From a virus (lineage: Duplodnaviria > Caudoviricetes): 58,266 bases of DNA. The position numbers and the translations under genes were made by a program. Positions 1 through 58,266 of the stretch are shown piece by piece. A model generated the notes under the pieces. That model was not told where the DNA came from and made no database searches. It saw only the letters and a list, made by a program, of their open reading frames with translations. How positions within the stretch are numbered: the first letter of the stretch is position 1; every line of letters starts with the position of its first letter. The DNA is taken from the IMG/VR virus record IMGVR_UViG_3300027782_002369, positions 1 through 58,266 of that record; one strand, 5' to 3'.

Positions 1-507
1 ACTCTTAGAAAAGAAGTAGACCGTTACACAGAAGAATACATCAATAAGCATCGTGCTTTTGGTGAATTAGGCCATCCAGAAACACCATCCATTAATTTGG
101 ATCGTGTATCACATATGATTACTTCTCTAAAAGAAGATGGTAATGTATGGGTTGGTAAAGCAAAGATTTTAGATACACCAATGGGATTGATTGCCAGAAG
201 CCTTATCGAAGGTGGCGCTCAATTAGGTGTGTCATCAAGAGGTATGGGCTCATTGAAAAACGTTAACGGTGTTAATGTTGTTCAGCCCGATTTCTATCTA
301 GCCACAGCGGCAGATATTGTAGCAGATCCTTCTGCACCTGGTGCGTTTGTACAAGGTATCATGGAAGGTAAAGAATGGATGTTAGTCAATGGTGTATGGA
401 CAGAACAAGACCAATCTCAGGCGATTCAACAGATTCGTCAGGCTTCACGCCGTGAGATTGAAGAAGTAAGTCTGCACATTTTTGAAAACTTCATGAAAAA
501 ACTTTAA
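1..507 (+). CDS. gp21: Prohead core protease gp21 (5' partial)
   Basis: Frame is open from base 1: RAFGELGHP...INLDRVSH...LGVSSRGMGS...DIVADPSAP, T4 gp21 motifs; precedes gp22/gp23. Confidence 0.95.
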   Translation, partial: TLRKEVDRYTEEYINKHRAFGELGHPETPSINLDRVSHMITSLKEDGNVWVGKAKILDTPMGLIARSLIEGGAQLGVSSRGMGSLKNVNGVNVVQPDFYLATAADIVADPSAPGAFVQGIMEGKEWMLVNGVWTEQDQSQAIQQIRQASRREIEEVSLHIFENFMKKL

Positions 508-508
508 A

Positions 509-516
509 TATAAATA
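509..516 (+). promoter_or_regulatory. T4-type late promoter TATAAATA
   Basis: Exact TATAAATA upstream of gp22; gp55 is encoded in the window. Confidence 0.85.
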
Positions 517-544
517 TCCAATATAAATCAAGGAGATTTTTAAA

Positions 545-1801
545 ATGGCAAAATTTAATCTGTCCGAAGCCGCTAAGCAAGTTCTAGTTGGTGAAGGTTC
601 CAAAGAAACGTTTGATTCAAACATTTCATCTAAGCGCTCTGGCCAAAATGGTCCATCCAAGTTACCAACTTCTGTTGGTTACGGCATGAAAGACGCTGGT
701 AAGATTGGTGATTCACCAAACTCTACAAAAGATGAATTACCTGATTACACAAAAGGCGCACCAACAGCAACGGCTCCAGGTGCTACACCTCCAGTAGGTT
801 CTGAGCCAATGAAAAAATTGGCATCACAACCACAAAACGATAAGAATGGTGACCAGCCTGATGTTCAAGGTGGTGAAGATTCTTACGAAACTATTCGTGA
901 CCGTAAACCTGGTACAAAGCCAAAACAAACTATGCAAGCAAACAAAGGTGCCACATTCCAATCTTATGGCGAAGAAGCTGAAGTAGAAGGCGACTTAGTT
1001 GAGGAAGAAAAAGAAGAAGGCCACGAAGATGTTGTTCAAGACAAAGCAATGATTAAGAAAATGCTTAAGAAAGAAAAAATGAAAGAAGATTTAGATGCTC
1101 TTTTAGGTGGCGAAAACCTATCCGAAGAATTTGTAACCAAAGCTTCTACAATTTTTGAAGCTGCCGTTATTGCTCGTGCTGAAGAAGTTATTGCTGAAGC
1201 CGAAGTTGCTCTACAAGAACAGTTTGAAACTGCTGTAGAAGAAATTAAAGAAGATTTGGCTGCTAAGGTTGATGACTATCTAAACTACATGGTTGAGGAG
1301 TGGATGAAAGAAAACGCTCTGGCAATCGAAAAAGGTCTCCGTGCTGAAATTGTGGAAGACTTTATTACAGGACTTAAAGGTTTGTTTGAAGAGCATTACA
1401 TCGATATCCCTGAAGAAAAAGTTCAAGTTGTAGAAGAACTTACTTCTAAAGTGGAAGAACTAGAAGATGCTTTGAACGAACAAATTGCTCGTGGCATTGA
1501 ACTCACAAAGTCTTTGAACGAACAGAAAAAAATTGAGGCTATCTACACAGCGTGTGAAGGCCTGACTCAAACTCAAGTAGAAAAATTAAAATCGCTCGCA
1601 GAGGGTGTGGAATTCACTACTGAGGAAGAATTTGTAGCTAAGGTTGATGTTTTAAAAGAATCATATTTTAAAGCAGATGTCGTAGTTGCAGACAATTCAG
1701 CTCTTGATGAAGTTCTAGTTGAAGAAGAAAAGAAACAAGTTTACGCTGATCCTTCAATGGAAGTTTACACAAAAGCAATTTCACAAACTCTGGCTAAGTA
1801 A
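545..1801 (+). CDS. gp22: Prohead core scaffold protein gp22
   Basis: Acidic coiled coil, KVDDYLNYMVEEWMKEN..AIEKGLR motif, position between gp21 and gp23, AAGGAG RBS. Confidence 0.93.
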   Translation: MAKFNLSEAAKQVLVGEGSKETFDSNISSKRSGQNGPSKLPTSVGYGMKDAGKIGDSPNSTKDELPDYTKGAPTATAPGATPPVGSEPMKKLASQPQNDKNGDQPDVQGGEDSYETIRDRKPGTKPKQTMQANKGATFQSYGEEAEVEGDLVEEEKEEGHEDVVQDKAMIKKMLKKEKMKEDLDALLGGENLSEEFVTKASTIFEAAVIARAEEVIAEAEVALQEQFETAVEEIKEDLAAKVDDYLNYMVEEWMKENALAIEKGLRAEIVEDFITGLKGLFEEHYIDIPEEKVQVVEELTSKVEELEDALNEQIARGIELTKSLNEQKKIEAIYTACEGLTQTQVEKLKSLAEGVEFTTEEEFVAKVDVLKESYFKADVVVADNSALDEVLVEEEKKQVYADPSMEVYTKAISQTLAK

Positions 1802-1832
1802 TTAGCTTTAATACATACAAAAGGATAATAAA

Positions 1833-3173
1833 ATGTATTTGACAGAAGAACTACAAAAAAAATGGCAGCCAGTTCTGGAGCATCCAGAATTAGAAGCCAT
1901 CACAGACCCATACAAGCGCTCAGTTACAGCTCTTGTTTTGGAGAACCAACAACAAGCTATGGCTCAAGACCGTCAAGCTTTGAACGAAACAACTTATAGC
2001 GCTGGTGCAACCAACGTTACTGGTTCTGGTGTTCAAAACTTTGATCCAATTTTGATCTCTTTGGTACGCCGTGCTTTGCCTAATCTAATCGCTTATGACG
2101 TTGCTGGTGTTCAGCCAATGACAGGTCCTACAGGTTTGATTTTTGCAATGCGTGCTCGTTACACAGACCAAAATGGTTCTGAGGCATTCTTCAACGAAGC
2201 CAACACAGCATTCTCTGGTACATTCTCTGAGAATAACCCATATGGTTTCAAAGGTACCCGTGCAACTGACATCGCTAATCAATTCCAAAACCCAACAGGT
2301 AATACAACTACCTCTGGTATCGGAATGCCTACAGCTAACGCTGAATTTTTAGGTATTAATGATGACAGCCGTGTGTTCCAACAAATGGCCTTCTCTATTG
2401 AGAAAGTTACTGTAACTGCTCAAAGCCGTGCTTTGAAAGCTGAATACAGTTTAGAACTTGCTCAAGATTTGAAAGCAATCCATGGTCTTGACGCTGAAAC
2501 AGAATTGTCAAACATTCTGTCTACAGAAATCTTGGCTGAAATCAACCGTGAAGTTATTCGTACAATCTACACCTGTGCCGTTCCTGGTGCTCAGTATGGT
2601 ACAACTACCGCTGGTTATTTTGACTTAGATACAGACTCTAACGGTCGTTGGTCAGTTGAGCGTTTCAAAGGTTTGATTTTCCAAATCGAGCGTGATGCTA
2701 ACGTAATTGCTAAGCAGACTCGCCGTGGAAAAGGTAACGTATTGATTGTATCTTCAGACGTAGCATCTGCAATGGCTATGGCTGGTGTACTTCAGTATAC
2801 TCCTGCTCTTCAAGCTGACCTCCAAGTTGACGATACAGGCAATACATTTGCTGGTATGTTACATGGTCGTATCAAGGTATACATTGACCCATACTTTGGT
2901 GGCTACACAAGTAACCAAGAGTTGGTTACAATTGGTTACAAAGGTACAAGTCCGTATGACGCTGGTTTGTTCTATTGCCCATACGTTCCTCTCCAAATGG
3001 TTCGTGCTGTTGACCAGTACACATTCCAACCTAAGATTGGCTTTAAGACACGTTATGGAATGGTTGCTAACCCATTCGCACAAGGCGCTAATATTCCTGG
3101 TGCAGATAATGGCAAATTGTTGGCTCGTACCAACGTTTACTATCGTTTGTTTGGTGTTAAGAACCTCATGTAA
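1833..3173 (+). CDS. gp23: Major capsid protein gp23
   Basis: GVQPMTGPTGLIFAMR, SRALKAEYSLELAQDLKAIHGLDAE, FQPKIGFKTRYG. Confidence 0.99.
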   Translation: MYLTEELQKKWQPVLEHPELEAITDPYKRSVTALVLENQQQAMAQDRQALNETTYSAGATNVTGSGVQNFDPILISLVRRALPNLIAYDVAGVQPMTGPTGLIFAMRARYTDQNGSEAFFNEANTAFSGTFSENNPYGFKGTRATDIANQFQNPTGNTTTSGIGMPTANAEFLGINDDSRVFQQMAFSIEKVTVTAQSRALKAEYSLELAQDLKAIHGLDAETELSNILSTEILAEINREVIRTIYTCAVPGAQYGTTTAGYFDLDTDSNGRWSVERFKGLIFQIERDANVIAKQTRRGKGNVLIVSSDVASAMAMAGVLQYTPALQADLQVDDTGNTFAGMLHGRIKVYIDPYFGGYTSNQELVTIGYKGTSPYDAGLFYCPYVPLQMVRAVDQYTFQPKIGFKTRYGMVANPFAQGANIPGADNGKLLARTNVYYRLFGVKNLM

Positions 3174-3207
3174 TAGTAATAAAAAAAATCACCTCAGAGT
3201 GATATTT

Positions 3208-3237
3208 CAAAGACCACCTTCGGGTGGTCTTTTTTTT
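3208..3237 (+). terminator. Rho-independent terminator after gp23
   Basis: AAAGACCACC-TTCG-GGTGGTCTTT plus T run; C(UUCG)G tetraloop. Confidence 0.93.
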
Positions 3238-3241
3238 GTCA

Positions 3242-3249
3242 TATAAATA
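3242..3249 (+). promoter_or_regulatory. Late promoter TATAAATA
   Basis: Exact match just after the gp23 terminator, upstream of the methyltransferase. Confidence 0.8.
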
Positions 3250-3287
3250 GTAATAGTATTTTTTATTATTTTGAAAAGGAAGTTATT

Positions 3288-3941
3288 ATGTTTACTGATC
3301 CATATTATTTTAAGCCATATGCCGAATGGTTAGCCAGTTCAGATATTTTTGAAAGAGAAAGTTCTTCTGGTTTTATTAAAATCTTAAATGCTCTTGACCG
3401 TGATATTGTTGCCGCAGAAGTCGGTGTTGCTTTTGGTACAAATATGTTTCACATGATGGAAAAAGTTCCAAAGATTACCAAATATTATGCCGTTGACCAA
3501 TGGGACGAATACAAAGATTATTCAGATGATTGTCCTTGGGGTCATATGGATGGTGGAATGATGAAAGGTGTTGGTGAAACATTTTTAGATAAGTTGAATA
3601 GTCCTGATAATAAAAATACAGATAAAGTGGTTTTAATTAAAAAATCTTCAGATGAAGGTCATCAATTTATTGAGAATGAATCATTGGATTGGATTTTTAT
3701 TGATGCAAATCATTCACACAAGTCCGTATACCAAGATTGTATGAACTACTGGCCTAAAGTTAAAAAAGGTGGTATTTTCTCTGGTCACGATTGGTTCACA
3801 GATGACCGTGGAGTAAACACCGTAAGAAACGGAATCTACCAATTCTGTGAAAAAATGGGTATTGATAAAGATTCCATTATTTCTTTAAGAGATGATCCAG
3901 ACCACCATGTTAATGAAGGTTGTTGGATGATCCAGAAGTAA
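3288..3941 (+). CDS. Class I SAM-dependent methyltransferase (Methyltransf_24-like)
   Basis: AEVGVAFG motif I; LDWIFIDANHSH; KVKKGGIFSGHDW. Confidence 0.88.
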   Translation: MFTDPYYFKPYAEWLASSDIFERESSSGFIKILNALDRDIVAAEVGVAFGTNMFHMMEKVPKITKYYAVDQWDEYKDYSDDCPWGHMDGGMMKGVGETFLDKLNSPDNKNTDKVVLIKKSSDEGHQFIENESLDWIFIDANHSHKSVYQDCMNYWPKVKKGGIFSGHDWFTDDRGVNTVRNGIYQFCEKMGIDKDSIISLRDDPDHHVNEGCWMIQK

Positions 3942-3954
3942 CCTAAATACTAGT

Positions 3955-4485
3955 ATGACAGCAATCACCAGAATTCCTCAAAACACCAACTATCTACAAC
4001 CAACAAAATACCTGTTGACTTTTGATAGGATTGGTTCTGTTCAATACTTCTGCCAAGCGGTAAACATACCAGGGGTAAGTATAGGACAGGCTCCAATCTC
4101 TACACCAAGTGCAGACATATATGCACCTGGTAATAAGCTTTCTTACAACCAGTTAAACATTGATTTTGCGGTTGATGAGAAGCTGGACAGTTGGCGCCAA
4201 CTCCATGATTGGTTCCGTTCCATCGCAGCACCAGAGAGTTTTTCTGAAAGAAAAAGGTTAACTGATGTACAGAACCAATACAGGTCTGGCGGATTAAAGA
4301 ATTATGGTGATGCCACATTGACTGTATTAAACAATTTAAACAATCCAACACTTAGGGTAAAGTTTGTAAATGCTTTCCCTATCTCCCTATCAGACATTCA
4401 GTTTGATACCAAAATGACGGCCGATGACATTGTATATGCTAGTGCCAGCTTTATTTTTGATTACCACTTATTTGAAGCATTATAG
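3955..4485 (+). CDS. gp3: Tail tube terminator / tail completion protein gp3-like
   Basis: YFCQAVNIPGVSIG, DATLTVLN, FVNAFPISLSDIQFD; gp23-gp3-uvsY-uvsW synteny. Confidence 0.85.
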   Translation: MTAITRIPQNTNYLQPTKYLLTFDRIGSVQYFCQAVNIPGVSIGQAPISTPSADIYAPGNKLSYNQLNIDFAVDEKLDSWRQLHDWFRSIAAPESFSERKRLTDVQNQYRSGGLKNYGDATLTVLNNLNNPTLRVKFVNAFPISLSDIQFDTKMTADDIVYASASFIFDYHLFEAL

Positions 4486-4486
4486 C

Positions 4487-4516
4487 TTGACAAGTAAACT
4501 AATAATGTAGTATCCT
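4487..4516 (+). promoter_or_regulatory. sigma70-type promoter for uvsY
   Basis: TTGACA-N18-TATCCT. Confidence 0.55.
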
Positions 4517-4546
4517 ATGGTTTTATAAACCTTTTTTGAATATATT

Positions 4547-4981
4547 ATGGAAAATTTAGAACAAATATTAAAGTATTGGGAATCAGATACCGACATTGAC
4601 CAAACCGAACCCGGTAAGGAGATGTTAAAGATTCCTAAACTACACAACAAATATCTCTCCATTCTTACCAAACATAAGATTGCTTCCAAAAAAGCACACT
4701 TTGATTATCAGCGTATGCGCAAGGTAAAAATTGAGTATTATTCTGGTCGTATGGACCAAGAAGAACTTGATGCTCGTGGATGGACACCATTTCAATTCGT
4801 ATTAAAATCGGATATCAATGCCTACTTAGAAGGTGATGATGACATGATTAAAATGTTAGAGAAGAAAGTATACCATGAAGAAACGGTATCTGTACTTGAA
4901 TCCATTTTAAATGAACTGAAACAAAGAACATGGCAATTAAGAGAATTTATATCATGGGAGAGATTTATTGGCGGTCAATGA
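4547..4981 (+). CDS. uvsY: Recombination mediator UvsY
   Basis: KIPKLHNKYL, EYYSG, RTWQLREFISWERF; upstream of uvsW. Confidence 0.92.
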   Translation: MENLEQILKYWESDTDIDQTEPGKEMLKIPKLHNKYLSILTKHKIASKKAHFDYQRMRKVKIEYYSGRMDQEELDARGWTPFQFVLKSDINAYLEGDDDMIKMLEKKVYHEETVSVLESILNELKQRTWQLREFISWERFIGGQ

Positions 4982-6464
4982 TATAGTAATCTCCAAAAAA
5001 AATGAAGTGTATGCCAAGATAACTTGTGAAAAACACATAGCACAAGAGTTGTCGGAGTTTTTCACATTCTTTGTTCCTGGCTACCAGTTTGTTCCTGCTT
5101 ATCGTAATAGAATTTGGGATGGAAAGATAAGATTATATAATCTACAAACAAGCCAATTGTATCTTGGTTTGTTGGATTATGTTAGAGAGTTCTGTGAATC
5201 ACGGGATTACACATGTGAATATGAAAACAATTTGGATACGGAAGATGAGTACTCAGTATATCATGCAAAGAAGTTTATCGAACAAATTAACCCACATGCT
5301 CGTGGTGAACCAATTGAGGTTAGAGAACACCAGATTAATGCCTTTGTTCATGCAATGCAGAAGCGCCGAGCGTTACTTTTATCTCCAACAGCTTCAGGTA
5401 AATCACTCATCATCTACCTCATCTTCAGGCAACTTTGGCAATACCAAGATTTAAAAGGACTTGTTATTGTTCCAACCACTTCTTTGGTTGAACAGTTATT
5501 CTCAGACTTTGGTGATTATAATGATGGTAGTATGGAAGAACACATACACCGTATCTATCAAGGCAAAGATAAAAACACCGACAAACCGTTGACAATATCC
5601 ACTTGGCAGTCTTTGTATAAAATGCCAAAAGAATATTTTGAACAGTTTGATTATGTCATTGGTGATGAGGCACATAACTTTAAAGCACAGTCTTTAACCA
5701 CAATCCTTACATCTTGTGTCAATGCCAAATACCGTATTGGTCTTACAGGTACATTAGATGGAACTAAAACTCATAAACTAGTATTAGAAGGTTTATTCGG
5801 TTCTATAAAAAAAGTTATTACCACAAAAGAATTAATTGATAAAGACCAGCTGTCCAACTTTGAAATTAAATGTCTTGTATTAAAACATACCGATGAAGAA
5901 TGTTTGTTCGTAAAAGATAAAACTTATGCTGAAGAAATTCAGTATCTAATATCACATGAAATTCGTAATAAATTCATTAAGAATCTTACAGTTAGCTTAG
6001 GTAAAAATACACTTGTTTTATATCAAATGGTTGACAAGCATGGCAAAATACTGTATGATATGATAAAGGATACAGAGAAAATTGGCAACAGAAAAGTTTT
6101 CTTTATTCATGGTGGTGTTGATACAACAGACCGTGAAGATATTAGAAAAATTATGGAGATAGAACAAGATGCTATTATTGTGGCTAGTTTTGGGACTTTT
6201 TCTACTGGAATTAATATTAGGAACCTGCATAACATTATATTTGCAATGCCAACAAAATCGAGCATTCGAACTTTGCAAAGTATTGGACGAGGCTTACGAC
6301 AGAATGAAGGCAAAGAAATAGCAACTTTGTATGATATATCTGATGATCTTAGATATAAAAAACATATGAATTATACTTTGAAACACTTTGTGGATAGGAC
6401 AAAGATATATAATGAGGAGAAGTTCCCATTCAAAATCTATAAGATAGGACTAAAAAATGGATAA
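4968..6464 (+). CDS. uvsW: SF2 DNA/RNA helicase UvsW
   Basis: WDGKIRL, SPTASGKS, GDEAH, GLTGT, LQSIGRGLR. Confidence 0.97.
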   Translation: MAVNDIVISKKNEVYAKITCEKHIAQELSEFFTFFVPGYQFVPAYRNRIWDGKIRLYNLQTSQLYLGLLDYVREFCESRDYTCEYENNLDTEDEYSVYHAKKFIEQINPHARGEPIEVREHQINAFVHAMQKRRALLLSPTASGKSLIIYLIFRQLWQYQDLKGLVIVPTTSLVEQLFSDFGDYNDGSMEEHIHRIYQGKDKNTDKPLTISTWQSLYKMPKEYFEQFDYVIGDEAHNFKAQSLTTILTSCVNAKYRIGLTGTLDGTKTHKLVLEGLFGSIKKVITTKELIDKDQLSNFEIKCLVLKHTDEECLFVKDKTYAEEIQYLISHEIRNKFIKNLTVSLGKNTLVLYQMVDKHGKILYDMIKDTEKIGNRKVFFIHGGVDTTDREDIRKIMEIEQDAIIVASFGTFSTGINIRNLHNIIFAMPTKSSIRTLQSIGRGLRQNEGKEIATLYDISDDLRYKKHMNYTLKHFVDRTKIYNEEKFPFKIYKIGLKNG

Positions 6465-6837
6465 TATTAGAATAGTCAAATTACAGAATGGTGAAGATTT
6501 AGTAGGTACATTAACAACCAATGAATATGGCAATTACAAACTGGAAGAGCCTATGTCTTTTGAAATTGATTTTCGTAACAATTCCTCTGGATTAATTATG
6601 AGGCATTGGTTACCGGTACAACTGATTAAAAAAAATGAAATTGAATTAACACATAAAGATATAATAGCCGTATTAGAACCAGCAGAAGATTTCTGTGAAT
6701 ATTATTGTAATACTGTGGAAAAGATTAAAACATTGTTGGCAGCAAAGAACGCCATTGATGATTTAGATGATGATGAAATACAGGAAATGATAAATGAATT
6801 TGAAGAACTTAGGAATAATGGAGATACAATCCATTAA
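6457..6837 (+). CDS. Conserved T4-like hypothetical protein (Sm-like fold likely)
   Basis: IVKLQNGEDLVG...W motif; sits between uvsW and gp55. Confidence 0.7.
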   Translation: MDNIRIVKLQNGEDLVGTLTTNEYGNYKLEEPMSFEIDFRNNSSGLIMRHWLPVQLIKKNEIELTHKDIIAVLEPAEDFCEYYCNTVEKIKTLLAAKNAIDDLDDDEIQEMINEFEELRNNGDTIH

Positions 6838-6908
6838 TACTTTCAACCAAGGACATACTCGACTTTATACTATTGTCAAGCGTTTGTCAATAACATTATG
6901 TGGTAAAC

Positions 6909-7445
6909 ATGGCTACTAAACAAAAACATTATATAAACAATGCCGATTTTCTACAGGCTCTAGTTGACTATCAAGATGGTTGTAAAGAGGCAAAGAAGAA
7001 TAAAACAGAACCTCCTCCTATTCCTAATTACATAGGAGAATGCTTTATGAAGATTGCTGAAGGTTTGTCACACAAACCTAACTTCATTAATTATACCTAT
7101 CGTGATGAAATGATGTCAGATGGTATTGAAAACTGTTTAATGTATTTTGGTAACTTTGATGCTACCAAATCCAAGAATCCATTTGCCTATTTTACTCAAA
7201 TTATCTACTATGCCTTTTTACGAAGAATCCAAAAAGAAAAGAAACAAACTTATGTGAAGTATAAAGCTACTGAACAAATGGGTATATTAGATGAAATGGA
7301 ATTATTAGAATTTGAAGATGGTACCACCAAACAATTTGAACTCTATGATAATATTGCCGAATTTATTGAAACATATGAGGACGCCAAGAAGGCTAAAAAA
7401 GAGGTAAACAAACCAAAAGGCCTTGAAAAGTTTTTAGGAGAATGA
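6909..7445 (+). CDS. gp55: Late-transcription sigma factor gp55
   Basis: HYINNADF, YIGECFMKIAEGLSHKPNFINYTY, NPFAYFTQIIYYAFLRRIQKEK; ATG at 6909. Confidence 0.96.
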   Translation: MATKQKHYINNADFLQALVDYQDGCKEAKKNKTEPPPIPNYIGECFMKIAEGLSHKPNFINYTYRDEMMSDGIENCLMYFGNFDATKSKNPFAYFTQIIYYAFLRRIQKEKKQTYVKYKATEQMGILDEMELLEFEDGTTKQFELYDNIAEFIETYEDAKKAKKEVNKPKGLEKFLGE

Positions 7446-7451
7446 TATAAT
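7423..7451 (+). promoter_or_regulatory. sigma70-type promoter upstream of gp47
   Basis: TTGAAA-N17-TATAAT with extended -10 TG. Confidence 0.6.
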
Positions 7452-7611
7452 GTATAAAGTTAATTATACCTTGAGTGGAGGAAGCTTAAGGTTTAAAGTA
7501 TTTGAAACACTACATGAGGCAACCGTGTTTGCCAACGAACAACCACTTGAATCAGTATTAGAAATTAAATATTATAATGACGTTGACAACAAAAAACCAG
7601 ACCGAAACTAA
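7450..7611 (+). CDS. Small hypothetical protein (53 aa), not in ORF track
   Basis: MYKVNYTLSGGSLRFKVFETLHEATVFANEQPLESVLEIKYYNDVDNKKPDRN; AGGAG upstream; fills the gp55-gp47 gap. Confidence 0.6.
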   Translation: MYKVNYTLSGGSLRFKVFETLHEATVFANEQPLESVLEIKYYNDVDNKKPDRN

Positions 7612-8683
7612 AGTAGCAATTATTACCGACCAGCACTTTGGTGCTCGTAATGATTCAATCCATTTTTTAGATTATTATGAGAAGTTCTATAAGGATACAT
7701 TTTTTCCTACTATTGACAATGCTGGTATTAATACTGTTCTCATCCTTGGTGACACTTTTGATCGCCGCAAATATATAAACTTTTATTCTTTAAAACGTGC
7801 CAAAGAAATGTTCTTTGATGAGTTGGCCAAAAGGAACATTCAAGTCCATATGCTGGCAGGTAACCACGATACTTATTTTAAGAATACAAACAATGTTAAT
7901 TCAGTAGACCTACTACTAAAAGAATATACTAATATTAATGTAATCGATAAACCAACCACAATTTGGTTGAATGATGAAAAATATCCTATTTGTATGATAC
8001 CTTGGATTTGTCCAGAAAATTATGATGATAGTATGTTTGTGTTATCCGACACCGATTCAAGTATTTGTATGGGACATCTTGAAATTTCTGGCTTTGCCAT
8101 GAATCGTGGTATACCAAACTATGAAGGATTGGATCGTGGAATATTTAAAAAATTTGATATTGTTTTTTCAGGTCACTATCACCATCGTTCAAATCAAGAT
8201 AATATCCGTTATCTTGGTAATCCTTACGAACTCACCTGGCAGGATTATAATGATCCGAGGGGCTTTCATTTGTTTGATATTGATACTCTTGATTTGGAAT
8301 TTATCGAGAACCCAAACGTAATGTTTCATCGTATTACCTATGATGATAAAGAAAATAGTATTACCGAAATTACCAGTAAAGATTTAAGCAAGTATACCGG
8401 AACATATGTTAAGGTAGTGGTACTCAACAAAACTAACCCCTATCTGTTTGATAAGTTCATGAGTAACTTATATGATGTAAATCCAGTTGATGTTACCATT
8501 GCCGAAGATATGATTGACTTGACAGAAGGTCTGGATGATGATATAGTTAACCAAGCAGAAGATACTATTTCAATCATTAACAAGTTTGTGGATGGTATTA
8601 AAGAAGAACATATTAATAATGATAAACTCAAATCGGTTCTCAAAGAACTTTACATTGAGGCATTGAATCAGGAGCAAGCATGA
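7577..8683 (+). CDS. gp47: Recombination endonuclease subunit gp47 (Mre11/SbcD-like)
   Basis: ITDQHFG, LGDTFD, GNHD, SGHYH metallophosphoesterase motifs. Confidence 0.96.
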   Translation: MTLTTKNQTETKVAIITDQHFGARNDSIHFLDYYEKFYKDTFFPTIDNAGINTVLILGDTFDRRKYINFYSLKRAKEMFFDELAKRNIQVHMLAGNHDTYFKNTNNVNSVDLLLKEYTNINVIDKPTTIWLNDEKYPICMIPWICPENYDDSMFVLSDTDSSICMGHLEISGFAMNRGIPNYEGLDRGIFKKFDIVFSGHYHHRSNQDNIRYLGNPYELTWQDYNDPRGFHLFDIDTLDLEFIENPNVMFHRITYDDKENSITEITSKDLSKYTGTYVKVVVLNKTNPYLFDKFMSNLYDVNPVDVTIAEDMIDLTEGLDDDIVNQAEDTISIINKFVDGIKEEHINNDKLKSVLKELYIEALNQEQA

Positions 8684-8901
8684 AGAATAAAATTAAAGAG
8701 TTGGTTGAAAGGTCTGGATTACACATTGCGTATGATAATCGTGAAGTGACCGATAAAGAAATTGAATACTTTGCAGAACTAATTATTAATACCTGTATGG
8801 ATGCCGCTAGAAAATATACACTAGACCATTCAGGACTCGATAAATCTTATGATGGTAAAGTTCTGGTATGTGAAGCAATCAAAGACCACTTTAATAAATG
8901 A
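8680..8901 (+). CDS. Hypothetical protein
   Basis: ATGA overlaps with gp47 and gp46; IEYFAELII motif common in small phage proteins. Confidence 0.7.
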   Translation: MKNKIKELVERSGLHIAYDNREVTDKEIEYFAELIINTCMDAARKYTLDHSGLDKSYDGKVLVCEAIKDHFNK

Positions 8902-10613
8902 TTATATTTCAAAAAGTCCGTTGGAAAAACTTTTTATCAACAGGACAAAATTTTACAGAGATTGATTTACAGAGGTCACCCAATACACTAATTATTGGTA
9001 ACAATGGTGCGGGTAAGTCCACCATTTTAGATGCCTTGTGTTTTGGACTCTTTGGTAAACCCTTTCGTAAGATTAACAAACCACAGTTATTAAACTCTAT
9101 CAATGCTCAAGCAGCCATTGTTGAAATTGAATTTGCTATTGGTAAAAAACAATACAAAGTTATTCGTGGTATTAAACCAAATACATTTGAAGTATATTGT
9201 AATGATAAGTTGGTTGACCAAGATGCCAAGGCAAAAGATTACCAAGAACATTTAGAGAAGTTTATTCTCAAATTAAATTTTAAATCCTTTACTCAAGTGG
9301 TTATATTAGGTTCGGCATCGTTTGTTCCATTTATGCAACTTACTCCTGCTGACCGAAGAGCAATCATTGAGGACTTATTAGATATTCAAATTTTCTCTTC
9401 CATGAATGGTGTGGTCAAAGAAAAGATGGCAATCATTAAAGATTCCACCACAAAAACCAAACATGAAATGGACTTGACATCCGAAAGAATTAATTTCCAA
9501 AAGCAAAGCATTGAGGAACATAAGAATCGGAATGATGAGGAAATTGAAAAGAAAAAGAAAGAGATTGCCACAAGTATAGACCAAACTTTTACTCTACAAA
9601 GAGATATAAGTTTAATTCAAAAACATATTGATGTTCTCCAGAAAAAGATAGAAGATAAACTTTCTGTGGAAAAGAAAAGTAAGAAGCTGTTACAGTTAGA
9701 ATCGAAGATTGAAACCAACATTAAAAAGAATGAAAAGGATATTGCTTTCTATGAAGAACACGACAACTGCCCAACCTGCAAACAAACCATCGAAGGAGAG
9801 TTTAAGCGAGAGCAAGTTGAAGAAAGAAAATCCAAAGTCACTACTCAACGGCAAGGCCTTGAGGAAATCTCTACACAGATTACTCAAGCAAACCAAAGAA
9901 TAGAACAAATACAAGATATCATTAAACACATTGGTGGCCACAATAATGAGATTGTTAAACACAACTCTACGATATCTGCCATTAACAAATATATTAATAA
10001 GATTCAAAGTGAAGTTGAAGAACTTGCCAATCGTAAAGATAATCTAGAAGAAGAAAATGCCAAACTTAAAGAGTTACGGGAAGAATTGGCCAAACTGATT
10101 GTGAAGCAAGAAGAACTATCATCAGAAAAACAATACTATGAGTTTGCCGGTTCTTTATTAAAAGATACTGGTATTAAAACCAAGATTATTCGTCAATACT
10201 TACCTATTATGAATAAGTTAATTAATAAGTATTTGACTGCAATGGACTTCTTTGTGAACTTCAATATCAATGAAAACTTTGAGGAAACAATTAAGAGTAG
10301 ACACCGTGATGAATTTGGTTATGCTAACTTTTCAGAAGGTGAAAAGATGCGTATTGACTTGGCACTACTGTTTACATGGCGACAGATTGCTAAGTTAAAG
10401 AATAGTACCAACACCAACCTATTAATTTTAGATGAAGTATTTGATTCTAGTTTAGATGGTGTAGGCACAGAGGAGTTTTTGAAGTTGATTCATGAAATGG
10501 GTTCTGATACAAATATTTTTGTTATCTCCCATAAAGGCGACCAACTGTTTGATAAGTTTAGGTCAATCATTAAATTTGAGAAAAAGAATAATTTTAGTCA
10601 GGTGGCAAAATGA
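8898..10613 (+). CDS. gp46: Recombination ATPase gp46 (Rad50/SbcC-like)
   Basis: GNNGAGKS, CPTC zinc hook, FSEGEKMRIDL signature, LILDEVFD. Confidence 0.97.
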   Translation: MIIFQKVRWKNFLSTGQNFTEIDLQRSPNTLIIGNNGAGKSTILDALCFGLFGKPFRKINKPQLLNSINAQAAIVEIEFAIGKKQYKVIRGIKPNTFEVYCNDKLVDQDAKAKDYQEHLEKFILKLNFKSFTQVVILGSASFVPFMQLTPADRRAIIEDLLDIQIFSSMNGVVKEKMAIIKDSTTKTKHEMDLTSERINFQKQSIEEHKNRNDEEIEKKKKEIATSIDQTFTLQRDISLIQKHIDVLQKKIEDKLSVEKKSKKLLQLESKIETNIKKNEKDIAFYEEHDNCPTCKQTIEGEFKREQVEERKSKVTTQRQGLEEISTQITQANQRIEQIQDIIKHIGGHNNEIVKHNSTISAINKYINKIQSEVEELANRKDNLEEENAKLKELREELAKLIVKQEELSSEKQYYEFAGSLLKDTGIKTKIIRQYLPIMNKLINKYLTAMDFFVNFNINENFEETIKSRHRDEFGYANFSEGEKMRIDLALLFTWRQIAKLKNSTNTNLLILDEVFDSSLDGVGTEEFLKLIHEMGSDTNIFVISHKGDQLFDKFRSIIKFEKKNNFSQVAK

Positions 10614-11173
10614 GTGAAGTCTTTACATATAACACGGAAGAAGTTGTTAAACAACCCACACCACAACAACAAACATTACCTTTAGTTGGCGAAAATAATC
10701 CAATTTTAAAAGAGGTAATGCCAGAGTTTGATTTTAAAAATCCACCAGTTAATCCTATGGCATTAGCCACAGTATTGGTAGAAACCTGTAAACTACACAA
10801 AGGTTATGGATTGTCCGCCAATCAATGTGGACTAAAACACAGAGTATTTGTAATGGGACATGGTGAAGAATATGTGGCATTTTTTAATCCCAAGATTACT
10901 TCCACAATTGGTGAATGCCACATGATTGAGGGTTGTTTATCTTTTCCACTTTTAGGATTAAGAATTACCAGACCTGAAACAATTGAGGTAGAATACCAAG
11001 ACTTCAATGGAGCTACCAGAACGGCAAAGTATAGTGGTATATCTGCTCGATGTTTTTTGCATGAGCTTGACCACCAAAATGGAATAGTGTATACTGATAA
11101 AGTAAAACCAATGGCATTACAATCTGGTATGAGTAAAAGAAACAAAATGATAAAGAAATTGAGAATTCGTTAA
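10610..11173 (+). CDS. def: Peptide deformylase
   Basis: GYGLSANQCG, EGCLS, HELDH. Confidence 0.95.
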   Translation: MSEVFTYNTEEVVKQPTPQQQTLPLVGENNPILKEVMPEFDFKNPPVNPMALATVLVETCKLHKGYGLSANQCGLKHRVFVMGHGEEYVAFFNPKITSTIGECHMIEGCLSFPLLGLRITRPETIEVEYQDFNGATRTAKYSGISARCFLHELDHQNGIVYTDKVKPMALQSGMSKRNKMIKKLRIR

Positions 11174-12438
11174 TGGCAACACCAATTGAATATGTAGATA
11201 AACAATGGAAAGATTGGTCTGAAAAGAATCCACCTTCCACATTCAAACACATTGATAAAGAACAACTGGTAAAAGTTCTTACTGAAGATTTAACTTATGC
11301 TTCTCAAATGGATGTCCGTGAATATACTCTGTACCAAAAATGGTGTGAAGTAAAAGAAAGATATCCTGTTCAAGAAGTATCTACATTGTTTGGCCAAGAA
11401 ACTCACATGGTTTATCCTGAACAAGAGAAACTTATTAAACAAGTTAAAAATAATTTCTGGATGCCAACTGAGCCGGATGATTATGAAAAATTAAAACCCG
11501 TTATGAAATTACATAATGGTGAATTGGCAGAAACATGGAATGCCATTCGTACTTTTTCTTCTACAATGAAGAACAACTCCAATATTGGTCGTAACTTATT
11601 CTATACGATTGAAGATGAGATTACCAATAAATACTTGGGTGTAATATGTATCTCATCAGACTTTCTGGACTTAACTCCTAGAGATAAAGCAATTGGATGG
11701 GATAGAGATGTTAAAACGCAACAAGGAATGATTAATCATACCGCAATTGGTTCCACTATCGTTCCATTACAACCACTCGGCTTTAATTACATGGGTGGTA
11801 AATTACTTGCTTTACTTTGTTTGGCTGATACAGTTCAAAAAGATTGGAAGGAAAGATATGGAGATGTCCTTGTTGGAGTTACAACTACTAGTCTTTATGG
11901 GAATACTAAGTCTGGTGGTCTTTCTCAGTATGATGGATTAGAACATTGGAATAAAATGGGTTTCTCAAGTGGTTCTGTGGCATTTGAACCTAGTAGAGCA
12001 ACCAAGAAAATGATTTTTGAGTGGTTAAAAGAAGAACACACTAAGAAATATTTTGAGTGGTGGGAAGCCAAGAATCTACAAGGTCTTCCGCTTAAGCGTG
12101 ACCATAAAAATCGTTCATTACATTTTGCATATCCAAAACTTGGTATACCAAAAGAATTAACAAGAACGGAACATCAACGTGGTATCTATTTTAGTCCACT
12201 CTATAATAATACCAATGAATATCTTTGTAAACAAATTACAGAAGATAAACTGGTAAAGTCATTTGATACCAGCGTAGAAGCATTATCTATTATTTGGAAA
12301 ACAAAGTATGCCAAAGGTAGAATTCGGCAATTACAAAAGAAAAACAATGTTTCATATGAAACTCTTTTCTATGACGATTTGATTTACCTGTCATGGGAAG
12401 ATACCAAAGCGAAATATTTACCACAAGTTGGTCGATAA
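11173..12438 (+). CDS. DUF4338/DruA-like protein, paralog 1
   Basis: IGRNL, TPRDKAIGW, IVPLQPLGFNYMGGKLLALL, TTTSLYG, SQYDG. Confidence 0.75.
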   Translation: MATPIEYVDKQWKDWSEKNPPSTFKHIDKEQLVKVLTEDLTYASQMDVREYTLYQKWCEVKERYPVQEVSTLFGQETHMVYPEQEKLIKQVKNNFWMPTEPDDYEKLKPVMKLHNGELAETWNAIRTFSSTMKNNSNIGRNLFYTIEDEITNKYLGVICISSDFLDLTPRDKAIGWDRDVKTQQGMINHTAIGSTIVPLQPLGFNYMGGKLLALLCLADTVQKDWKERYGDVLVGVTTTSLYGNTKSGGLSQYDGLEHWNKMGFSSGSVAFEPSRATKKMIFEWLKEEHTKKYFEWWEAKNLQGLPLKRDHKNRSLHFAYPKLGIPKELTRTEHQRGIYFSPLYNNTNEYLCKQITEDKLVKSFDTSVEALSIIWKTKYAKGRIRQLQKKNNVSYETLFYDDLIYLSWEDTKAKYLPQVGR

Positions 12439-12442
12439 ACGC

Positions 12443-12471
12443 TTGACAAATCACATACATAATGATATGAT
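12443..12471 (+). promoter_or_regulatory. sigma70-type promoter
   Basis: TTGACA-N17-TATGAT with extended -10 TG. Confidence 0.8.
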
Positions 12472-12526
12472 GTGAGAACTTGCTTAAGGCAAGGATTTAT
12501 TATTAACTTTACTATGGAGTATTACA

Positions 12527-12808
12527 ATGAGCAAATTATCTGCTAAACAAAAAATCGTAAACTATTTAAGCAAGAATTCTGACTATGGTCTAACCACAAG
12601 TCAAGCTCGTGCTAAATTTGGTATTCAAAACGTTTCAGCTCGTATCGATGAGTTACGTCAAGAAGGCCATGTGATTTACACAAACACACAAACCCGCAAT
12701 GATGGTACAAAGTTCAATTTGTATCGTATGGGTAAACCAACTAAGGCACTTGTCAAAGCTGCTTTGGCTGCCGGTTATAGCTTCAACCAACCACACCAAG
12801 AAGTTTAA
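12527..12808 (+). CDS. Winged helix-turn-helix DNA-binding protein
   Basis: LTTSQARAKFGIQNVSARIDELRQEGHVI; GGAG RBS; own promoter and terminator. Confidence 0.8.
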   Translation: MSKLSAKQKIVNYLSKNSDYGLTTSQARAKFGIQNVSARIDELRQEGHVIYTNTQTRNDGTKFNLYRMGKPTKALVKAALAAGYSFNQPHQEV

Positions 12809-12813
12809 TTCGT

Positions 12814-12837
12814 AGAGGGACTTAGGTCCCTCTTTTT
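12814..12837 (+). terminator. Rho-independent terminator
   Basis: AGAGGGAC-TTAG-GTCCCTCT-TTTT. Confidence 0.85.
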
Positions 12838-12855
12838 ATCATTATCGGAGCACAA

Positions 12856-13674
12856 ATGGAAATATCAATAAAAAAAGAAGATTTGCAAACAAAAAGTCTG
12901 TTTGTAGCAACGCCTATGTATGGTGGTATGAACCACGGTCTTTACATGAAAGCGTGTTTAGATTTACAAGGCCTCTGTATGCAGTATGGCATACAAGTAA
13001 AATTCTCATTTCTATTTAATGAGTCCCTAATTACACGAGCAAGAAATTATCTTGTCGATGAATATCTCCATCGTTCCGATTGCACTCATATGTTGTTTAT
13101 TGATTCGGACATCCACTTTAATCCGCAAGATGTGATTGCACTCTTGGCTATGGACAAAGAAGTTTCTGGTGGTCCTTATCCAAAGAAAGCAATTAAATGG
13201 AAGTCTGTTAAAACAGCAGTAACAAAAAATCCAGATATTGATCCTGGTATGCTTGAGAAAGTTACTGGTGATTATGTGTTTAATCCAGTTAAAGGCACGG
13301 CACAATTCTCTGTTACAGAACCTTTAGAAGTTATGGAAATTGGTACAGGCTTTATGATGATGAAGCGTGAAGTATTTACAAAATTAAAAGAAGCATTCCC
13401 AATGATTCGTTATAAACCTGACCATGTAGGACAGGCACACTTTGATGGTTCTCGTTACATTCATGCTTACTTTGATACAGTCATTGATACTGCTGATTCA
13501 ATTACTGGTGGTGGTTCTGACCGCTACCTATCAGAAGATTATATGTTCTGTCAGATGTGGCGTAAGATTGGTGGAAAAATTCACCTTTGTCCTTGGATGA
13601 AAACATCACACATTGGTACATATCACTTCCAAGGAGATATGCCAGCTGTTGCTAATTTTGTCGGAGAAATGTAA
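12856..13674 (+). CDS. GT-A fold glycosyltransferase-like protein
   Basis: LFVATPMYGG, SLITRARN, MLFIDSDI (DxD), IGTGFM, LSEDYMFC. Confidence 0.75.
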   Translation: MEISIKKEDLQTKSLFVATPMYGGMNHGLYMKACLDLQGLCMQYGIQVKFSFLFNESLITRARNYLVDEYLHRSDCTHMLFIDSDIHFNPQDVIALLAMDKEVSGGPYPKKAIKWKSVKTAVTKNPDIDPGMLEKVTGDYVFNPVKGTAQFSVTEPLEVMEIGTGFMMMKREVFTKLKEAFPMIRYKPDHVGQAHFDGSRYIHAYFDTVIDTADSITGGGSDRYLSEDYMFCQMWRKIGGKIHLCPWMKTSHIGTYHFQGDMPAVANFVGEM

Positions 13675-13675
13675 C

Positions 13676-14107
13676 ATGGCATGGCAAGATAGTAAGGGTA
13701 ATAAAGGTACTGATGACAATGTTAAATTGGTTTCAGAAGCACCTTATCATCCAGGTTATGAAGATGTTGGGTTTGACACTCTCGAACAAATCATTGGCCG
13801 TAAATTTGATGGTGGCAAATTAGAATATGGTTTGTTACCACCATTAGCACTAGAAGAAACTGTTAAGGTATTAACTTTTGGTGCTCAGAAGTATGAAAGA
13901 GATAATTGGCAAAAAGTACCGGATGCCAAACGTAGGTATTTCGATGCACTACAACGTCATGTGTGGTCATGGAAACAAGGGGAACAAATCGATCCCGAAT
14001 CTGGTATACATCACTTGGCACACGCAATGTGCTGCTTGATGTTTCTATATGAACATGATATAATGTATTCTTTAAATAATGGAGAAGTAAATGAAGCTGT
14101 CAAATGA
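13676..14107 (+). CDS. dATP/dGTP diphosphohydrolase-like protein (DUF5664)
   Basis: GRKFDGGK, VLTFGAQKYERDNW, ALQRH, DPESGIHHLAHA; ATG at 13676 preferred over 13613. Confidence 0.85.
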   Translation: MAWQDSKGNKGTDDNVKLVSEAPYHPGYEDVGFDTLEQIIGRKFDGGKLEYGLLPPLALEETVKVLTFGAQKYERDNWQKVPDAKRRYFDALQRHVWSWKQGEQIDPESGIHHLAHAMCCLMFLYEHDIMYSLNNGEVNEAVK

Positions 14108-14762
14108 AACCCTAACCGTATTGAAAAACTTTTCAACAATCAATCAAGGCATTCAATTTAAACAAGGAAAGAAACTTACCACAGTATCTTCCAGTAAAAC
14201 TGTATTAGCACAAGCCAATCTCAAAGATGAATTCCCACAAGAATTCTGTATCTATGATTTGAATGAGTTCTTATCCGTTCAAGGTCTTTATAAAGATTGT
14301 GAGATTGACTTTACTGCATCAGATGTAATCTTTAAATCTGGCAAGCGTTCAGGTAACTATCGTATGACTGCCAAAGAAATGATTGTAACTCCTCCAGAAA
14401 AAGAACTAACACTTCCTTCTGTAGATTGTGAATTCACTTTGACATCAGAAGATTATGATGCCGTTATGAAGGCAACCAATGTATTATCTTCTCCACACAT
14501 CTCTGTACAATCTGATGGTGAAACTGTCAATATTGTTTCATTTGATGCCGGCAATAATGCAGCACACACAAACACAATTGAAGTAGGTCAAGGTAACGGA
14601 AAGAAATACTCTATCGTATTCAAAGCAGAGAACATTAAGTTGATTTCTGGTACATATGATGTTAAGATTTCTTTTAAAGGTATTGGACATTTTAAAAACA
14701 CCAAAGATGACATCCAATACTGGATTGCATTTGAGGCTAAAGAAACTAAAATTGAAGGGTAA
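14091..14762 (+). CDS. gp45: Sliding clamp gp45
   Basis: MKLSNETLTVLKNFSTINQGI, FCIYDLNEFL, YWIAFE. Confidence 0.95.
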   Translation: MKLSNETLTVLKNFSTINQGIQFKQGKKLTTVSSSKTVLAQANLKDEFPQEFCIYDLNEFLSVQGLYKDCEIDFTASDVIFKSGKRSGNYRMTAKEMIVTPPEKELTLPSVDCEFTLTSEDYDAVMKATNVLSSPHISVQSDGETVNIVSFDAGNNAAHTNTIEVGQGNGKKYSIVFKAENIKLISGTYDVKISFKGIGHFKNTKDDIQYWIAFEAKETKIEG

Positions 14763-14764
14763 TT

Positions 14765-14956
14765 ATGTTAGTTTATTTTACAGATGCGGTAACACAAAAT
14801 AAGTTTGCAGTTAATCCAGAATATGTTGTTGGAGTTTTTATTGCCTCCGATGAAGAACATAAAGGTAAAACTGTATTGAATTTGTTGAATGGTTCTTTTC
14901 TAATTGAAGAAAAACAAATTGATGCTGTTGGTGTACTACAAGGCGTATTGAAGTAA
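14765..14956 (+). CDS. Small hypothetical protein
   Basis: 63-aa ORF tightly packed between gp45 and gp44. Confidence 0.7.
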   Translation: MLVYFTDAVTQNKFAVNPEYVVGVFIASDEEHKGKTVLNLLNGSFLIEEKQIDAVGVLQGVLK

Positions 14957-14992
14957 TACCTAAAGAAGTAAATTATATTATGGGAGTTTGTG

Positions 14993-15925
14993 ATGGAACA
15001 TTTATTATGGGTCGAGAAGTATCGGCCAAAAACTATTGAAGAATGTATTTTACCTGATGCCATTAAATCTACGTTCCAAGAGTACGTTAACAGAAAAGAA
15101 ATACCGAATCTATTATTATCTGGCTCAGCAGGCGTTGGAAAAACAACTATTGCTAAGGCACTATGTAATGAAGTTGGGTGTGATTATATTGTTATCAATG
15201 GTTCAGATGAATCAGGTATTGATGTACTTCGTAACAAGATTAAGAACTACGCTTCTTCAGTTTCTCTTGCAGGTGGTCGCAAGGTTATTATCATTGATGA
15301 GGCCGACTATCTTAACGCTAATTCAACACAGCCAGCATTGCGTGGAGCAATTGAAGAATTCTCCTCAAACTGTTCATTCATTTTCACTTGCAACTTTAAG
15401 AACCGTATCATCGATCCGATACACTCTCGTTGTTCTGTGGTCGATTTTAAAATCAACGGTTCTAAAGCCAAGATGGCTGCACAATTCTTTAAAAGAGTTG
15501 AGTGGATACTTGAACAAGAAAACATCACCTATTCTAAAGATGTCGTGGCAGCAGTTATCACAAAACACTTTCCAGATAATCGTAGAGTTCTCAATGAACT
15601 GCAACGATACTCGGTTTCTGGCACCATTGATGCTGGTATTTTGTCTAATATTGCTGATGTACAACTTGATACTCTTATTACTTCGTTAAAAGATAAAGAC
15701 TTTGCATCTACTCGTAAGTGGGTAACCAACAACCTCGACAATGATCCAGTAAAAGTTTATCGTAAACTATACGATGGACTATATGAGGTTCTTAAACCTG
15801 CTTCAGTACCACAATTGGTTCTCATTCTAGCTAGATACCAATATCAATCTGCCTTTGTTGCCGACCATGAAATCAATATGATTGCTTGTTTGACCGAAAT
15901 CATGGTAGATTGTGATTTCAAATGA
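14993..15925 (+). CDS. gp44: Clamp loader large subunit gp44
   Basis: LWVEKYRP, GSAGVGKT, IIDEAD, HSRC. Confidence 0.97.
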   Translation: MEHLLWVEKYRPKTIEECILPDAIKSTFQEYVNRKEIPNLLLSGSAGVGKTTIAKALCNEVGCDYIVINGSDESGIDVLRNKIKNYASSVSLAGGRKVIIIDEADYLNANSTQPALRGAIEEFSSNCSFIFTCNFKNRIIDPIHSRCSVVDFKINGSKAKMAAQFFKRVEWILEQENITYSKDVVAAVITKHFPDNRRVLNELQRYSVSGTIDAGILSNIADVQLDTLITSLKDKDFASTRKWVTNNLDNDPVKVYRKLYDGLYEVLKPASVPQLVLILARYQYQSAFVADHEINMIACLTEIMVDCDFK

Positions 15926-16398
15926 AAATAGGATTTAATTGTTCATGTTTTGATTTGTTTCATGCCGGCCACGTTACCATGTTAAAAATGGAAAAAGAAC
16001 GGTGTGATTATCTCAAAGTAGCTCTTCAAGTAGACCCCACAACAGATAGACCTGGTTTAAAAAATAAGCCAGTACAATCTATCTATGAAAGATATGCTCA
16101 GGTTCAAGCCTGTAAGTATGTTGATGAGATTCTATTATACGACACCGAAAAAGAATTACTCAATCTTATTATGACACAAGATATGCACATTCGTTTTTTG
16201 AGTGATGAATATCTATACAGAGATTTTACCGGTAAACAATATTGTATGGACAATGGTATAGAATTATTCTATCATAAACGACAACACACATATAGCACTT
16301 CTGAATTAAGAAATCGTGTATATGAATTGGAATTGGCCAAACGCCAAGAAAAAGATGTTGTTGATATTCCACAATACTCTACGGAGTTATTAAAATGA
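15922..16398 (+). CDS. Cytidylyltransferase (TagD/glycerol-3-phosphate CTase-like)
   Basis: FDLFHAGH (HxGH), PVQSIYER, CKYVDEI, YSTSELR. Confidence 0.88.
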   Translation: MKIGFNCSCFDLFHAGHVTMLKMEKERCDYLKVALQVDPTTDRPGLKNKPVQSIYERYAQVQACKYVDEILLYDTEKELLNLIMTQDMHIRFLSDEYLYRDFTGKQYCMDNGIELFYHKRQHTYSTSELRNRVYELELAKRQEKDVVDIPQYSTELLK

Positions 16399-16853
16399 AC
16401 CATACAAATATTCTAAAATTAGGTTTAGAAGGTGAAAAAGTTATTGTAGAGATGCTTCGTCAATTTGATATTGATGTGTATCATGTTTATGATGACAACA
16501 AGTATGACCGTGAAAAAGATATTCTTGTAGATGGTAAATATAAAGTTGAAGTTAAAACACAAGCACCCTTTATCAAATTAGATTCGTTTAGTTTTTTACC
16601 AAATCAACTTCGTAAATGTACAGAAGCAGATGTATTATATTTTGTTTCTGTTCCACATCCTACATGGCCACATTTTTCTGACGGATGGATTTATAGAGCA
16701 GTACCAAATAAATTTGAATATAAGAATTGGAAAGATAGATGGGGCAAAGAAAGAATTTTAATTCCTATCAAACAAGAAGCTTTGATTCCTGTTACTAAGA
16801 TGACAGATGAGAAATCAAAGGAGTTACAACTATTACTTTCCACAATGTATTGA
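16395..16853 (+). CDS. Putative PD-(D/E)xK nuclease-like protein
   Basis: LGLEGEK...KDILVD...VEVKTQ spacing. Confidence 0.55.
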   Translation: MNHTNILKLGLEGEKVIVEMLRQFDIDVYHVYDDNKYDREKDILVDGKYKVEVKTQAPFIKLDSFSFLPNQLRKCTEADVLYFVSVPHPTWPHFSDGWIYRAVPNKFEYKNWKDRWGKERILIPIKQEALIPVTKMTDEKSKELQLLLSTMY

Positions 16854-16854
16854 T

Positions 16855-17250
16855 ATGGCAGACCTATTCAAAGAAGTTATACCCTCAATTTTAAAAACTA
16901 AAAAGAATGTTTTGCAAAATGAATTCGATGTAAAAGAATACAAGAAGCAAGCATTTATGGTTAATCGTGCCTTGGCGTACCACATGGACTGTGTTCTATA
17001 TGCCAATGAGATGAACCTTCACTCCGACTTGGATGGAGATATGCAATATTCATATCTTCTAAATACCATAAGGTCTATGAAACGGGACTACCAACCGTGG
17101 CAGAAAGCATCGACCGATAAAGATATAGAATGCGTGAAGCAATACTTTGGATATTCTAATGAAAGAGCCAAAGAAGTTCTCCGTATTCTCAATGAAGAAC
17201 AAATCGCTGAAATAAGAGCAAAAACAAATAAAGGCGGAGTGAACAATTAA
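16855..17250 (+). CDS. gp62: Clamp loader small subunit gp62
   Basis: FMVNRAL, YANEMN, QYSYLLNTIR, VKQYFGYSNERAKE; ATG at 16855; precedes regA. Confidence 0.92.
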   Translation: MADLFKEVIPSILKTKKNVLQNEFDVKEYKKQAFMVNRALAYHMDCVLYANEMNLHSDLDGDMQYSYLLNTIRSMKRDYQPWQKASTDKDIECVKQYFGYSNERAKEVLRILNEEQIAEIRAKTNKGGVNN

Positions 17251-17657
17251 TGATTTCAATTATTGATTTAGTTGAAGTTACATTGGGTGAAAAAGATGAT
17301 TTTCTTAAAGTTCGTGAAACATTAACCCGTATAGGTGTAGCTTCCAAAAAAGACAGAATTCTCTACCAATCTTGCCATATTCTACATAAGCAAGGTAAGT
17401 ATTATATCGTACATTTCAAAGAACTCTTTGCTTTGGATGGTAAACCAACTGATATTTCCGAAAATGACTTATCTCGTAGGAATGCCATTGCCAAATTGTT
17501 ATCTGATTGGGGACTGGTAAAGCTTGTCAATGCCAAACAGATTGAGGAACCTCTTCCTATCTTTCTATCACAGATTAAGATACTTTCCCACAAAGAAAAA
17601 GATGATTGGGAATTGACACCCAAATATAATATTGGTAAAAAACCAGGTGCCTATTGA
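17250..17657 (+). CDS. regA: Translational repressor RegA
   Basis: DDFLKVRETLTRIGVAS, LYQSCHILHKQGKYYIVHFKELFALDG. Confidence 0.98.
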   Translation: MISIIDLVEVTLGEKDDFLKVRETLTRIGVASKKDRILYQSCHILHKQGKYYIVHFKELFALDGKPTDISENDLSRRNAIAKLLSDWGLVKLVNAKQIEEPLPIFLSQIKILSHKEKDDWELTPKYNIGKKPGAY

Positions 17658-17683
17658 CAAACTAGTATAAATACTAGTATACT
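17654..17683 (+). promoter_or_regulatory. Nested sigma70 promoter and late promoter for hsp20
   Basis: TTGACA-N18-TATACT with TATAAATA (17666-17673) in the spacer, inside the inverted repeat ACTAGTAT-AA-ATACTAGT. Confidence 0.7.
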
Positions 17684-17727
17684 TATGGTGTGGTGCTCAT
17701 CTGAGGCCACAGTTTTATATTGATTAA

Positions 17728-17746
17728 CTCGCTTGAATTTAAGGAG
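17728..17746 (+). promoter_or_regulatory. ROSE-like RNA thermometer hairpin
   Basis: CUC-G-CUU pairs with the SD AAG-GAG leaving a bulged G; contains the U(U/C)GCU motif; upstream of a small heat-shock gene. Confidence 0.7.
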
Positions 17747-17752
17747 AAACAT

Positions 17753-18214
17753 ATGACAAGCACAAATCTATTATTCCCACAATGGGCTACACTATCCAAA
17801 TCTTTGGATCCTTTCACAGTTGGTTTTGATGATGTACTAGACCAAATCCGTGATATCTCTGAAACAGTCGCCAAAGCAACACCTGCTTATCCCCCATACA
17901 ATATCAAACAAGTAAAAGACAACAAGTATGTCATTGAAATGGCAGTTGCTGGATTTGCTAAGACCGACATTGAAGTTACTTTAGAAGGTAACAAATTGGT
18001 AATCAAAGGTGCCGTTGTTGATAGTTCTGGTGATGATAACTATATCTACAAAGGTATTGCTAATCGTAATTTCAATCGTGCCTTTACTCTTGCCGACAAG
18101 GTAGAGATTAAAGATGCCGAAATTACTAATGGTATGCTTAAAGTTTGGTTGGAGAACATGGTAAAAGTTCAAGATGCGGTAAAGAAAATTACCGTAAAAT
18201 CCAAGGATGATTAA
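17753..18214 (+). CDS. hsp20: Small heat shock protein Hsp20 (IbpA-like)
   Basis: YPPYNI, IEMAVAGF, YIYKGIANRNFNRAFTL, NGMLKV; AAGGAG then ATG 17753. Confidence 0.95.
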   Translation: MTSTNLLFPQWATLSKSLDPFTVGFDDVLDQIRDISETVAKATPAYPPYNIKQVKDNKYVIEMAVAGFAKTDIEVTLEGNKLVIKGAVVDSSGDDNYIYKGIANRNFNRAFTLADKVEIKDAEITNGMLKVWLENMVKVQDAVKKITVKSKDD

Positions 18215-18272
18215 TTGGTGGCCTGTATCCGATGAGGAATGGGAACAATTGAACTACCCAAACGGTAGATAA
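18207..18272 (+). CDS. Putative 21-aa peptide
   Basis: MINWWPVSDEEWEQLNYPNGR; overlaps the hsp20 stop and ends before the terminator. Confidence 0.4.
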   Translation: MINWWPVSDEEWEQLNYPNGR

Positions 18273-18275
18273 TAC

Positions 18276-18303
18276 AGGGGGCTCTTGACAGCCCCCTTCT
18301 TTT
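18276..18303 (+). terminator. Terminator whose loop carries a -35 box
   Basis: AGGGGGCT-CTTGAC-AGCCCCCT-TCTTTT. Confidence 0.8.
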
Positions 18304-18313
18304 GAGTTATAAT
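18285..18313 (+). promoter_or_regulatory. Consensus sigma70 promoter
   Basis: TTGACA-N17-TATAAT, perfect. Confidence 0.88.
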
Positions 18314-18319
18314 TATATC

Positions 18320-18562
18320 ATGAAAAACTGGAACAAAACTAAACCCTCTCGACCTGGTTATATTGCCACTACAAATGGTAATAAAGCCGTCCTTAAAAAG
18401 GTTCGTTCAAAAACGAATCAAGACATCTATTATACCTATTCAAATTGGGCAACCAATGAGATTGAAGGTATCACTTTTATTCCTGTAGTCAAAACTATAC
18501 CTACTGGTGAAACACAAGTTATTCATTATATGCGTAAAGATAATTTGGAGTATGTAAAATGA
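18320..18562 (+). CDS. Hypothetical protein (probably leaderless)
   Basis: ATG 7 nt after the -10 box; EIEGITFIPVVK...HYMRKDNLEYVK. Confidence 0.7.
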   Translation: MKNWNKTKPSRPGYIATTNGNKAVLKKVRSKTNQDIYYTYSNWATNEIEGITFIPVVKTIPTGETQVIHYMRKDNLEYVK

Positions 18563-18765
18563 GTAAACTAATTGAACTTCAAACATTAGCAAATCAAAAG
18601 CATTTGTTTAATCCAAAGAATAAAGAACATGTTTTTTTATTAAAGACTTTTTTGAGTAGTAATAGGTGGGGTAAACCTTGTCCATTTCTCTTAGAAGAAC
18701 CATATCTAACTATACCGGATATGATAAAAGACAAATACATTAAATATCAATTGGGGGTAGAATGA
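18559..18765 (+). CDS. Hypothetical protein
   Basis: ATGA-coupled; WGKPCPFLLEEPYLTIP. Confidence 0.7.
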   Translation: MSKLIELQTLANQKHLFNPKNKEHVFLLKTFLSSNRWGKPCPFLLEEPYLTIPDMIKDKYIKYQLGVE

Positions 18766-18932
18766 ACTGGTTAAAATATTCTGGATGTAATATCACAATA
18801 AAGTTAAATCCGTTTCATTGGAGGCTTTCTTGTTCATATAATAAAACCAATGAGGCGTGGGAACAAGATGCTTTATTGATTGAGTTGTTGCCTATTACAA
18901 TTCGGCTTTGGGTAGATGACGGAAGTTGGTAA
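18762..18932 (+). CDS. Small hypothetical protein (56 aa), not in ORF track
   Basis: MNWLKYSGCNITIKLNPFHW...IRLWVDDGSW; ATGA and TAATG coupling to both neighbours. Confidence 0.7.
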   Translation: MNWLKYSGCNITIKLNPFHWRLSCSYNKTNEAWEQDALLIELLPITIRLWVDDGSW

Positions 18933-19366
18933 TGAAAGATAAGTTTATCCGTGCTTACATGGATGTGGCTCAAAGGTTCTCTCAATTATCTTCCGCCAAA
19001 CGATTACAGGTTGGTGCCATTGTAGTTAAGGATGACCGAATTATTAGTATTGGTTACAATGGTATGCCAAGTGGTTGGGATAACAACTGTGAGGATTATA
19101 TCCAGTTATCAGACGATACCATAACTACTAAAACCAAACCTGAGGTGATTCATGCAGAGGCCAATGCCATCGCTAAGTTGGCCAAAGGCAACGAATCTGG
19201 AGATGGTTCCACTATGTTCCTGACCCATGCTCCGTGTATTGACTGTGCTAAACAGATGTATGCCATGGGTGTCAAAACGGTATATTACCGTGATTCCTAC
19301 AAGTCCGATGAAGGCTTGACATTCTTAGAAAAATGTAGTATAATGGTATCTAAAGTAGAGAAGTAG
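18932..19366 (+). CDS. cd: dCMP deaminase
   Basis: VGAIVVKDDRIISIGYNG, HAEANA, PCIDC. Confidence 0.95.
   Translation: MKDKFIRAYMDVAQRFSQLSSAKRLQVGAIVVKDDRIISIGYNGMPSGWDNNCEDYIQLSDDTITTKTKPEVIHAEANAIAKLAKGNESGDGSTMFLTHAPCIDCAKQMYAMGVKTVYYRDSYKSDEGLTFLEKCSIMVSKVEK
19316..19344 (+). promoter_or_regulatory. Consensus sigma70 promoter inside the 3' end of cd
   Basis: TTGACA-N17-TATAAT. Confidence 0.75.
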
Positions 19367-19440
19367 TTTCACCAGGTGAAATTGATGTAGTTCATAAATA
19401 GCTTTATATTGGGTCAACTTATTAAGGAGAGAGGCCCCAA

Positions 19441-19944
19441 ATGCAGCTAAGTATAGTTGGTTGTCCCGATAAAAAGCGTTTTAGACCGTTTGTGAAGCGT
19501 GCTGCTCAGTTTTATGCAAAAGAATTAATATCTGAAAAGATGTTGGAAAACATTTTTGTTCGTATAAAATTCAATAAAGACATACCCGCTTATGGTTATG
19601 CTTCAGTTGAAGATTATAATGATAGTGGTAAACCAAGAGAATTTGAAATTGAAATCCATTCGGGTATTAGCGGATATGATATTTTAAAAACCTTGGCACA
19701 TGAGATGGTTCATGTTAAGCAATATATCTATGGAGAAACCAACGAAAAATTAACTCGTTGGAAAGGTGAAAGAGTTGATTCTGATACGATTGATTATTGG
19801 GTTCAACCTTGGGAAATAGAAGCACACGGATATGAAGCTGGTTTATTTACCAAGTTTGCTATTAAAGAAAAACTTTGGGAAGTATTTAATGGTGTTAGTA
19901 ATCCAGATGCAGATATTATTCCTGAACCATTGGGTTGGAAATAG
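19441..19944 (+). CDS. Putative zinc metallopeptidase (HExxH)
   Basis: TLAHEMVHVKQ, QPWEIEA; AAGGAG RBS; CATAAATA late-like promoter at 19393-19400. Confidence 0.75.
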   Translation: MQLSIVGCPDKKRFRPFVKRAAQFYAKELISEKMLENIFVRIKFNKDIPAYGYASVEDYNDSGKPREFEIEIHSGISGYDILKTLAHEMVHVKQYIYGETNEKLTRWKGERVDSDTIDYWVQPWEIEAHGYEAGLFTKFAIKEKLWEVFNGVSNPDADIIPEPLGWK

Positions 19945-19966
19945 ATTATATAAGTAGTAAACATTT

Positions 19967-19992
19967 AACCCTAGTTTTTACTAGGGTTTTTT
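19967..19992 (+). terminator. Rho-independent terminator-like hairpin
   Basis: AACCCTAGT-TTTT-ACTAGGGTT-TTTT. Confidence 0.75.
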
Positions 19993-20009
19993 ATTTTAAG
20001 GAGAGTATT

Positions 20010-20177
20010 ATGAAAAAGAAAACATCTCCTCAGCCACGAAACTATCTTGTCAAATTGGCATTGTTTCGTAAAGCAGGAGTTCATCGTAAGAGTAACAAAG
20101 CAGTAAGGCGTTTAGAGAAGTCTAAAAAGAGTGGTTATAGTAAAGTGTATTTTGGTATATTTTACTATAACCATTGA
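20010..20177 (+). CDS. Small basic protein, candidate ArfA-like ribosome rescue factor
   Basis: AAGGAG RBS; MKKKTSPQPRNYLVKLALFRKAGVHRKSNKAVRRLEKSKK followed by a hydrophobic tail encoded by a 21-bp stem; function is inference. Confidence 0.6.
   Translation: MKKKTSPQPRNYLVKLALFRKAGVHRKSNKAVRRLEKSKKSGYSKVYFGIFYYNH
20130..20175 (+). other. 21-bp RNA hairpin (RNase III-like substrate) in the 3' end of the ORF
   Basis: AGTGGTTATAGTAAAGTGTAT-TTTG-GTATATTTTACTATAACCATT; fully paired with 4 G-U wobbles. Confidence 0.85.
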
Positions 20178-20202
20178 CAATAATGTATAAGTAGTATATA
20201 GT
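20174..20202 (+). promoter_or_regulatory. sigma70 promoter for the tRNA block
   Basis: TTGACA-N17-TATAGT; late-like TATAAGTA in the spacer. Confidence 0.75.
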
Positions 20203-20211
20203 ATTAAATAT

Positions 20212-20278
20212 GCGGTGTGTAATAGTACGGTGTGAGATACCCTCTTATATTATCTGAGCAAAGCAGACCACCGCTCCA
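20212..20278 (+). ncRNA. Minimal tRNA-Gly-like RNA (67 nt)
   Basis: Acceptor GCGGTG/CACCGC-T-CCA, 3-bp D arm, 9-bp anticodon-like arm, 4-bp T arm with non-canonical loop AGCAAAG. Confidence 0.65.
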
Positions 20279-20284
20279 AATTTT

Positions 20285-20358
20285 GCGGGATTAGTTTAAT
20301 GGTAAAACTAGAGGTTTCCAACCTCTCGTTATTGGTTCGATTCCAATATCCCGCTCCA
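20285..20358 (+). tRNA. tRNA-Gly(TCC)
   Basis: GCGGGAT/ATCCCGC-T-CCA, anticodon arm AGAGG-TT-TCC-AA-CCTCT, GGTTCGATT T loop. Confidence 0.96.
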
Positions 20359-20375
20359 TTATTAAAGGCACCAAT

Positions 20376-20531
20376 ATGACAGCAGAAATATTGCATATTT
20401 GCATAGTGTGTAATCATCTCCACGACAACGAAAAAGAAGGCGAATGGGAACAATTGCCTGAAGAATTTAAATGTCCAACCTGTGGTTGTAATAAAGATGA
20501 ATATCGTGACGAACTCTGGCACTCGGTTTAA
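20376..20531 (+). CDS. Rubredoxin (51 aa), not in ORF track
   Basis: HICIVCNH...WEQLPEEFKCPTCG: two CxxC motifs with the W-x-x-LP-x-x-F-x-CP-x-CG signature. Confidence 0.85.
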   Translation: MTAEILHICIVCNHLHDNEKEGEWEQLPEEFKCPTCGCNKDEYRDELWHSV

Positions 20532-20551
20532 TTTAATTACAATTATCTTAT

Positions 20552-21169
20552 ATGAATAATAATAATTGTTTTGAAAAGTTAAATCTACACCTATCAAACA
20601 ATCATCCAATTTGGGCTGAGCATTTAAATTATGATTACGGCCATGTTGATGTTCGTTTATACAGCGAAAAGAAAACTTTCCTTAGATACTCCTTACCTGA
20701 TGATTATTTTAAAGGCGAAGCTATCTACGAGGTAATGCAGCAATACAAATTAAAAGCTAAGATTTTTTTAATGGAACCTGGATATTTGTATAATTGGCAT
20801 CGTGATGCGTGGCGTAATATAGCATTTAATATGTTACTAACAGATGATCCAAATTATATTTTAGCATTTGCGCACACTTGTGGTCCAGATCAAATAATTG
20901 ATCCAAACGAATTTATGTACAGTCCTTTTACATCACTACGATATGAATCAAATACACTTTATTTGTTAAATTCACAAATTCCACATTTAGTTTTTAATTA
21001 TGGAACAGTTAATAGATATTTGTTAACGATTGCTCATTACGAATCTCAGCCAGTGCCATCTTATTTTCAAAAACCAGCTGATCAAACATCTTATGTAGCT
21101 ACTGTTACTGACTTAGACAGCAAAGGATTAATTGTAAATGCAAGTGGTGATTCTAACAACCAATACTGA
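20552..21169 (+). CDS. Putative Fe(II)/2OG-type dioxygenase (cupin/DSBH)
   Basis: FLMEPGYLYNWHRD (HxD) ... LLNSQIPHLVFN (distal H) ... RYLLTI. Confidence 0.6.
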   Translation: MNNNNCFEKLNLHLSNNHPIWAEHLNYDYGHVDVRLYSEKKTFLRYSLPDDYFKGEAIYEVMQQYKLKAKIFLMEPGYLYNWHRDAWRNIAFNMLLTDDPNYILAFAHTCGPDQIIDPNEFMYSPFTSLRYESNTLYLLNSQIPHLVFNYGTVNRYLLTIAHYESQPVPSYFQKPADQTSYVATVTDLDSKGLIVNASGDSNNQY

Positions 21170-22574
21170 TTCAGAAAGACAAGTTAGATATTTGGGTCCT
21201 TATCAAATTGCTTGGTGGTTAAGAACCAATGGATTTTCTACACAGGTGTTAGATTTTTTATACTTTATGACCAAAGAAGAAAGATTATGTCTTTTTAAAA
21301 AATTTATAACACACGAAACTAAAGTTGTAGGTTATGCTCCTTTTTGTATTCTAAATAGTCAACAACGCTTAGAAAAAAGTGAACAACCAATATTTGATAT
21401 TCTTTTTGAGATTAAAGAAAACTTTCCTTGGGTTAAAATAGTTACCGGAGGACAATGGGTTCAAAATTTCTTAAAATATGAACATAAAAAAATTAATTTT
21501 AAACTAGATGGTATTTTTACGGGAGAAGCCGAACAATCATTTTTAGAATATTGTAACCACATTTTTAAAGGCACACCTGCTCCTACTTTTACGTTAGGCC
21601 CCGGCCTTAACAAAATTTATAGTACTACTACCGTATATAATATTCAATCATGTAACATGATATTTGCAGAAAATGATTTTATTTTGCCAGGCGAATCTTT
21701 ACCCTTAGAATTTAGTCGGGGCTGTATTTTTAAATGTAAGTTCTGTCAGTATCCACATATTGGAAAAGACAAAGATGATTTTAACAAAGATATGGAAAAT
21801 ATTAGAGATTCTTTAATTTCTAATTATGAAAAGTTTGGTACTGTTAATTATCACATAACAGATGATACATTAAATTCACACCGAGAGCGAACTAAACAAT
21901 TTTATTTAATGGTAAAAGAATTGCCTTTTAAAATTGAATTTGTTGGCTATGTTAGAATGGATTTAATTAGTATATGGCCGGAACAATTAGAAATATTACC
22001 AGAATCCGGTCTAATAAGCTGCCATTTTGGAATTGAATCGTTTGACCCATTATCTTGCAAAATAATTGGAAAAGGTTGGGGAGCTAAAAATCATAAGCCT
22101 TTTTTGACATATATAGGAAAAGAATGGGGTGATGATGTTATTGTACGAACATCGATGATTGCGGGTTTAGGAAAAGAAACAGAAAAAGATTGGAAAGAAG
22201 CAAACGAATGGTTTCTTGCGTCTAAAGTACATGATTGGTTTTGGAATCCACTGGATTTATTTCCTAAATTAGGTCTAAGTGAATTTGAAAAGAATCCAGA
22301 AAAATATGGTTATCGTTTTAATAGTAATAATGACGAATGGGAAACCGATTATACGACAAAACAACAAGCAAGAGAATGGTGTAAAAAACAATGGAGTGAA
22401 ACTCGGTCAGTTAGAATACCGTCCGCTTGGGATTATTCATCTTTAAGAAATTTAGGATTTAGTAAAGATTATTTGTTAAAAACGAATTACAAAGATTCAT
22501 ATAATGATAGAGTAAGTATGAACCTAAGTAATAAAATGGTTCAATCTTATTATAAAATGGCAATGGAATATTAG
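21138..22574 (+). CDS. B12-binding-type radical SAM protein
   Basis: LGPYQIA/KIVTGG N-terminal domain; LEFSRGCIFKCKFC (CxxxCxxC); ITDDTLN; HFGIES; MIAGLGKET. Confidence 0.88.
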   Translation: MQVVILTTNTDSERQVRYLGPYQIAWWLRTNGFSTQVLDFLYFMTKEERLCLFKKFITHETKVVGYAPFCILNSQQRLEKSEQPIFDILFEIKENFPWVKIVTGGQWVQNFLKYEHKKINFKLDGIFTGEAEQSFLEYCNHIFKGTPAPTFTLGPGLNKIYSTTTVYNIQSCNMIFAENDFILPGESLPLEFSRGCIFKCKFCQYPHIGKDKDDFNKDMENIRDSLISNYEKFGTVNYHITDDTLNSHRERTKQFYLMVKELPFKIEFVGYVRMDLISIWPEQLEILPESGLISCHFGIESFDPLSCKIIGKGWGAKNHKPFLTYIGKEWGDDVIVRTSMIAGLGKETEKDWKEANEWFLASKVHDWFWNPLDLFPKLGLSEFEKNPEKYGYRFNSNNDEWETDYTTKQQAREWCKKQWSETRSVRIPSAWDYSSLRNLGFSKDYLLKTNYKDSYNDRVSMNLSNKMVQSYYKMAMEY

Positions 22575-22580
22575 TAATAT

Positions 22581-22655
22581 AGCGGGGTAGCTCAGAGGTA
22601 GAGCATTGGACTCATAATCCAGGGGCCGTAGGTTCGATTCCTTCCCCCGCAACCA
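22581..22655 (+). tRNA. tRNA-Met(CAT), initiator-like acceptor stem
   Basis: AGCGGGG/CCCCGCA-A-CCA with 1:72 mismatch; CT-CAT-AA loop; GGTTCGATT. Confidence 0.9.
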
Positions 22656-22671
22656 ACTTTAAGGAGATAAT

Positions 22672-22812
22672 ATGTCAGATGATAAAAAATTCCGTGAAGA
22701 ACAACTACAAAAAGTTCGCAATTTAAAAACAGTAGGTCCTGCTCCTAAAATAAACAAACCAAAATTTGTTCCTAAGATGACTGTTCAACGAAAGGCTGGT
22801 AGAGGAAGATGA
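22672..22812 (+). CDS. Small basic protein (46 aa), not in ORF track
   Basis: AAGGAG RBS; MSDDKKFREEQLQKV...VQRKAGRGR. Confidence 0.7.
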   Translation: MSDDKKFREEQLQKVRNLKTVGPAPKINKPKFVPKMTVQRKAGRGR

Positions 22813-22940
22813 CCGAAAAAGAACATGATCCGGTTGAAGAGCAGGATTCAAAGAATGAAGATGATGAGTTCCAGCGTATAGAACGGGAACAAGAGCAAAA
22901 AGAAAAATATAAACAACCTAGTGCGGCCATTTGGCCATAG
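22809..22940 (+). CDS. Small acidic protein (43 aa), not in ORF track
   Basis: ATGA-coupled; MTEKEHDPVEEQDSKNEDDEFQRIE...AAIWP. Confidence 0.55.
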   Translation: MTEKEHDPVEEQDSKNEDDEFQRIEREQEQKEKYKQPSAAIWP

Positions 22941-22941
22941 G

Positions 22942-23031
22942 TTATTTAAATTTGGCCAAACATTCCAAAGCGGCCAGTAGTAAAGAACCTACTACAACAA
23001 ATGTGAATATAATAATTGGTAATTTATTCAT
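22942..23031 (-). CDS. Small single-TM peptide (29 aa)
   Basis: MNKLPIIIFTFVVVGSLLLAALECLAKFK; GAGG RBS on the minus strand. Confidence 0.6.
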   Translation of the reverse strand: MNKLPIIIFTFVVVGSLLLAALECLAKFK

Positions 23032-23046
23032 AATAACCTCAATTAA

Positions 23047-23133
23047 TTAACGTGTGAATGCTCCCGATTCTACTATCATCAGAACTACACACAAAAGTAA
23101 GACACCAATAAAAATTAATGGTTGCTCTCTCAT
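23047..23133 (-). CDS. Small single-TM peptide (28 aa)
   Basis: MREQPLIFIGVLLLCVVLMIVESGAFTR; ATGA overlap with the upstream minus-strand gene. Confidence 0.6.
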   Translation of the reverse strand: MREQPLIFIGVLLLCVVLMIVESGAFTR

Positions 23134-23570
23134 TTATACAATTTAAAGAAATACGTCACTAGAGCAGCTGCCGTCATACACCACCAAAATACTTGCATTT
23201 GTTTTTGACGGTCAACATCCATTAATTTTTCTTCTGCAGAACGCTCTCTTTCCATTTTTGATTTTAGAGCTTCAATTTCACCCCAAGCATTCTTACCGTA
23301 TTTAGAAATTGCTTGTTTTTTAATGTTTTCTACTTCTTTTTCGTGAGCTTTATTTTTCTCATATTTCTCAAAAGCTCTGAATTCAGCCATAGAATCCATG
23401 TAGTCTTTTCGAGCTTTAGCTACCATTCTTTGGCGGTGTTGTTCACGCACAGCAGCTTCCATATCCGCTTGTTGGTCGGACACCACACCACCTAATTGTT
23501 TACCTACATTTTGAGCACCCTTTAATGTACTCACGGCGCCTTGAGCACCAGTAATAATTGGATCAGACAT
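23130..23570 (-). CDS. Coiled-coil protein with C-terminal TM anchor
   Basis: 146 aa, charged helical body, VFWWCMTAAALVTYFF tail; no competing + strand gene. Confidence 0.8.
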   Translation of the reverse strand: MSDPIITGAQGAVSTLKGAQNVGKQLGGVVSDQQADMEAAVREQHRQRMVAKARKDYMDSMAEFRAFEKYEKNKAHEKEVENIKKQAISKYGKNAWGEIEALKSKMERERSAEEKLMDVDRQKQMQVFWWCMTAAALVTYFFKLYK

Positions 23571-23590
23571 TTAATTATACCATTAATGTG

Positions 23591-23619
23591 TTGACAGGAG
23601 GGACAAAAAATAGTATAAT
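23591..23619 (+). promoter_or_regulatory. Consensus sigma70 promoter for the gp43 operon
   Basis: TTGACA-N17-TATAAT. Confidence 0.88.
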
Positions 23620-23640
23620 TACGATTCAAATCATCATAAG

Positions 23641-23648
23641 TATTTATA
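23641..23648 (-). promoter_or_regulatory. Late promoter on the minus strand
   Basis: TATTTATA on + equals TATAAATA on -; upstream of the only minus-strand operon. Confidence 0.75.
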
Positions 23649-23664
23649 TAATAAAGGAAATAAC

Positions 23665-23976
23665 ATGAAAATTCTAGCATTTAAATTGATTACCGGTGAA
23701 GATGTTCTTGGTGAAGTAGAGTCTGAATCTGAAACCGAATTTGTATTAGAAAATCCAGTTGGTATTGCCGTTGTTCGTGGTAAAGATGGTAATCCAAATA
23801 TTGGATTCTCTCCATTCCCAATCCATGCCGAACAAAAATCTGGTGCCACCATTGCCATCAGTAAGAAGAATGTAGTATACTCCTATGTTCCAGCACAAGA
23901 TTTTGTTGATAATTACAATCAAATCTTTGGTTCTGGTATTATTGTTCCACCACAAAAATCTTTGATTACAGGCTAA
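23665..23976 (+). CDS. Conserved T4-like hypothetical protein (Sm-like fold likely)
   Basis: FKLITGEDVLG...YNQIFGSGIIVP; AAGGA RBS; directly before gp43. Confidence 0.8.
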   Translation: MKILAFKLITGEDVLGEVESESETEFVLENPVGIAVVRGKDGNPNIGFSPFPIHAEQKSGATIAISKKNVVYSYVPAQDFVDNYNQIFGSGIIVPPQKSLITG

Positions 23977-23977
23977 A

Positions 23978-26515
23978 TTGAGTTCTTTCTATACTAATGT
24001 ACAATGTTTTGGTAATAGTATTCTATATCGAGGCATTAATAATGGTAAGCGGGTAAAAGAGAAAGTTGAATATTCTCCTTCTCTTTACATTCCTTCCAAA
24101 AAAATCACAAACTTCAACTCACTAGAAGGTGATTATCTCGACCAAAAAATCTTTGGTGATATTCGTGCAGCAAGAGATTTCGTAAAACAATTTGAAGGCG
24201 TTTCTAATGCCGGCAAAATCTATGGTCAAACTCGTTTTGAATATGCCTTTATTGCCGACCAACACTCAGGTATGGTTGATTATGACTTTGAGAAAATTCT
24301 TGTTGGTGTAATTGATATTGAGGTTGGTTCAGAGAATGGATTCCCAGACCCATACAAAGCAAATGAACCTATCACAGCAATTGCATTGAAATATCTTAAT
24401 GGTCCAATCTATGTGTTTGGCTGTGGCGACTATGAAGTTCAAGGCAAAGAAATCTATGTGAAGTGTAAAGATGAACATTCTTTATGTAAACAATTCATGT
24501 CCTTGTGGACTGGTAAAACGCCAGACATTCTGACTGGTTGGAATACTAAGTTCTTTGATGAACCCTATATCATTAATCGTTTCCGTAAAATTCTTGGTGA
24601 AGATGCTACCAAGAAGTTATCTCCATGGAATTATATTGGTGAAAGAAAAACTGTAATCAATGGCCGTGAAATGATTGCCTACAATATTATGGGTGTCGAA
24701 TCACTTGATTATATTGAACTATACAAATGGTATGCTCCTGGTGGAAAGTCACAAGAGTCCTATCGCCTCGATGCCATTGCTCAAGTTGAATTGGGTGAAG
24801 GCAAAATTTCTTATGATGAATTCGATAACCTTCATGCCTTGTATCGTTTGAACTATCAGAAGTTTATTGAGTATAACATTAAAGACGTTGAGCTCATTAT
24901 TAAACTAGAAGAAAAGTTAAAGTTGATTGAGTTGGGAGTAACTCTGGCATATGATACCAAAACAAACTTTGAAGATATCTTTGCACAAACTCGTATGTGG
25001 GATTCAATGACGTATGCCTATCTCTTTGAGAAAAGTATTATTGTTCCACCTAGAATCGTTAAAGAGAAATCATCTGCATTTGAAGGTGCCTATGTTAAAG
25101 AAGTTCAGGTTGGTAAACACGATTGGGTGGCATCATTTGACTTGAACTCTTTGTATCCTCATTTGATGATGCAATATAATATTAGTCCAGAAACATTAAT
25201 TGATCCAGAAAACTATACACCAGAAATGCGTGAGATTCTTTCTGATGGTGTTTCTGTTGATAAGTTATTAAGTAAATCTGTTGATACATCAAAACTAATT
25301 GGTGCAACAGTAACTCCTAACGGACAATTCTTCCGTACAGATATCATGGGTTTCTTGCCTAAGATGATGGAAGAAATGTATACCGACAGAAGTAAATTTA
25401 AAAAAATGATGTTATCTGCTAAACAGGAATATGAAAATGAAAAAGATTCAAACAAACTCTACGAAATCGAAAAACGAATTGCAAAATACAACAACATCCA
25501 GCTGGCGAAAAAAGTTTCTCTCAATTCTGCTTACGGTGCTCTTGGTTCTCAGTATTTTCGCTTCTATGATCTTCGCATGGCTCTTGGTGTTACTACTGCC
25601 GGGCAATTAAGTATTCGTTGGATTGAAGCCAAGATAAATGCTTGGATGAATAAAATTTTGGAGACCAAAAATGTTGACTATGTTATTGCTTCTGATACTG
25701 ATTCAATTTACTTACGAATGGGAGAGTTGGTTAGTAAATTTATTAAGGATACATCAGATAAACAAAAAGTAATTTCTCTCATGGATAGAATCTGTGAAGA
25801 TAAGATGCAACCTTTTATTGATAATAGTTATATAGAACTTGCTGATTATGTTCACGCCTATCAACAGAAGATGGAGATGAAACGTGAGGGTCTTTCTGAT
25901 AAAGGTATTTGGACTGCCAAGAAACGATATATTCTAAATGTGTATAACAATGAAGGTGTTCAGTATAATGAACCACAGATGAAGGTGATGGGTTTGGAGA
26001 TGATTAAATCTTCTACACCATCTGCCATTCGTGAAAAGATGAAAGAGGCAATCCAATTAATGGTGAATGGTACAGAGAATGACATTCATATCTTTATTGC
26101 CAAATTCAGAGAAGATTTTCGTAAGTTACCACCTGAGGAGATTTCTTTTCCCCGTGGCTTAAATGGTTTGAATAAATACTCCGATGCCTTATCTTTATAT
26201 AAATTGGGTACACCAATTCATGTTAAAGGGGCTATTTTATACAATAACTTTTTAAACAAAAATAATCTTACCAAAAAATATCAATTAATCCAAGAAGGTG
26301 AAAAGATTAAGTTTACCTATCTGAAGATGCCAAATCCATTCAAAGATACCGTTATTTCATATCCAAATAGGTTACCAACGGAACTAGGGCTTGACAATTA
26401 CATTGATTATGATTTACAATTTGAAAAAGCATTCTTAGAACCAATTAAAGTTATATTGGATTGTATGAAGTGGACAACTGAAAAGGTAAGTAACTTAGAG
26501 GATTTCTTCTCATGA
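23978..26515 (+). CDS. gp43: Family B DNA polymerase gp43
   Basis: DIE exonuclease, SFDLNSLYP, KVSLNSAYG, ASDTDS, AKKRY, C-terminal LEDFF clamp-binding motif; TTG start. Confidence 0.98.
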   Translation: MSSFYTNVQCFGNSILYRGINNGKRVKEKVEYSPSLYIPSKKITNFNSLEGDYLDQKIFGDIRAARDFVKQFEGVSNAGKIYGQTRFEYAFIADQHSGMVDYDFEKILVGVIDIEVGSENGFPDPYKANEPITAIALKYLNGPIYVFGCGDYEVQGKEIYVKCKDEHSLCKQFMSLWTGKTPDILTGWNTKFFDEPYIINRFRKILGEDATKKLSPWNYIGERKTVINGREMIAYNIMGVESLDYIELYKWYAPGGKSQESYRLDAIAQVELGEGKISYDEFDNLHALYRLNYQKFIEYNIKDVELIIKLEEKLKLIELGVTLAYDTKTNFEDIFAQTRMWDSMTYAYLFEKSIIVPPRIVKEKSSAFEGAYVKEVQVGKHDWVASFDLNSLYPHLMMQYNISPETLIDPENYTPEMREILSDGVSVDKLLSKSVDTSKLIGATVTPNGQFFRTDIMGFLPKMMEEMYTDRSKFKKMMLSAKQEYENEKDSNKLYEIEKRIAKYNNIQLAKKVSLNSAYGALGSQYFRFYDLRMALGVTTAGQLSIRWIEAKINAWMNKILETKNVDYVIASDTDSIYLRMGELVSKFIKDTSDKQKVISLMDRICEDKMQPFIDNSYIELADYVHAYQQKMEMKREGLSDKGIWTAKKRYILNVYNNEGVQYNEPQMKVMGLEMIKSSTPSAIREKMKEAIQLMVNGTENDIHIFIAKFREDFRKLPPEEISFPRGLNGLNKYSDALSLYKLGTPIHVKGAILYNNFLNKNNLTKKYQLIQEGEKIKFTYLKMPNPFKDTVISYPNRLPTELGLDNYIDYDLQFEKAFLEPIKVILDCMKWTTEKVSNLEDFFS

Positions 26516-27573
26516 CATTTTTAACATTACTATCGGCATTATTATTATCTGGTATTGCTGCCTATTATTCCGTAATTGGATTGGCAGCAATCTTTACTGG
26601 CGCATTTTGGCCAATCGTTTTTATGGGCTCGGTTTTAGAAATGAGCAAGTTGGTGACTACATCATGGTTATATCGTAATTGGAAAACCTGCCCACTTTTA
26701 TTAAAATCATACTTGACATTTGCCGTTGTCATTCTAATGATTATTACCTCTATGGGTATTTTTGGTTTTTTATCTAAATCACATATTGATTCTACACTAG
26801 ATGCTGGTGCAAATCAAGTAGAAGTAAGAACTCTTAATACACAAGAAAAGATTGCCAAAGAAAGATTGGATTATCTTCTTGCTCGTGCCAAAGATCCGTC
26901 AACGGCCAGCAATCGTTTAGATAAACAAATCCAAGATACACAAAAAGAATTAAATGACATCAGTAAAAAGAAATTACCATTATTAAAAGAATCTAATAAA
27001 CTTGTGGCTGAAGTGGGACCTATCAAGTATGTTGGAGATATGATATATGGTACAGAAGATGCTGATTCAATTGATAAAGCAGTTCGTTTGGTAATCATGT
27101 TAATTATGATTGTATTTGATCCATTGGCTGTGTTATTATTGATAGCTGCCAACATGACTATGCAACAGAAAAGAGAAGGAACTCCTATAGTTAAACAAGG
27201 AGAAATTGTTGGATTAACTGCTAGTGATATTCCTGTTTTTACAGATACCGAGAAACCTGCCGAAGAATTTTTTGAGAAGGCTAAAAAGGTTTTTAGGAAA
27301 TTGGATGAAGATAGAGAAACAGAAGCCTTCAAAAGACATAAAGGTATTTGGAAGAAAAAAGACTTTAATAAAGTTGAAATTCAAAAAGATAATATTACAG
27401 AGATTGAAGAAAAAGAACCGGTAGAAGAACCTATTATAATTGATGATGCTTCAGGTGAATCTATACCTCCAATATCTAAAGGTAAAAGAGGTTTCCCAAA
27501 TAGGAAGTCAAAAGAATTAGAACCTAAGTATGATTATGAAGCGGAGTTAGCATTTAAACAAAAAGGTGAGTGA
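26512..27573 (+). CDS. Membrane protein with coiled coil
   Basis: Three N-terminal hydrophobic segments, ITSMGIFGFLSK, EVGPIKY, VFDPLAVLLLIAAN. Confidence 0.75.
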   Translation: MTFLTLLSALLLSGIAAYYSVIGLAAIFTGAFWPIVFMGSVLEMSKLVTTSWLYRNWKTCPLLLKSYLTFAVVILMIITSMGIFGFLSKSHIDSTLDAGANQVEVRTLNTQEKIAKERLDYLLARAKDPSTASNRLDKQIQDTQKELNDISKKKLPLLKESNKLVAEVGPIKYVGDMIYGTEDADSIDKAVRLVIMLIMIVFDPLAVLLLIAANMTMQQKREGTPIVKQGEIVGLTASDIPVFTDTEKPAEEFFEKAKKVFRKLDEDRETEAFKRHKGIWKKKDFNKVEIQKDNITEIEEKEPVEEPIIIDDASGESIPPISKGKRGFPNRKSKELEPKYDYEAELAFKQKGE

Positions 27574-28652
27574 TGAGTATATTAGATAAAATTAAAAAGA
27601 ATAGTTCAATTAAAGATTCAGCTATTCTATCCAAATCAAAATTCTTTACACAAAAGGATATGATTTCAACTTCTGTGCCAATTATTAATGTAGCACTTTC
27701 TGGTCGTTTAGATGGTGGACTAACACCAGGCCTTACAATGTGGGCTGGTCCATCCAAACATTTTAAAACTGCCTTCTCATTGTTGATGGCAAAATCTTAC
27801 TTGGACAAATATCCCGATGCGGCTCTTTTATTCTACGATAGTGAGTTTGGTACTCCTCAGAGTTATTTTGACAGCTTTGGTATCGATACCGAGCGTGTAC
27901 TGCACACTCCCCTCACAGATATCGAACAACTCAAATCAGACATTATGCAACAACTTTCGATTGTTGATAGGGGCGACCGATTAATTATTGTTGTTGATTC
28001 GATTGGTAATTTGGCCTCAATTAAAGAAGTTAATGATGCAATGGATGGTAAAACTGTTGCCGATATGACCAGAGCTAAATCGGTTAAATCATTATTCAGA
28101 ATGGTTACACCACACCTTTCAATCAAAGATATTCCGATGATTGTAGTAAATCATACTTACATGGAAATTGGAATGTTCCCTAAAGCAATCGTTGGTGGCG
28201 GTACAGGCTCTTATTACTCTGCTGATAACATTTTTGTTATTGGTCGCCAACAAGAAAAAGAAGGTACAGAAGTTGTTGGTTACAACTTCATCATCAATGT
28301 AGAAAAGAGTAGATATGTTAGAGAAAAATCTAAAATTCCTGTTACGGTTCGTCATGATGGTGGTATTAGCAAGTGGAGTGGTTTACTTGATATTGCACTT
28401 GATTCAGGTCATGTTGTTAAACCATCCAACGGTTGGTACTCTAAGGTGGATTCAGACGGTGTTATAGAAGATAAGAAATATCGTATTAAAGATACTGATT
28501 CTTCCGAATTCTGGTTACCAATTCTAAAACAAAAATCTTTCCAAGAGTATGTACAAACCACATACCAAATTGCTTCTGGTAGTATCATGCAAGAAGATAC
28601 TGTTGATAAAGCTTTTGAGTTGGAGACCACAAACGGAGTAGAAGATGATTGA
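27573..28652 (+). CDS. uvsX: RecA-like recombinase UvsX
   Basis: AGPSKHFKT, FYDSEFG, VDSIGNLAS, VGGGTG. Confidence 0.97.
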   Translation: MSILDKIKKNSSIKDSAILSKSKFFTQKDMISTSVPIINVALSGRLDGGLTPGLTMWAGPSKHFKTAFSLLMAKSYLDKYPDAALLFYDSEFGTPQSYFDSFGIDTERVLHTPLTDIEQLKSDIMQQLSIVDRGDRLIIVVDSIGNLASIKEVNDAMDGKTVADMTRAKSVKSLFRMVTPHLSIKDIPMIVVNHTYMEIGMFPKAIVGGGTGSYYSADNIFVIGRQQEKEGTEVVGYNFIINVEKSRYVREKSKIPVTVRHDGGISKWSGLLDIALDSGHVVKPSNGWYSKVDSDGVIEDKKYRIKDTDSSEFWLPILKQKSFQEYVQTTYQIASGSIMQEDTVDKAFELETTNGVEDD

Positions 28653-28965
28653 AGGACTTGATTATTGTTTTATCTACCCAAAAGATGATGGTACAGCAGT
28701 TCACATTCGGTTACTTGAAGGTGAATACAAAGGTACCACTTTTAAATATGGTAAGGTAAAGTTCAAAGAAGAAAATGACCAAGTCTATTTACTTTTTGCT
28801 TATGATGTGTTAGAATCTACAGTAGACAAGCCAAGAAAATTGGAAAAAGATGACAAGTTTAAAAATTACCTAGGTGATTTACTTGTTGAAATTATGGGTA
28901 GTAACATTGAACAGGAAGTAATTGATGAAGTTGGAACAAGCGATACTGAAAAATCTGGTCTATAA
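28645..28965 (+). CDS. Hypothetical protein in the gp40 position
   Basis: Between uvsX and gp41; FKYGKV, LGDLLVEI; gp40 homology not established. Confidence 0.7.
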   Translation: MIEGLDYCFIYPKDDGTAVHIRLLEGEYKGTTFKYGKVKFKEENDQVYLLFAYDVLESTVDKPRKLEKDDKFKNYLGDLLVEIMGSNIEQEVIDEVGTSDTEKSGL

Positions 28966-30304
28966 TGAGGACTATCTAAGAAAAGTTTTACCATTTATTA
29001 AACCAGATTATTTCTCGGACAGAACCGAGAGGACTATTTTTAATGAAATTACATCATTCACGGAATCTTACAATAATCCGCCATCGATTGAAGCGATTGG
29101 AATTGCCATCAAAGAGAGGAACACTCTCACGGATGACGAAGTTAAGAACTGTGAAACTTATCTCCAAGAAATTGAGGCTAATCGCACAGCAGAAGCCGAG
29201 ATTCAATGGCTTGTTGACAAGACCGAAAAGTTCTGCCAAGAGAAGGCGATATACAATGGTGTATTACGGGCTATTTCAATTCTCGATGGTAAGGACAAAA
29301 GCCATGACAAAGGTGCAATTCCCACTATATTATCGGACGCTTTGGCCGTCAGTTTCGATACAACCGTAGGTCATGATTACTTAGAGAACTCTGATGAACG
29401 ATATGAATTTTACCACAGAAAAGAAGAACGTATTCCATTCGATTTGGAATGCTTCAACAAGATTACTAAAGGTGGCCTTCCTACTAAAACTCTTAATATT
29501 GCTTTGGCTGGAACTGGTGTTGGTAAGAGTTTATTCATGTGTCATGTCGCTGCGGGCGCCATGGTTCAAGGCAAGAATGTATTGTATATCACATTGGAGA
29601 TGGCAGAAGAAAAGATTGCAGAACGAATTGATGCGAATCTTCTCAATGTAACTTTAGATGACCTCATTGATTTACCAAAAGATATGTATGACAAGAAGGT
29701 TGCTCGTGTCCGTGAGAAATGTACTGGCAAACTTATCATCAAAGAATATCCAACCGCTTCGGCTTCCGTAACACACTTTAGGACATTATTAAATGAACTT
29801 AATCTTAAACGTAGTTTTGTACCCGATATTATCTTTGTTGATTATCTTAACATATGTTGCTCTTCTCGTATTAAAGCCGGTGCAAATATTAATTCCTATA
29901 CCTATGTTAAATCGATTGCAGAAGAACTTAGAGGTCTTGCGGTTGAGCATAATGTACCTGTGGTTTCTGCCACGCAGACTACTCGCTCAGGATTTACAAG
30001 TAGCGATCCAGGTCTTGAGGACACCAGTGAATCATTCGGACTCCCAGCCACCGCAGACTTAATGTTTGCTTTGATTTCTTCTGAAGATTTGGAAGAAATG
30101 GGACAGATTATGGTGAAGCAATTAAAGAATCGTTATAACGACCCAACTTATTATAAAAGATTTACAGTTGGTGTTGATAGATCCAAGATGAAACTATATG
30201 ATGTAGAACAATCTGCTCAACAAGGTCTTGCTGATGCTGGCCATGTAGGTGCTCATAATAAAATTAAACATGAAAAGAAATCATTTGAAGGCTTTAAAGT
30301 ATGA
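28925..30304 (+). CDS. gp41: Replicative helicase gp41
   Basis: LAGTGVGKS, ITLEMAEE, FVDYLNI, SATQTTR, SESFGLPATAD, KQLKNRY. Confidence 0.97.
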   Translation: MKLEQAILKNLVYNEDYLRKVLPFIKPDYFSDRTERTIFNEITSFTESYNNPPSIEAIGIAIKERNTLTDDEVKNCETYLQEIEANRTAEAEIQWLVDKTEKFCQEKAIYNGVLRAISILDGKDKSHDKGAIPTILSDALAVSFDTTVGHDYLENSDERYEFYHRKEERIPFDLECFNKITKGGLPTKTLNIALAGTGVGKSLFMCHVAAGAMVQGKNVLYITLEMAEEKIAERIDANLLNVTLDDLIDLPKDMYDKKVARVREKCTGKLIIKEYPTASASVTHFRTLLNELNLKRSFVPDIIFVDYLNICCSSRIKAGANINSYTYVKSIAEELRGLAVEHNVPVVSATQTTRSGFTSSDPGLEDTSESFGLPATADLMFALISSEDLEEMGQIMVKQLKNRYNDPTYYKRFTVGVDRSKMKLYDVEQSAQQGLADAGHVGAHNKIKHEKKSFEGFKV

Positions 30305-30867
30305 AAAAAATAAAAAAAGTTACATACCATTATGATGATGGTACAAATGAAACTTTTGATGTGAATAATAATTTCAAAAAAACAGAATTTCGTTCTGGAA
30401 TAACATATGAGCAAGTAAAAGAATTGTTTGAATATGATAAATTAAATGGTGGTCTAATATGGAAAAAAGCCAATAAAAATTTGATTGGAAAAAAAGCAGG
30501 TAGTCAAGAAAAAGAACATGGTTATAATCGAGTTTGTATAAACGGAAAAACCTACAGAGAACACCATGTGGTTTGGTTATGGCATTACGGAGAATTACCA
30601 AATTGTATCTTAGACCACATCAACCAAAAAAGAGATGATAATAGGATTGAAAATCTCAGAAAAAGTGATGCCTCTTCAAATAATGTAAATCGTGGTATAA
30701 TGAAAAATAACACCTCAGGATATACTGGTGTAAAATTTGTGGGCAAAAAATGGTTTGCCGAAATTACTAGAAATAAAAAAACTATACGTCTAGGTAATTT
30801 TATTACAAAAGAAGAGGCTATAATAGCAAGAAAAACCGCTGAGAAAAAATATGATGCAATTAACTAG
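30301..30867 (+). mobile_element. Free-standing HNH homing endonuclease with AP2 domain
   Basis: LDHINQKRDDNRIENLR (HNH); NNTSGYTGV..KKWFAEI..LGNF..EEAIIAR (AP2); overlaps both neighbours. Confidence 0.9.
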
Positions 30868-31963
30868 AGACCAAGCACTTCATTGTGCCAAAGTATTTGA
30901 TGATTACTTTAGTAATATTGGAAGTACCGAAGAATACATGCGTGATGAGAAGCTAAAGAATGTGGCTAATATGCCATCTTCTTTGTTTCCTATTGAAGAT
31001 GATTTGTTCTCTGATTTCTCCATGCACCCAAATGACATGGATATTCAAGTATGTGAAATACCAAATGAAACTTGGGAATCATTACTTGCCATTACCAGTT
31101 CCCACATTAATAAATCTCCAGTTGGTAAAAATATACAATTGGCAGTTATGGAAAAGAACTCAGGAAAGATTCTAGGATTCATTCGTTTAGGCTCACCAGT
31201 CATCTATATGAAACCCCGTAATGACTACCTAGGACAAGTTTGGATTCAACAGGAAGATACTGCCAAACGATTCAATGCTTCTTGTGCCATGGGTTTCGTA
31301 ATTGTACCATCTCAGCCATTTGGATTTAACTATCTTGGTGGTAAACTTCTATCTGCTATTTGTACCAGCCACGAAGTAAGAGAAATCTGTAATAAGAAAT
31401 ATGGTATGAATCTTTGCCTATTTGAGACCACCAGTTTGTATGGTACAACAAAGAACGTATCACAATATGATGGTATGAAACCCTATATTCGTTTTAAAGG
31501 TTTGACTGAATCGGATATTGTACCCATGATGCACGGTCAAAGATACCATGATTTGAAGAACTATGTGGAGAATATTACTGGAGATTTGTTGGCAGGTGAT
31601 ACATCGACCACCAGTAGAAAGTTAAGAACATTTACCAAGATTATTGCCTTAACAAAAGCCGCATTAAAAGGAACAACCGAAGGTAATGCTTTCAACATAA
31701 CGATTGAGAACGCTAAAAAGTTGACAGAAAAGAAAAGATATTATATTTCTGATTATGGATTTAAGAATACAGTAGATTATATGAACTGTAAAACTGACAC
31801 TCTTTTACCTGGTGAAAATTACGATAAACATAAGTTAAGTAATATCATCGACTGGTGGCGGAGTAAAGCTATAAATAGATATGAAACCCTTAGATCAGAG
31901 GGTAGATTAAGAACAGAATTAGAAATCTGGACTTCAGGCAAAGACATTCAAATCATAAGATAA
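30851..31963 (+). CDS. DUF4338/DruA-like protein, paralog 2
   Basis: PVGKNI, LGFIRLGSP, KPRNDYLG, IVPSQPFGFNYLGGKLLSAI, ETTSLYG, SQYDG. Confidence 0.75.
   Translation: MMQLTRDQALHCAKVFDDYFSNIGSTEEYMRDEKLKNVANMPSSLFPIEDDLFSDFSMHPNDMDIQVCEIPNETWESLLAITSSHINKSPVGKNIQLAVMEKNSGKILGFIRLGSPVIYMKPRNDYLGQVWIQQEDTAKRFNASCAMGFVIVPSQPFGFNYLGGKLLSAICTSHEVREICNKKYGMNLCLFETTSLYGTTKNVSQYDGMKPYIRFKGLTESDIVPMMHGQRYHDLKNYVENITGDLLAGDTSTTSRKLRTFTKIIALTKAALKGTTEGNAFNITIENAKKLTEKKRYYISDYGFKNTVDYMNCKTDTLLPGENYDKHKLSNIIDWWRSKAINRYETLRSEGRLRTELEIWTSGKDIQIIR
31870..31877 (+). promoter_or_regulatory. Late promoter TATAAATA
   Basis: Exact match about 90 nt upstream of the 31967 ORF. Confidence 0.6.
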
Positions 31964-31966
31964 GAT

Positions 31967-33583
31967 ATGGTACAAGCTACAAAAGAAAATATCATACGAG
32001 AGTTTAAAAAACTTAAATACAACGATGTGGTTAACTCTGGTAATCCATATTATTCAGTTGGTAAAACTAAATTTGAAATAAGAATACCACCAAAAGCAAG
32101 AGATATTAGAAGAATTTTTTTAAGTGAACTATCAAGTAAACTTTCTAAGTATGAAAGTCTATATGATGATAGGGATGCATACGGTTCAAGTGTTGGTGGA
32201 ATTATATTTAAAAATTCTAAAATAGTGATTATATGTAAATATCATGAAGGATTAAAAAATGAATCATCAGGTAAAGATATTGGATTAAAACCGGCAAACA
32301 TAACTCCTGAAATTGTAGGAAAATGGTTGACACCAGAAATTATTATTAAAAATGTTAAAACTTATTTGAAAACAAATAAAATAATTGACACACCAATGGG
32401 TAAACAAATTTGCCAATTTATGGAAGAATCTTTAAATTCAAGAAATGATAAAATTAAAGTGCCTGGATCATTAGATGAGGTATTAATTCCTGCAGAATTT
32501 GTGGAAGTTTTAACAGCTATAAGAATGGTTACTAAATTAAGAAGAAACGATAGAAAACTATTAAACGATATATGCACATCACCACAAAAAGCGGGAATAG
32601 GTCCTTTTTCAAAAAGTAGTCCTTTGTTAATTAGAATTCCAATTGAATCAAATTTTAAATTATATGATTTTGCAATATCTTTTATAAAAGACGATTATGA
32701 AAATATATTTAAAGTTAGTACAAAATCAAAAATAAAAAGTGAAAATACAAATACAGTTAAGTTTGACCAAATATTTGATAATACAAGAGATGTTACTGCA
32801 TGGTTTAGAAAATTAAATTACCATATTAAAAGGAGACAATTTGGTCCAGCTACTGTTGCTTTTTCAGCTTTAAGATTTTATGGACAATCCTTAAAAGGTA
32901 AAGCAGGAGAAAAAGCCACAAAAAATAAACCGGCTGTACCATCAAGACCAGATGAAAAATATGCAGGTAAAGTAAAAGTTGGTTTTCCTATTGATGCTGT
33001 TGGACATTTATTGACTAGAGGATTGGATGTTGCAAATCTTTCAACTGTCATTAGTTCAAGAAGTAAAATTAAAGATAGTAAAACAGGAGGATTTAAAACT
33101 CCAACAAAAGAAGAAATTAAAGCTTTTGGAATTGTTTGTCAAATGATAACCAGAAATATCTCTGGTTTAAACACAAAATCTATGATTAATTCTTTTTTTA
33201 CAACTGATAAAAAATATCAAAAATATGCAGTTATTGCTGCAAATTTAATAAGCACAAACAATAATGAGGGTGGAAAAGGATTATCAAGACCAGCTCAACC
33301 TACTCTAATAAATTTAGGCAAATATTGTGAAAAAATATTAGAATGGGCTTCCAAAAGAAATTCTGCAACAAAACATAATTATTTTAGAATGTTTTTTCAA
33401 AAAGTTTTACAACAAAGAGAAGTAATATATGCAGTATCAAAATCTGAGGTCGTTGGTAGAAAAGAAAACAAAATAACATATGTGTATTTTCAATATAGAA
33501 CTGTAAATAATTGGCTTAGAGAATATGAAACTTGGATTGAGTTGAGGAAAAAAGACGGAGACGCTTTAGGATTGGCGGTATAA
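31967..33583 (+). CDS. Large basic hypothetical protein, possibly nuclease-like
   Basis: 538 aa, K-rich, very A-rich codons; EFVEV...SNFKLYDF...KVSTK resembles PD-(D/E)xK spacing. Confidence 0.6.
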   Translation: MVQATKENIIREFKKLKYNDVVNSGNPYYSVGKTKFEIRIPPKARDIRRIFLSELSSKLSKYESLYDDRDAYGSSVGGIIFKNSKIVIICKYHEGLKNESSGKDIGLKPANITPEIVGKWLTPEIIIKNVKTYLKTNKIIDTPMGKQICQFMEESLNSRNDKIKVPGSLDEVLIPAEFVEVLTAIRMVTKLRRNDRKLLNDICTSPQKAGIGPFSKSSPLLIRIPIESNFKLYDFAISFIKDDYENIFKVSTKSKIKSENTNTVKFDQIFDNTRDVTAWFRKLNYHIKRRQFGPATVAFSALRFYGQSLKGKAGEKATKNKPAVPSRPDEKYAGKVKVGFPIDAVGHLLTRGLDVANLSTVISSRSKIKDSKTGGFKTPTKEEIKAFGIVCQMITRNISGLNTKSMINSFFTTDKKYQKYAVIAANLISTNNNEGGKGLSRPAQPTLINLGKYCEKILEWASKRNSATKHNYFRMFFQKVLQQREVIYAVSKSEVVGRKENKITYVYFQYRTVNNWLREYETWIELRKKDGDALGLAV

Positions 33584-33590
33584 GGACAAT

Positions 33591-33869
33591 ATGGCACTAA
33601 TAGACTTTGATAAACTCGCACAAGAATTTGACATTGAAGATGACTTTGGGTTCTCTGCTGTATCTGAAGCCGAATATAATTCAGTCGTTAATAAAACTGC
33701 TGAAACGGCCGAAGATTATAAAGCCAGATTAACTGAAGTTGAAAAGATGATTATTCCTTTTCTCACCAAATTACATTCGACTGGAGATAAAGAATATATA
33801 TATTGGCCTAACCGTAAACCCGCTATTGAAAAGCAAATAGAAAAGATATTGAAACTGACTAGAGGTTAA
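33591..33869 (+). CDS. Conserved hypothetical protein
   Basis: DDFGFSAVSE, IIPFL, KEYIYWPNR; AAGGA RBS. Confidence 0.8.
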   Translation: MALIDFDKLAQEFDIEDDFGFSAVSEAEYNSVVNKTAETAEDYKARLTEVEKMIIPFLTKLHSTGDKEYIYWPNRKPAIEKQIEKILKLTRG

Positions 33870-33872
33870 ATT

Positions 33873-34469
33873 ATGAAATTTTATAATGATGTGAGAAACA
33901 AAATTGGTCCTCTTAGACAACGTGGTTTTGATTATATTTTTGAATATTTAAAAACTATAAAAAATCCATTAATTGTGGAAACTGGTTGTGCCAGAGAAGA
34001 AAATAATTATGAAGGTGATGGCCAAAGTAGTTTACTTTTTGACCAATACACTAAAGAATATGGTGGCCAATTTTACACCGTAGATATTTCAAAAGAAAGT
34101 GTTAAATATTGTCGTAGTAAAATGATTAATGAAAAAAGTTCGGTTAACTTAGGTGATAGTATTCTATATCTAAAAGAACTTAATAAATGGTTATTATCAA
34201 AAAATGAAAAAATTGATTTTTTATATCTCGATAGTTTTGATGCCCCTAAAAATGATCCAGATACAGTTTTAACTAGTGCTCTACATCATTTATATGAGTT
34301 TACTACAATACTACCTTCATTAAAACCAGGATGTTTAATTGGTGTTGATGATTGTTGGCCATCGGGAGATTCAATTTCAGGCAAAGGCACATTTGTTGCC
34401 GAATATATGAATAAAATCAACATTAAGCCTTCTCTTGTATTTCACCAAACATTCTGGAAATTATTATGA
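33873..34469 (+). CDS. Class I SAM-dependent methyltransferase
   Basis: IVETGCAR, YTVDI, IDFLYLDS, LIGVDD, GKG. Confidence 0.8.
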   Translation: MKFYNDVRNKIGPLRQRGFDYIFEYLKTIKNPLIVETGCAREENNYEGDGQSSLLFDQYTKEYGGQFYTVDISKESVKYCRSKMINEKSSVNLGDSILYLKELNKWLLSKNEKIDFLYLDSFDAPKNDPDTVLTSALHHLYEFTTILPSLKPGCLIGVDDCWPSGDSISGKGTFVAEYMNKINIKPSLVFHQTFWKLL

Positions 34470-35224
34470 CTGCAACTGTGATTATACCAACTACTGGTTC
34501 GCCAGAAGTTATTGAAGCTATTAAATCTGTATTAGACCAAACATATGACACCAAGTGTTATATTGTATGTGATGGTCCTGATTTTAGTTATACTGTGAAG
34601 AATATGTTGAGGTGGGTTGAGAAACATCCAAATTATCGTAGAATAAAACTCTGTAATCTTCCAATCAATGTCGGTGCCAATGGATTTTATGGCCACCGTG
34701 TCTACGCAGCATTCACACACCTTGTTGATACCGAATATGTATTATATCTTGACCAAGATAATTGGTTGAAACCTAATCATGTTGAATCTTGTATCAATAC
34801 AATCAAATCAAAAAATCTTGACTGGTGTTACTCACTAAGAGATATCTATAAAAAAGATGGTACACTTATTTGCCACGATGATTGTGAATCGTTAGGTAAA
34901 TGGCAAACTTACCATGGAGTTAATCATGTTGACACCAATTCATATTGCCTTAAAACAGAAATTGGTGTAAAATTGGCTAGCGTTTGGCATGGTGGTTGGG
35001 GACAAGATAGAGTGTTTCTGGCAACTATTGCTCAACACTTCAATAAATTCGATTGCACAGGTGAATACACCGTGAACTATCGTGTTGATGGCGGTAAAGG
35101 TTCAGTCAATGCTGAATTCTTTATCAATGGAAATGCAGTAATGAATAAAAAATATAATGGAGTTTTCCCATGGCAAAAAATCTCATCATCGGTGGGTTCA
35201 CAAACTATAACGCTAACCAGTTAA
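34466..35224 (+). CDS. Glycosyltransferase family 2
   Basis: TVIIPT, AIKSVLDQTY, IVCDG, LYLDQDN. Confidence 0.9.
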   Translation: MTATVIIPTTGSPEVIEAIKSVLDQTYDTKCYIVCDGPDFSYTVKNMLRWVEKHPNYRRIKLCNLPINVGANGFYGHRVYAAFTHLVDTEYVLYLDQDNWLKPNHVESCINTIKSKNLDWCYSLRDIYKKDGTLICHDDCESLGKWQTYHGVNHVDTNSYCLKTEIGVKLASVWHGGWGQDRVFLATIAQHFNKFDCTGEYTVNYRVDGGKGSVNAEFFINGNAVMNKKYNGVFPWQKISSSVGSQTITLTS

Positions 35225-36006
35225 AACCTTGGGTATTATCTGCCAAGGTGCATGCGGGTGATGACAATGATGTTGTTTTAGTTTATGGTAACGCATCTAA
35301 TGAAACACTAGATTGGTTAGAAACACAAGGTGTCATTATTGTTCCTATGTTAGAGATTCAAAATGTACCAATTCATGTGTTACGATTCCTATCAATACAT
35401 AATTATCTGGTACAACATTGGCAAAAATATGACTATGTTATTACAACAGATGTCAAAGATGTTTACTTCCAAACAGACCCATTCAAATTCCTTGTTAATC
35501 GTAAACTTATTATTGCTTCAGAAGGTTTAAAATATAAAGATGAACCTTGGGGTAATGAAAACTTATATCAAGCTTATGGTCAATATGTCTATGAAGAATT
35601 TAAGAATAGTGAAATTTTTAATGTTGGAACATTCGGTGGTACTGCAGAATATGTAAAAGATATGGTGTTTCATATCTTCACCAACGGCATCAACCGACCA
35701 ATTCCTATTTGCGACCAAGCTGTATTCAATGTATTACTCAATACACAGCCATTTAAAGATATTGCAACTAAAACAATCCAATGGGCTGCTGAATTGGGTA
35801 CTATCATGGATCCATCAAAGATTGCCAGCTTCAGACCTAATCTGCTCTTTGCTGAGCCCGTATGGGAAAATGGTTTACTGAAAGATGTCAATGGTCATAT
35901 TTTCCCTATTGTACATCAATATGACCGAGTGCCAGAATTGAAAGCGTTTGTCCAAAAGAAATTTGGTCAAGAAGATCCGGCAGAATACTTTACCTATAGA
36001 GTTTAA
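35170..36006 (+). CDS. Glycosyltransferase-like protein (GT-A)
   Basis: VITTDVKDVYFQ, NVGTFGG, DQAVFN, IVHQYDR. Confidence 0.75.
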   Translation: MAKNLIIGGFTNYNANQLKPWVLSAKVHAGDDNDVVLVYGNASNETLDWLETQGVIIVPMLEIQNVPIHVLRFLSIHNYLVQHWQKYDYVITTDVKDVYFQTDPFKFLVNRKLIIASEGLKYKDEPWGNENLYQAYGQYVYEEFKNSEIFNVGTFGGTAEYVKDMVFHIFTNGINRPIPICDQAVFNVLLNTQPFKDIATKTIQWAAELGTIMDPSKIASFRPNLLFAEPVWENGLLKDVNGHIFPIVHQYDRVPELKAFVQKKFGQEDPAEYFTYRV

Positions 36007-36007
36007 T

Positions 36008-36814
36008 ATGAATGAAATTAGCATTGTAACGGCCTTCTTTGATATTGGTCGTGGTGATTGGACTCCACAGAAAGGTCTACCACACTATCTACAACGAACA
36101 ACAGATACTTATTTTGACCGTTTTGCCAATATGGCTAAACTTGATAATACTATTATTGTATATACATCAGAAGATTTGGCTGATAAAGTTTGGAATATTC
36201 GAAAAGATAAAGAATCTAAAACTGTTGTTTGTGTAGTAGATTTCGAAAAAGAATTTGATGAGTATAGAGATTCAATTCGTAAGATTCAAAACAATCCAGA
36301 CTATCTCGCAAAGATTAATCCAAGTCAAATTAAGAATCCAGAATATTGGTCAGCTGACTATGTTCTGGTCAATCTATTGAAATCTCATTTTGTGAATCAT
36401 GCAATCGGTTCTGGTACTGCTGATACCGATTTGGTTGCTTGGTTGGATTTTGGTTATTGCCGTGAACCTTCTACATTGAATGGTGTAACCTTGTGGCAGT
36501 ATCCATTTGATAAAGAAAAGATTCATTTCTTTAATATCAAAGAATATAATGGAACAAGTTTAACTGATATCATTGCAAACAACGATGTTCATGTTACAGG
36601 TCCAATGATTGTTGCAAGTCAAAAGATGTGGCCTAAACTTGAAGAATTAGTTGATAAAAGTTTTAGAGAATTAATTAAAAATGACTTAATTGATGATGAC
36701 CAAACTTTATTGTTGATGTCATATCTACAACAACCAGAATCTTTTGAACTACATCCAATTTTACCTAATGATTGGTTTATTGCTTTTAAGGAATACAATG
36801 AGAATATATCTTAG
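36008..36814 (+). CDS. HtrL/YibB (WlaTC)-family glycosyltransferase
   Basis: IVTAFFDIGRGDW, NPEYW, AWLDFGYCR, DDDQTLL; ATG 36008. Confidence 0.85.
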   Translation: MNEISIVTAFFDIGRGDWTPQKGLPHYLQRTTDTYFDRFANMAKLDNTIIVYTSEDLADKVWNIRKDKESKTVVCVVDFEKEFDEYRDSIRKIQNNPDYLAKINPSQIKNPEYWSADYVLVNLLKSHFVNHAIGSGTADTDLVAWLDFGYCREPSTLNGVTLWQYPFDKEKIHFFNIKEYNGTSLTDIIANNDVHVTGPMIVASQKMWPKLEELVDKSFRELIKNDLIDDDQTLLLMSYLQQPESFELHPILPNDWFIAFKEYNENIS

Positions 36815-37547
36815 TGGAACTGCCAACCTTGGCGACTTTTTAAATGGTTTACCAGTAATGTCCGGTATTAGTAAGACTTATGGTAAATTTGAATTAACAA
36901 TTAAAAAAGAAATGCGTAAGTTTAAAGGCATTAAAGAATTCTTAATGTATCAGGACTTATTTACTGATGTTTCATTTGATGATGAAGTGTTCATGTATGG
37001 TGATATCATTAAAATGAGTTCTTGGCCAATTCGTGAAGATAAAAATGATCGATATAGACCAACTGAAACTTGTCGTTATGAAAATTATATGAAAGATAAT
37101 TATACAATGGAGTTTGATGTTGATGATGATTTCACAGTAGAAACTCCAGAATATGATATTGATGTGAAAGATACATATTATGTTGGTGATAGATGGGCGG
37201 TAGGTGATATTGATGACCGTAGAGAAACTCATATACTATCACATTTAAAAGATTATGAGTTTATTGATTATGATAGACCAATGTTGGAAAATGCTTACAT
37301 TCTCAAAAATCTAAAGAAACCTTTTATTACAAATTTTACTGGTATTGGTATGTTGGCTGACCTGTGTGATATTCCTTTATATTGTGTATGGAAGGCAGAA
37401 GATTGGAAACCAGAATTTAGAGTTGGTGATAACGATGTATCATGGGACAATGGTAAGAATATTCAACAAGTGTTTGAGAAACATTTTTATCAAGGCGCAC
37501 TTGCAGAATTGGTACACGCAAAAGATTTAGAAAGATATTTAAAATGA
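36798..37547 (+). CDS. GT9/heptosyltransferase-like protein (divergent)
   Basis: NLGDFLNGLP; FITNFTGIGMLADL; ATG 36798. Confidence 0.55.
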   Translation: MRIYLSGTANLGDFLNGLPVMSGISKTYGKFELTIKKEMRKFKGIKEFLMYQDLFTDVSFDDEVFMYGDIIKMSSWPIREDKNDRYRPTETCRYENYMKDNYTMEFDVDDDFTVETPEYDIDVKDTYYVGDRWAVGDIDDRRETHILSHLKDYEFIDYDRPMLENAYILKNLKKPFITNFTGIGMLADLCDIPLYCVWKAEDWKPEFRVGDNDVSWDNGKNIQQVFEKHFYQGALAELVHAKDLERYLK

Positions 37548-38230
37548 ATCTAGTATCTAAAGACACAGCAATCCTTATTACTGCTTATACTGGTGGTAAT
37601 GATCCTGTATATCATAGTTGTGGTGATGCTGAAGCAGTCATGCGTAAACGAATGATGACAAAAACATTGGTGAAGTATTTAAAAGAATCTGGTTATTATA
37701 TTTGTTTATCAGCACACTCCACTTTAGATGAAGAAACTCAAAATATGTGCCATTCATTTATCTACGATTCCGATAATCGTTGGCAAATCGATGGAGTACC
37801 TAATCGACCAAATCATGGCGTTGCTGAAATGTCAGCAATTCAAAATGGATTAAATGTATTGAGTAGATATGGTTTTAAGAATGTATTAAAACTTTGTTAC
37901 GACCAACATCCAGATTTAGATTATCCAAAATTAATTAAAAAATTTGAAGCATTGAATAAAAAAGTTGTAACACTACAAGATGATTATGGCATTGGAACAT
38001 TATGTTTCTTTGCAGATATTCAATTTGTTAAAGATACACTCTCTATGAACGAAGTGTGGAGATGTGAAAGTGCTGTAGAGAGAGCATGGTTAGGATCAAT
38101 TCGAGATAAAGGATTGGCAGACCAAATTTATGGTTATTCAACATATGATGAAATGTTGGAATTACCTCCTAATTCAGTTCATCATTTTGCTTCTATGGAT
38201 GGAAATAAATTACATGCCTACAATTATTAA
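37544..38230 (+). CDS. Hypothetical protein (glycosyltransferase-like)
   Basis: AILITAY, NHGVAE, LKLCYD; inside the sugar island. Confidence 0.55.
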   Translation: MNLVSKDTAILITAYTGGNDPVYHSCGDAEAVMRKRMMTKTLVKYLKESGYYICLSAHSTLDEETQNMCHSFIYDSDNRWQIDGVPNRPNHGVAEMSAIQNGLNVLSRYGFKNVLKLCYDQHPDLDYPKLIKKFEALNKKVVTLQDDYGIGTLCFFADIQFVKDTLSMNEVWRCESAVERAWLGSIRDKGLADQIYGYSTYDEMLELPPNSVHHFASMDGNKLHAYNY

Positions 38231-38933
38231 TATTGAACCAGGAACTTTTGGTACTATACGCAATGGTGATATGATTGGTGTTGCTAATGTTGTAGAACAT
38301 TTAAGAAAAACCAATAACAATCCGACAATTCAATTTCATTTAAAACCAGGTAATGTTAGCTCTGACACACATTGTCAAACATTCTATGAGATAATGTTGA
38401 AGATGACGAACTATTTTTCTAAAGAAGAAGGTACCGAAACTTTACCTTGGAAAAGAGTTAATGTTTGGGATTTTAGAGATATCTCCGGCGACTTAGTTAA
38501 GATACCAAATGATGCACCAACAGAAAAGAAAATTGTAATTTTTCCACTCTTTGACGCACCATATAATTTATGGAGAAACTGGCCAATAAATCTATTACCA
38601 TATTTGATTGAAAAATTTAGTACCGAAGAATATAAAGATTATGAAAAGGTAATTTGTAAAAAAGGTGAACCTACTGAATCATGTCCGTTTGAGGGCTGGC
38701 GATATTCTACCAATTTTGTGCAGAATTACTACCATATTACCACATCTGAAATCTTTGTGGGTGGCGATACTGGTTCAAGTCATTTTGCTTGGGCGCTTGA
38801 CAAAGGACCTAAAGAATTGTTATACTATGGTTCTAGTAGAGGTCTAATTCATACTCTACCATTTCATCTTCTACAAGGCAAAGGTAAAATGTCGAATTAT
38901 TGGTTAGATTGCGAAGGCACCACATGGCAATAA
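38214..38933 (+). CDS. GT9/heptosyltransferase-like protein
   Basis: RNGDMIG; FVGGDTGSSHFAWAL resembles the GT9 DSGxxHxA motif; ATG 38214. Confidence 0.65.
   Translation: MPTIINIEPGTFGTIRNGDMIGVANVVEHLRKTNNNPTIQFHLKPGNVSSDTHCQTFYEIMLKMTNYFSKEEGTETLPWKRVNVWDFRDISGDLVKIPNDAPTEKKIVIFPLFDAPYNLWRNWPINLLPYLIEKFSTEEYKDYEKVICKKGEPTESCPFEGWRYSTNFVQNYYHITTSEIFVGGDTGSSHFAWALDKGPKELLYYGSSRGLIHTLPFHLLQGKGKMSNYWLDCEGTTWQ
38797..38826 (+). promoter_or_regulatory. Internal sigma70-type promoter
   Basis: TTGACA-N18-TATACT with extended -10 TG. Confidence 0.55.
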
Positions 38934-39604
38934 GTATTACTTGTATTGATACATTATATTATACACCTACAATTGAAGCAGTAAAGAGAACTATTAAAAC
39001 ACTTGGTAATAAAGTTACCAAGGTGTATTGGTTTTCCGACATTGATATTCCAGAAGATGTTGGTGTGCCTGTAACTTGGGTTATTATACCAAAAATAAAA
39101 GTGTATAATAACGATTATAGTTTTGTTACTTTGAAGTTGTGTCCTGAAGTTTGTATTGAAGAATACAATTTAATTATTCATGCTGATGGCTTTGCTGTTA
39201 ATCCTGAAGCGTGGACTCCAGAATTTTTAAATTACGATTATATTGGTGCTCGTTGGGGTGATGGTATAGTTGGTAATGGTGGATTCTGTTTAAGGTCAAG
39301 AAAGTTATATGATGCTTTTATTGATATGAAAATTAAGAATCTTACAAGTGATTATCCACAACATATGAATGATGTTGCTTGTTATGTCATCAATGAGGCT
39401 GGCGAGAAATGGATTCCTGAGGACAATATTATTTGTAAGATACATAGAGGTGTATTAGAACATCAGTATGACATTAAATTTGCACCAGTAGAGATTGCTG
39501 ATAGATTTAGTATTGAATATGATTATGGTTCTAATTGGTTGGGTAAAAGTTTAGGTTTTCATGGCAAGAGTGGTATTGCTGAACATTATGGAGTTAAATT
39601 ATGA
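38924..39604 (+). CDS. DUF5672-like glycosyltransferase-associated protein
   Basis: LIIHADG, FLNYDYIGARW, VGNGGFCLRSRKL, PED, FSIE, GFHG. Confidence 0.8.
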   Translation: MAISITCIDTLYYTPTIEAVKRTIKTLGNKVTKVYWFSDIDIPEDVGVPVTWVIIPKIKVYNNDYSFVTLKLCPEVCIEEYNLIIHADGFAVNPEAWTPEFLNYDYIGARWGDGIVGNGGFCLRSRKLYDAFIDMKIKNLTSDYPQHMNDVACYVINEAGEKWIPEDNIICKIHRGVLEHQYDIKFAPVEIADRFSIEYDYGSNWLGKSLGFHGKSGIAEHYGVKL

Positions 39605-40638
39605 GTAAGAATGTATTGATTACCGGTGGCGCAGGGTTTATTGCTCACCATGTTATTGATAAGATGTTAGATGAAACTGATTGGAACATTGTTTGTTTGG
39701 ATCGTTTGGATATTTCAGGTAACTTAAATCGTTTACATGATATGTTACAAGACCACGATCCAGCTAAAGTCAGTAAGCGCATGCGTATTGTGTTTCATGA
39801 CCTCAAAGCAGAACTCAACGAAATGATTATCAAGGACATTGGTCCTATTGATATCGTTTTACACTTGGCTGCAGGCAGTCATGTAGACCGAAGCATTGAA
39901 TATCCCTTAGAATTCGTACAAGATAATACTGTTGGTACAGTCAATATGCTTGAGTATGCTCGTAAGCATCTACCCAACTTAGAACGATTTGTATATTTCT
40001 CAACAGATGAAATCTTTGGTGTGGCACCTCCTGGTGTTTCATATAAAGAATATGACCGATACAATTCCACTAATCCGTATTCAGCAAGTAAAGCAGCCGC
40101 AGAAGAATTCTGCGTTGCTTATGAGAACACTTATAAGATGCCTATTGTTGTAACACACACAATGAATGTGTTTGGTGAACGCCAACATCCTGAGAAGTTT
40201 ATTCCAATGTGTATTCAGCGTGCTCGTGATGGTGAGAAAGTATACATTCATGCCAATGCTGATTGTACCGAGGCGGGTACTCGTATGTACATTCACGCTA
40301 AAGATGTGGCAGAAGGTCTAATGTTTATTCTCAATAATTTACCTAAGAATTATAAACATACTGGTGATTATGGATGGGCTCATTGTCCTAAATTCAATCT
40401 TGTTGGTACAGAAGAAATCGATAACTTAACTTTAGCTAAGATGATTGCTGAAGCACAAGGTAAAGAACTCAATTATGAAATGGTGGACTTCCATGGCAGT
40501 AGACCTGGCCACGATTTACGATATGCACTCGATGGTGGTTTATTGAAGTCGCTTGGTTGGGAACCAAAGATTAAATTGAGTGAACGAATTAAAGAAATGA
40601 CATTATGGACACTAGAAAATAAAAGGTGGTTGAAATGA
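39601..40638 (+). CDS. rfbB: dTDP-glucose 4,6-dehydratase-like
   Basis: ITGGAGFI, HLAAGSHVDRSI, STDE, YSASK, GERQHPEKFIP, RPGHDLRY. Confidence 0.9.
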   Translation: MSKNVLITGGAGFIAHHVIDKMLDETDWNIVCLDRLDISGNLNRLHDMLQDHDPAKVSKRMRIVFHDLKAELNEMIIKDIGPIDIVLHLAAGSHVDRSIEYPLEFVQDNTVGTVNMLEYARKHLPNLERFVYFSTDEIFGVAPPGVSYKEYDRYNSTNPYSASKAAAEEFCVAYENTYKMPIVVTHTMNVFGERQHPEKFIPMCIQRARDGEKVYIHANADCTEAGTRMYIHAKDVAEGLMFILNNLPKNYKHTGDYGWAHCPKFNLVGTEEIDNLTLAKMIAEAQGKELNYEMVDFHGSRPGHDLRYALDGGLLKSLGWEPKIKLSERIKEMTLWTLENKRWLK

Positions 40639-41213
40639 TTAAATCAGTAGGCAAATATACTTATGGAACCGACACATACACAACAACAGTAAGACAGTTC
40701 CATTCTTATGCTGATCCAACAACACCTGTTGTACATATTGGTGCTTTTACTGGAATAGGACTTGGTTGTAGATTTTTTCCATCTGAAGGTGTTGCACACA
40801 ATCCAAAAGCTTGTACGAATTATGCTTTTGGTAATTTAGGTGAGAGAAATCAAATATTCAATAACTTTCCAATTTTACCAAAGGTTCAAACTAAAGGTGA
40901 TATTATTGTTGGTTCAGATGTTTGGTTTGGTGAATCTGTTACTGTTATGTCTGGTGTTACTGTTGGTCATGGTGCCGTAGTTGCAACAAACTCTCATGTA
41001 TTCAAAGATGTTGAACCGTATTCTATTGTTGGTGGAAATCCAGCAAAATTAATTAAGTATCGTTTTGATAAAGAAATCATTGATGCTTTTTTAGAAATGA
41101 AATGGTGGGATTTGCCTGATGAAACGATTAATAAAATACTGCCATTGTTACAATTAGAACCTACGATGGATATCATTAATCAAATCAATCAAATTATCAG
41201 GAGTGAAAAGTAA
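40635..41213 (+). CDS. Hexapeptide O-acetyltransferase (CatB/Vat-like)
   Basis: KGDIIVGSDVWFG, GVTVGHGAVV, DVEPYSIVGGNPAKLIKYRF, KWWD. Confidence 0.9.
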   Translation: MIKSVGKYTYGTDTYTTTVRQFHSYADPTTPVVHIGAFTGIGLGCRFFPSEGVAHNPKACTNYAFGNLGERNQIFNNFPILPKVQTKGDIIVGSDVWFGESVTVMSGVTVGHGAVVATNSHVFKDVEPYSIVGGNPAKLIKYRFDKEIIDAFLEMKWWDLPDETINKILPLLQLEPTMDIINQINQIIRSEK

Positions 41214-41941
41214 TGGCTTCACTTGGCATTTATCATTGGAATAAAGATAACAAGTCGGGGCTAGAGGCCTCGATTGCTTCATTCCGTAAATATCATCCTG
41301 ATGCACCATACTTTGTTGCCTGTGATGCAGCAGGTGGTTCTCAATATGATGTATGTAAAAAGTATAATGTAAATTATCTTCACGCAGATTTTGATTTAGG
41401 TTATCCATCTCCTCATTGGGGTTTCGATAAACTCAGAGTATATAACTTTATGAAACGAATGATGTTGGCTGCCATCTGTATGGGAACAACACATTTTATT
41501 ATTTCAGAAGATGATGTAATCTGTTTGAACGAAATACAATTTGATCCGAATTGGGATATTGCTTCATATAATATTACAGATGGTAATTACATTAACCAAG
41601 AAATTTTAGATGTATGTGAAACAATCTCCGGTGTTAAACCTGACAGAAAACAATATGGTGCTGGTGCAGGTACGATTATGAAAACAAGTACCTTTATTCA
41701 AACATTCTATAAGTTTGTTGAATTCTTAGATAGAGATTTTGATAGACTACATCAGAATCAACCACAACTTGGATGGAATGATTGTTTTCTACAAGTATAC
41801 TTCTTCCTTGCCGGGTCTAAATATAATGTCAATCCAAGATTGCACAATATTTGGCCAGAGAATCCAAATTTAGATTTGAATGAAATGAAGAAACACTATG
41901 ACATGGTACACAATTATAAGAATTTTTATGAAGGTAGATAA
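41213..41941 (+). CDS. Glycosyltransferase-like hypothetical protein
   Basis: SFRKYHPD, FIISEDDV (ExD), C-terminal VH motif. Confidence 0.6.
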   Translation: MASLGIYHWNKDNKSGLEASIASFRKYHPDAPYFVACDAAGGSQYDVCKKYNVNYLHADFDLGYPSPHWGFDKLRVYNFMKRMMLAAICMGTTHFIISEDDVICLNEIQFDPNWDIASYNITDGNYINQEILDVCETISGVKPDRKQYGAGAGTIMKTSTFIQTFYKFVEFLDRDFDRLHQNQPQLGWNDCFLQVYFFLAGSKYNVNPRLHNIWPENPNLDLNEMKKHYDMVHNYKNFYEGR

Positions 41942-43125
41942 TGGACTTAACTGAAATTAAAGAATGTTTGGCGTGTGGTTGCGACCACTTGCTTCCTGTA
42001 TTGGACTTAAATGACCAACCTTTAGCAAACTCATACAAAAAAACACAAGATGAATCTGAAGCATCTTATCCACTAAAGATTAATCGTTGTAATTATTGTT
42101 GTCATGTTCAACTATCTCATGCAGTTAATCCAGATTTAATCTATAAGAATTATCTGTATGTAAGTGGAACAACCAAAACTTATGTTGAATATATGGAATG
42201 GTATGCTGATTTCTGTATTGAAACTTTCAGACACAATCCTCGTTCCGTTTTAGACATTGGTTGTAATGATGGTTCACAATTAAATGCTTTTAAATCCCGT
42301 GGACTTAAAACTTACGGTGTTGACCCAGCAGAAAATCTTTATCCATTATCATCAGAAAATCATAATGTGAAGTGTGGTTATTTCGATAAAGACTATGAGC
42401 AACAAGCAGATATTATTACTATACAAAATGCTTTTGCACATAATCCAAATCCGTTAGAGTTTTTAAAGAATTGTAAAAAGAATTTAGAAATTAATGGCTT
42501 AATTTTTATTCAAACATCACAATCTGATATGATTTTGAATAATGAGTTTGATACAATTTACCACGAACATATTTCATTCTATAATATACTTTCAATGTCC
42601 TTATTGTGTATAAGAGCAGGTTTAGAATTGATTGATGTAGTGAAAACTCCGATTCATGGAACTAGTTATATCTTTATTATTAGTGCTGATAAGAAACAAT
42701 ATGCAAGAGTAAACAATTTAATTGGTATGGAAAACACTGCTGGTTTATATGATAGAACAACTTATGTCAAATACACACAAAACTGTATTGAAATGGTTGA
42801 TAAGTTTAAAGAGAAAGTAGAATACTGGAGAAGCCAAGGTTATAAAGTGGTAGGTTATGGTGCTGCAGCCAAAGCAAGTACTTTCCTAAACTTCTCAAAA
42901 GTACCATTTGATATGATTATTGATGATAATCCATTGAAGCAAGGACTCTATACACCAGGTTCTTCTGTTGGTATAGTTAGCTCGGATGTATTGAAAACCT
43001 TCACGGAAGATGATAAAATATTATTTGTACCTTTGGCATGGAACTTCTTTAAAGAGATTAGAGAACGTATTATTACCAAACGAAATAATTTTAACGATGT
43101 ATTTTTAAACATGAAAGATTTATGA
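41941..43125 (+). CDS. NDP-sugar C-methyltransferase
   Basis: CLACG..LDLNDQPLAN, LDIGCNDG, FDTIYHEH, IHGTS, GYGAAAK, LAWNF. Confidence 0.9.
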   Translation: MDLTEIKECLACGCDHLLPVLDLNDQPLANSYKKTQDESEASYPLKINRCNYCCHVQLSHAVNPDLIYKNYLYVSGTTKTYVEYMEWYADFCIETFRHNPRSVLDIGCNDGSQLNAFKSRGLKTYGVDPAENLYPLSSENHNVKCGYFDKDYEQQADIITIQNAFAHNPNPLEFLKNCKKNLEINGLIFIQTSQSDMILNNEFDTIYHEHISFYNILSMSLLCIRAGLELIDVVKTPIHGTSYIFIISADKKQYARVNNLIGMENTAGLYDRTTYVKYTQNCIEMVDKFKEKVEYWRSQGYKVVGYGAAAKASTFLNFSKVPFDMIIDDNPLKQGLYTPGSSVGIVSSDVLKTFTEDDKILFVPLAWNFFKEIRERIITKRNNFNDVFLNMKDL

Positions 43126-44408
43126 TGGACAAACTTGAAATGATTAAGGCACTATCTCTGAGTAGGCCAAGCTATGCCAAGAACTATGACAACTATAAAG
43201 AAGGCGACTTTGTTCAGTATTCTGGCCAACTTTGGGACGAAAATGAAATGTTCGCTGCCATTGATACATTAGTTAATGGTAAATGGATTACATCAGGTGA
43301 AAAGGTTGCTCAATTTCAAAATAAATTTAGTAAGAAGTTTAATGTAAAAAATTCACACATGGTGAACTCAGGCAGTTCTGCTAATCTGGTAATGATTACT
43401 GCATTGAAACATTATTTCAAATGGCAACAAGACGATGAGATTATTGTTTCACCTGTAGGATTTCCGACAACGATTGCACCAATTGTTCAGAATGGTTTAA
43501 AGGCAGTATTCATTGATATTGAATTAGATACTTTGAATTTTGATTTGACCAAGATTGAAGAAAAGATTACACCACGAACCAAAGGTATCTTTGTATCTCC
43601 AGTTCTTGGTAATCCTCCTGACATGGATGTATTGCGTGATATCTGTACCAAACATGGCATTCTATTGATTGGTGATAACTGTGATTCATTGGGTTCAAAC
43701 TACGATGGTAAGATGTTGACCGATTACTACTTCTGCTGGTCTACCTCATTTTATCCTGCACACCACATCTCAACAGGTGAAGGTGGTATGATCTCTACCA
43801 ATGATGATGGCCTAATCAACATCATACGCTCTGTATCATGGTGGGGTCGTGATTGTTATTGTGTTGGTGCCAATAATCTGTTAGAATGTGGTACTTGTGG
43901 TAATCGTTTCGATACATGGCTGAATAACTATGATGGTGTCGTTGACCACAAATACATTTTCTCCACAATGGGTTACAATCTCAAACCACTAGACCTACAA
44001 GGTGCCATTGGTATTGAACAGTTGAAGAAGTTTGAATACATTGATGAGAAACGCCGTGAGTATAAAAACAAAGTTCAAAAATTCATTGAAGATAACATCA
44101 AAGAAGCAAGAGTAATCAACCCATTACCAAAAGGTGATCCATCTTGGTTCGGTGTTCCAATTTATTGTGAATCCCAAGAAGTTAAAGAATTATTAGTATC
44201 ACATTTTGAAGCCAACAAGATTCAAACCCGAAATTATTTTAGTGGAAATATTTTAATGCATCCTGGTTATGAACACTTAGATAACTATAAAGATTATCCA
44301 AACTCCAATAAAGCATTAAGTAATGTATTCTTTGTTGGTTGTTCGCCTTTATGGAATGAAAACATTCTAAACTATATTGAGAAAGTGTGTAAAAAGTGGA
44401 ACGATTAA
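43122..44408 (+). CDS. rfbH: RfbH/DdhC-like NDP-4-keto-6-deoxyhexose 3-dehydrase (DegT family)
   Basis: NSGSSANL, DNCDSLG, SFYPAHHISTGEGG (His in the Lys position), WGRDCYC...CG, GYNLKP. Confidence 0.85.
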   Translation: MMDKLEMIKALSLSRPSYAKNYDNYKEGDFVQYSGQLWDENEMFAAIDTLVNGKWITSGEKVAQFQNKFSKKFNVKNSHMVNSGSSANLVMITALKHYFKWQQDDEIIVSPVGFPTTIAPIVQNGLKAVFIDIELDTLNFDLTKIEEKITPRTKGIFVSPVLGNPPDMDVLRDICTKHGILLIGDNCDSLGSNYDGKMLTDYYFCWSTSFYPAHHISTGEGGMISTNDDGLINIIRSVSWWGRDCYCVGANNLLECGTCGNRFDTWLNNYDGVVDHKYIFSTMGYNLKPLDLQGAIGIEQLKKFEYIDEKRREYKNKVQKFIEDNIKEARVINPLPKGDPSWFGVPIYCESQEVKELLVSHFEANKIQTRNYFSGNILMHPGYEHLDNYKDYPNSNKALSNVFFVGCSPLWNENILNYIEKVCKKWND

Positions 44409-45217
44409 TTAATGTCCTAGGTGGTAATGGTTTTGTAGGAAGCCGTTATCGGGAACTTACAGGAAATGTAGAAATTAATGCCAAGTATGATTATATCGTA
44501 AAAGATAATTCGGAAGTGGTATACTTTATCTCTACTGTTGACAACTATAATGTTCACACCAATCCACACCTAGACATTGAAACGAACCTAACGACTTTGG
44601 TTAAGACTTTAGAATCCTGTAAGGACAAGAATGTAACTTTTAATTTTATTAGTTCCTGGTTCGTTTATGGAGATGTGGAACTACCAGCCAAAGAAGATTC
44701 TTACTGTAATCCTAGAGGATTCTATTCAATTACGAAACGTACCGCAGAACAACTATTAATTTCATATTGTGAAACTTTTAATATTAAATACCGAATTCTC
44801 CGTTTGGCAAATGTCTTGGGTAAAAGTGACTATAAAGTATCCAAGAAAAAGAATGCCTTACAATACATGATTAAACAAGTGGTAAATAATGAAGATATTA
44901 GTCTTTACGAAGGCGGTATCTTTTATCGTGATTACATTCATGTTGACGATGTAGTACAAGCCATTAATCTTATTATAGAAAAAGGAAACATAAATGAAAT
45001 CTATAACATTGGTAATGGTGAAAAGGTGTTCATCAAACAAGCGTTAGATTATGTGAAGTATAAAGTGAATTCCACATCAAAATTTGGAACCATGGAAATT
45101 CCTCAATTTCATAAAACAGTTCAAACAAAAAACATGATACTGGACACCTCAAAACTCAAAACCTTAGGGTATACACCCAAATACAATCTATTCCAAACAT
45201 TGGATACGCTTATATAA
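44396..45217 (+). CDS. NAD-dependent epimerase/reductase (extended SDR)
   Basis: LGGNGFVG, ISSWFVYG, YSITK, RDYIHVDD; GTG start. Confidence 0.88.
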   Translation: MERLINVLGGNGFVGSRYRELTGNVEINAKYDYIVKDNSEVVYFISTVDNYNVHTNPHLDIETNLTTLVKTLESCKDKNVTFNFISSWFVYGDVELPAKEDSYCNPRGFYSITKRTAEQLLISYCETFNIKYRILRLANVLGKSDYKVSKKKNALQYMIKQVVNNEDISLYEGGIFYRDYIHVDDVVQAINLIIEKGNINEIYNIGNGEKVFIKQALDYVKYKVNSTSKFGTMEIPQFHKTVQTKNMILDTSKLKTLGYTPKYNLFQTLDTLI

Positions 45218-45287
45218 AGCCAACAATTCGTTGACTATGTATCTAAGCCAATCTTTCTATGGTTATGACCAGAAAGGTTGGATGTTG

Positions 45288-45295
45288 TATAAATA
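45288..45295 (+). promoter_or_regulatory. Late promoter TATAAATA
   Basis: Exact match heading the internal-protein block. Confidence 0.85.
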
Positions 45296-45339
45296 AGGAA
45301 CTGGCAACCAAAGTGTGTTGCAATCTGAAGGGAAAAATA

Positions 45340-46560
45340 ATGCAGAAGTTTTTATCATTCTTAAAAGAAGAAACTGAAGAAGTTTCAACTCTAAAGCATA
45401 TACATCATGCTGAAGATCGTCCATTAATGCATGGCCACCAGGGTTTTGAACACGCTTTTGGTGCTTTAAACCAAGCTCATGCACACATCACTTCCGGACA
45501 CCAAAACAGTAACCTAACGATGAAATATGATGGTTCTCCATCAATCGTTTTTGGTCATCATCCTAAAAATGGTAAATTCTTTGTGGCCACCAAGTCGGCC
45601 TTCAACAAAAACCCCAAGATCAATCATACAGATAAAGATATTGAAAAAAACCATGGCCATGCACCAGGTTTAGTAAAAACACTTAAACACGCTTTAAAAC
45701 ATCTACCAAAAGTAACACCTAAAACTGGTGTATATCAAGGCGATTTGATGCACCATGCTGACACTAAAACTCTCCATGAGAGTTATATCGTAGAAGCCAA
45801 AGATTCTAAGGTATCATTTACACCCAATACAATCACTTATACTCCCAAAGAAAAGAGTGAGGCTGATAAAATTAAGAAATCTAAAGTTGGTGTAGTTGTA
45901 CATCAACAATATCACGGATCCGATATTGGCAGCATGTCTGTTTCTCCCCATCCCGATATGAGTAAGTTTAAAGAACATCCAGATGTACATTTACATGGTG
46001 CTGAACATGACACAAGTAAAGTAAAACATTCCGCTGAGAATGAAAAAACATTTCAGAAACACATGGCAGCTGCCAAAGATATACATGACACACAAGGTCA
46101 TAAAATGTATGATGCTATTCATCCAAAGCATTCTGGAGAAGCTGGTCATTTAGCAACTTACATAAATCATACAGTAAGAACAGATAAAGTTCCGAGTGTT
46201 GCCGGATTTAAATCTCATGTTGCTGCTCATTATGAAAAGAAAGCAGCTAAAGTATCTACTGATAAAGCAAAAGCTGCACATACAGCTGAAGGTGATAAAC
46301 AAGTTGCTCATGTTGAAAAAAATAAAGAACATTATGGTAACTTATTCTCGATGCATCATCATTTACACCAAGCCAAAAATGCTTTGGTCAATTCATTAGA
46401 AACTCATGAAGGTAGATATCACCACCACATCGATGGTAAGAAATCCAAACCTGAAGGTTTTGTAGTGAACCATAAACCAGAAGGTGGTAAAGAAGAACCC
46501 ACTAAATTGGTTAATCGTGCTGAGTTTGCTAAACAGAATTTATTAAAAGTTCGTAAATGA
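45340..46560 (+). CDS. DUF6267-like protein with ATP-dependent ligase motifs, His-rich
   Basis: TMKYDG (motif I), YQGDL (III), PEGFVV (IV), TKLVNR (V); N-terminus MQKFLSFLKEE; ATG 45340. Confidence 0.75.
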   Translation: MQKFLSFLKEETEEVSTLKHIHHAEDRPLMHGHQGFEHAFGALNQAHAHITSGHQNSNLTMKYDGSPSIVFGHHPKNGKFFVATKSAFNKNPKINHTDKDIEKNHGHAPGLVKTLKHALKHLPKVTPKTGVYQGDLMHHADTKTLHESYIVEAKDSKVSFTPNTITYTPKEKSEADKIKKSKVGVVVHQQYHGSDIGSMSVSPHPDMSKFKEHPDVHLHGAEHDTSKVKHSAENEKTFQKHMAAAKDIHDTQGHKMYDAIHPKHSGEAGHLATYINHTVRTDKVPSVAGFKSHVAAHYEKKAAKVSTDKAKAAHTAEGDKQVAHVEKNKEHYGNLFSMHHHLHQAKNALVNSLETHEGRYHHHIDGKKSKPEGFVVNHKPEGGKEEPTKLVNRAEFAKQNLLKVRK

Positions 46561-48338
46561 AATCATTCTTGGAAATAGTAGAAGAAAAAGATACAGGTAA
46601 ACATGCCGTGATGACTTATGGTCGCATGAATCCTCCGACCACAGGACATTTAAAAGTAATCGATAAAGTTAAAGAAATTGCTAAGAATGTTGGTGGTTCA
46701 CATCATGTTATTGTATCTCATACACAAGATGCTAAGAAGAATCCTTTATCTAGCGCACAGAAAGTTAAAACTCTGAAGCGGTATTCTCCAGATACTAATA
46801 TCGAGAAATCTTCAAAAGAACATCCTTCCATTTTTAGTCATGCTGAAAAGTTACATAAACAAGGCGTAACTCACCTTCATGTTGTCGTTGGTTCAGACCG
46901 TGTTAAAGAATTTAAAGATTCATTAAACAAATATAATGGTAAATCTAATAAAGAAGGTAAAGTACCTTATAATTTTAAAAAGATAACAGTACATTCTGCT
47001 GGTCAAAGAGATCCTGATGCTGAAGGTTCAGAAGGTATGTCTGGTACCAAAATGAGAGAACACGCAAAGAATAAAAACTTTGGTGAGTTTCGTAAAGGTG
47101 TTCCATCTCATGTATCAGATACTCATGCAAAAGAATTAATGCACGATACTCGTAAAGGTATGGGATTGCATGAATCGTATAGTCGTGGCCAGTTCAAAGC
47201 AATCTTTGTGACTGGTGGTCCAGGTTCCGGTAAAGATATTATCATCCGTGAGGCTATTGCTGAATCTAAGATTGTAGAGTTAAACTTTATTCAATCACAA
47301 GAATATTTGGGTGACAAACAAAAGTTATCTGAAAAAACTAGTGATTTCCGTAGAGAAGGTATTCGTAATCGTGGTCCATTGATTATTAATGGACCTGCTG
47401 ATGACCAAGATAGAATTGCTTACATTAAAGAAGAATTGGAAGAACTTGGTTACGAAACAATGATGATTTTTGTTGAAACCACCAATGAAACCAGTAAAGA
47501 AAGAAACTCTTTATTGTCCAGAATGATGGTTGAATCGGTTCGCCATGATAAATGGTTGAAATCTCAACAAAATACTAAATATTTCCAAGAATCATTTGCC
47601 GACTGTGTTACCTTTGATAATACTGGCAACCTAGATACCAAAGAAGAAGATATTCATTTTGTATATGAAAAAACAAATGAATTTTTAGATTCTGGTGTGG
47701 TAGGAGAAACAGCCGAAGATTGGTTGAATCGTAGAAGTAAATTAAATATTAATTCATTATTTAAGGAAAACAAAAATGTTAAAAGCACTAGCAGATTGGT
47801 TGAAACTAAAACCCAAATCGGAGAAAACGCTCCAGGACAACAACTCCAACGCAAGCTTGGAAAAGTCGATTCAGTCACAGACGGAGATGTTAAGTACAAC
47901 TCCGGCTACGACCCAAGAGGATACCACGAAGGCACCGGCGAAAGCTCCGGCCAAAAAGGTGGCCCCAAAGTCCAAGTCCTCCCCCAAGCCAAAGAGCCCA
48001 ACTTCCAAAAAGACAAAGAGAAAGTAAAAGCTCAAAAAGGTAAGATTTTTAATGTTTCAATGAGTAGGTCTGTAAACCAAGGAACAGGTATTGGCGACAC
48101 ATACAATTCCCGTGTTCCTGGTGTGACAGCAGGTTTAGGAAATCAAACTTATTCCGAACAGAAGTCATTTGGTTCATTTAGAAAAGTTAAAGAAGCAATA
48201 GATGATCCAGGTGCTAATGATATGGGAGTAGGTGGAGTATTAGGTGGTTCTACTAATAAAGAACCTTTAGTTACACCAGATGATGTTAAAATAAAAACAT
48301 CCGCAACGATTAAGAAAAAGAAAAAAAACGGAGATTAA
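46557..48338 (+). CDS. HxGH nucleotidyltransferase fused to a P-loop kinase-like domain
   Basis: YGRMNPPTTGH, KKNPL, VVGSDR, SAGQRDPD, MSGTKMR; then IFVTGGPGSGKD. Confidence 0.85.
   Translation: MKSFLEIVEEKDTGKHAVMTYGRMNPPTTGHLKVIDKVKEIAKNVGGSHHVIVSHTQDAKKNPLSSAQKVKTLKRYSPDTNIEKSSKEHPSIFSHAEKLHKQGVTHLHVVVGSDRVKEFKDSLNKYNGKSNKEGKVPYNFKKITVHSAGQRDPDAEGSEGMSGTKMREHAKNKNFGEFRKGVPSHVSDTHAKELMHDTRKGMGLHESYSRGQFKAIFVTGGPGSGKDIIIREAIAESKIVELNFIQSQEYLGDKQKLSEKTSDFRREGIRNRGPLIINGPADDQDRIAYIKEELEELGYETMMIFVETTNETSKERNSLLSRMMVESVRHDKWLKSQQNTKYFQESFADCVTFDNTGNLDTKEEDIHFVYEKTNEFLDSGVVGETAEDWLNRRSKLNINSLFKENKNVKSTSRLVETKTQIGENAPGQQLQRKLGKVDSVTDGDVKYNSGYDPRGYHEGTGESSGQKGGPKVQVLPQAKEPNFQKDKEKVKAQKGKIFNVSMSRSVNQGTGIGDTYNSRVPGVTAGLGNQTYSEQKSFGSFRKVKEAIDDPGANDMGVGGVLGGSTNKEPLVTPDDVKIKTSATIKKKKKNGD
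47776..48027 (+). CDS. Candidate overprinted histone-H1-like protein (83 aa)
   Basis: AAGGA RBS, ATG, amphipathic N-terminus, KAPAKAPAKKVAPKSK tail; local base composition shift. Confidence 0.55.
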   Translation: MLKALADWLKLKPKSEKTLQDNNSNASLEKSIQSQTEMLSTTPATTQEDTTKAPAKAPAKKVAPKSKSSPKPKSPTSKKTKRK

Positions 48339-48339
48339 A

Positions 48340-49782
48340 ATGTTTGCAAAAAGTAAAATAAGCCAATCAATGATTGATGCAGTTAATAAAGTTCTTGGTG
48401 AACAACCTGTAGAACAAAAGGATCAACTTCTTAATGAAGCTGGTGCACCAATCAAAGAACCTACACCTACAGGCGTAAGAGTGTATGGTAGTAGTTATGG
48501 TAATTCTGCTAAAGCAAAGAAAGACCAAACTAAATCTCCTGTTGATAATCTCAAAGGTCCAAAAGACAAAGAGATGAAAGAAGCTGCTAAACCAGATTTC
48601 TTAGACATGGACAAAGACGGTAACAAAAAAGAGCCAATGAAAAAGGCTGTTGCTGATAAGAACATGAAAGAAGAACTGAAAGGTAATCAAGATAAAATTG
48701 ATGCCAATAACAATAACAAGATTGATGGCCAAGATTTTAAAATTCTTAAAGCAAAGAAAAAAGTTAAAGAAGGTCGTGAATTTACTGAAAAACTTTTAGA
48801 AATGGTTCGTAAATCTGATGTGCCTGCTTATCTCCGTAAAGCAAAAGGCGACACACCATTGACTATGGCTGATGTTAAAGCTCCTAAGAAAGATTCTATC
48901 TCTGCTCCTGAAAATCTTGCTAAAGCTCGTAACGAAGAAGTTGAATTGAATGAAGCTTTAGACAATGGTTATAAAATCAAAATGAAACATTCTGACAAAG
49001 GTCGTATTCATGCTCCTACTGGTGAACACATTGGTGATGTTACCAAAGAAACTGGTGGTTGGAGATATCATGGAGGTCATCACTCCAAATGGTTGGGTAC
49101 TGAATCTGGACCACACTATAAAACTGGTGTAGAAAAAACAAAAGAAGCTGCGGCCAATAAAGTGGCACAAATACACCACTCATCATTAAGTGAAGAAGTT
49201 GAACACTTGAACGAAGATGATTTTGCTCACGCTAAAAAGCAAGGTTGGAGCGTTAGTCACCATTATCATCATACAAAAGTTACACATCCAAAACATGGTA
49301 TTGTTAGTATAGACCGTTATGGTGAGTGGATGCATCACCCTGACCAAGATTATCTTGGCCGTCCTAAAGGTGATTTGGTTGCTCATGGCCAATTTGATAA
49401 ATTAAATAAACATCTTTCTTCATTAAAAGAGGGATATGAACCTTCTGATGCTCCAATTACAACTGATACATTGGCTGGTCGTATGCCTGGTGGTAAATCA
49501 AACTCTTTCAAATCATTTAAAACTAGAGTTAAACCTTTAGCCAAACAAGAAGGAGAAACTGAAACTCCTGATACAAATAGTGCAGAAAAAACTTCAGCAA
49601 GATCCTCAATTAAAGCTGAAGAAGTTCAAGTTGAAGCAACTATTGCTGGTACTTCTGGTTGGGAACCAATGAAGAAAGATGTTAAAGATAAGTCTGGTGC
49701 AGTTCATACACCAATGAGCCGTGCAAAAGATTTAGCTCGTCAAGCATTTAAAACTGTTCAAAACAAAACTAAAGTAAAATAA
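48340..49782 (+). CDS. Putative internal head polyprotein
   Basis: Modules separated by LLNE/MKE/EEVELNE/EEVEHLNE linkers; DMDKDG and DANNNNKIDG EF-hand-like loops. Confidence 0.7.
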   Translation: MFAKSKISQSMIDAVNKVLGEQPVEQKDQLLNEAGAPIKEPTPTGVRVYGSSYGNSAKAKKDQTKSPVDNLKGPKDKEMKEAAKPDFLDMDKDGNKKEPMKKAVADKNMKEELKGNQDKIDANNNNKIDGQDFKILKAKKKVKEGREFTEKLLEMVRKSDVPAYLRKAKGDTPLTMADVKAPKKDSISAPENLAKARNEEVELNEALDNGYKIKMKHSDKGRIHAPTGEHIGDVTKETGGWRYHGGHHSKWLGTESGPHYKTGVEKTKEAAANKVAQIHHSSLSEEVEHLNEDDFAHAKKQGWSVSHHYHHTKVTHPKHGIVSIDRYGEWMHHPDQDYLGRPKGDLVAHGQFDKLNKHLSSLKEGYEPSDAPITTDTLAGRMPGGKSNSFKSFKTRVKPLAKQEGETETPDTNSAEKTSARSSIKAEEVQVEATIAGTSGWEPMKKDVKDKSGAVHTPMSRAKDLARQAFKTVQNKTKVK

Positions 49783-51578
49783 TGAATCTAGCTAAAATAC
49801 TAAAAAGTATTGTTACGGAAGCAAATACTTTAAACGATTACTTAAGCTCTAGAGGTATCAATCCTAAATTTGTTTCTAGGGATACAAAGATATCTCATGC
49901 AAAGTCTGCTTTATTCCAAAAATGGAAAAGTGACCGTAAGATGGCAGAAGAAACGATATTGGAAGCTAGTGAATCTGAATTGTTAGCTAAGTATTTAAAT
50001 TCCCGTGGTATCAATCCAAAATTTGCTACCAAAGATATGAAGATTGCTCATTCTAAATCTGGTGAATTTATGAAATGGAAAAGAGACCATCAGCATTTTG
50101 AGTTGGATGAAGGTGTCGATAAAAAAGATACAGTAGTATTAGATATTCCTTTATTAATTCGTGTACTGGAATTAGCAAGAGAAGATATTAAAAGCGATAT
50201 GGATTTACACCGTGTTGTTGAGAAATTAATCTCAATTCGTAATAAAGGTGTATTAACCATGGATGATTATAATACAATCGCCAATATCAATGAAAATCAT
50301 ATTGCTATCGCTATGGGTAATATGTTAGATGATGAAGGCAGTATGGTACTAAGTCAGTTAGAACAACTGGAGAGAGCTATTACTATGATTCGCTCTTATG
50401 TTGGTAAAGACTATGAGAAACAATTACCAGCATGGGTTCAGGCTAAGATAACTCTAGCCACAGATTATGCCGATACCGTTGGTAACTACATCACCAGTAA
50501 AAATGAAAAGGTCACAGAAGAAGTTAAGAAACCAACAGGCGAATTAAAAACTGCTTGTTGGAAAGGTTATACTGCTGTTGGTCTAAAAAAGAAAAATGGT
50601 AAATCAGTTCCCAATTGTGTACCAGAAGAAACTGAAATTACTGAAGCCAAAATGCCAAGAACTACTGCTTTAGATAGATGGCGTAAAGCTGCAGCTGAGA
50701 GAGAAATCAAACACAACAATATTGAAAAGCAACGTCAAGAAAAGTTACATCAGGATCCTTCTAAAGTAACTATACCTGTGGCCAATACACAAAAAGATGA
50801 TTTGACCACGGCTATTGACCGTTTAGAAAAGCATCTGAATAAAGAAGAAATTGAACTTGATGAAATGATTAATGAAGTTCTAGGTAAAGACGCTTCAGCA
50901 GGTGATTGGATTCACGACTTTATTCATTCAGACAATCCTAAGTTTGCAGGTAAATCTAAAGCTGAACGCAAGAAGATGGCTCTTGGTGCTTACTATGGTA
51001 AACAAAATGAAGAATTCGAACAATTGGATGAACTCAAAAAGTCCACAGTATTCTCTTGGTTAAAACAACAACCAGTTGTACCTGTAAGAAAACCAGGTAG
51101 CGATAGGGTATCATATAATCAAAAAGTTAAAAACCACAGTAAGAGTTGGAATAGAGCTTTAGACCGCTTAGCTGGTTACAAGCCAACAAGCGAGAACACA
51201 TTAGATTCTTTAGCTGCAACAGAAGCACCATGTGATAATTCAGATATGACAAATGGTACCACTTCCAAAGCAGCAAAAATGGTAAAAGATTTAAAGAAGA
51301 AAACCGTTAAAGAAGAAACTTATGATTGGGAGAAAGATGATAAATCTTCCATGCAAAAACCATATGGTAAGGCACCAAAAATCAATGTAACCGATAAAAA
51401 GGGTACGTTAGGTGACACTAAACCAGAAGCAAGAGCAGTAATGAAAGGTGGTACAACTCTGACTGGTCAACCAAGAGATATGGTTGAGATTGATCCATCC
51501 ATGACACAAAGACCAGGTCAAGATAAAGGTCAAAGTACTTTTACTAGTCCCACCGGTAAGAAGTCACCGTCACTTTAA
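49782..51578 (+). CDS. Putative internal head polyprotein
   Basis: Duplicated YLxSRGINPKF module, LPAWVQAKIT, CWKGY..VPNCVPE, WIHDFIHSDNPKFAGKS; ELDE/QLDE linkers. Confidence 0.7.
   Translation: MNLAKILKSIVTEANTLNDYLSSRGINPKFVSRDTKISHAKSALFQKWKSDRKMAEETILEASESELLAKYLNSRGINPKFATKDMKIAHSKSGEFMKWKRDHQHFELDEGVDKKDTVVLDIPLLIRVLELAREDIKSDMDLHRVVEKLISIRNKGVLTMDDYNTIANINENHIAIAMGNMLDDEGSMVLSQLEQLERAITMIRSYVGKDYEKQLPAWVQAKITLATDYADTVGNYITSKNEKVTEEVKKPTGELKTACWKGYTAVGLKKKNGKSVPNCVPEETEITEAKMPRTTALDRWRKAAAEREIKHNNIEKQRQEKLHQDPSKVTIPVANTQKDDLTTAIDRLEKHLNKEEIELDEMINEVLGKDASAGDWIHDFIHSDNPKFAGKSKAERKKMALGAYYGKQNEEFEQLDELKKSTVFSWLKQQPVVPVRKPGSDRVSYNQKVKNHSKSWNRALDRLAGYKPTSENTLDSLAATEAPCDNSDMTNGTTSKAAKMVKDLKKKTVKEETYDWEKDDKSSMQKPYGKAPKINVTDKKGTLGDTKPEARAVMKGGTTLTGQPRDMVEIDPSMTQRPGQDKGQSTFTSPTGKKSPSL
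49830..50082 (+). repeat. Tandem duplicated ~34-aa module
   Basis: LNDYLSSRGINPKFVSRDTKISHAKSALFQKWK versus LAKYLNSRGINPKFATKDMKIAHSKSGEFMKWK; boundaries approximate. Confidence 0.8.
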
Positions 51579-51624
51579 TTAATAGATAAATAGTACTATA
51601 ACCCGAGGTTAAAAGGAGAAAAAA

Positions 51625-52263
51625 ATGCCATTATGGGGAAATACAGACGCTAATACAGCGAAACCACGATTTTCAGAACTACGTCAAGTTCGGTTGTCAG
51701 CGACTGCAACAGCTGCTAACACTGGAGTTCTTGCGGGAGCTGCTTCAGGAAACACAGTAATTACTGTAGCAAATGGTACAGGTACTATTGTTATAGGACA
51801 ATTTGTTTATGGAGGAAATGTTTCACAAATTAATTCTTCGGGACAACGTGATTTCTTTAAGGGAAATAATACTGTTCTTTCAGTTGTTGGAGGTAATTTT
51901 GGTACTTCTAATGTTGTATTAAGCTCTCCTGTTACAGCTTTGGTAACCAACGGAACATCACTCACTTTTGATACTGCAATAACTTACAATTCAAATGTTG
52001 CCAACACTTTCTTTAGTGATACTATTTTGGTAACTTCAACTCGTATGGCTAACACTTCTGGTACTACTGGTCGTGGAGGTTCTACCGTGGCTAATACACT
52101 ACTTGGTTCTGTCAATCAAGGATGGAATCGTATTACTCGTAAAATCAATAACGATGGTACAATTCGTTTCCTTAAAGAAACATTGATTGCTTTAGCTAAT
52201 TCTTCAGCAGCAAATGCAAGTTCTGCCAATACTAGTTCAAACGCTATCTTTGGTGGTCTGTAA
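51625..52263 (+). CDS. Virion structural protein (fibre/decoration-like)
   Basis: MPLWGNTD start, T/S/N/G/A-rich beta body, GW..R..ETLIAL end; GATAAATA late-like promoter at 51585-51592. Confidence 0.7.
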   Translation: MPLWGNTDANTAKPRFSELRQVRLSATATAANTGVLAGAASGNTVITVANGTGTIVIGQFVYGGNVSQINSSGQRDFFKGNNTVLSVVGGNFGTSNVVLSSPVTALVTNGTSLTFDTAITYNSNVANTFFSDTILVTSTRMANTSGTTGRGGSTVANTLLGSVNQGWNRITRKINNDGTIRFLKETLIALANSSAANASSANTSSNAIFGGL

Positions 52264-52286
52264 TTAAAGTTTTTTGATTTTATTAG

Positions 52287-52311
52287 AAATGGGAGCTACG
52301 GCTCCCATTTT
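52287..52311 (+). terminator. Terminator-like hairpin
   Basis: AAATGGGAGC-TACG-GCTCCCATTT-T; C(UACG)G loop. Confidence 0.8.
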
Positions 52312-52331
52312 CATCTGAAAGAATAATAATA

Positions 52332-52718
52332 ATGTTTGATGATTTAAATGATGAAAACTTTATGATATATGCAATGAAGTGTTATTCAGCACCAAATTGT
52401 ATTATGTCAGAATTTGAAGGAGATATCAAACGAACCAAATATCTGAAAAGGTTGTTTCGTAGATATAAAACTTCAAAGTCATTAAAAGAACGATTGATAT
52501 TAAATCACATCATTCTATTGAATAATGTTTTTGGATTAGAACCAACAGCAAGAATATTATTTTATAGAATTGATGAAAGAGATTATGATATATTGAAAAC
52601 GTTTTTGTGTTACTTAAACATAATGCCAGAAGTTGTTCTTGGCATTAAAGGTAAAAACATTTATTCGGCTGAAATTCCGGTTGAGATTAATATCGCAGAG
52701 ATACTACTAAAGATATGA
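52332..52718 (+). CDS. Conserved T4-like hypothetical protein
   Basis: NFMIYAMKCY, KYLKRLFRRY, LKERLILNHIILLNNVFG. Confidence 0.8.
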   Translation: MFDDLNDENFMIYAMKCYSAPNCIMSEFEGDIKRTKYLKRLFRRYKTSKSLKERLILNHIILLNNVFGLEPTARILFYRIDERDYDILKTFLCYLNIMPEVVLGIKGKNIYSAEIPVEINIAEILLKI

Positions 52719-53197
52719 AAACATTCAAACAATACTTAGAAGAAGCTTGCTGCTGTGTTACAGCCTTAGAAAAAGGTTTAAAGAAGTTGGATAACCACGA
52801 TTATGATTCAATTAATAAATTAATGATGGATATATCTAAAAAAGGTAATACCACAGGCAAAGATTTACACGATGATTTTGTGGCCAAACACGGAAAAACT
52901 CCTGATGATTGGATTAAAGAACACATAGAAGAATCAGCTGCTTGGCAAAGAAAAGCAGGTAAGAATCCTGAAGGCGGATTAAATCGTAAAGGTATTGCTT
53001 CTTATCGTAGAGAAAATCCTGGTTCTAAACTATCAATGGCTGTCACAACACCTCCATCAAAATTGGATCCAGATTCTAAAGCAGCAAAGCGTAGAAAATC
53101 ATTCTGTGCTCGCATGGGTGGTATGCCAGGTCCTATGAAGAAACCCAACGGTGAGCCAACTCGTAAAGCACTATCATTAAGAAAGTGGAACTGCTAA
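52715..53197 (+). CDS. Putative internal head protein
   Basis: MKTFKQYLEE N-terminus; AWQRKAGKNPEGGLN...RRKSFCARM...SLRKWNC. Confidence 0.75.
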   Translation: MKTFKQYLEEACCCVTALEKGLKKLDNHDYDSINKLMMDISKKGNTTGKDLHDDFVAKHGKTPDDWIKEHIEESAAWQRKAGKNPEGGLNRKGIASYRRENPGSKLSMAVTTPPSKLDPDSKAAKRRKSFCARMGGMPGPMKKPNGEPTRKALSLRKWNC

Positions 53198-53454
53198 TGA
53201 AAACATTTAAACAATATTTGGATGAAAAAGGTAGATGTTGGACTGGTTATAAACCTGTTAAGGGTAAGAAACCTTTTTCTGATAATAGTTGTGTCAAAGA
53301 AGATGGAATGGGTGGTGCTGTATCAGCAGGACCAACTAATGCTGTGAGTTCTGGTGCAATTGCAGGTTCTGGTGGTAAAGGTGGTGAACCTGGTGTATCT
53401 AAGAAAAGAAATCCCGTAATGATGGGAATAGAACGTAGAAAAGCACCACAATAA
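53197..53454 (+). CDS. Putative internal head protein
   Basis: MKTFKQYLDE N-terminus; CWTGY...SCVKE; TAATG coupling. Confidence 0.72.
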   Translation: MKTFKQYLDEKGRCWTGYKPVKGKKPFSDNSCVKEDGMGGAVSAGPTNAVSSGAIAGSGGKGGEPGVSKKRNPVMMGIERRKAPQ

Positions 53455-53456
53455 TT

Positions 53457-53936
53457 ATGTGGTTTCTTTTGTCATTTGTTCCTAATTGGTTTGTTGAATA
53501 CTTTGTCCATATTATTTTTGGATTGGGTTTTTCTGGTTTAGTAACTGGAATGTTTTTAAGTAAGATTCCATTTATTAGTCAGTATGGATTTTTAATTAAA
53601 ACCGTTTCTACTGTATTACTTGTTATTGGTATTTTCTTAGAAGGTGGATTAACAACCGAAATGTCATATCGTGCCAAAATTGCTGATATGGAAGCAAAAG
53701 TAAAGATTGCTGGAGAACAATCAAAAAAAGAAAATCTTAAATTAGAAAAAAAGTTGAATGAAAATGTTGAATTTATTAAAAAGAAATCTGATGAAAATAA
53801 ACAAGCAATTGAATCAAATCGCTCTAGTATTAATGCTGAGTGTAAGCTTTCTGATACTGCCTGGATGCTCTACAACCGTAGCAGTCAAAATGCCATGGCC
53901 GGAAGTACCAGCAAATCTAATGGAACCAGCAAGTGA
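53457..53936 (+). CDS. Inner-membrane spanin (Rz-like)
   Basis: N-terminal TM segments, periplasmic coiled coil, C-terminal Cys; overlapped by a lipoprotein gene. Confidence 0.7.
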   Translation: MWFLLSFVPNWFVEYFVHIIFGLGFSGLVTGMFLSKIPFISQYGFLIKTVSTVLLVIGIFLEGGLTTEMSYRAKIADMEAKVKIAGEQSKKENLKLEKKLNENVEFIKKKSDENKQAIESNRSSINAECKLSDTAWMLYNRSSQNAMAGSTSKSNGTSK

Positions 53937-54090
53937 TTTAAAGCCTTTACCAGAAGATAAGAAAACTTTAACCGATTTATTAGAAAACGCCAACGACAAC
54001 TATAGTAGTTATTATACACTAAAAGAAAAGTATAATAGTTGGATAGAGTGGTATAAGATGCAGAAAACAATATATGAAGGTGTAAAATGA
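53791..54090 (+). CDS. Outer-membrane spanin (Rz1-like lipoprotein)
   Basis: Lipobox ILPG-C, Pro-rich WPEVPANLMEP, NY..Y....W..W; +1 frame overlap. Confidence 0.75.
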   Translation: MKINKQLNQIALVLMLSVSFLILPGCSTTVAVKMPWPEVPANLMEPASDLKPLPEDKKTLTDLLENANDNYSSYYTLKEKYNSWIEWYKMQKTIYEGVK

Positions 54091-54467
54091 AAAGAATTCT
54101 TATTTCGTTATTTGCACTACAACTATCGGGATGTGCTTTGTGGGATATCTACAACTTATCGAGTTATGACACAAATGAATATGCTTTGGTTAATAAGGTA
54201 AGAACAATTGCTCAAACATCCAAAGTATGTGACGAAGTAACAGTTAAGAACTTATATCTGACAACTGTAGAATTGAATAACTTTAGTCAATATGTAAAAG
54301 GTAACAATTCTTCAAATATTAAGATGAATGAAGGTTTACTTAAAATTGTAACCGAACTATATGATAGAGAGCAACCAGTTCCATCGGCCTATTGCAAAGC
54401 AAAACTAAATATAATTGGTATTTCAGCAGAAAGAATCCAACAAGTTACAGGAAGCAAGCAAAAATGA
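54087..54467 (+). CDS. Lipoprotein
   Basis: MKRILISLFALQLSG-C lipobox; two further Cys. Confidence 0.8.
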   Translation: MKRILISLFALQLSGCALWDIYNLSSYDTNEYALVNKVRTIAQTSKVCDEVTVKNLYLTTVELNNFSQYVKGNNSSNIKMNEGLLKIVTELYDREQPVPSAYCKAKLNIIGISAERIQQVTGSKQK

Positions 54468-54676
54468 CACAATTTCAAGAATTAGCAAATTTAGCAAGTT
54501 CATACAAACAACAGTATGAAACAGGTCAATTATCGGCCAAAGATTTTAAAGAGTTAATTGAAGATTTAAATATTGCAGACCACATTCAAAGTGAAGCTGC
54601 ACAGTTGGAACAGGATCAATACTATCAATTGGTTTTGGTAAATGCTTTAGATTTAGCCGCTTCATTACCAGTTTAA
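54464..54676 (+). CDS. Hypothetical protein
   Basis: ATGA-coupled at 54464; GQLSAKDFKELIEDL. Confidence 0.7.
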   Translation: MTQFQELANLASSYKQQYETGQLSAKDFKELIEDLNIADHIQSEAAQLEQDQYYQLVLVNALDLAASLPV

Positions 54677-54686
54677 GGAGATTTAA

Positions 54687-54803
54687 ATGACAGATATTCT
54701 ATTTTGGGCAGCAGTTGGTGCTTTTATTGGTTGGAATTTTCCACAGCCATTTTGGGCAAAAGCAATTCAAGCAAAAGTTCTAAGCATGATTTCCAAAAAG
54801 TAA
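54687..54803 (+). CDS. Small membrane peptide (38 aa), not in ORF track
   Basis: AAGGAG RBS; MTDILIWAAVGAFIGWNFPQPFWAK... Confidence 0.7.
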   Translation: MTDILFWAAVGAFIGWNFPQPFWAKAIQAKVLSMISKK

Positions 54804-54807
54804 TTCA

Positions 54808-55431
54808 ATGGAACTGACTAAAGAACAATTAAAGCAATTATTACCAAAGAATCCATACATTGATAACTGGTATGGTGCTCTTTCACAATTGTTACCAGAT
54901 TATGAGATTAATACTCCTCAGCGTATTGCAGCTTTTATTGCACAATGCGCTCATGAATCCGGTGAGTTTACCACACTTAAAGAAAACTTAAATTACAGAG
55001 CACCTACACTCCGTAAGATTTTTCCTAAGTATTTCCCTAATGATGAGATTGCCAACCAATACGCCAGTCTTCCAAACAAACAGGAGGCGATTGCTAACAA
55101 GGTCTACGCTAATCGTATGGGCAACGGCGATGAAGCGTCTGGTGATGGTTTCCGTTACTGTGGTCGTGGTCTAATCCAATTGACAGGTAAAGATAATTAC
55201 ACATGGTTTGCCGCTTCTATTGGTATTACACCAGATGAAGCATCAGAATATCTACAAACATTTGAAGGTGCTGCTCAATCTGCTTGCTGGTTTTGGGAAA
55301 CAAACAATCTAAACCAATGGGCTGATAAAGGCGACATCTTAACATTAACTAAGCGTATCAATGGTGGCACCATTGGACTTGAAGATAGAATTAAACATTA
55401 TGAACACGCTAAACATATTTTGGAGGCATAA
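54808..55431 (+). CDS. Endolysin, glycoside hydrolase family 19
   Basis: RIAAFIAQCAHESG, ENLNY, YANRMGNG, GRGLIQLTG, TKRINGG. Confidence 0.93.
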   Translation: MELTKEQLKQLLPKNPYIDNWYGALSQLLPDYEINTPQRIAAFIAQCAHESGEFTTLKENLNYRAPTLRKIFPKYFPNDEIANQYASLPNKQEAIANKVYANRMGNGDEASGDGFRYCGRGLIQLTGKDNYTWFAASIGITPDEASEYLQTFEGAAQSACWFWETNNLNQWADKGDILTLTKRINGGTIGLEDRIKHYEHAKHILEA

Positions 55432-55886
55432 TGTCAACACAAGAACAAAATATAGATGAACTCTATGTTAAAGTTGGTAAGTTAGAAGAAACGGTTACAT
55501 CATCAGGTAGTAAAGGCGCATTGGTTGAAAAGATGACTTTTGCTGGTATTCCTATTATGTTTAGTTGTATTGTTTATTTGATGTCAGCATTGAGTAGCGC
55601 TAACCATGAACTTACTATTCTTCAAAGTAAAATCAATGTGGTAGTAAATGCTGAAAACAAAGCAATCCCTCCACAAGGAACTACTATTGAAATGGAAAGA
55701 ATTAAAGAAGAAGCTGCTCTTGCACGAGCTGCCATGACTTTAGAAAGAACAAAAGATATGATGGCCATGAAAGAAGAAGCTTCATTAAGCCGTGCTAAAG
55801 TTGCTTCTGATTCAGCTGCAGCTAGAGCCGAATTAGACAAACGTATTTCAATTCTTGAATGGCGTATGAACAAGGCAGGAAAATAA
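55431..55886 (+). CDS. Single-TM coiled-coil protein
   Basis: FAGIPIMFSCIVYLM TM; repeated (I/M)KEEAxLxRA. Confidence 0.7.
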   Translation: MSTQEQNIDELYVKVGKLEETVTSSGSKGALVEKMTFAGIPIMFSCIVYLMSALSSANHELTILQSKINVVVNAENKAIPPQGTTIEMERIKEEAALARAAMTLERTKDMMAMKEEASLSRAKVASDSAAARAELDKRISILEWRMNKAGK

Positions 55887-55887
55887 G

Positions 55888-56169
55888 ATGAACGATAAGA
55901 AGTTAGTCAAGTGGTTACTTTTGTTATTATTGTTACCTCTTGGCTTGGCTTTGTTTAGTGAGGAAAGATTCCGCTATCCTTGCCAAGACCCAGCAAATTG
56001 GGATAAAGAAATTTGCCAAAGACCATTATGTGATGTGACTAGAACTTGTCCAGACCATATCTTTAAAGGACAGCGTGACCCAAAATTAGGACCAACAAAT
56101 GAACCGAATAAAACAACTAATACACCTGTGTCTGGAATGGGCACACAAGGAGCAAACTGTGGAAAATAA
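55888..56169 (+). CDS. Exported Cys-rich small protein
   Basis: Signal-like poly-Leu; RFRYPCQDPANW..C...C....CP. Confidence 0.72.
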   Translation: MNDKKLVKWLLLLLLLPLGLALFSEERFRYPCQDPANWDKEICQRPLCDVTRTCPDHIFKGQRDPKLGPTNEPNKTTNTPVSGMGTQGANCGK

Positions 56170-56611
56170 ACAAACATTCCTTTATACTGAAGAGCAGTTA
56201 ATGGCTCGACTGAAGTTCTTTATTGGTATCTGCTTATCACTTACCTTGTTTGGTATTGTATTTGTTGTGTTGTATTCTTTGATTTTTGTTACACAACCAC
56301 TCAATGCCATTTCACCAATCGACCAAAAGTTTTTTGAGTTGGTTATTCCTATTGCCACATTCTTGACTGGTACATTGTCCGGCATTATGTTGGCTGGTGG
56401 TGATAAAGATGCTCAGAAGATGGCGTTGCAAGCAGCTACAAGACCAACAACAGTATCACCAGCACCAGTAACTCCATCAACATCTTTTGGTGGCATAACA
56501 TCTCCTGCTTTTAATACATCATCGTTTGCACCGGCACCATTTACATCAGGTGTTGTAATGAGTTCAACAGGTAAACCAATGCCTGTCCAACCACCACAGC
56601 CTGAATTATGA
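56159..56611 (+). CDS. Two-TM membrane protein (holin-like candidate)
   Basis: GTG start after AAGGAG; two TM segments, PIATFLTGTLSGIM; Pro-rich tail. Confidence 0.65.
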   Translation: MENKQTFLYTEEQLMARLKFFIGICLSLTLFGIVFVVLYSLIFVTQPLNAISPIDQKFFELVIPIATFLTGTLSGIMLAGGDKDAQKMALQAATRPTTVSPAPVTPSTSFGGITSPAFNTSSFAPAPFTSGVVMSSTGKPMPVQPPQPEL

Positions 56612-56823
56612 ATTGGTTAAACAGTATGCTCTCTGATGGTGTAAATGGCTCTGTTAGCAGTAAGAGAGTCATTACACTATTGGCATTTATTGTATGCGTT
56701 TATGGTTTTATTGCTGACATACACGGATACAAAATAACACCTGTATTATTTGAATCAATGATATATCTTGTAATTGCAGGTCTAGGCTTTACCGCTTCTG
56801 AAAAATTTGCTAAAAAGGAATAA
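56608..56823 (+). CDS. Two-TM holin-like protein
   Basis: SSKRV, two hydrophobic helices, GLGFTASEKFAKKE. Confidence 0.65.
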   Translation: MNWLNSMLSDGVNGSVSSKRVITLLAFIVCVYGFIADIHGYKITPVLFESMIYLVIAGLGFTASEKFAKKE

Positions 56824-56826
56824 AAA

Positions 56827-56991
56827 ATGAAATCATTAATTCTAGCCCTAACATTAGTATTTGCATTACCAACCTTTGCAGCAGAAACAGAAAAAGTTTG
56901 TATTAAGAATGCTCAAGGTAAAGAAACTTGCAAAACAATTAAGGTACATAAAAAATTAGAAGGTACCAAAGTACCAGATAAGAAAAAATAA
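56827..56991 (+). CDS. Small secreted protein (54 aa), not in ORF track
   Basis: Sec signal ending TFA-A; KVC...CKTIKVHKKLEGTKVP; AAGGA RBS. Confidence 0.7.
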   Translation: MKSLILALTLVFALPTFAAETEKVCIKNAQGKETCKTIKVHKKLEGTKVPDKKK

Positions 56992-57410
56992 TGGCAGAAG
57001 AAATTTCAGAAATTAAAGTTGATGTTGGTATATTAAAGACTCAAGTGTTGACTTTATCTGCTCTTTGTAATAAAATGGACCAGGTTATCGAAAAACTGGT
57101 AGACCAGCACGACCGGCACATTAATAAAGTATACGATACAATGGATAACCAAAGAAAAGAAAAAGATATCGAAATCTCCGAAATACACTCACGGGTTGAT
57201 ACGGTATTGGAAAAATTAGATGAATCTGAAAATCGAATAATGAATGAGATAAAAGGTCTTAAAGATACCATGTCCAAACATGCCGAAACATCAAAATCTC
57301 AATATGAGCAGATTAATAAGTGGAAATGGACAATTGTTGGTGGTATACTTGTTATTACATGGTTGTTTTCTAAGATGAATATTGATACAATACTACATCT
57401 AGCTAAATAA
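56991..57410 (+). CDS. Coiled-coil protein with C-terminal TM
   Basis: Heptad pattern; KWKWTIVGGILVITWLF; directly upstream of primase as in other T4-like phages. Confidence 0.75.
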   Translation: MAEEISEIKVDVGILKTQVLTLSALCNKMDQVIEKLVDQHDRHINKVYDTMDNQRKEKDIEISEIHSRVDTVLEKLDESENRIMNEIKGLKDTMSKHAETSKSQYEQINKWKWTIVGGILVITWLFSKMNIDTILHLAK

Positions 57411-57436
57411 ATTTTTACCATTTGAATTGATATATT

Positions 57437-58266
57437 ATGAGCGTTTTTATTGACAGGTCTTTCCTGTTACAAGTTTCACCTAAATTACAGAGGTTCGCCA
57501 AGAAAAAGGACGACCTCTATAATTTTCGGTGTCCGCTTTGTGGCGACTCACAAAAAAATAAACTAAAGTCCCGTGGTTACATTTTTCGTAAGAAGAATGA
57601 CTACTTCTATATGTGCCATAATTGTGGCGTATCCACCACTTTCTATAATTTTCTGAAACAAGTGGATCCAAATCTATTACAAGAGTATCAACTTGAAAGA
57701 TATAAAAATGGAGAAACAGGAAATAACAACTACCCGAAGCCAGATTTCGAGGAGTATAAGCAAGAAACGCCGAAGTTTAAAAAGTCCTTGGAACTTCCAT
57801 CAATCGACAATTTACCAGAGGCGCATTATGCTAAGATGTATGTTCAGCAACGCAGGATTCCGGAGACCTTTTGGTCGCAATTATACTATGCGGAAGATTT
57901 CGCAGCCTTCATACAAAATCTTGGGATTGAGAACGCAGGTCTTAAAGAGAAGGACAGCCGGCTCGTCATACCGTTTTATGATAAAGAGAAGAACCTGGTT
58001 GCACTACAGGGGAGAGCGTTAGGCGAATCCAAGCTTAGATACATAACATTGAAGCTACATGATGACAATAAAAAGATTTATGGGCTTGACAGAATAGATG
58101 AAGATAAATTAATATATGTTGTAGAAGGTCCTATTGATTCCATGTTCTTGGAGAATGCCGTAGCAACAGCAGACTCCAACCTAGAATCAATTACCAACGT
58201 ATTGGACAAGTCCAAGGTTGCGTTAGTATTCGACAACGAGCCTAGGAACAAAGAAATCGTGGCAAA
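57437..58266 (+). CDS. gp61: DNA primase gp61 (3' partial), not in ORF track
   Basis: YNFRCPLCGDSQKNK, YMCHNCG zinc finger, RLVIPF, QGRAL, VVEGPIDSMFL, FDNEPRN. Confidence 0.97.
   Translation, partial: MSVFIDRSFLLQVSPKLQRFAKKKDDLYNFRCPLCGDSQKNKLKSRGYIFRKKNDYFYMCHNCGVSTTFYNFLKQVDPNLLQEYQLERYKNGETGNNNYPKPDFEEYKQETPKFKKSLELPSIDNLPEAHYAKMYVQQRRIPETFWSQLYYAEDFAAFIQNLGIENAGLKEKDSRLVIPFYDKEKNLVALQGRALGESKLRYITLKLHDDNKKIYGLDRIDEDKLIYVVEGPIDSMFLENAVATADSNLESITNVLDKSKVALVFDNEPRNKEIVA

Follow-up and report, generated by a model that had tools for sequence, protein, structure and literature searches.

The stretch of DNA analysed here, called the window throughout, is 58,266 bases long and is spanned by an IMG/VR record of that length, rated about 35% complete. 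It has a G+C content of 34.8% and carries the genes of a T4-like myovirus, including the gp23 major capsid protein and a scaffold protein, the replication genes gp45, gp44, gp62, regA, UvsX and gp41 helicase, and a gp43-type DNA polymerase (phrog_262 match, 1037.9 bits). By polymerase, Synechococcus myoviruses come nearest among deposited phages, with about 50% identity. The region from regA to gene 43 is a variable tRNA island, which in relatives holds 1 to about 19 tRNA genes. Within it lies a 67-nt gene for a tRNA-Gly-like RNA (mini-tRNA hereafter) that, after a 6-nt gap, is followed by a canonical tRNA-Gly(UCC) with the anticodon loop UUUCCAA. The features referred to below are as follows.

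11173-12438: 421-aa DruA/DUF4338-like protein, PF14236 match
20130-20175, + strand: perfect stem-loop of 21 bp, -24 kcal/mol, z = -8.3, 0 of 200 shuffles as stable
20174-20202, + strand: sigma-70-type promoter TTGACA-17-TATAGT, 11 of 12 positions matched
20210-20211, + strand: A(-2)U(-1) before G1
20212-20278, + strand: mini tRNA-Gly-like RNA of class 1, 67 nt, encoded CCA (from sequence, fold and alignment)
20212-20217 with 20269-20274, + strand: acceptor stem of the element, 6 bp
20219-20228, + strand: D hairpin of the element, 3-bp stem, loop AUAG
20229-20251, + strand: anticodon-like arm of the element, 9-bp stem with four G.U pairs
20238-20242, + strand: anticodon-like loop UACCC, with C35 and C36 at 20240-20241
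20253-20267, + strand: T arm of the element, 4-bp stem
20257-20263, + strand: T loop AGCAAAG
20275 and 20276-20278, + strand: U73 and CCA
20285-20358, + strand: canonical tRNA-Gly(UCC) with encoded CCA, called by ARAGORN; RF00005 68.6 bits
22581-22655: tRNA-Met, called by ARAGORN

The minimum-free-energy structure of the 67-nt element is a cloverleaf. An earlier, sequence-only reading of this DNA had described a minimal tRNA-Gly mimic with a canonical acceptor end, a reduced D arm, a G-U-rich anticodon-like arm, no variable loop and a T loop lacking TTC, and every feature that it listed is present in the sequence, including G1-C72, C2-G71 and G3-C70. The cloverleaf plan of four helices, discriminator base and CCA is kept, a 7-bp acceptor being reached only if the U7.C mismatch beyond the 6 bp is counted, and the variable loop is reduced to a single nucleotide, A41. 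Taken alone, the sequence folds weakly (z = -1.55; 17 of 200 shuffles are equally stable). The same reading expected tRNA scanners to miss the element, and they do. ARAGORN leaves it uncalled in standard and mitochondrial modes and at thresholds from -ps90 to -ps70, and the tRNA model RF00005 has no match to it at the gathering threshold, nor at E<=10 (301-nt slice). Among the 4227 models of Rfam 15, none lies over 20212-20278 except SraB, at 11.7 bits and E = 5.9, in a match spanning 20152-20335.

Directly upstream, where a sigma70 promoter had been claimed, the TTGACA-17-TATAGT site is indeed found; it is the best among 17 promoter-like sites in 19500-23200, its 3' end lies 9 nt upstream of G1, and its -35 hexamer is overlapped by the 21-bp stem-loop. 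We counted 123 distinct sequence contexts of the mini-tRNA in relatives, and in 84 of them the pattern TTGAC-N17-21-TAnnnT ends 5-12 nt before G1, with a spacer that varies in sequence. The dinucleotide AU at -2/-1 is present in 121 of the 123 and is kept under either upstream arrangement, promoter or another tRNA. RNase P prefers U(-1), which the conserved AU fits, and a leader of 0-3 nt is probably cut off by this enzyme at the AU junction. The canonical tRNA-Gly(UCC) is probably co-transcribed with the mini-tRNA. Two lake-water metatranscriptomes contain contigs that match parts of neighbouring genes (Hsp20 and a 167-aa gene) identically, and the gap between them, 20042-20509, covers both the mini-tRNA and the canonical tRNA-Gly, so they are uninformative on expression.

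The sequence-only reading had proposed a covariance model from related phage genomes as a check, and this check was run. Through the upstream 167-aa gene, 80 related loci were gathered (53-96% protein identity), and a model built from 17 copies of the element detects it in 46 of the 80 protein-anchored loci and in 22 of 27 long records. A regular expression run over the collected loci added L012/L013 and L027; a second class of the RNA was found in three more long records (L035, L043 and L222), and two records (G011 and G012) are without a mini-tRNA. Searched by exact 5' pattern, IMG/VR yields at least 119 stretches with class 1 and 53 with class 2. The letters GCGG...CCGCUCCA are contained in the collection patterns, the regular expression and the model, so that their invariance is partly forced, and only the 80 protein-anchored loci were gathered independently of the element's sequence.

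Class 1, the window's type, is 66-68 nt long and scores 75-95 bits in the covariance model, with a mismatch at acceptor pair 7 in 50 of 61 copies. Class 2, with a length of 70 nt and a score of 24-41 bits, combines a 5-bp T stem, a T loop UGCGAAU or UGCAAAU, a D loop AUAGA, an anticodon-like loop UGUCCAA and an acceptor of seven layers with a C6.C mismatch, and its minimum-free-energy fold is again a cloverleaf (z = -3.2). Rarer variants (L060, L077, L027 and L176) follow the same folding plan. Near and distant BLAST searches of 50,697 deposited phage genomes with the region and both RNA classes matched the canonical tRNA-Gly alone and left the element unmatched at E<=1. The 61 exact matches to the class-1 5' 18-mer in 185,579 species genomes were rejected as chance, given that not one of them has the element's T-loop motif or its 3' end. 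Our full-text literature searches gave no description of the mini-tRNA. A 2023 collection has 10,006 candidate structured RNAs from IMG/VR; the tRNA-like candidates that it names coincide with tRNAs for Tyr, Asp, Cys and Arg called by ARAGORN, and its candidate tables may list the motif (PMC10690425). A retron paper that involves tRNA-Gly employs it solely as a test substrate.

Conservation of the fold was assessed on 61 distinct class-1 copies and 23 pairs. Paired combinations fill 95.4% of pair cells, compared with 30.8-59.6% when the partners are slid, two-sided changes occur in 14 of the 23 pairs (154 cells), and the covariation score is 0.381 against 0.149 for shuffled alignments; the observed pairing and covariation values are reached by none of 500 shuffles. 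Acceptor pair 5 changes from U-A to A-U in 8 copies and D-stem pair 3 from A-U to G-C in 24, and 8 of 9 pairs covary in the anticodon stem and 3 of 4 in the T stem. Class 2, with 21 distinct copies of lower diversity, is also 95.4% paired and has double changes in 5 pairs. A decayed duplicate with no conserved structure in relatives was the outcome that the sequence-only reading had named as speaking against it; what the relatives contain is compensatory change in all four helices. The mini-tRNA is almost certainly a real, maintained and separately transcribed RNA derived from tRNA-Gly, and the canonical tRNA-Gly(UCC) is likely to be its evolutionary source.

The arrangement in tandem with a canonical tRNA-Gly, which the sequence-only reading named, exists in the window but is not a general rule: a canonical tRNA-Gly lies within 15 nt in 31 of the 123 contexts, and in 92 there is none. 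Among complete genomes, one (G013) has tRNA-Gly(GCC), tRNA-Gly(UCC) and the mini-tRNA, another (G016) has Gly(UCC) and the mini-tRNA, and a third (G019) has 34 tRNA genes, 33 of them clustered, with the mini-tRNA about 75 kb from tRNA genes. A genome rated 82% complete (G007) has three tRNAs only, plus class 2, and class 2 and class 1 stand in tandem in three loci (L138, L146 and L158). The mini-tRNA neither replaces tRNA-Gly nor depends on its proximity. The 3' neighbour varies as well: of the 123 contexts, 28 continue with tRNA-Gly and 27 have a rubredoxin-like ORF at a distance of up to 1.5 kb; small basic ORFs are numerous, and other genes occur too. Many relatives have, 15-26 nt past the CCA, the start of an ORF that is preceded by a Shine-Dalgarno sequence and encodes a small basic P0001-type protein, for which a family scan found no family. 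Neighbours were also considered as partners. A radical-SAM gene was discarded, as it lies 3' of the mini-tRNA in 1 of 123 contexts, the window itself, and the rubredoxin-like and 205-aa genes beside the element were likewise rejected.

Both classes share an invariant set of letters: G1-C72, C2-G71, G3-C70, G4-C69, U73 and CCA in the acceptor part, AUAG in the D loop, and G55 and C56 in the T loop (all 82 copies have G55). C35 and C36 persist throughout, in 61/61 copies of class 1 and 21/21 of class 2. Position 34 of class 1 is A in 45 copies, U in 13 and G in 1, and the possible anticodons ACC, UCC and GCC all belong to glycine. The bacterial glycine identity set, as given in the review PMC9976931, consists of U73, G1-C72, C2-G71, C35 and C36. 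This set is fully kept in 82/82 copies, where the acceptor part is partly biased by the collection and the invariance of C35 and C36 is free of that bias. The claim that the acceptor holds bacterial GlyRS identity letters is thus borne out, and these stay invariant across 61 + 21 copies while the stems drift. Mainly because the invariant letters agree with the identity set, we consider charging of the mini-tRNA with glycine by the host GlyRS to be rather probable. Counting against it, the GlyRS of some bacteria also reads positions in the core, G10, U16 and C50-G64 in T. thermophilus, according to the same source (PMC9976931), and these are absent or altered in the mini-tRNA.

A functionless tandem duplicate of tRNA-Gly in decay would account for the distance of only 6 nt from the canonical gene, for the acceptor ends that the two have in common and for the weak single-sequence fold. 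It is effectively excluded, since helices are kept by compensatory change in both classes, throughout the 61 + 21 distinct copies; moreover, the promoter is conserved, most contexts (92/123) are away from tRNA-Gly, and two classes are kept side by side. An uncharged structural mimic, that is, a processing module for RNase P or RNase E, a cis leader for the 3' ORF or a sponge for proteins that bind the tRNA shape and the CCA, is a more serious candidate, and we hold it to be unlikely. The Shine-Dalgarno ORF shortly past the CCA, the near-constant AU before G1, the travel of the mini-tRNA on a stem-loop and promoter cassette and its occurrence at several genomic positions would all suit such a role. 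However, a pure processing signal gives no reason for C35/C36 to be fixed at the end of a 9-bp stem that itself covaries freely, nor for the invariance of base pairs 2-4 and U73, and the 3' partner that a leader would serve is inconstant, tRNA-Gly and the rubredoxin-like ORF each following in fewer than 30 of 123 contexts.

Decoding tRNAs have U33 and a purine at 37 almost universally, and the canonical tRNA has a 7-nt anticodon loop, a variable loop of at least 4 nt and a T loop with U54-U55-C56. These loop, variable-loop and T-loop features are not those of the mini-tRNA copies. Among the 61 class-1 copies, 10 lack U at position 33 and 59 have C at position 37, and all 21 class-2 copies have G33. 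Every copy has a 3-bp D stem and one nucleotide for a variable loop, and the T loop starts with UGC in 26 and AGC in 56 of the 82. The invariant G55, the non-U33, C37 and the lost variable loop favour a non-ribosomal role. The 32-38 pair of class 1 covaries (A-U in 51 copies, G-C in 9), which we give little weight because the canonical phage tRNA-Gly also has U32-A38; given this pairing, a small loop alone is compatible with decoding. An argument on EF-Tu from the T stem was dropped, as the canonical phage tRNA-Gly itself has A49-U65, U50-A64 and U51-A63. A working decoding tRNA-Gly, remodelled to resist a host tRNA-cleaving defence so that translation of glycine continues, would fit the class-2 loop UGUCCAA, which equals the canonical phage loop UUUCCAA save for the change of U33 to G, as well as anticodons that all read glycine, a tRNA-like stack of 12 layers formed by acceptor and T stem in class 2, and retention of the mini-tRNA in phages with only three other tRNAs. 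Phage tRNAs with altered anticodon loops that evade tRNA-targeting defences have been described (PMC10264068 and PMC11555353). Against it stand G33 throughout class 2, C37 and the predominant A34 in class 1, the reduced D stem without G18G19, the missing variable loop, G55 in place of U55, a class-1 acceptor and T stack that is mismatched and short by one layer, and the tRNA covariance model without a match even at E<=10. On balance we regard such a defence-resistant decoding tRNA as improbable.

If the mini-tRNA donates glycine, an enzyme should use it, and the 421-aa protein of the window is the candidate suggested beforehand. Its family, PF14236 (DruA), is presumably the one formerly named DUF4338. 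The AlphaFold model of the protein (pLDDT 95, pTM 0.92) has a predicted GNAT fold at residues ~103-365, and the 50 VIA-align matches listed are all GNAT-type, with no Fem or L/F transferase among them. The top match is Mom, a DNA-modifying protein of phage Mu (Z = 9.9, rmsd 4.0, 173 residues; the others have Z = 9.4-7.8), and it is not distinctive, as ordinary acetyltransferases lie within 1 Z unit. Foldseek with this model gave nothing at E<=0.001 (E>=0.02 was seen), a PDB sequence search with the DUF4338-like and DUF6267 proteins gave no matches, and our search for literature on DruA found none beyond matches to the word Druantia. The co-occurrence with DUF4338 proposed as a check is real but cannot discriminate, as PF14236 is present in 27/27 related records, mostly in two copies, and these include the two without the RNA (G011 and G012). 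In the window the gene and the mini-tRNA are 8 kb apart; ten of the 123 contexts, each of class 1 (for example G019 and G021), place the mini-tRNA at most 600 nt behind a PF14236 gene, an adjacency that we take as a lead only. None of 5 genomes, of which 4 are complete, has a match to FemAB (PF02388), Acetyltransf_6 (PF13480) or Leu_Phe_trans, and a Pfam scan of 49 ORFs in the window (the majority of those with at least 90 aa) gave no further enzyme that uses aminoacyl-tRNA. A Fem-family transferase could be supplied by the host genome. That the mini-tRNA is a ribosome-excluded glycyl carrier, loaded by the host GlyRS and used outside translation by a phage enzyme for which the DUF4338/DruA-like protein is the candidate, seems very unlikely; if true, viruses would have, for the first time, an aminoacyl-tRNA-dependent modification pathway with a private tRNA.

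The sequence-only reading had proposed a chargeable, non-ribosomal glycyl donor or a decoy. The identity letters, G55 and the loop marks are in its favour, whereas the DUF4338 test does not discriminate and no transferase was found. A mini-tRNA that is both charged and non-decoding, acting as decoy or donor, has to our mind an even chance of being correct, judged from sequence comparison. The gene would be a miniaturised descendant of phage tRNA-Gly(UCC) encoding a small stable RNA, in which an 8-9 bp anticodon-like stem takes the place of the stack of D stem and anticodon stem, the variable loop is gone and position 55 is G; the long stem, about as long as these two helices stacked in a tRNA, could keep the distance from the CCA to the CC loop. 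Host RNA polymerase would transcribe it from the dedicated early-type promoter, and the transcript would be trimmed like a tRNA, by RNase P at the AU|G junction, the 3' CCA being encoded. Host GlyRS would then load it with glycine, and the RNA would be unused, or little used, in decoding. Acting in trans as a non-proteogenic Gly-tRNA, it may divert, as decoy or sink, host factors directed against tRNA-Gly or its charged form Gly-tRNA-Gly, or it may donate glycine to a phage enzyme. Possible targets of such a decoy include tRNA-cleaving defences and the GNAT toxins that acetylate Gly-tRNA, for which U73 and G71 are identity elements (PMC9976931).

The tRNA genes of phages are mostly interpreted as codon supplements and lately as replacements for tRNAs cut by defences. 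The mini-tRNA is a phage RNA that is widespread, escapes standard annotation and seems built for one synthetase while avoiding decoding, and the tRNA islands of uncultured phages hence hold conserved RNA genes that go unreported by tRNA scanners and Rfam. Should it be charged, viruses would have their first counterpart to the staphylococcal non-proteogenic tRNAGly, and the mini-tRNA would point to a host attack on glycine tRNA that needs buffering or to a phage enzyme that uses glycine. It is also a minimal, synthesisable RNA that may hold the full GlyRS identity set, which makes the rules of recognition testable.

The mini-tRNA can be set against several known systems. Its upstream cassette, in which a strong stem-loop passes straight into an early-type promoter within a variable region, has the layout of the PeSL cassettes of T4-like phages, which are described in PMC4122927 as composites of terminator and early promoter. 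Relatives carry the cassette and the mini-tRNA gene at differing genomic positions. PeSLs are described as recombination points between protein genes (PMC4122927), whereas the cassette here drives a small RNA gene. Phage tRNAs with altered anticodon loops that evade tRNA-targeting defences (PMC10264068 and PMC11555353) share with it the status of a tRNA-island gene and the altered loop, but they are otherwise normal, decoding and found by scanners, whereas the body of the mini-tRNA is remodelled.

The canonical phage tRNA-Gly(UCC) is close in its four-helix cloverleaf, GCGG start, CCGC-U-CCA end, C35 and C36, 7-nt T loop with C56 (plus A58 in class 2) and shared island. Unlike it, the mini-tRNA has a shortened D arm, G55 and no variable loop. 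Phage T4 itself makes two stable RNAs that are not tRNAs, species 1 and 2 (rnaC/rnaD), from its tRNA cluster, with tRNA-like 3' ends. To our knowledge no function is recorded for them, and they are not known to have an amino-acid identity set; they are about twice the length of the mini-tRNA.

The staphylococcal non-proteogenic tRNAGly isoacceptors NP1-NP3 offer a close parallel. They supply glycine to FmhB, FemA and FemB, have TGC or TGT in place of TTC, bind EF-Tu and the ribosome poorly and are still charged by GlyRS, and the existence of non-ribosomal tRNA-Gly with altered D and T loops in staphylococci, on which the sequence-only reading relied, is supported by PMC7826273. They resemble the mini-tRNA in being an extra tRNA-Gly beside the decoding ones with the GlyRS identity letters kept, in G for U at position 55, in a D loop without the usual G18G19 and in a UCC-type anticodon. 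They differ in that NP tRNAGly retains the full-size cloverleaf, variable loop included, and U33 in an anticodon loop of 7 nt, whereas the mini-tRNA is remodelled at 66-70 nt, and in that NP tRNAGly is chromosomal and confined to staphylococci (PMC7826273), whereas the mini-tRNA occurs in uncultured T4-like phages of lake water. For NP tRNAGly the Fem transferases are known, whereas the phages with the mini-tRNA have none in 5 genomes. We rate the mini-tRNA as belonging with the non-canonical tRNAs of non-proteogenic type.

Both classes of mini-tRNA, the 66–68-nt type of the window (class 1) and its 70-nt relatives (class 2), can occur head to tail at a spacing of 6–8 nt, each such pair lying in one phage. 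Since the two are carried together in the same phage, the arrangement implies that class 1 and class 2 are two non-redundant paralogues. In one class-1 variant, identical in sequence in 6 loci, three consecutive U·U oppositions occupy the middle of the long stem, yet the ends and loop are intact. The related IMG/VR loci concerned are as follows.

L138:2254-2397, class-2 and class-1 mini-tRNA pair
L146:5916-6058, class-2 and class-1 mini-tRNA pair
L158:5901-6045, class-2 and class-1 mini-tRNA pair
L088:4706-4772, class-1 variant with the U·U oppositions
L028:3647-3853, small, very basic ORF (53–75 aa), one example among many loci

In dozens of relatives this small basic ORF, with the motif NPMLTKNGKPRLGPLN, begins 15–26 nt past the CCA of a mini-tRNA of either class. 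It matched no PHROG family and is absent from the window. In the window the mini-tRNA has these neighbours.

19441-19944, 167-aa anchor gene (phrog_10499, a family of unknown function)
20010-20177, lysine/arginine-rich ORF (55 aa) just 5' of the mini-tRNA, with a good Shine-Dalgarno sequence
within 20376-22574, rubredoxin-like ORF (51 aa)
within 20376-22574, ORF of 205 aa, no family
within 20376-22574, radical-SAM protein (478 aa)

The anchor gene has more than 571 IMG/VR relatives, and its protein contains an HExxH-type motif, with HEMVHVKQ among the conserved peptide patterns. The 21-bp stem-loop is contained in the 3' end of the lysine/arginine-rich ORF, for which a family search gave no match; homologues lie upstream of the mini-tRNA in 24 of the 123 distinct sequence contexts. 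The three ORFs listed last form an insert between tRNA-Gly and tRNA-Met, and 3' of the mini-tRNA the rubredoxin-like ORF recurs in 27/123 contexts, the radical-SAM gene in only 1/123.

Further genes of the window lie elsewhere in the record.

10610-11173, peptide deformylase
11173-12438, first PF14236 (DruA)/phrog_19197 paralogue
13613-14107, PF18909 protein (N-terminal domain of the dATP/dGTP diphosphohydrolase family)
30301-30867, HNH endonuclease ORF
30851-31963, second PF14236 (DruA)/phrog_19197 paralogue
33873-48338, sugar/polysaccharide biosynthesis gene run

The deformylase and PF18909 genes sit amid replication genes. The sugar/polysaccharide run, unusually large for a phage, encodes among others glycosyltransferases, HtrL_YibB, GDP-mannose-dehydratase-like epimerases, a DegT aminotransferase, a C-methyltransferase, a hexapeptide transferase, a cytidylyltransferase and DUF6267. 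The HNH ORF, flanked by the gp41-type helicase gene and the second DruA-like gene, probably represents an inserted homing endonuclease.

PF14236, earlier named DUF4338, is represented by these paralogues in all 27 related phage records, in most of them as two copies; it is odd in itself that a T4-like clade should count a defence-system domain among its core genes. The predicted model of the 11173-12438 protein has a GNAT-fold core, and phage Mu Mom is the best structural match to that model among the matches listed.
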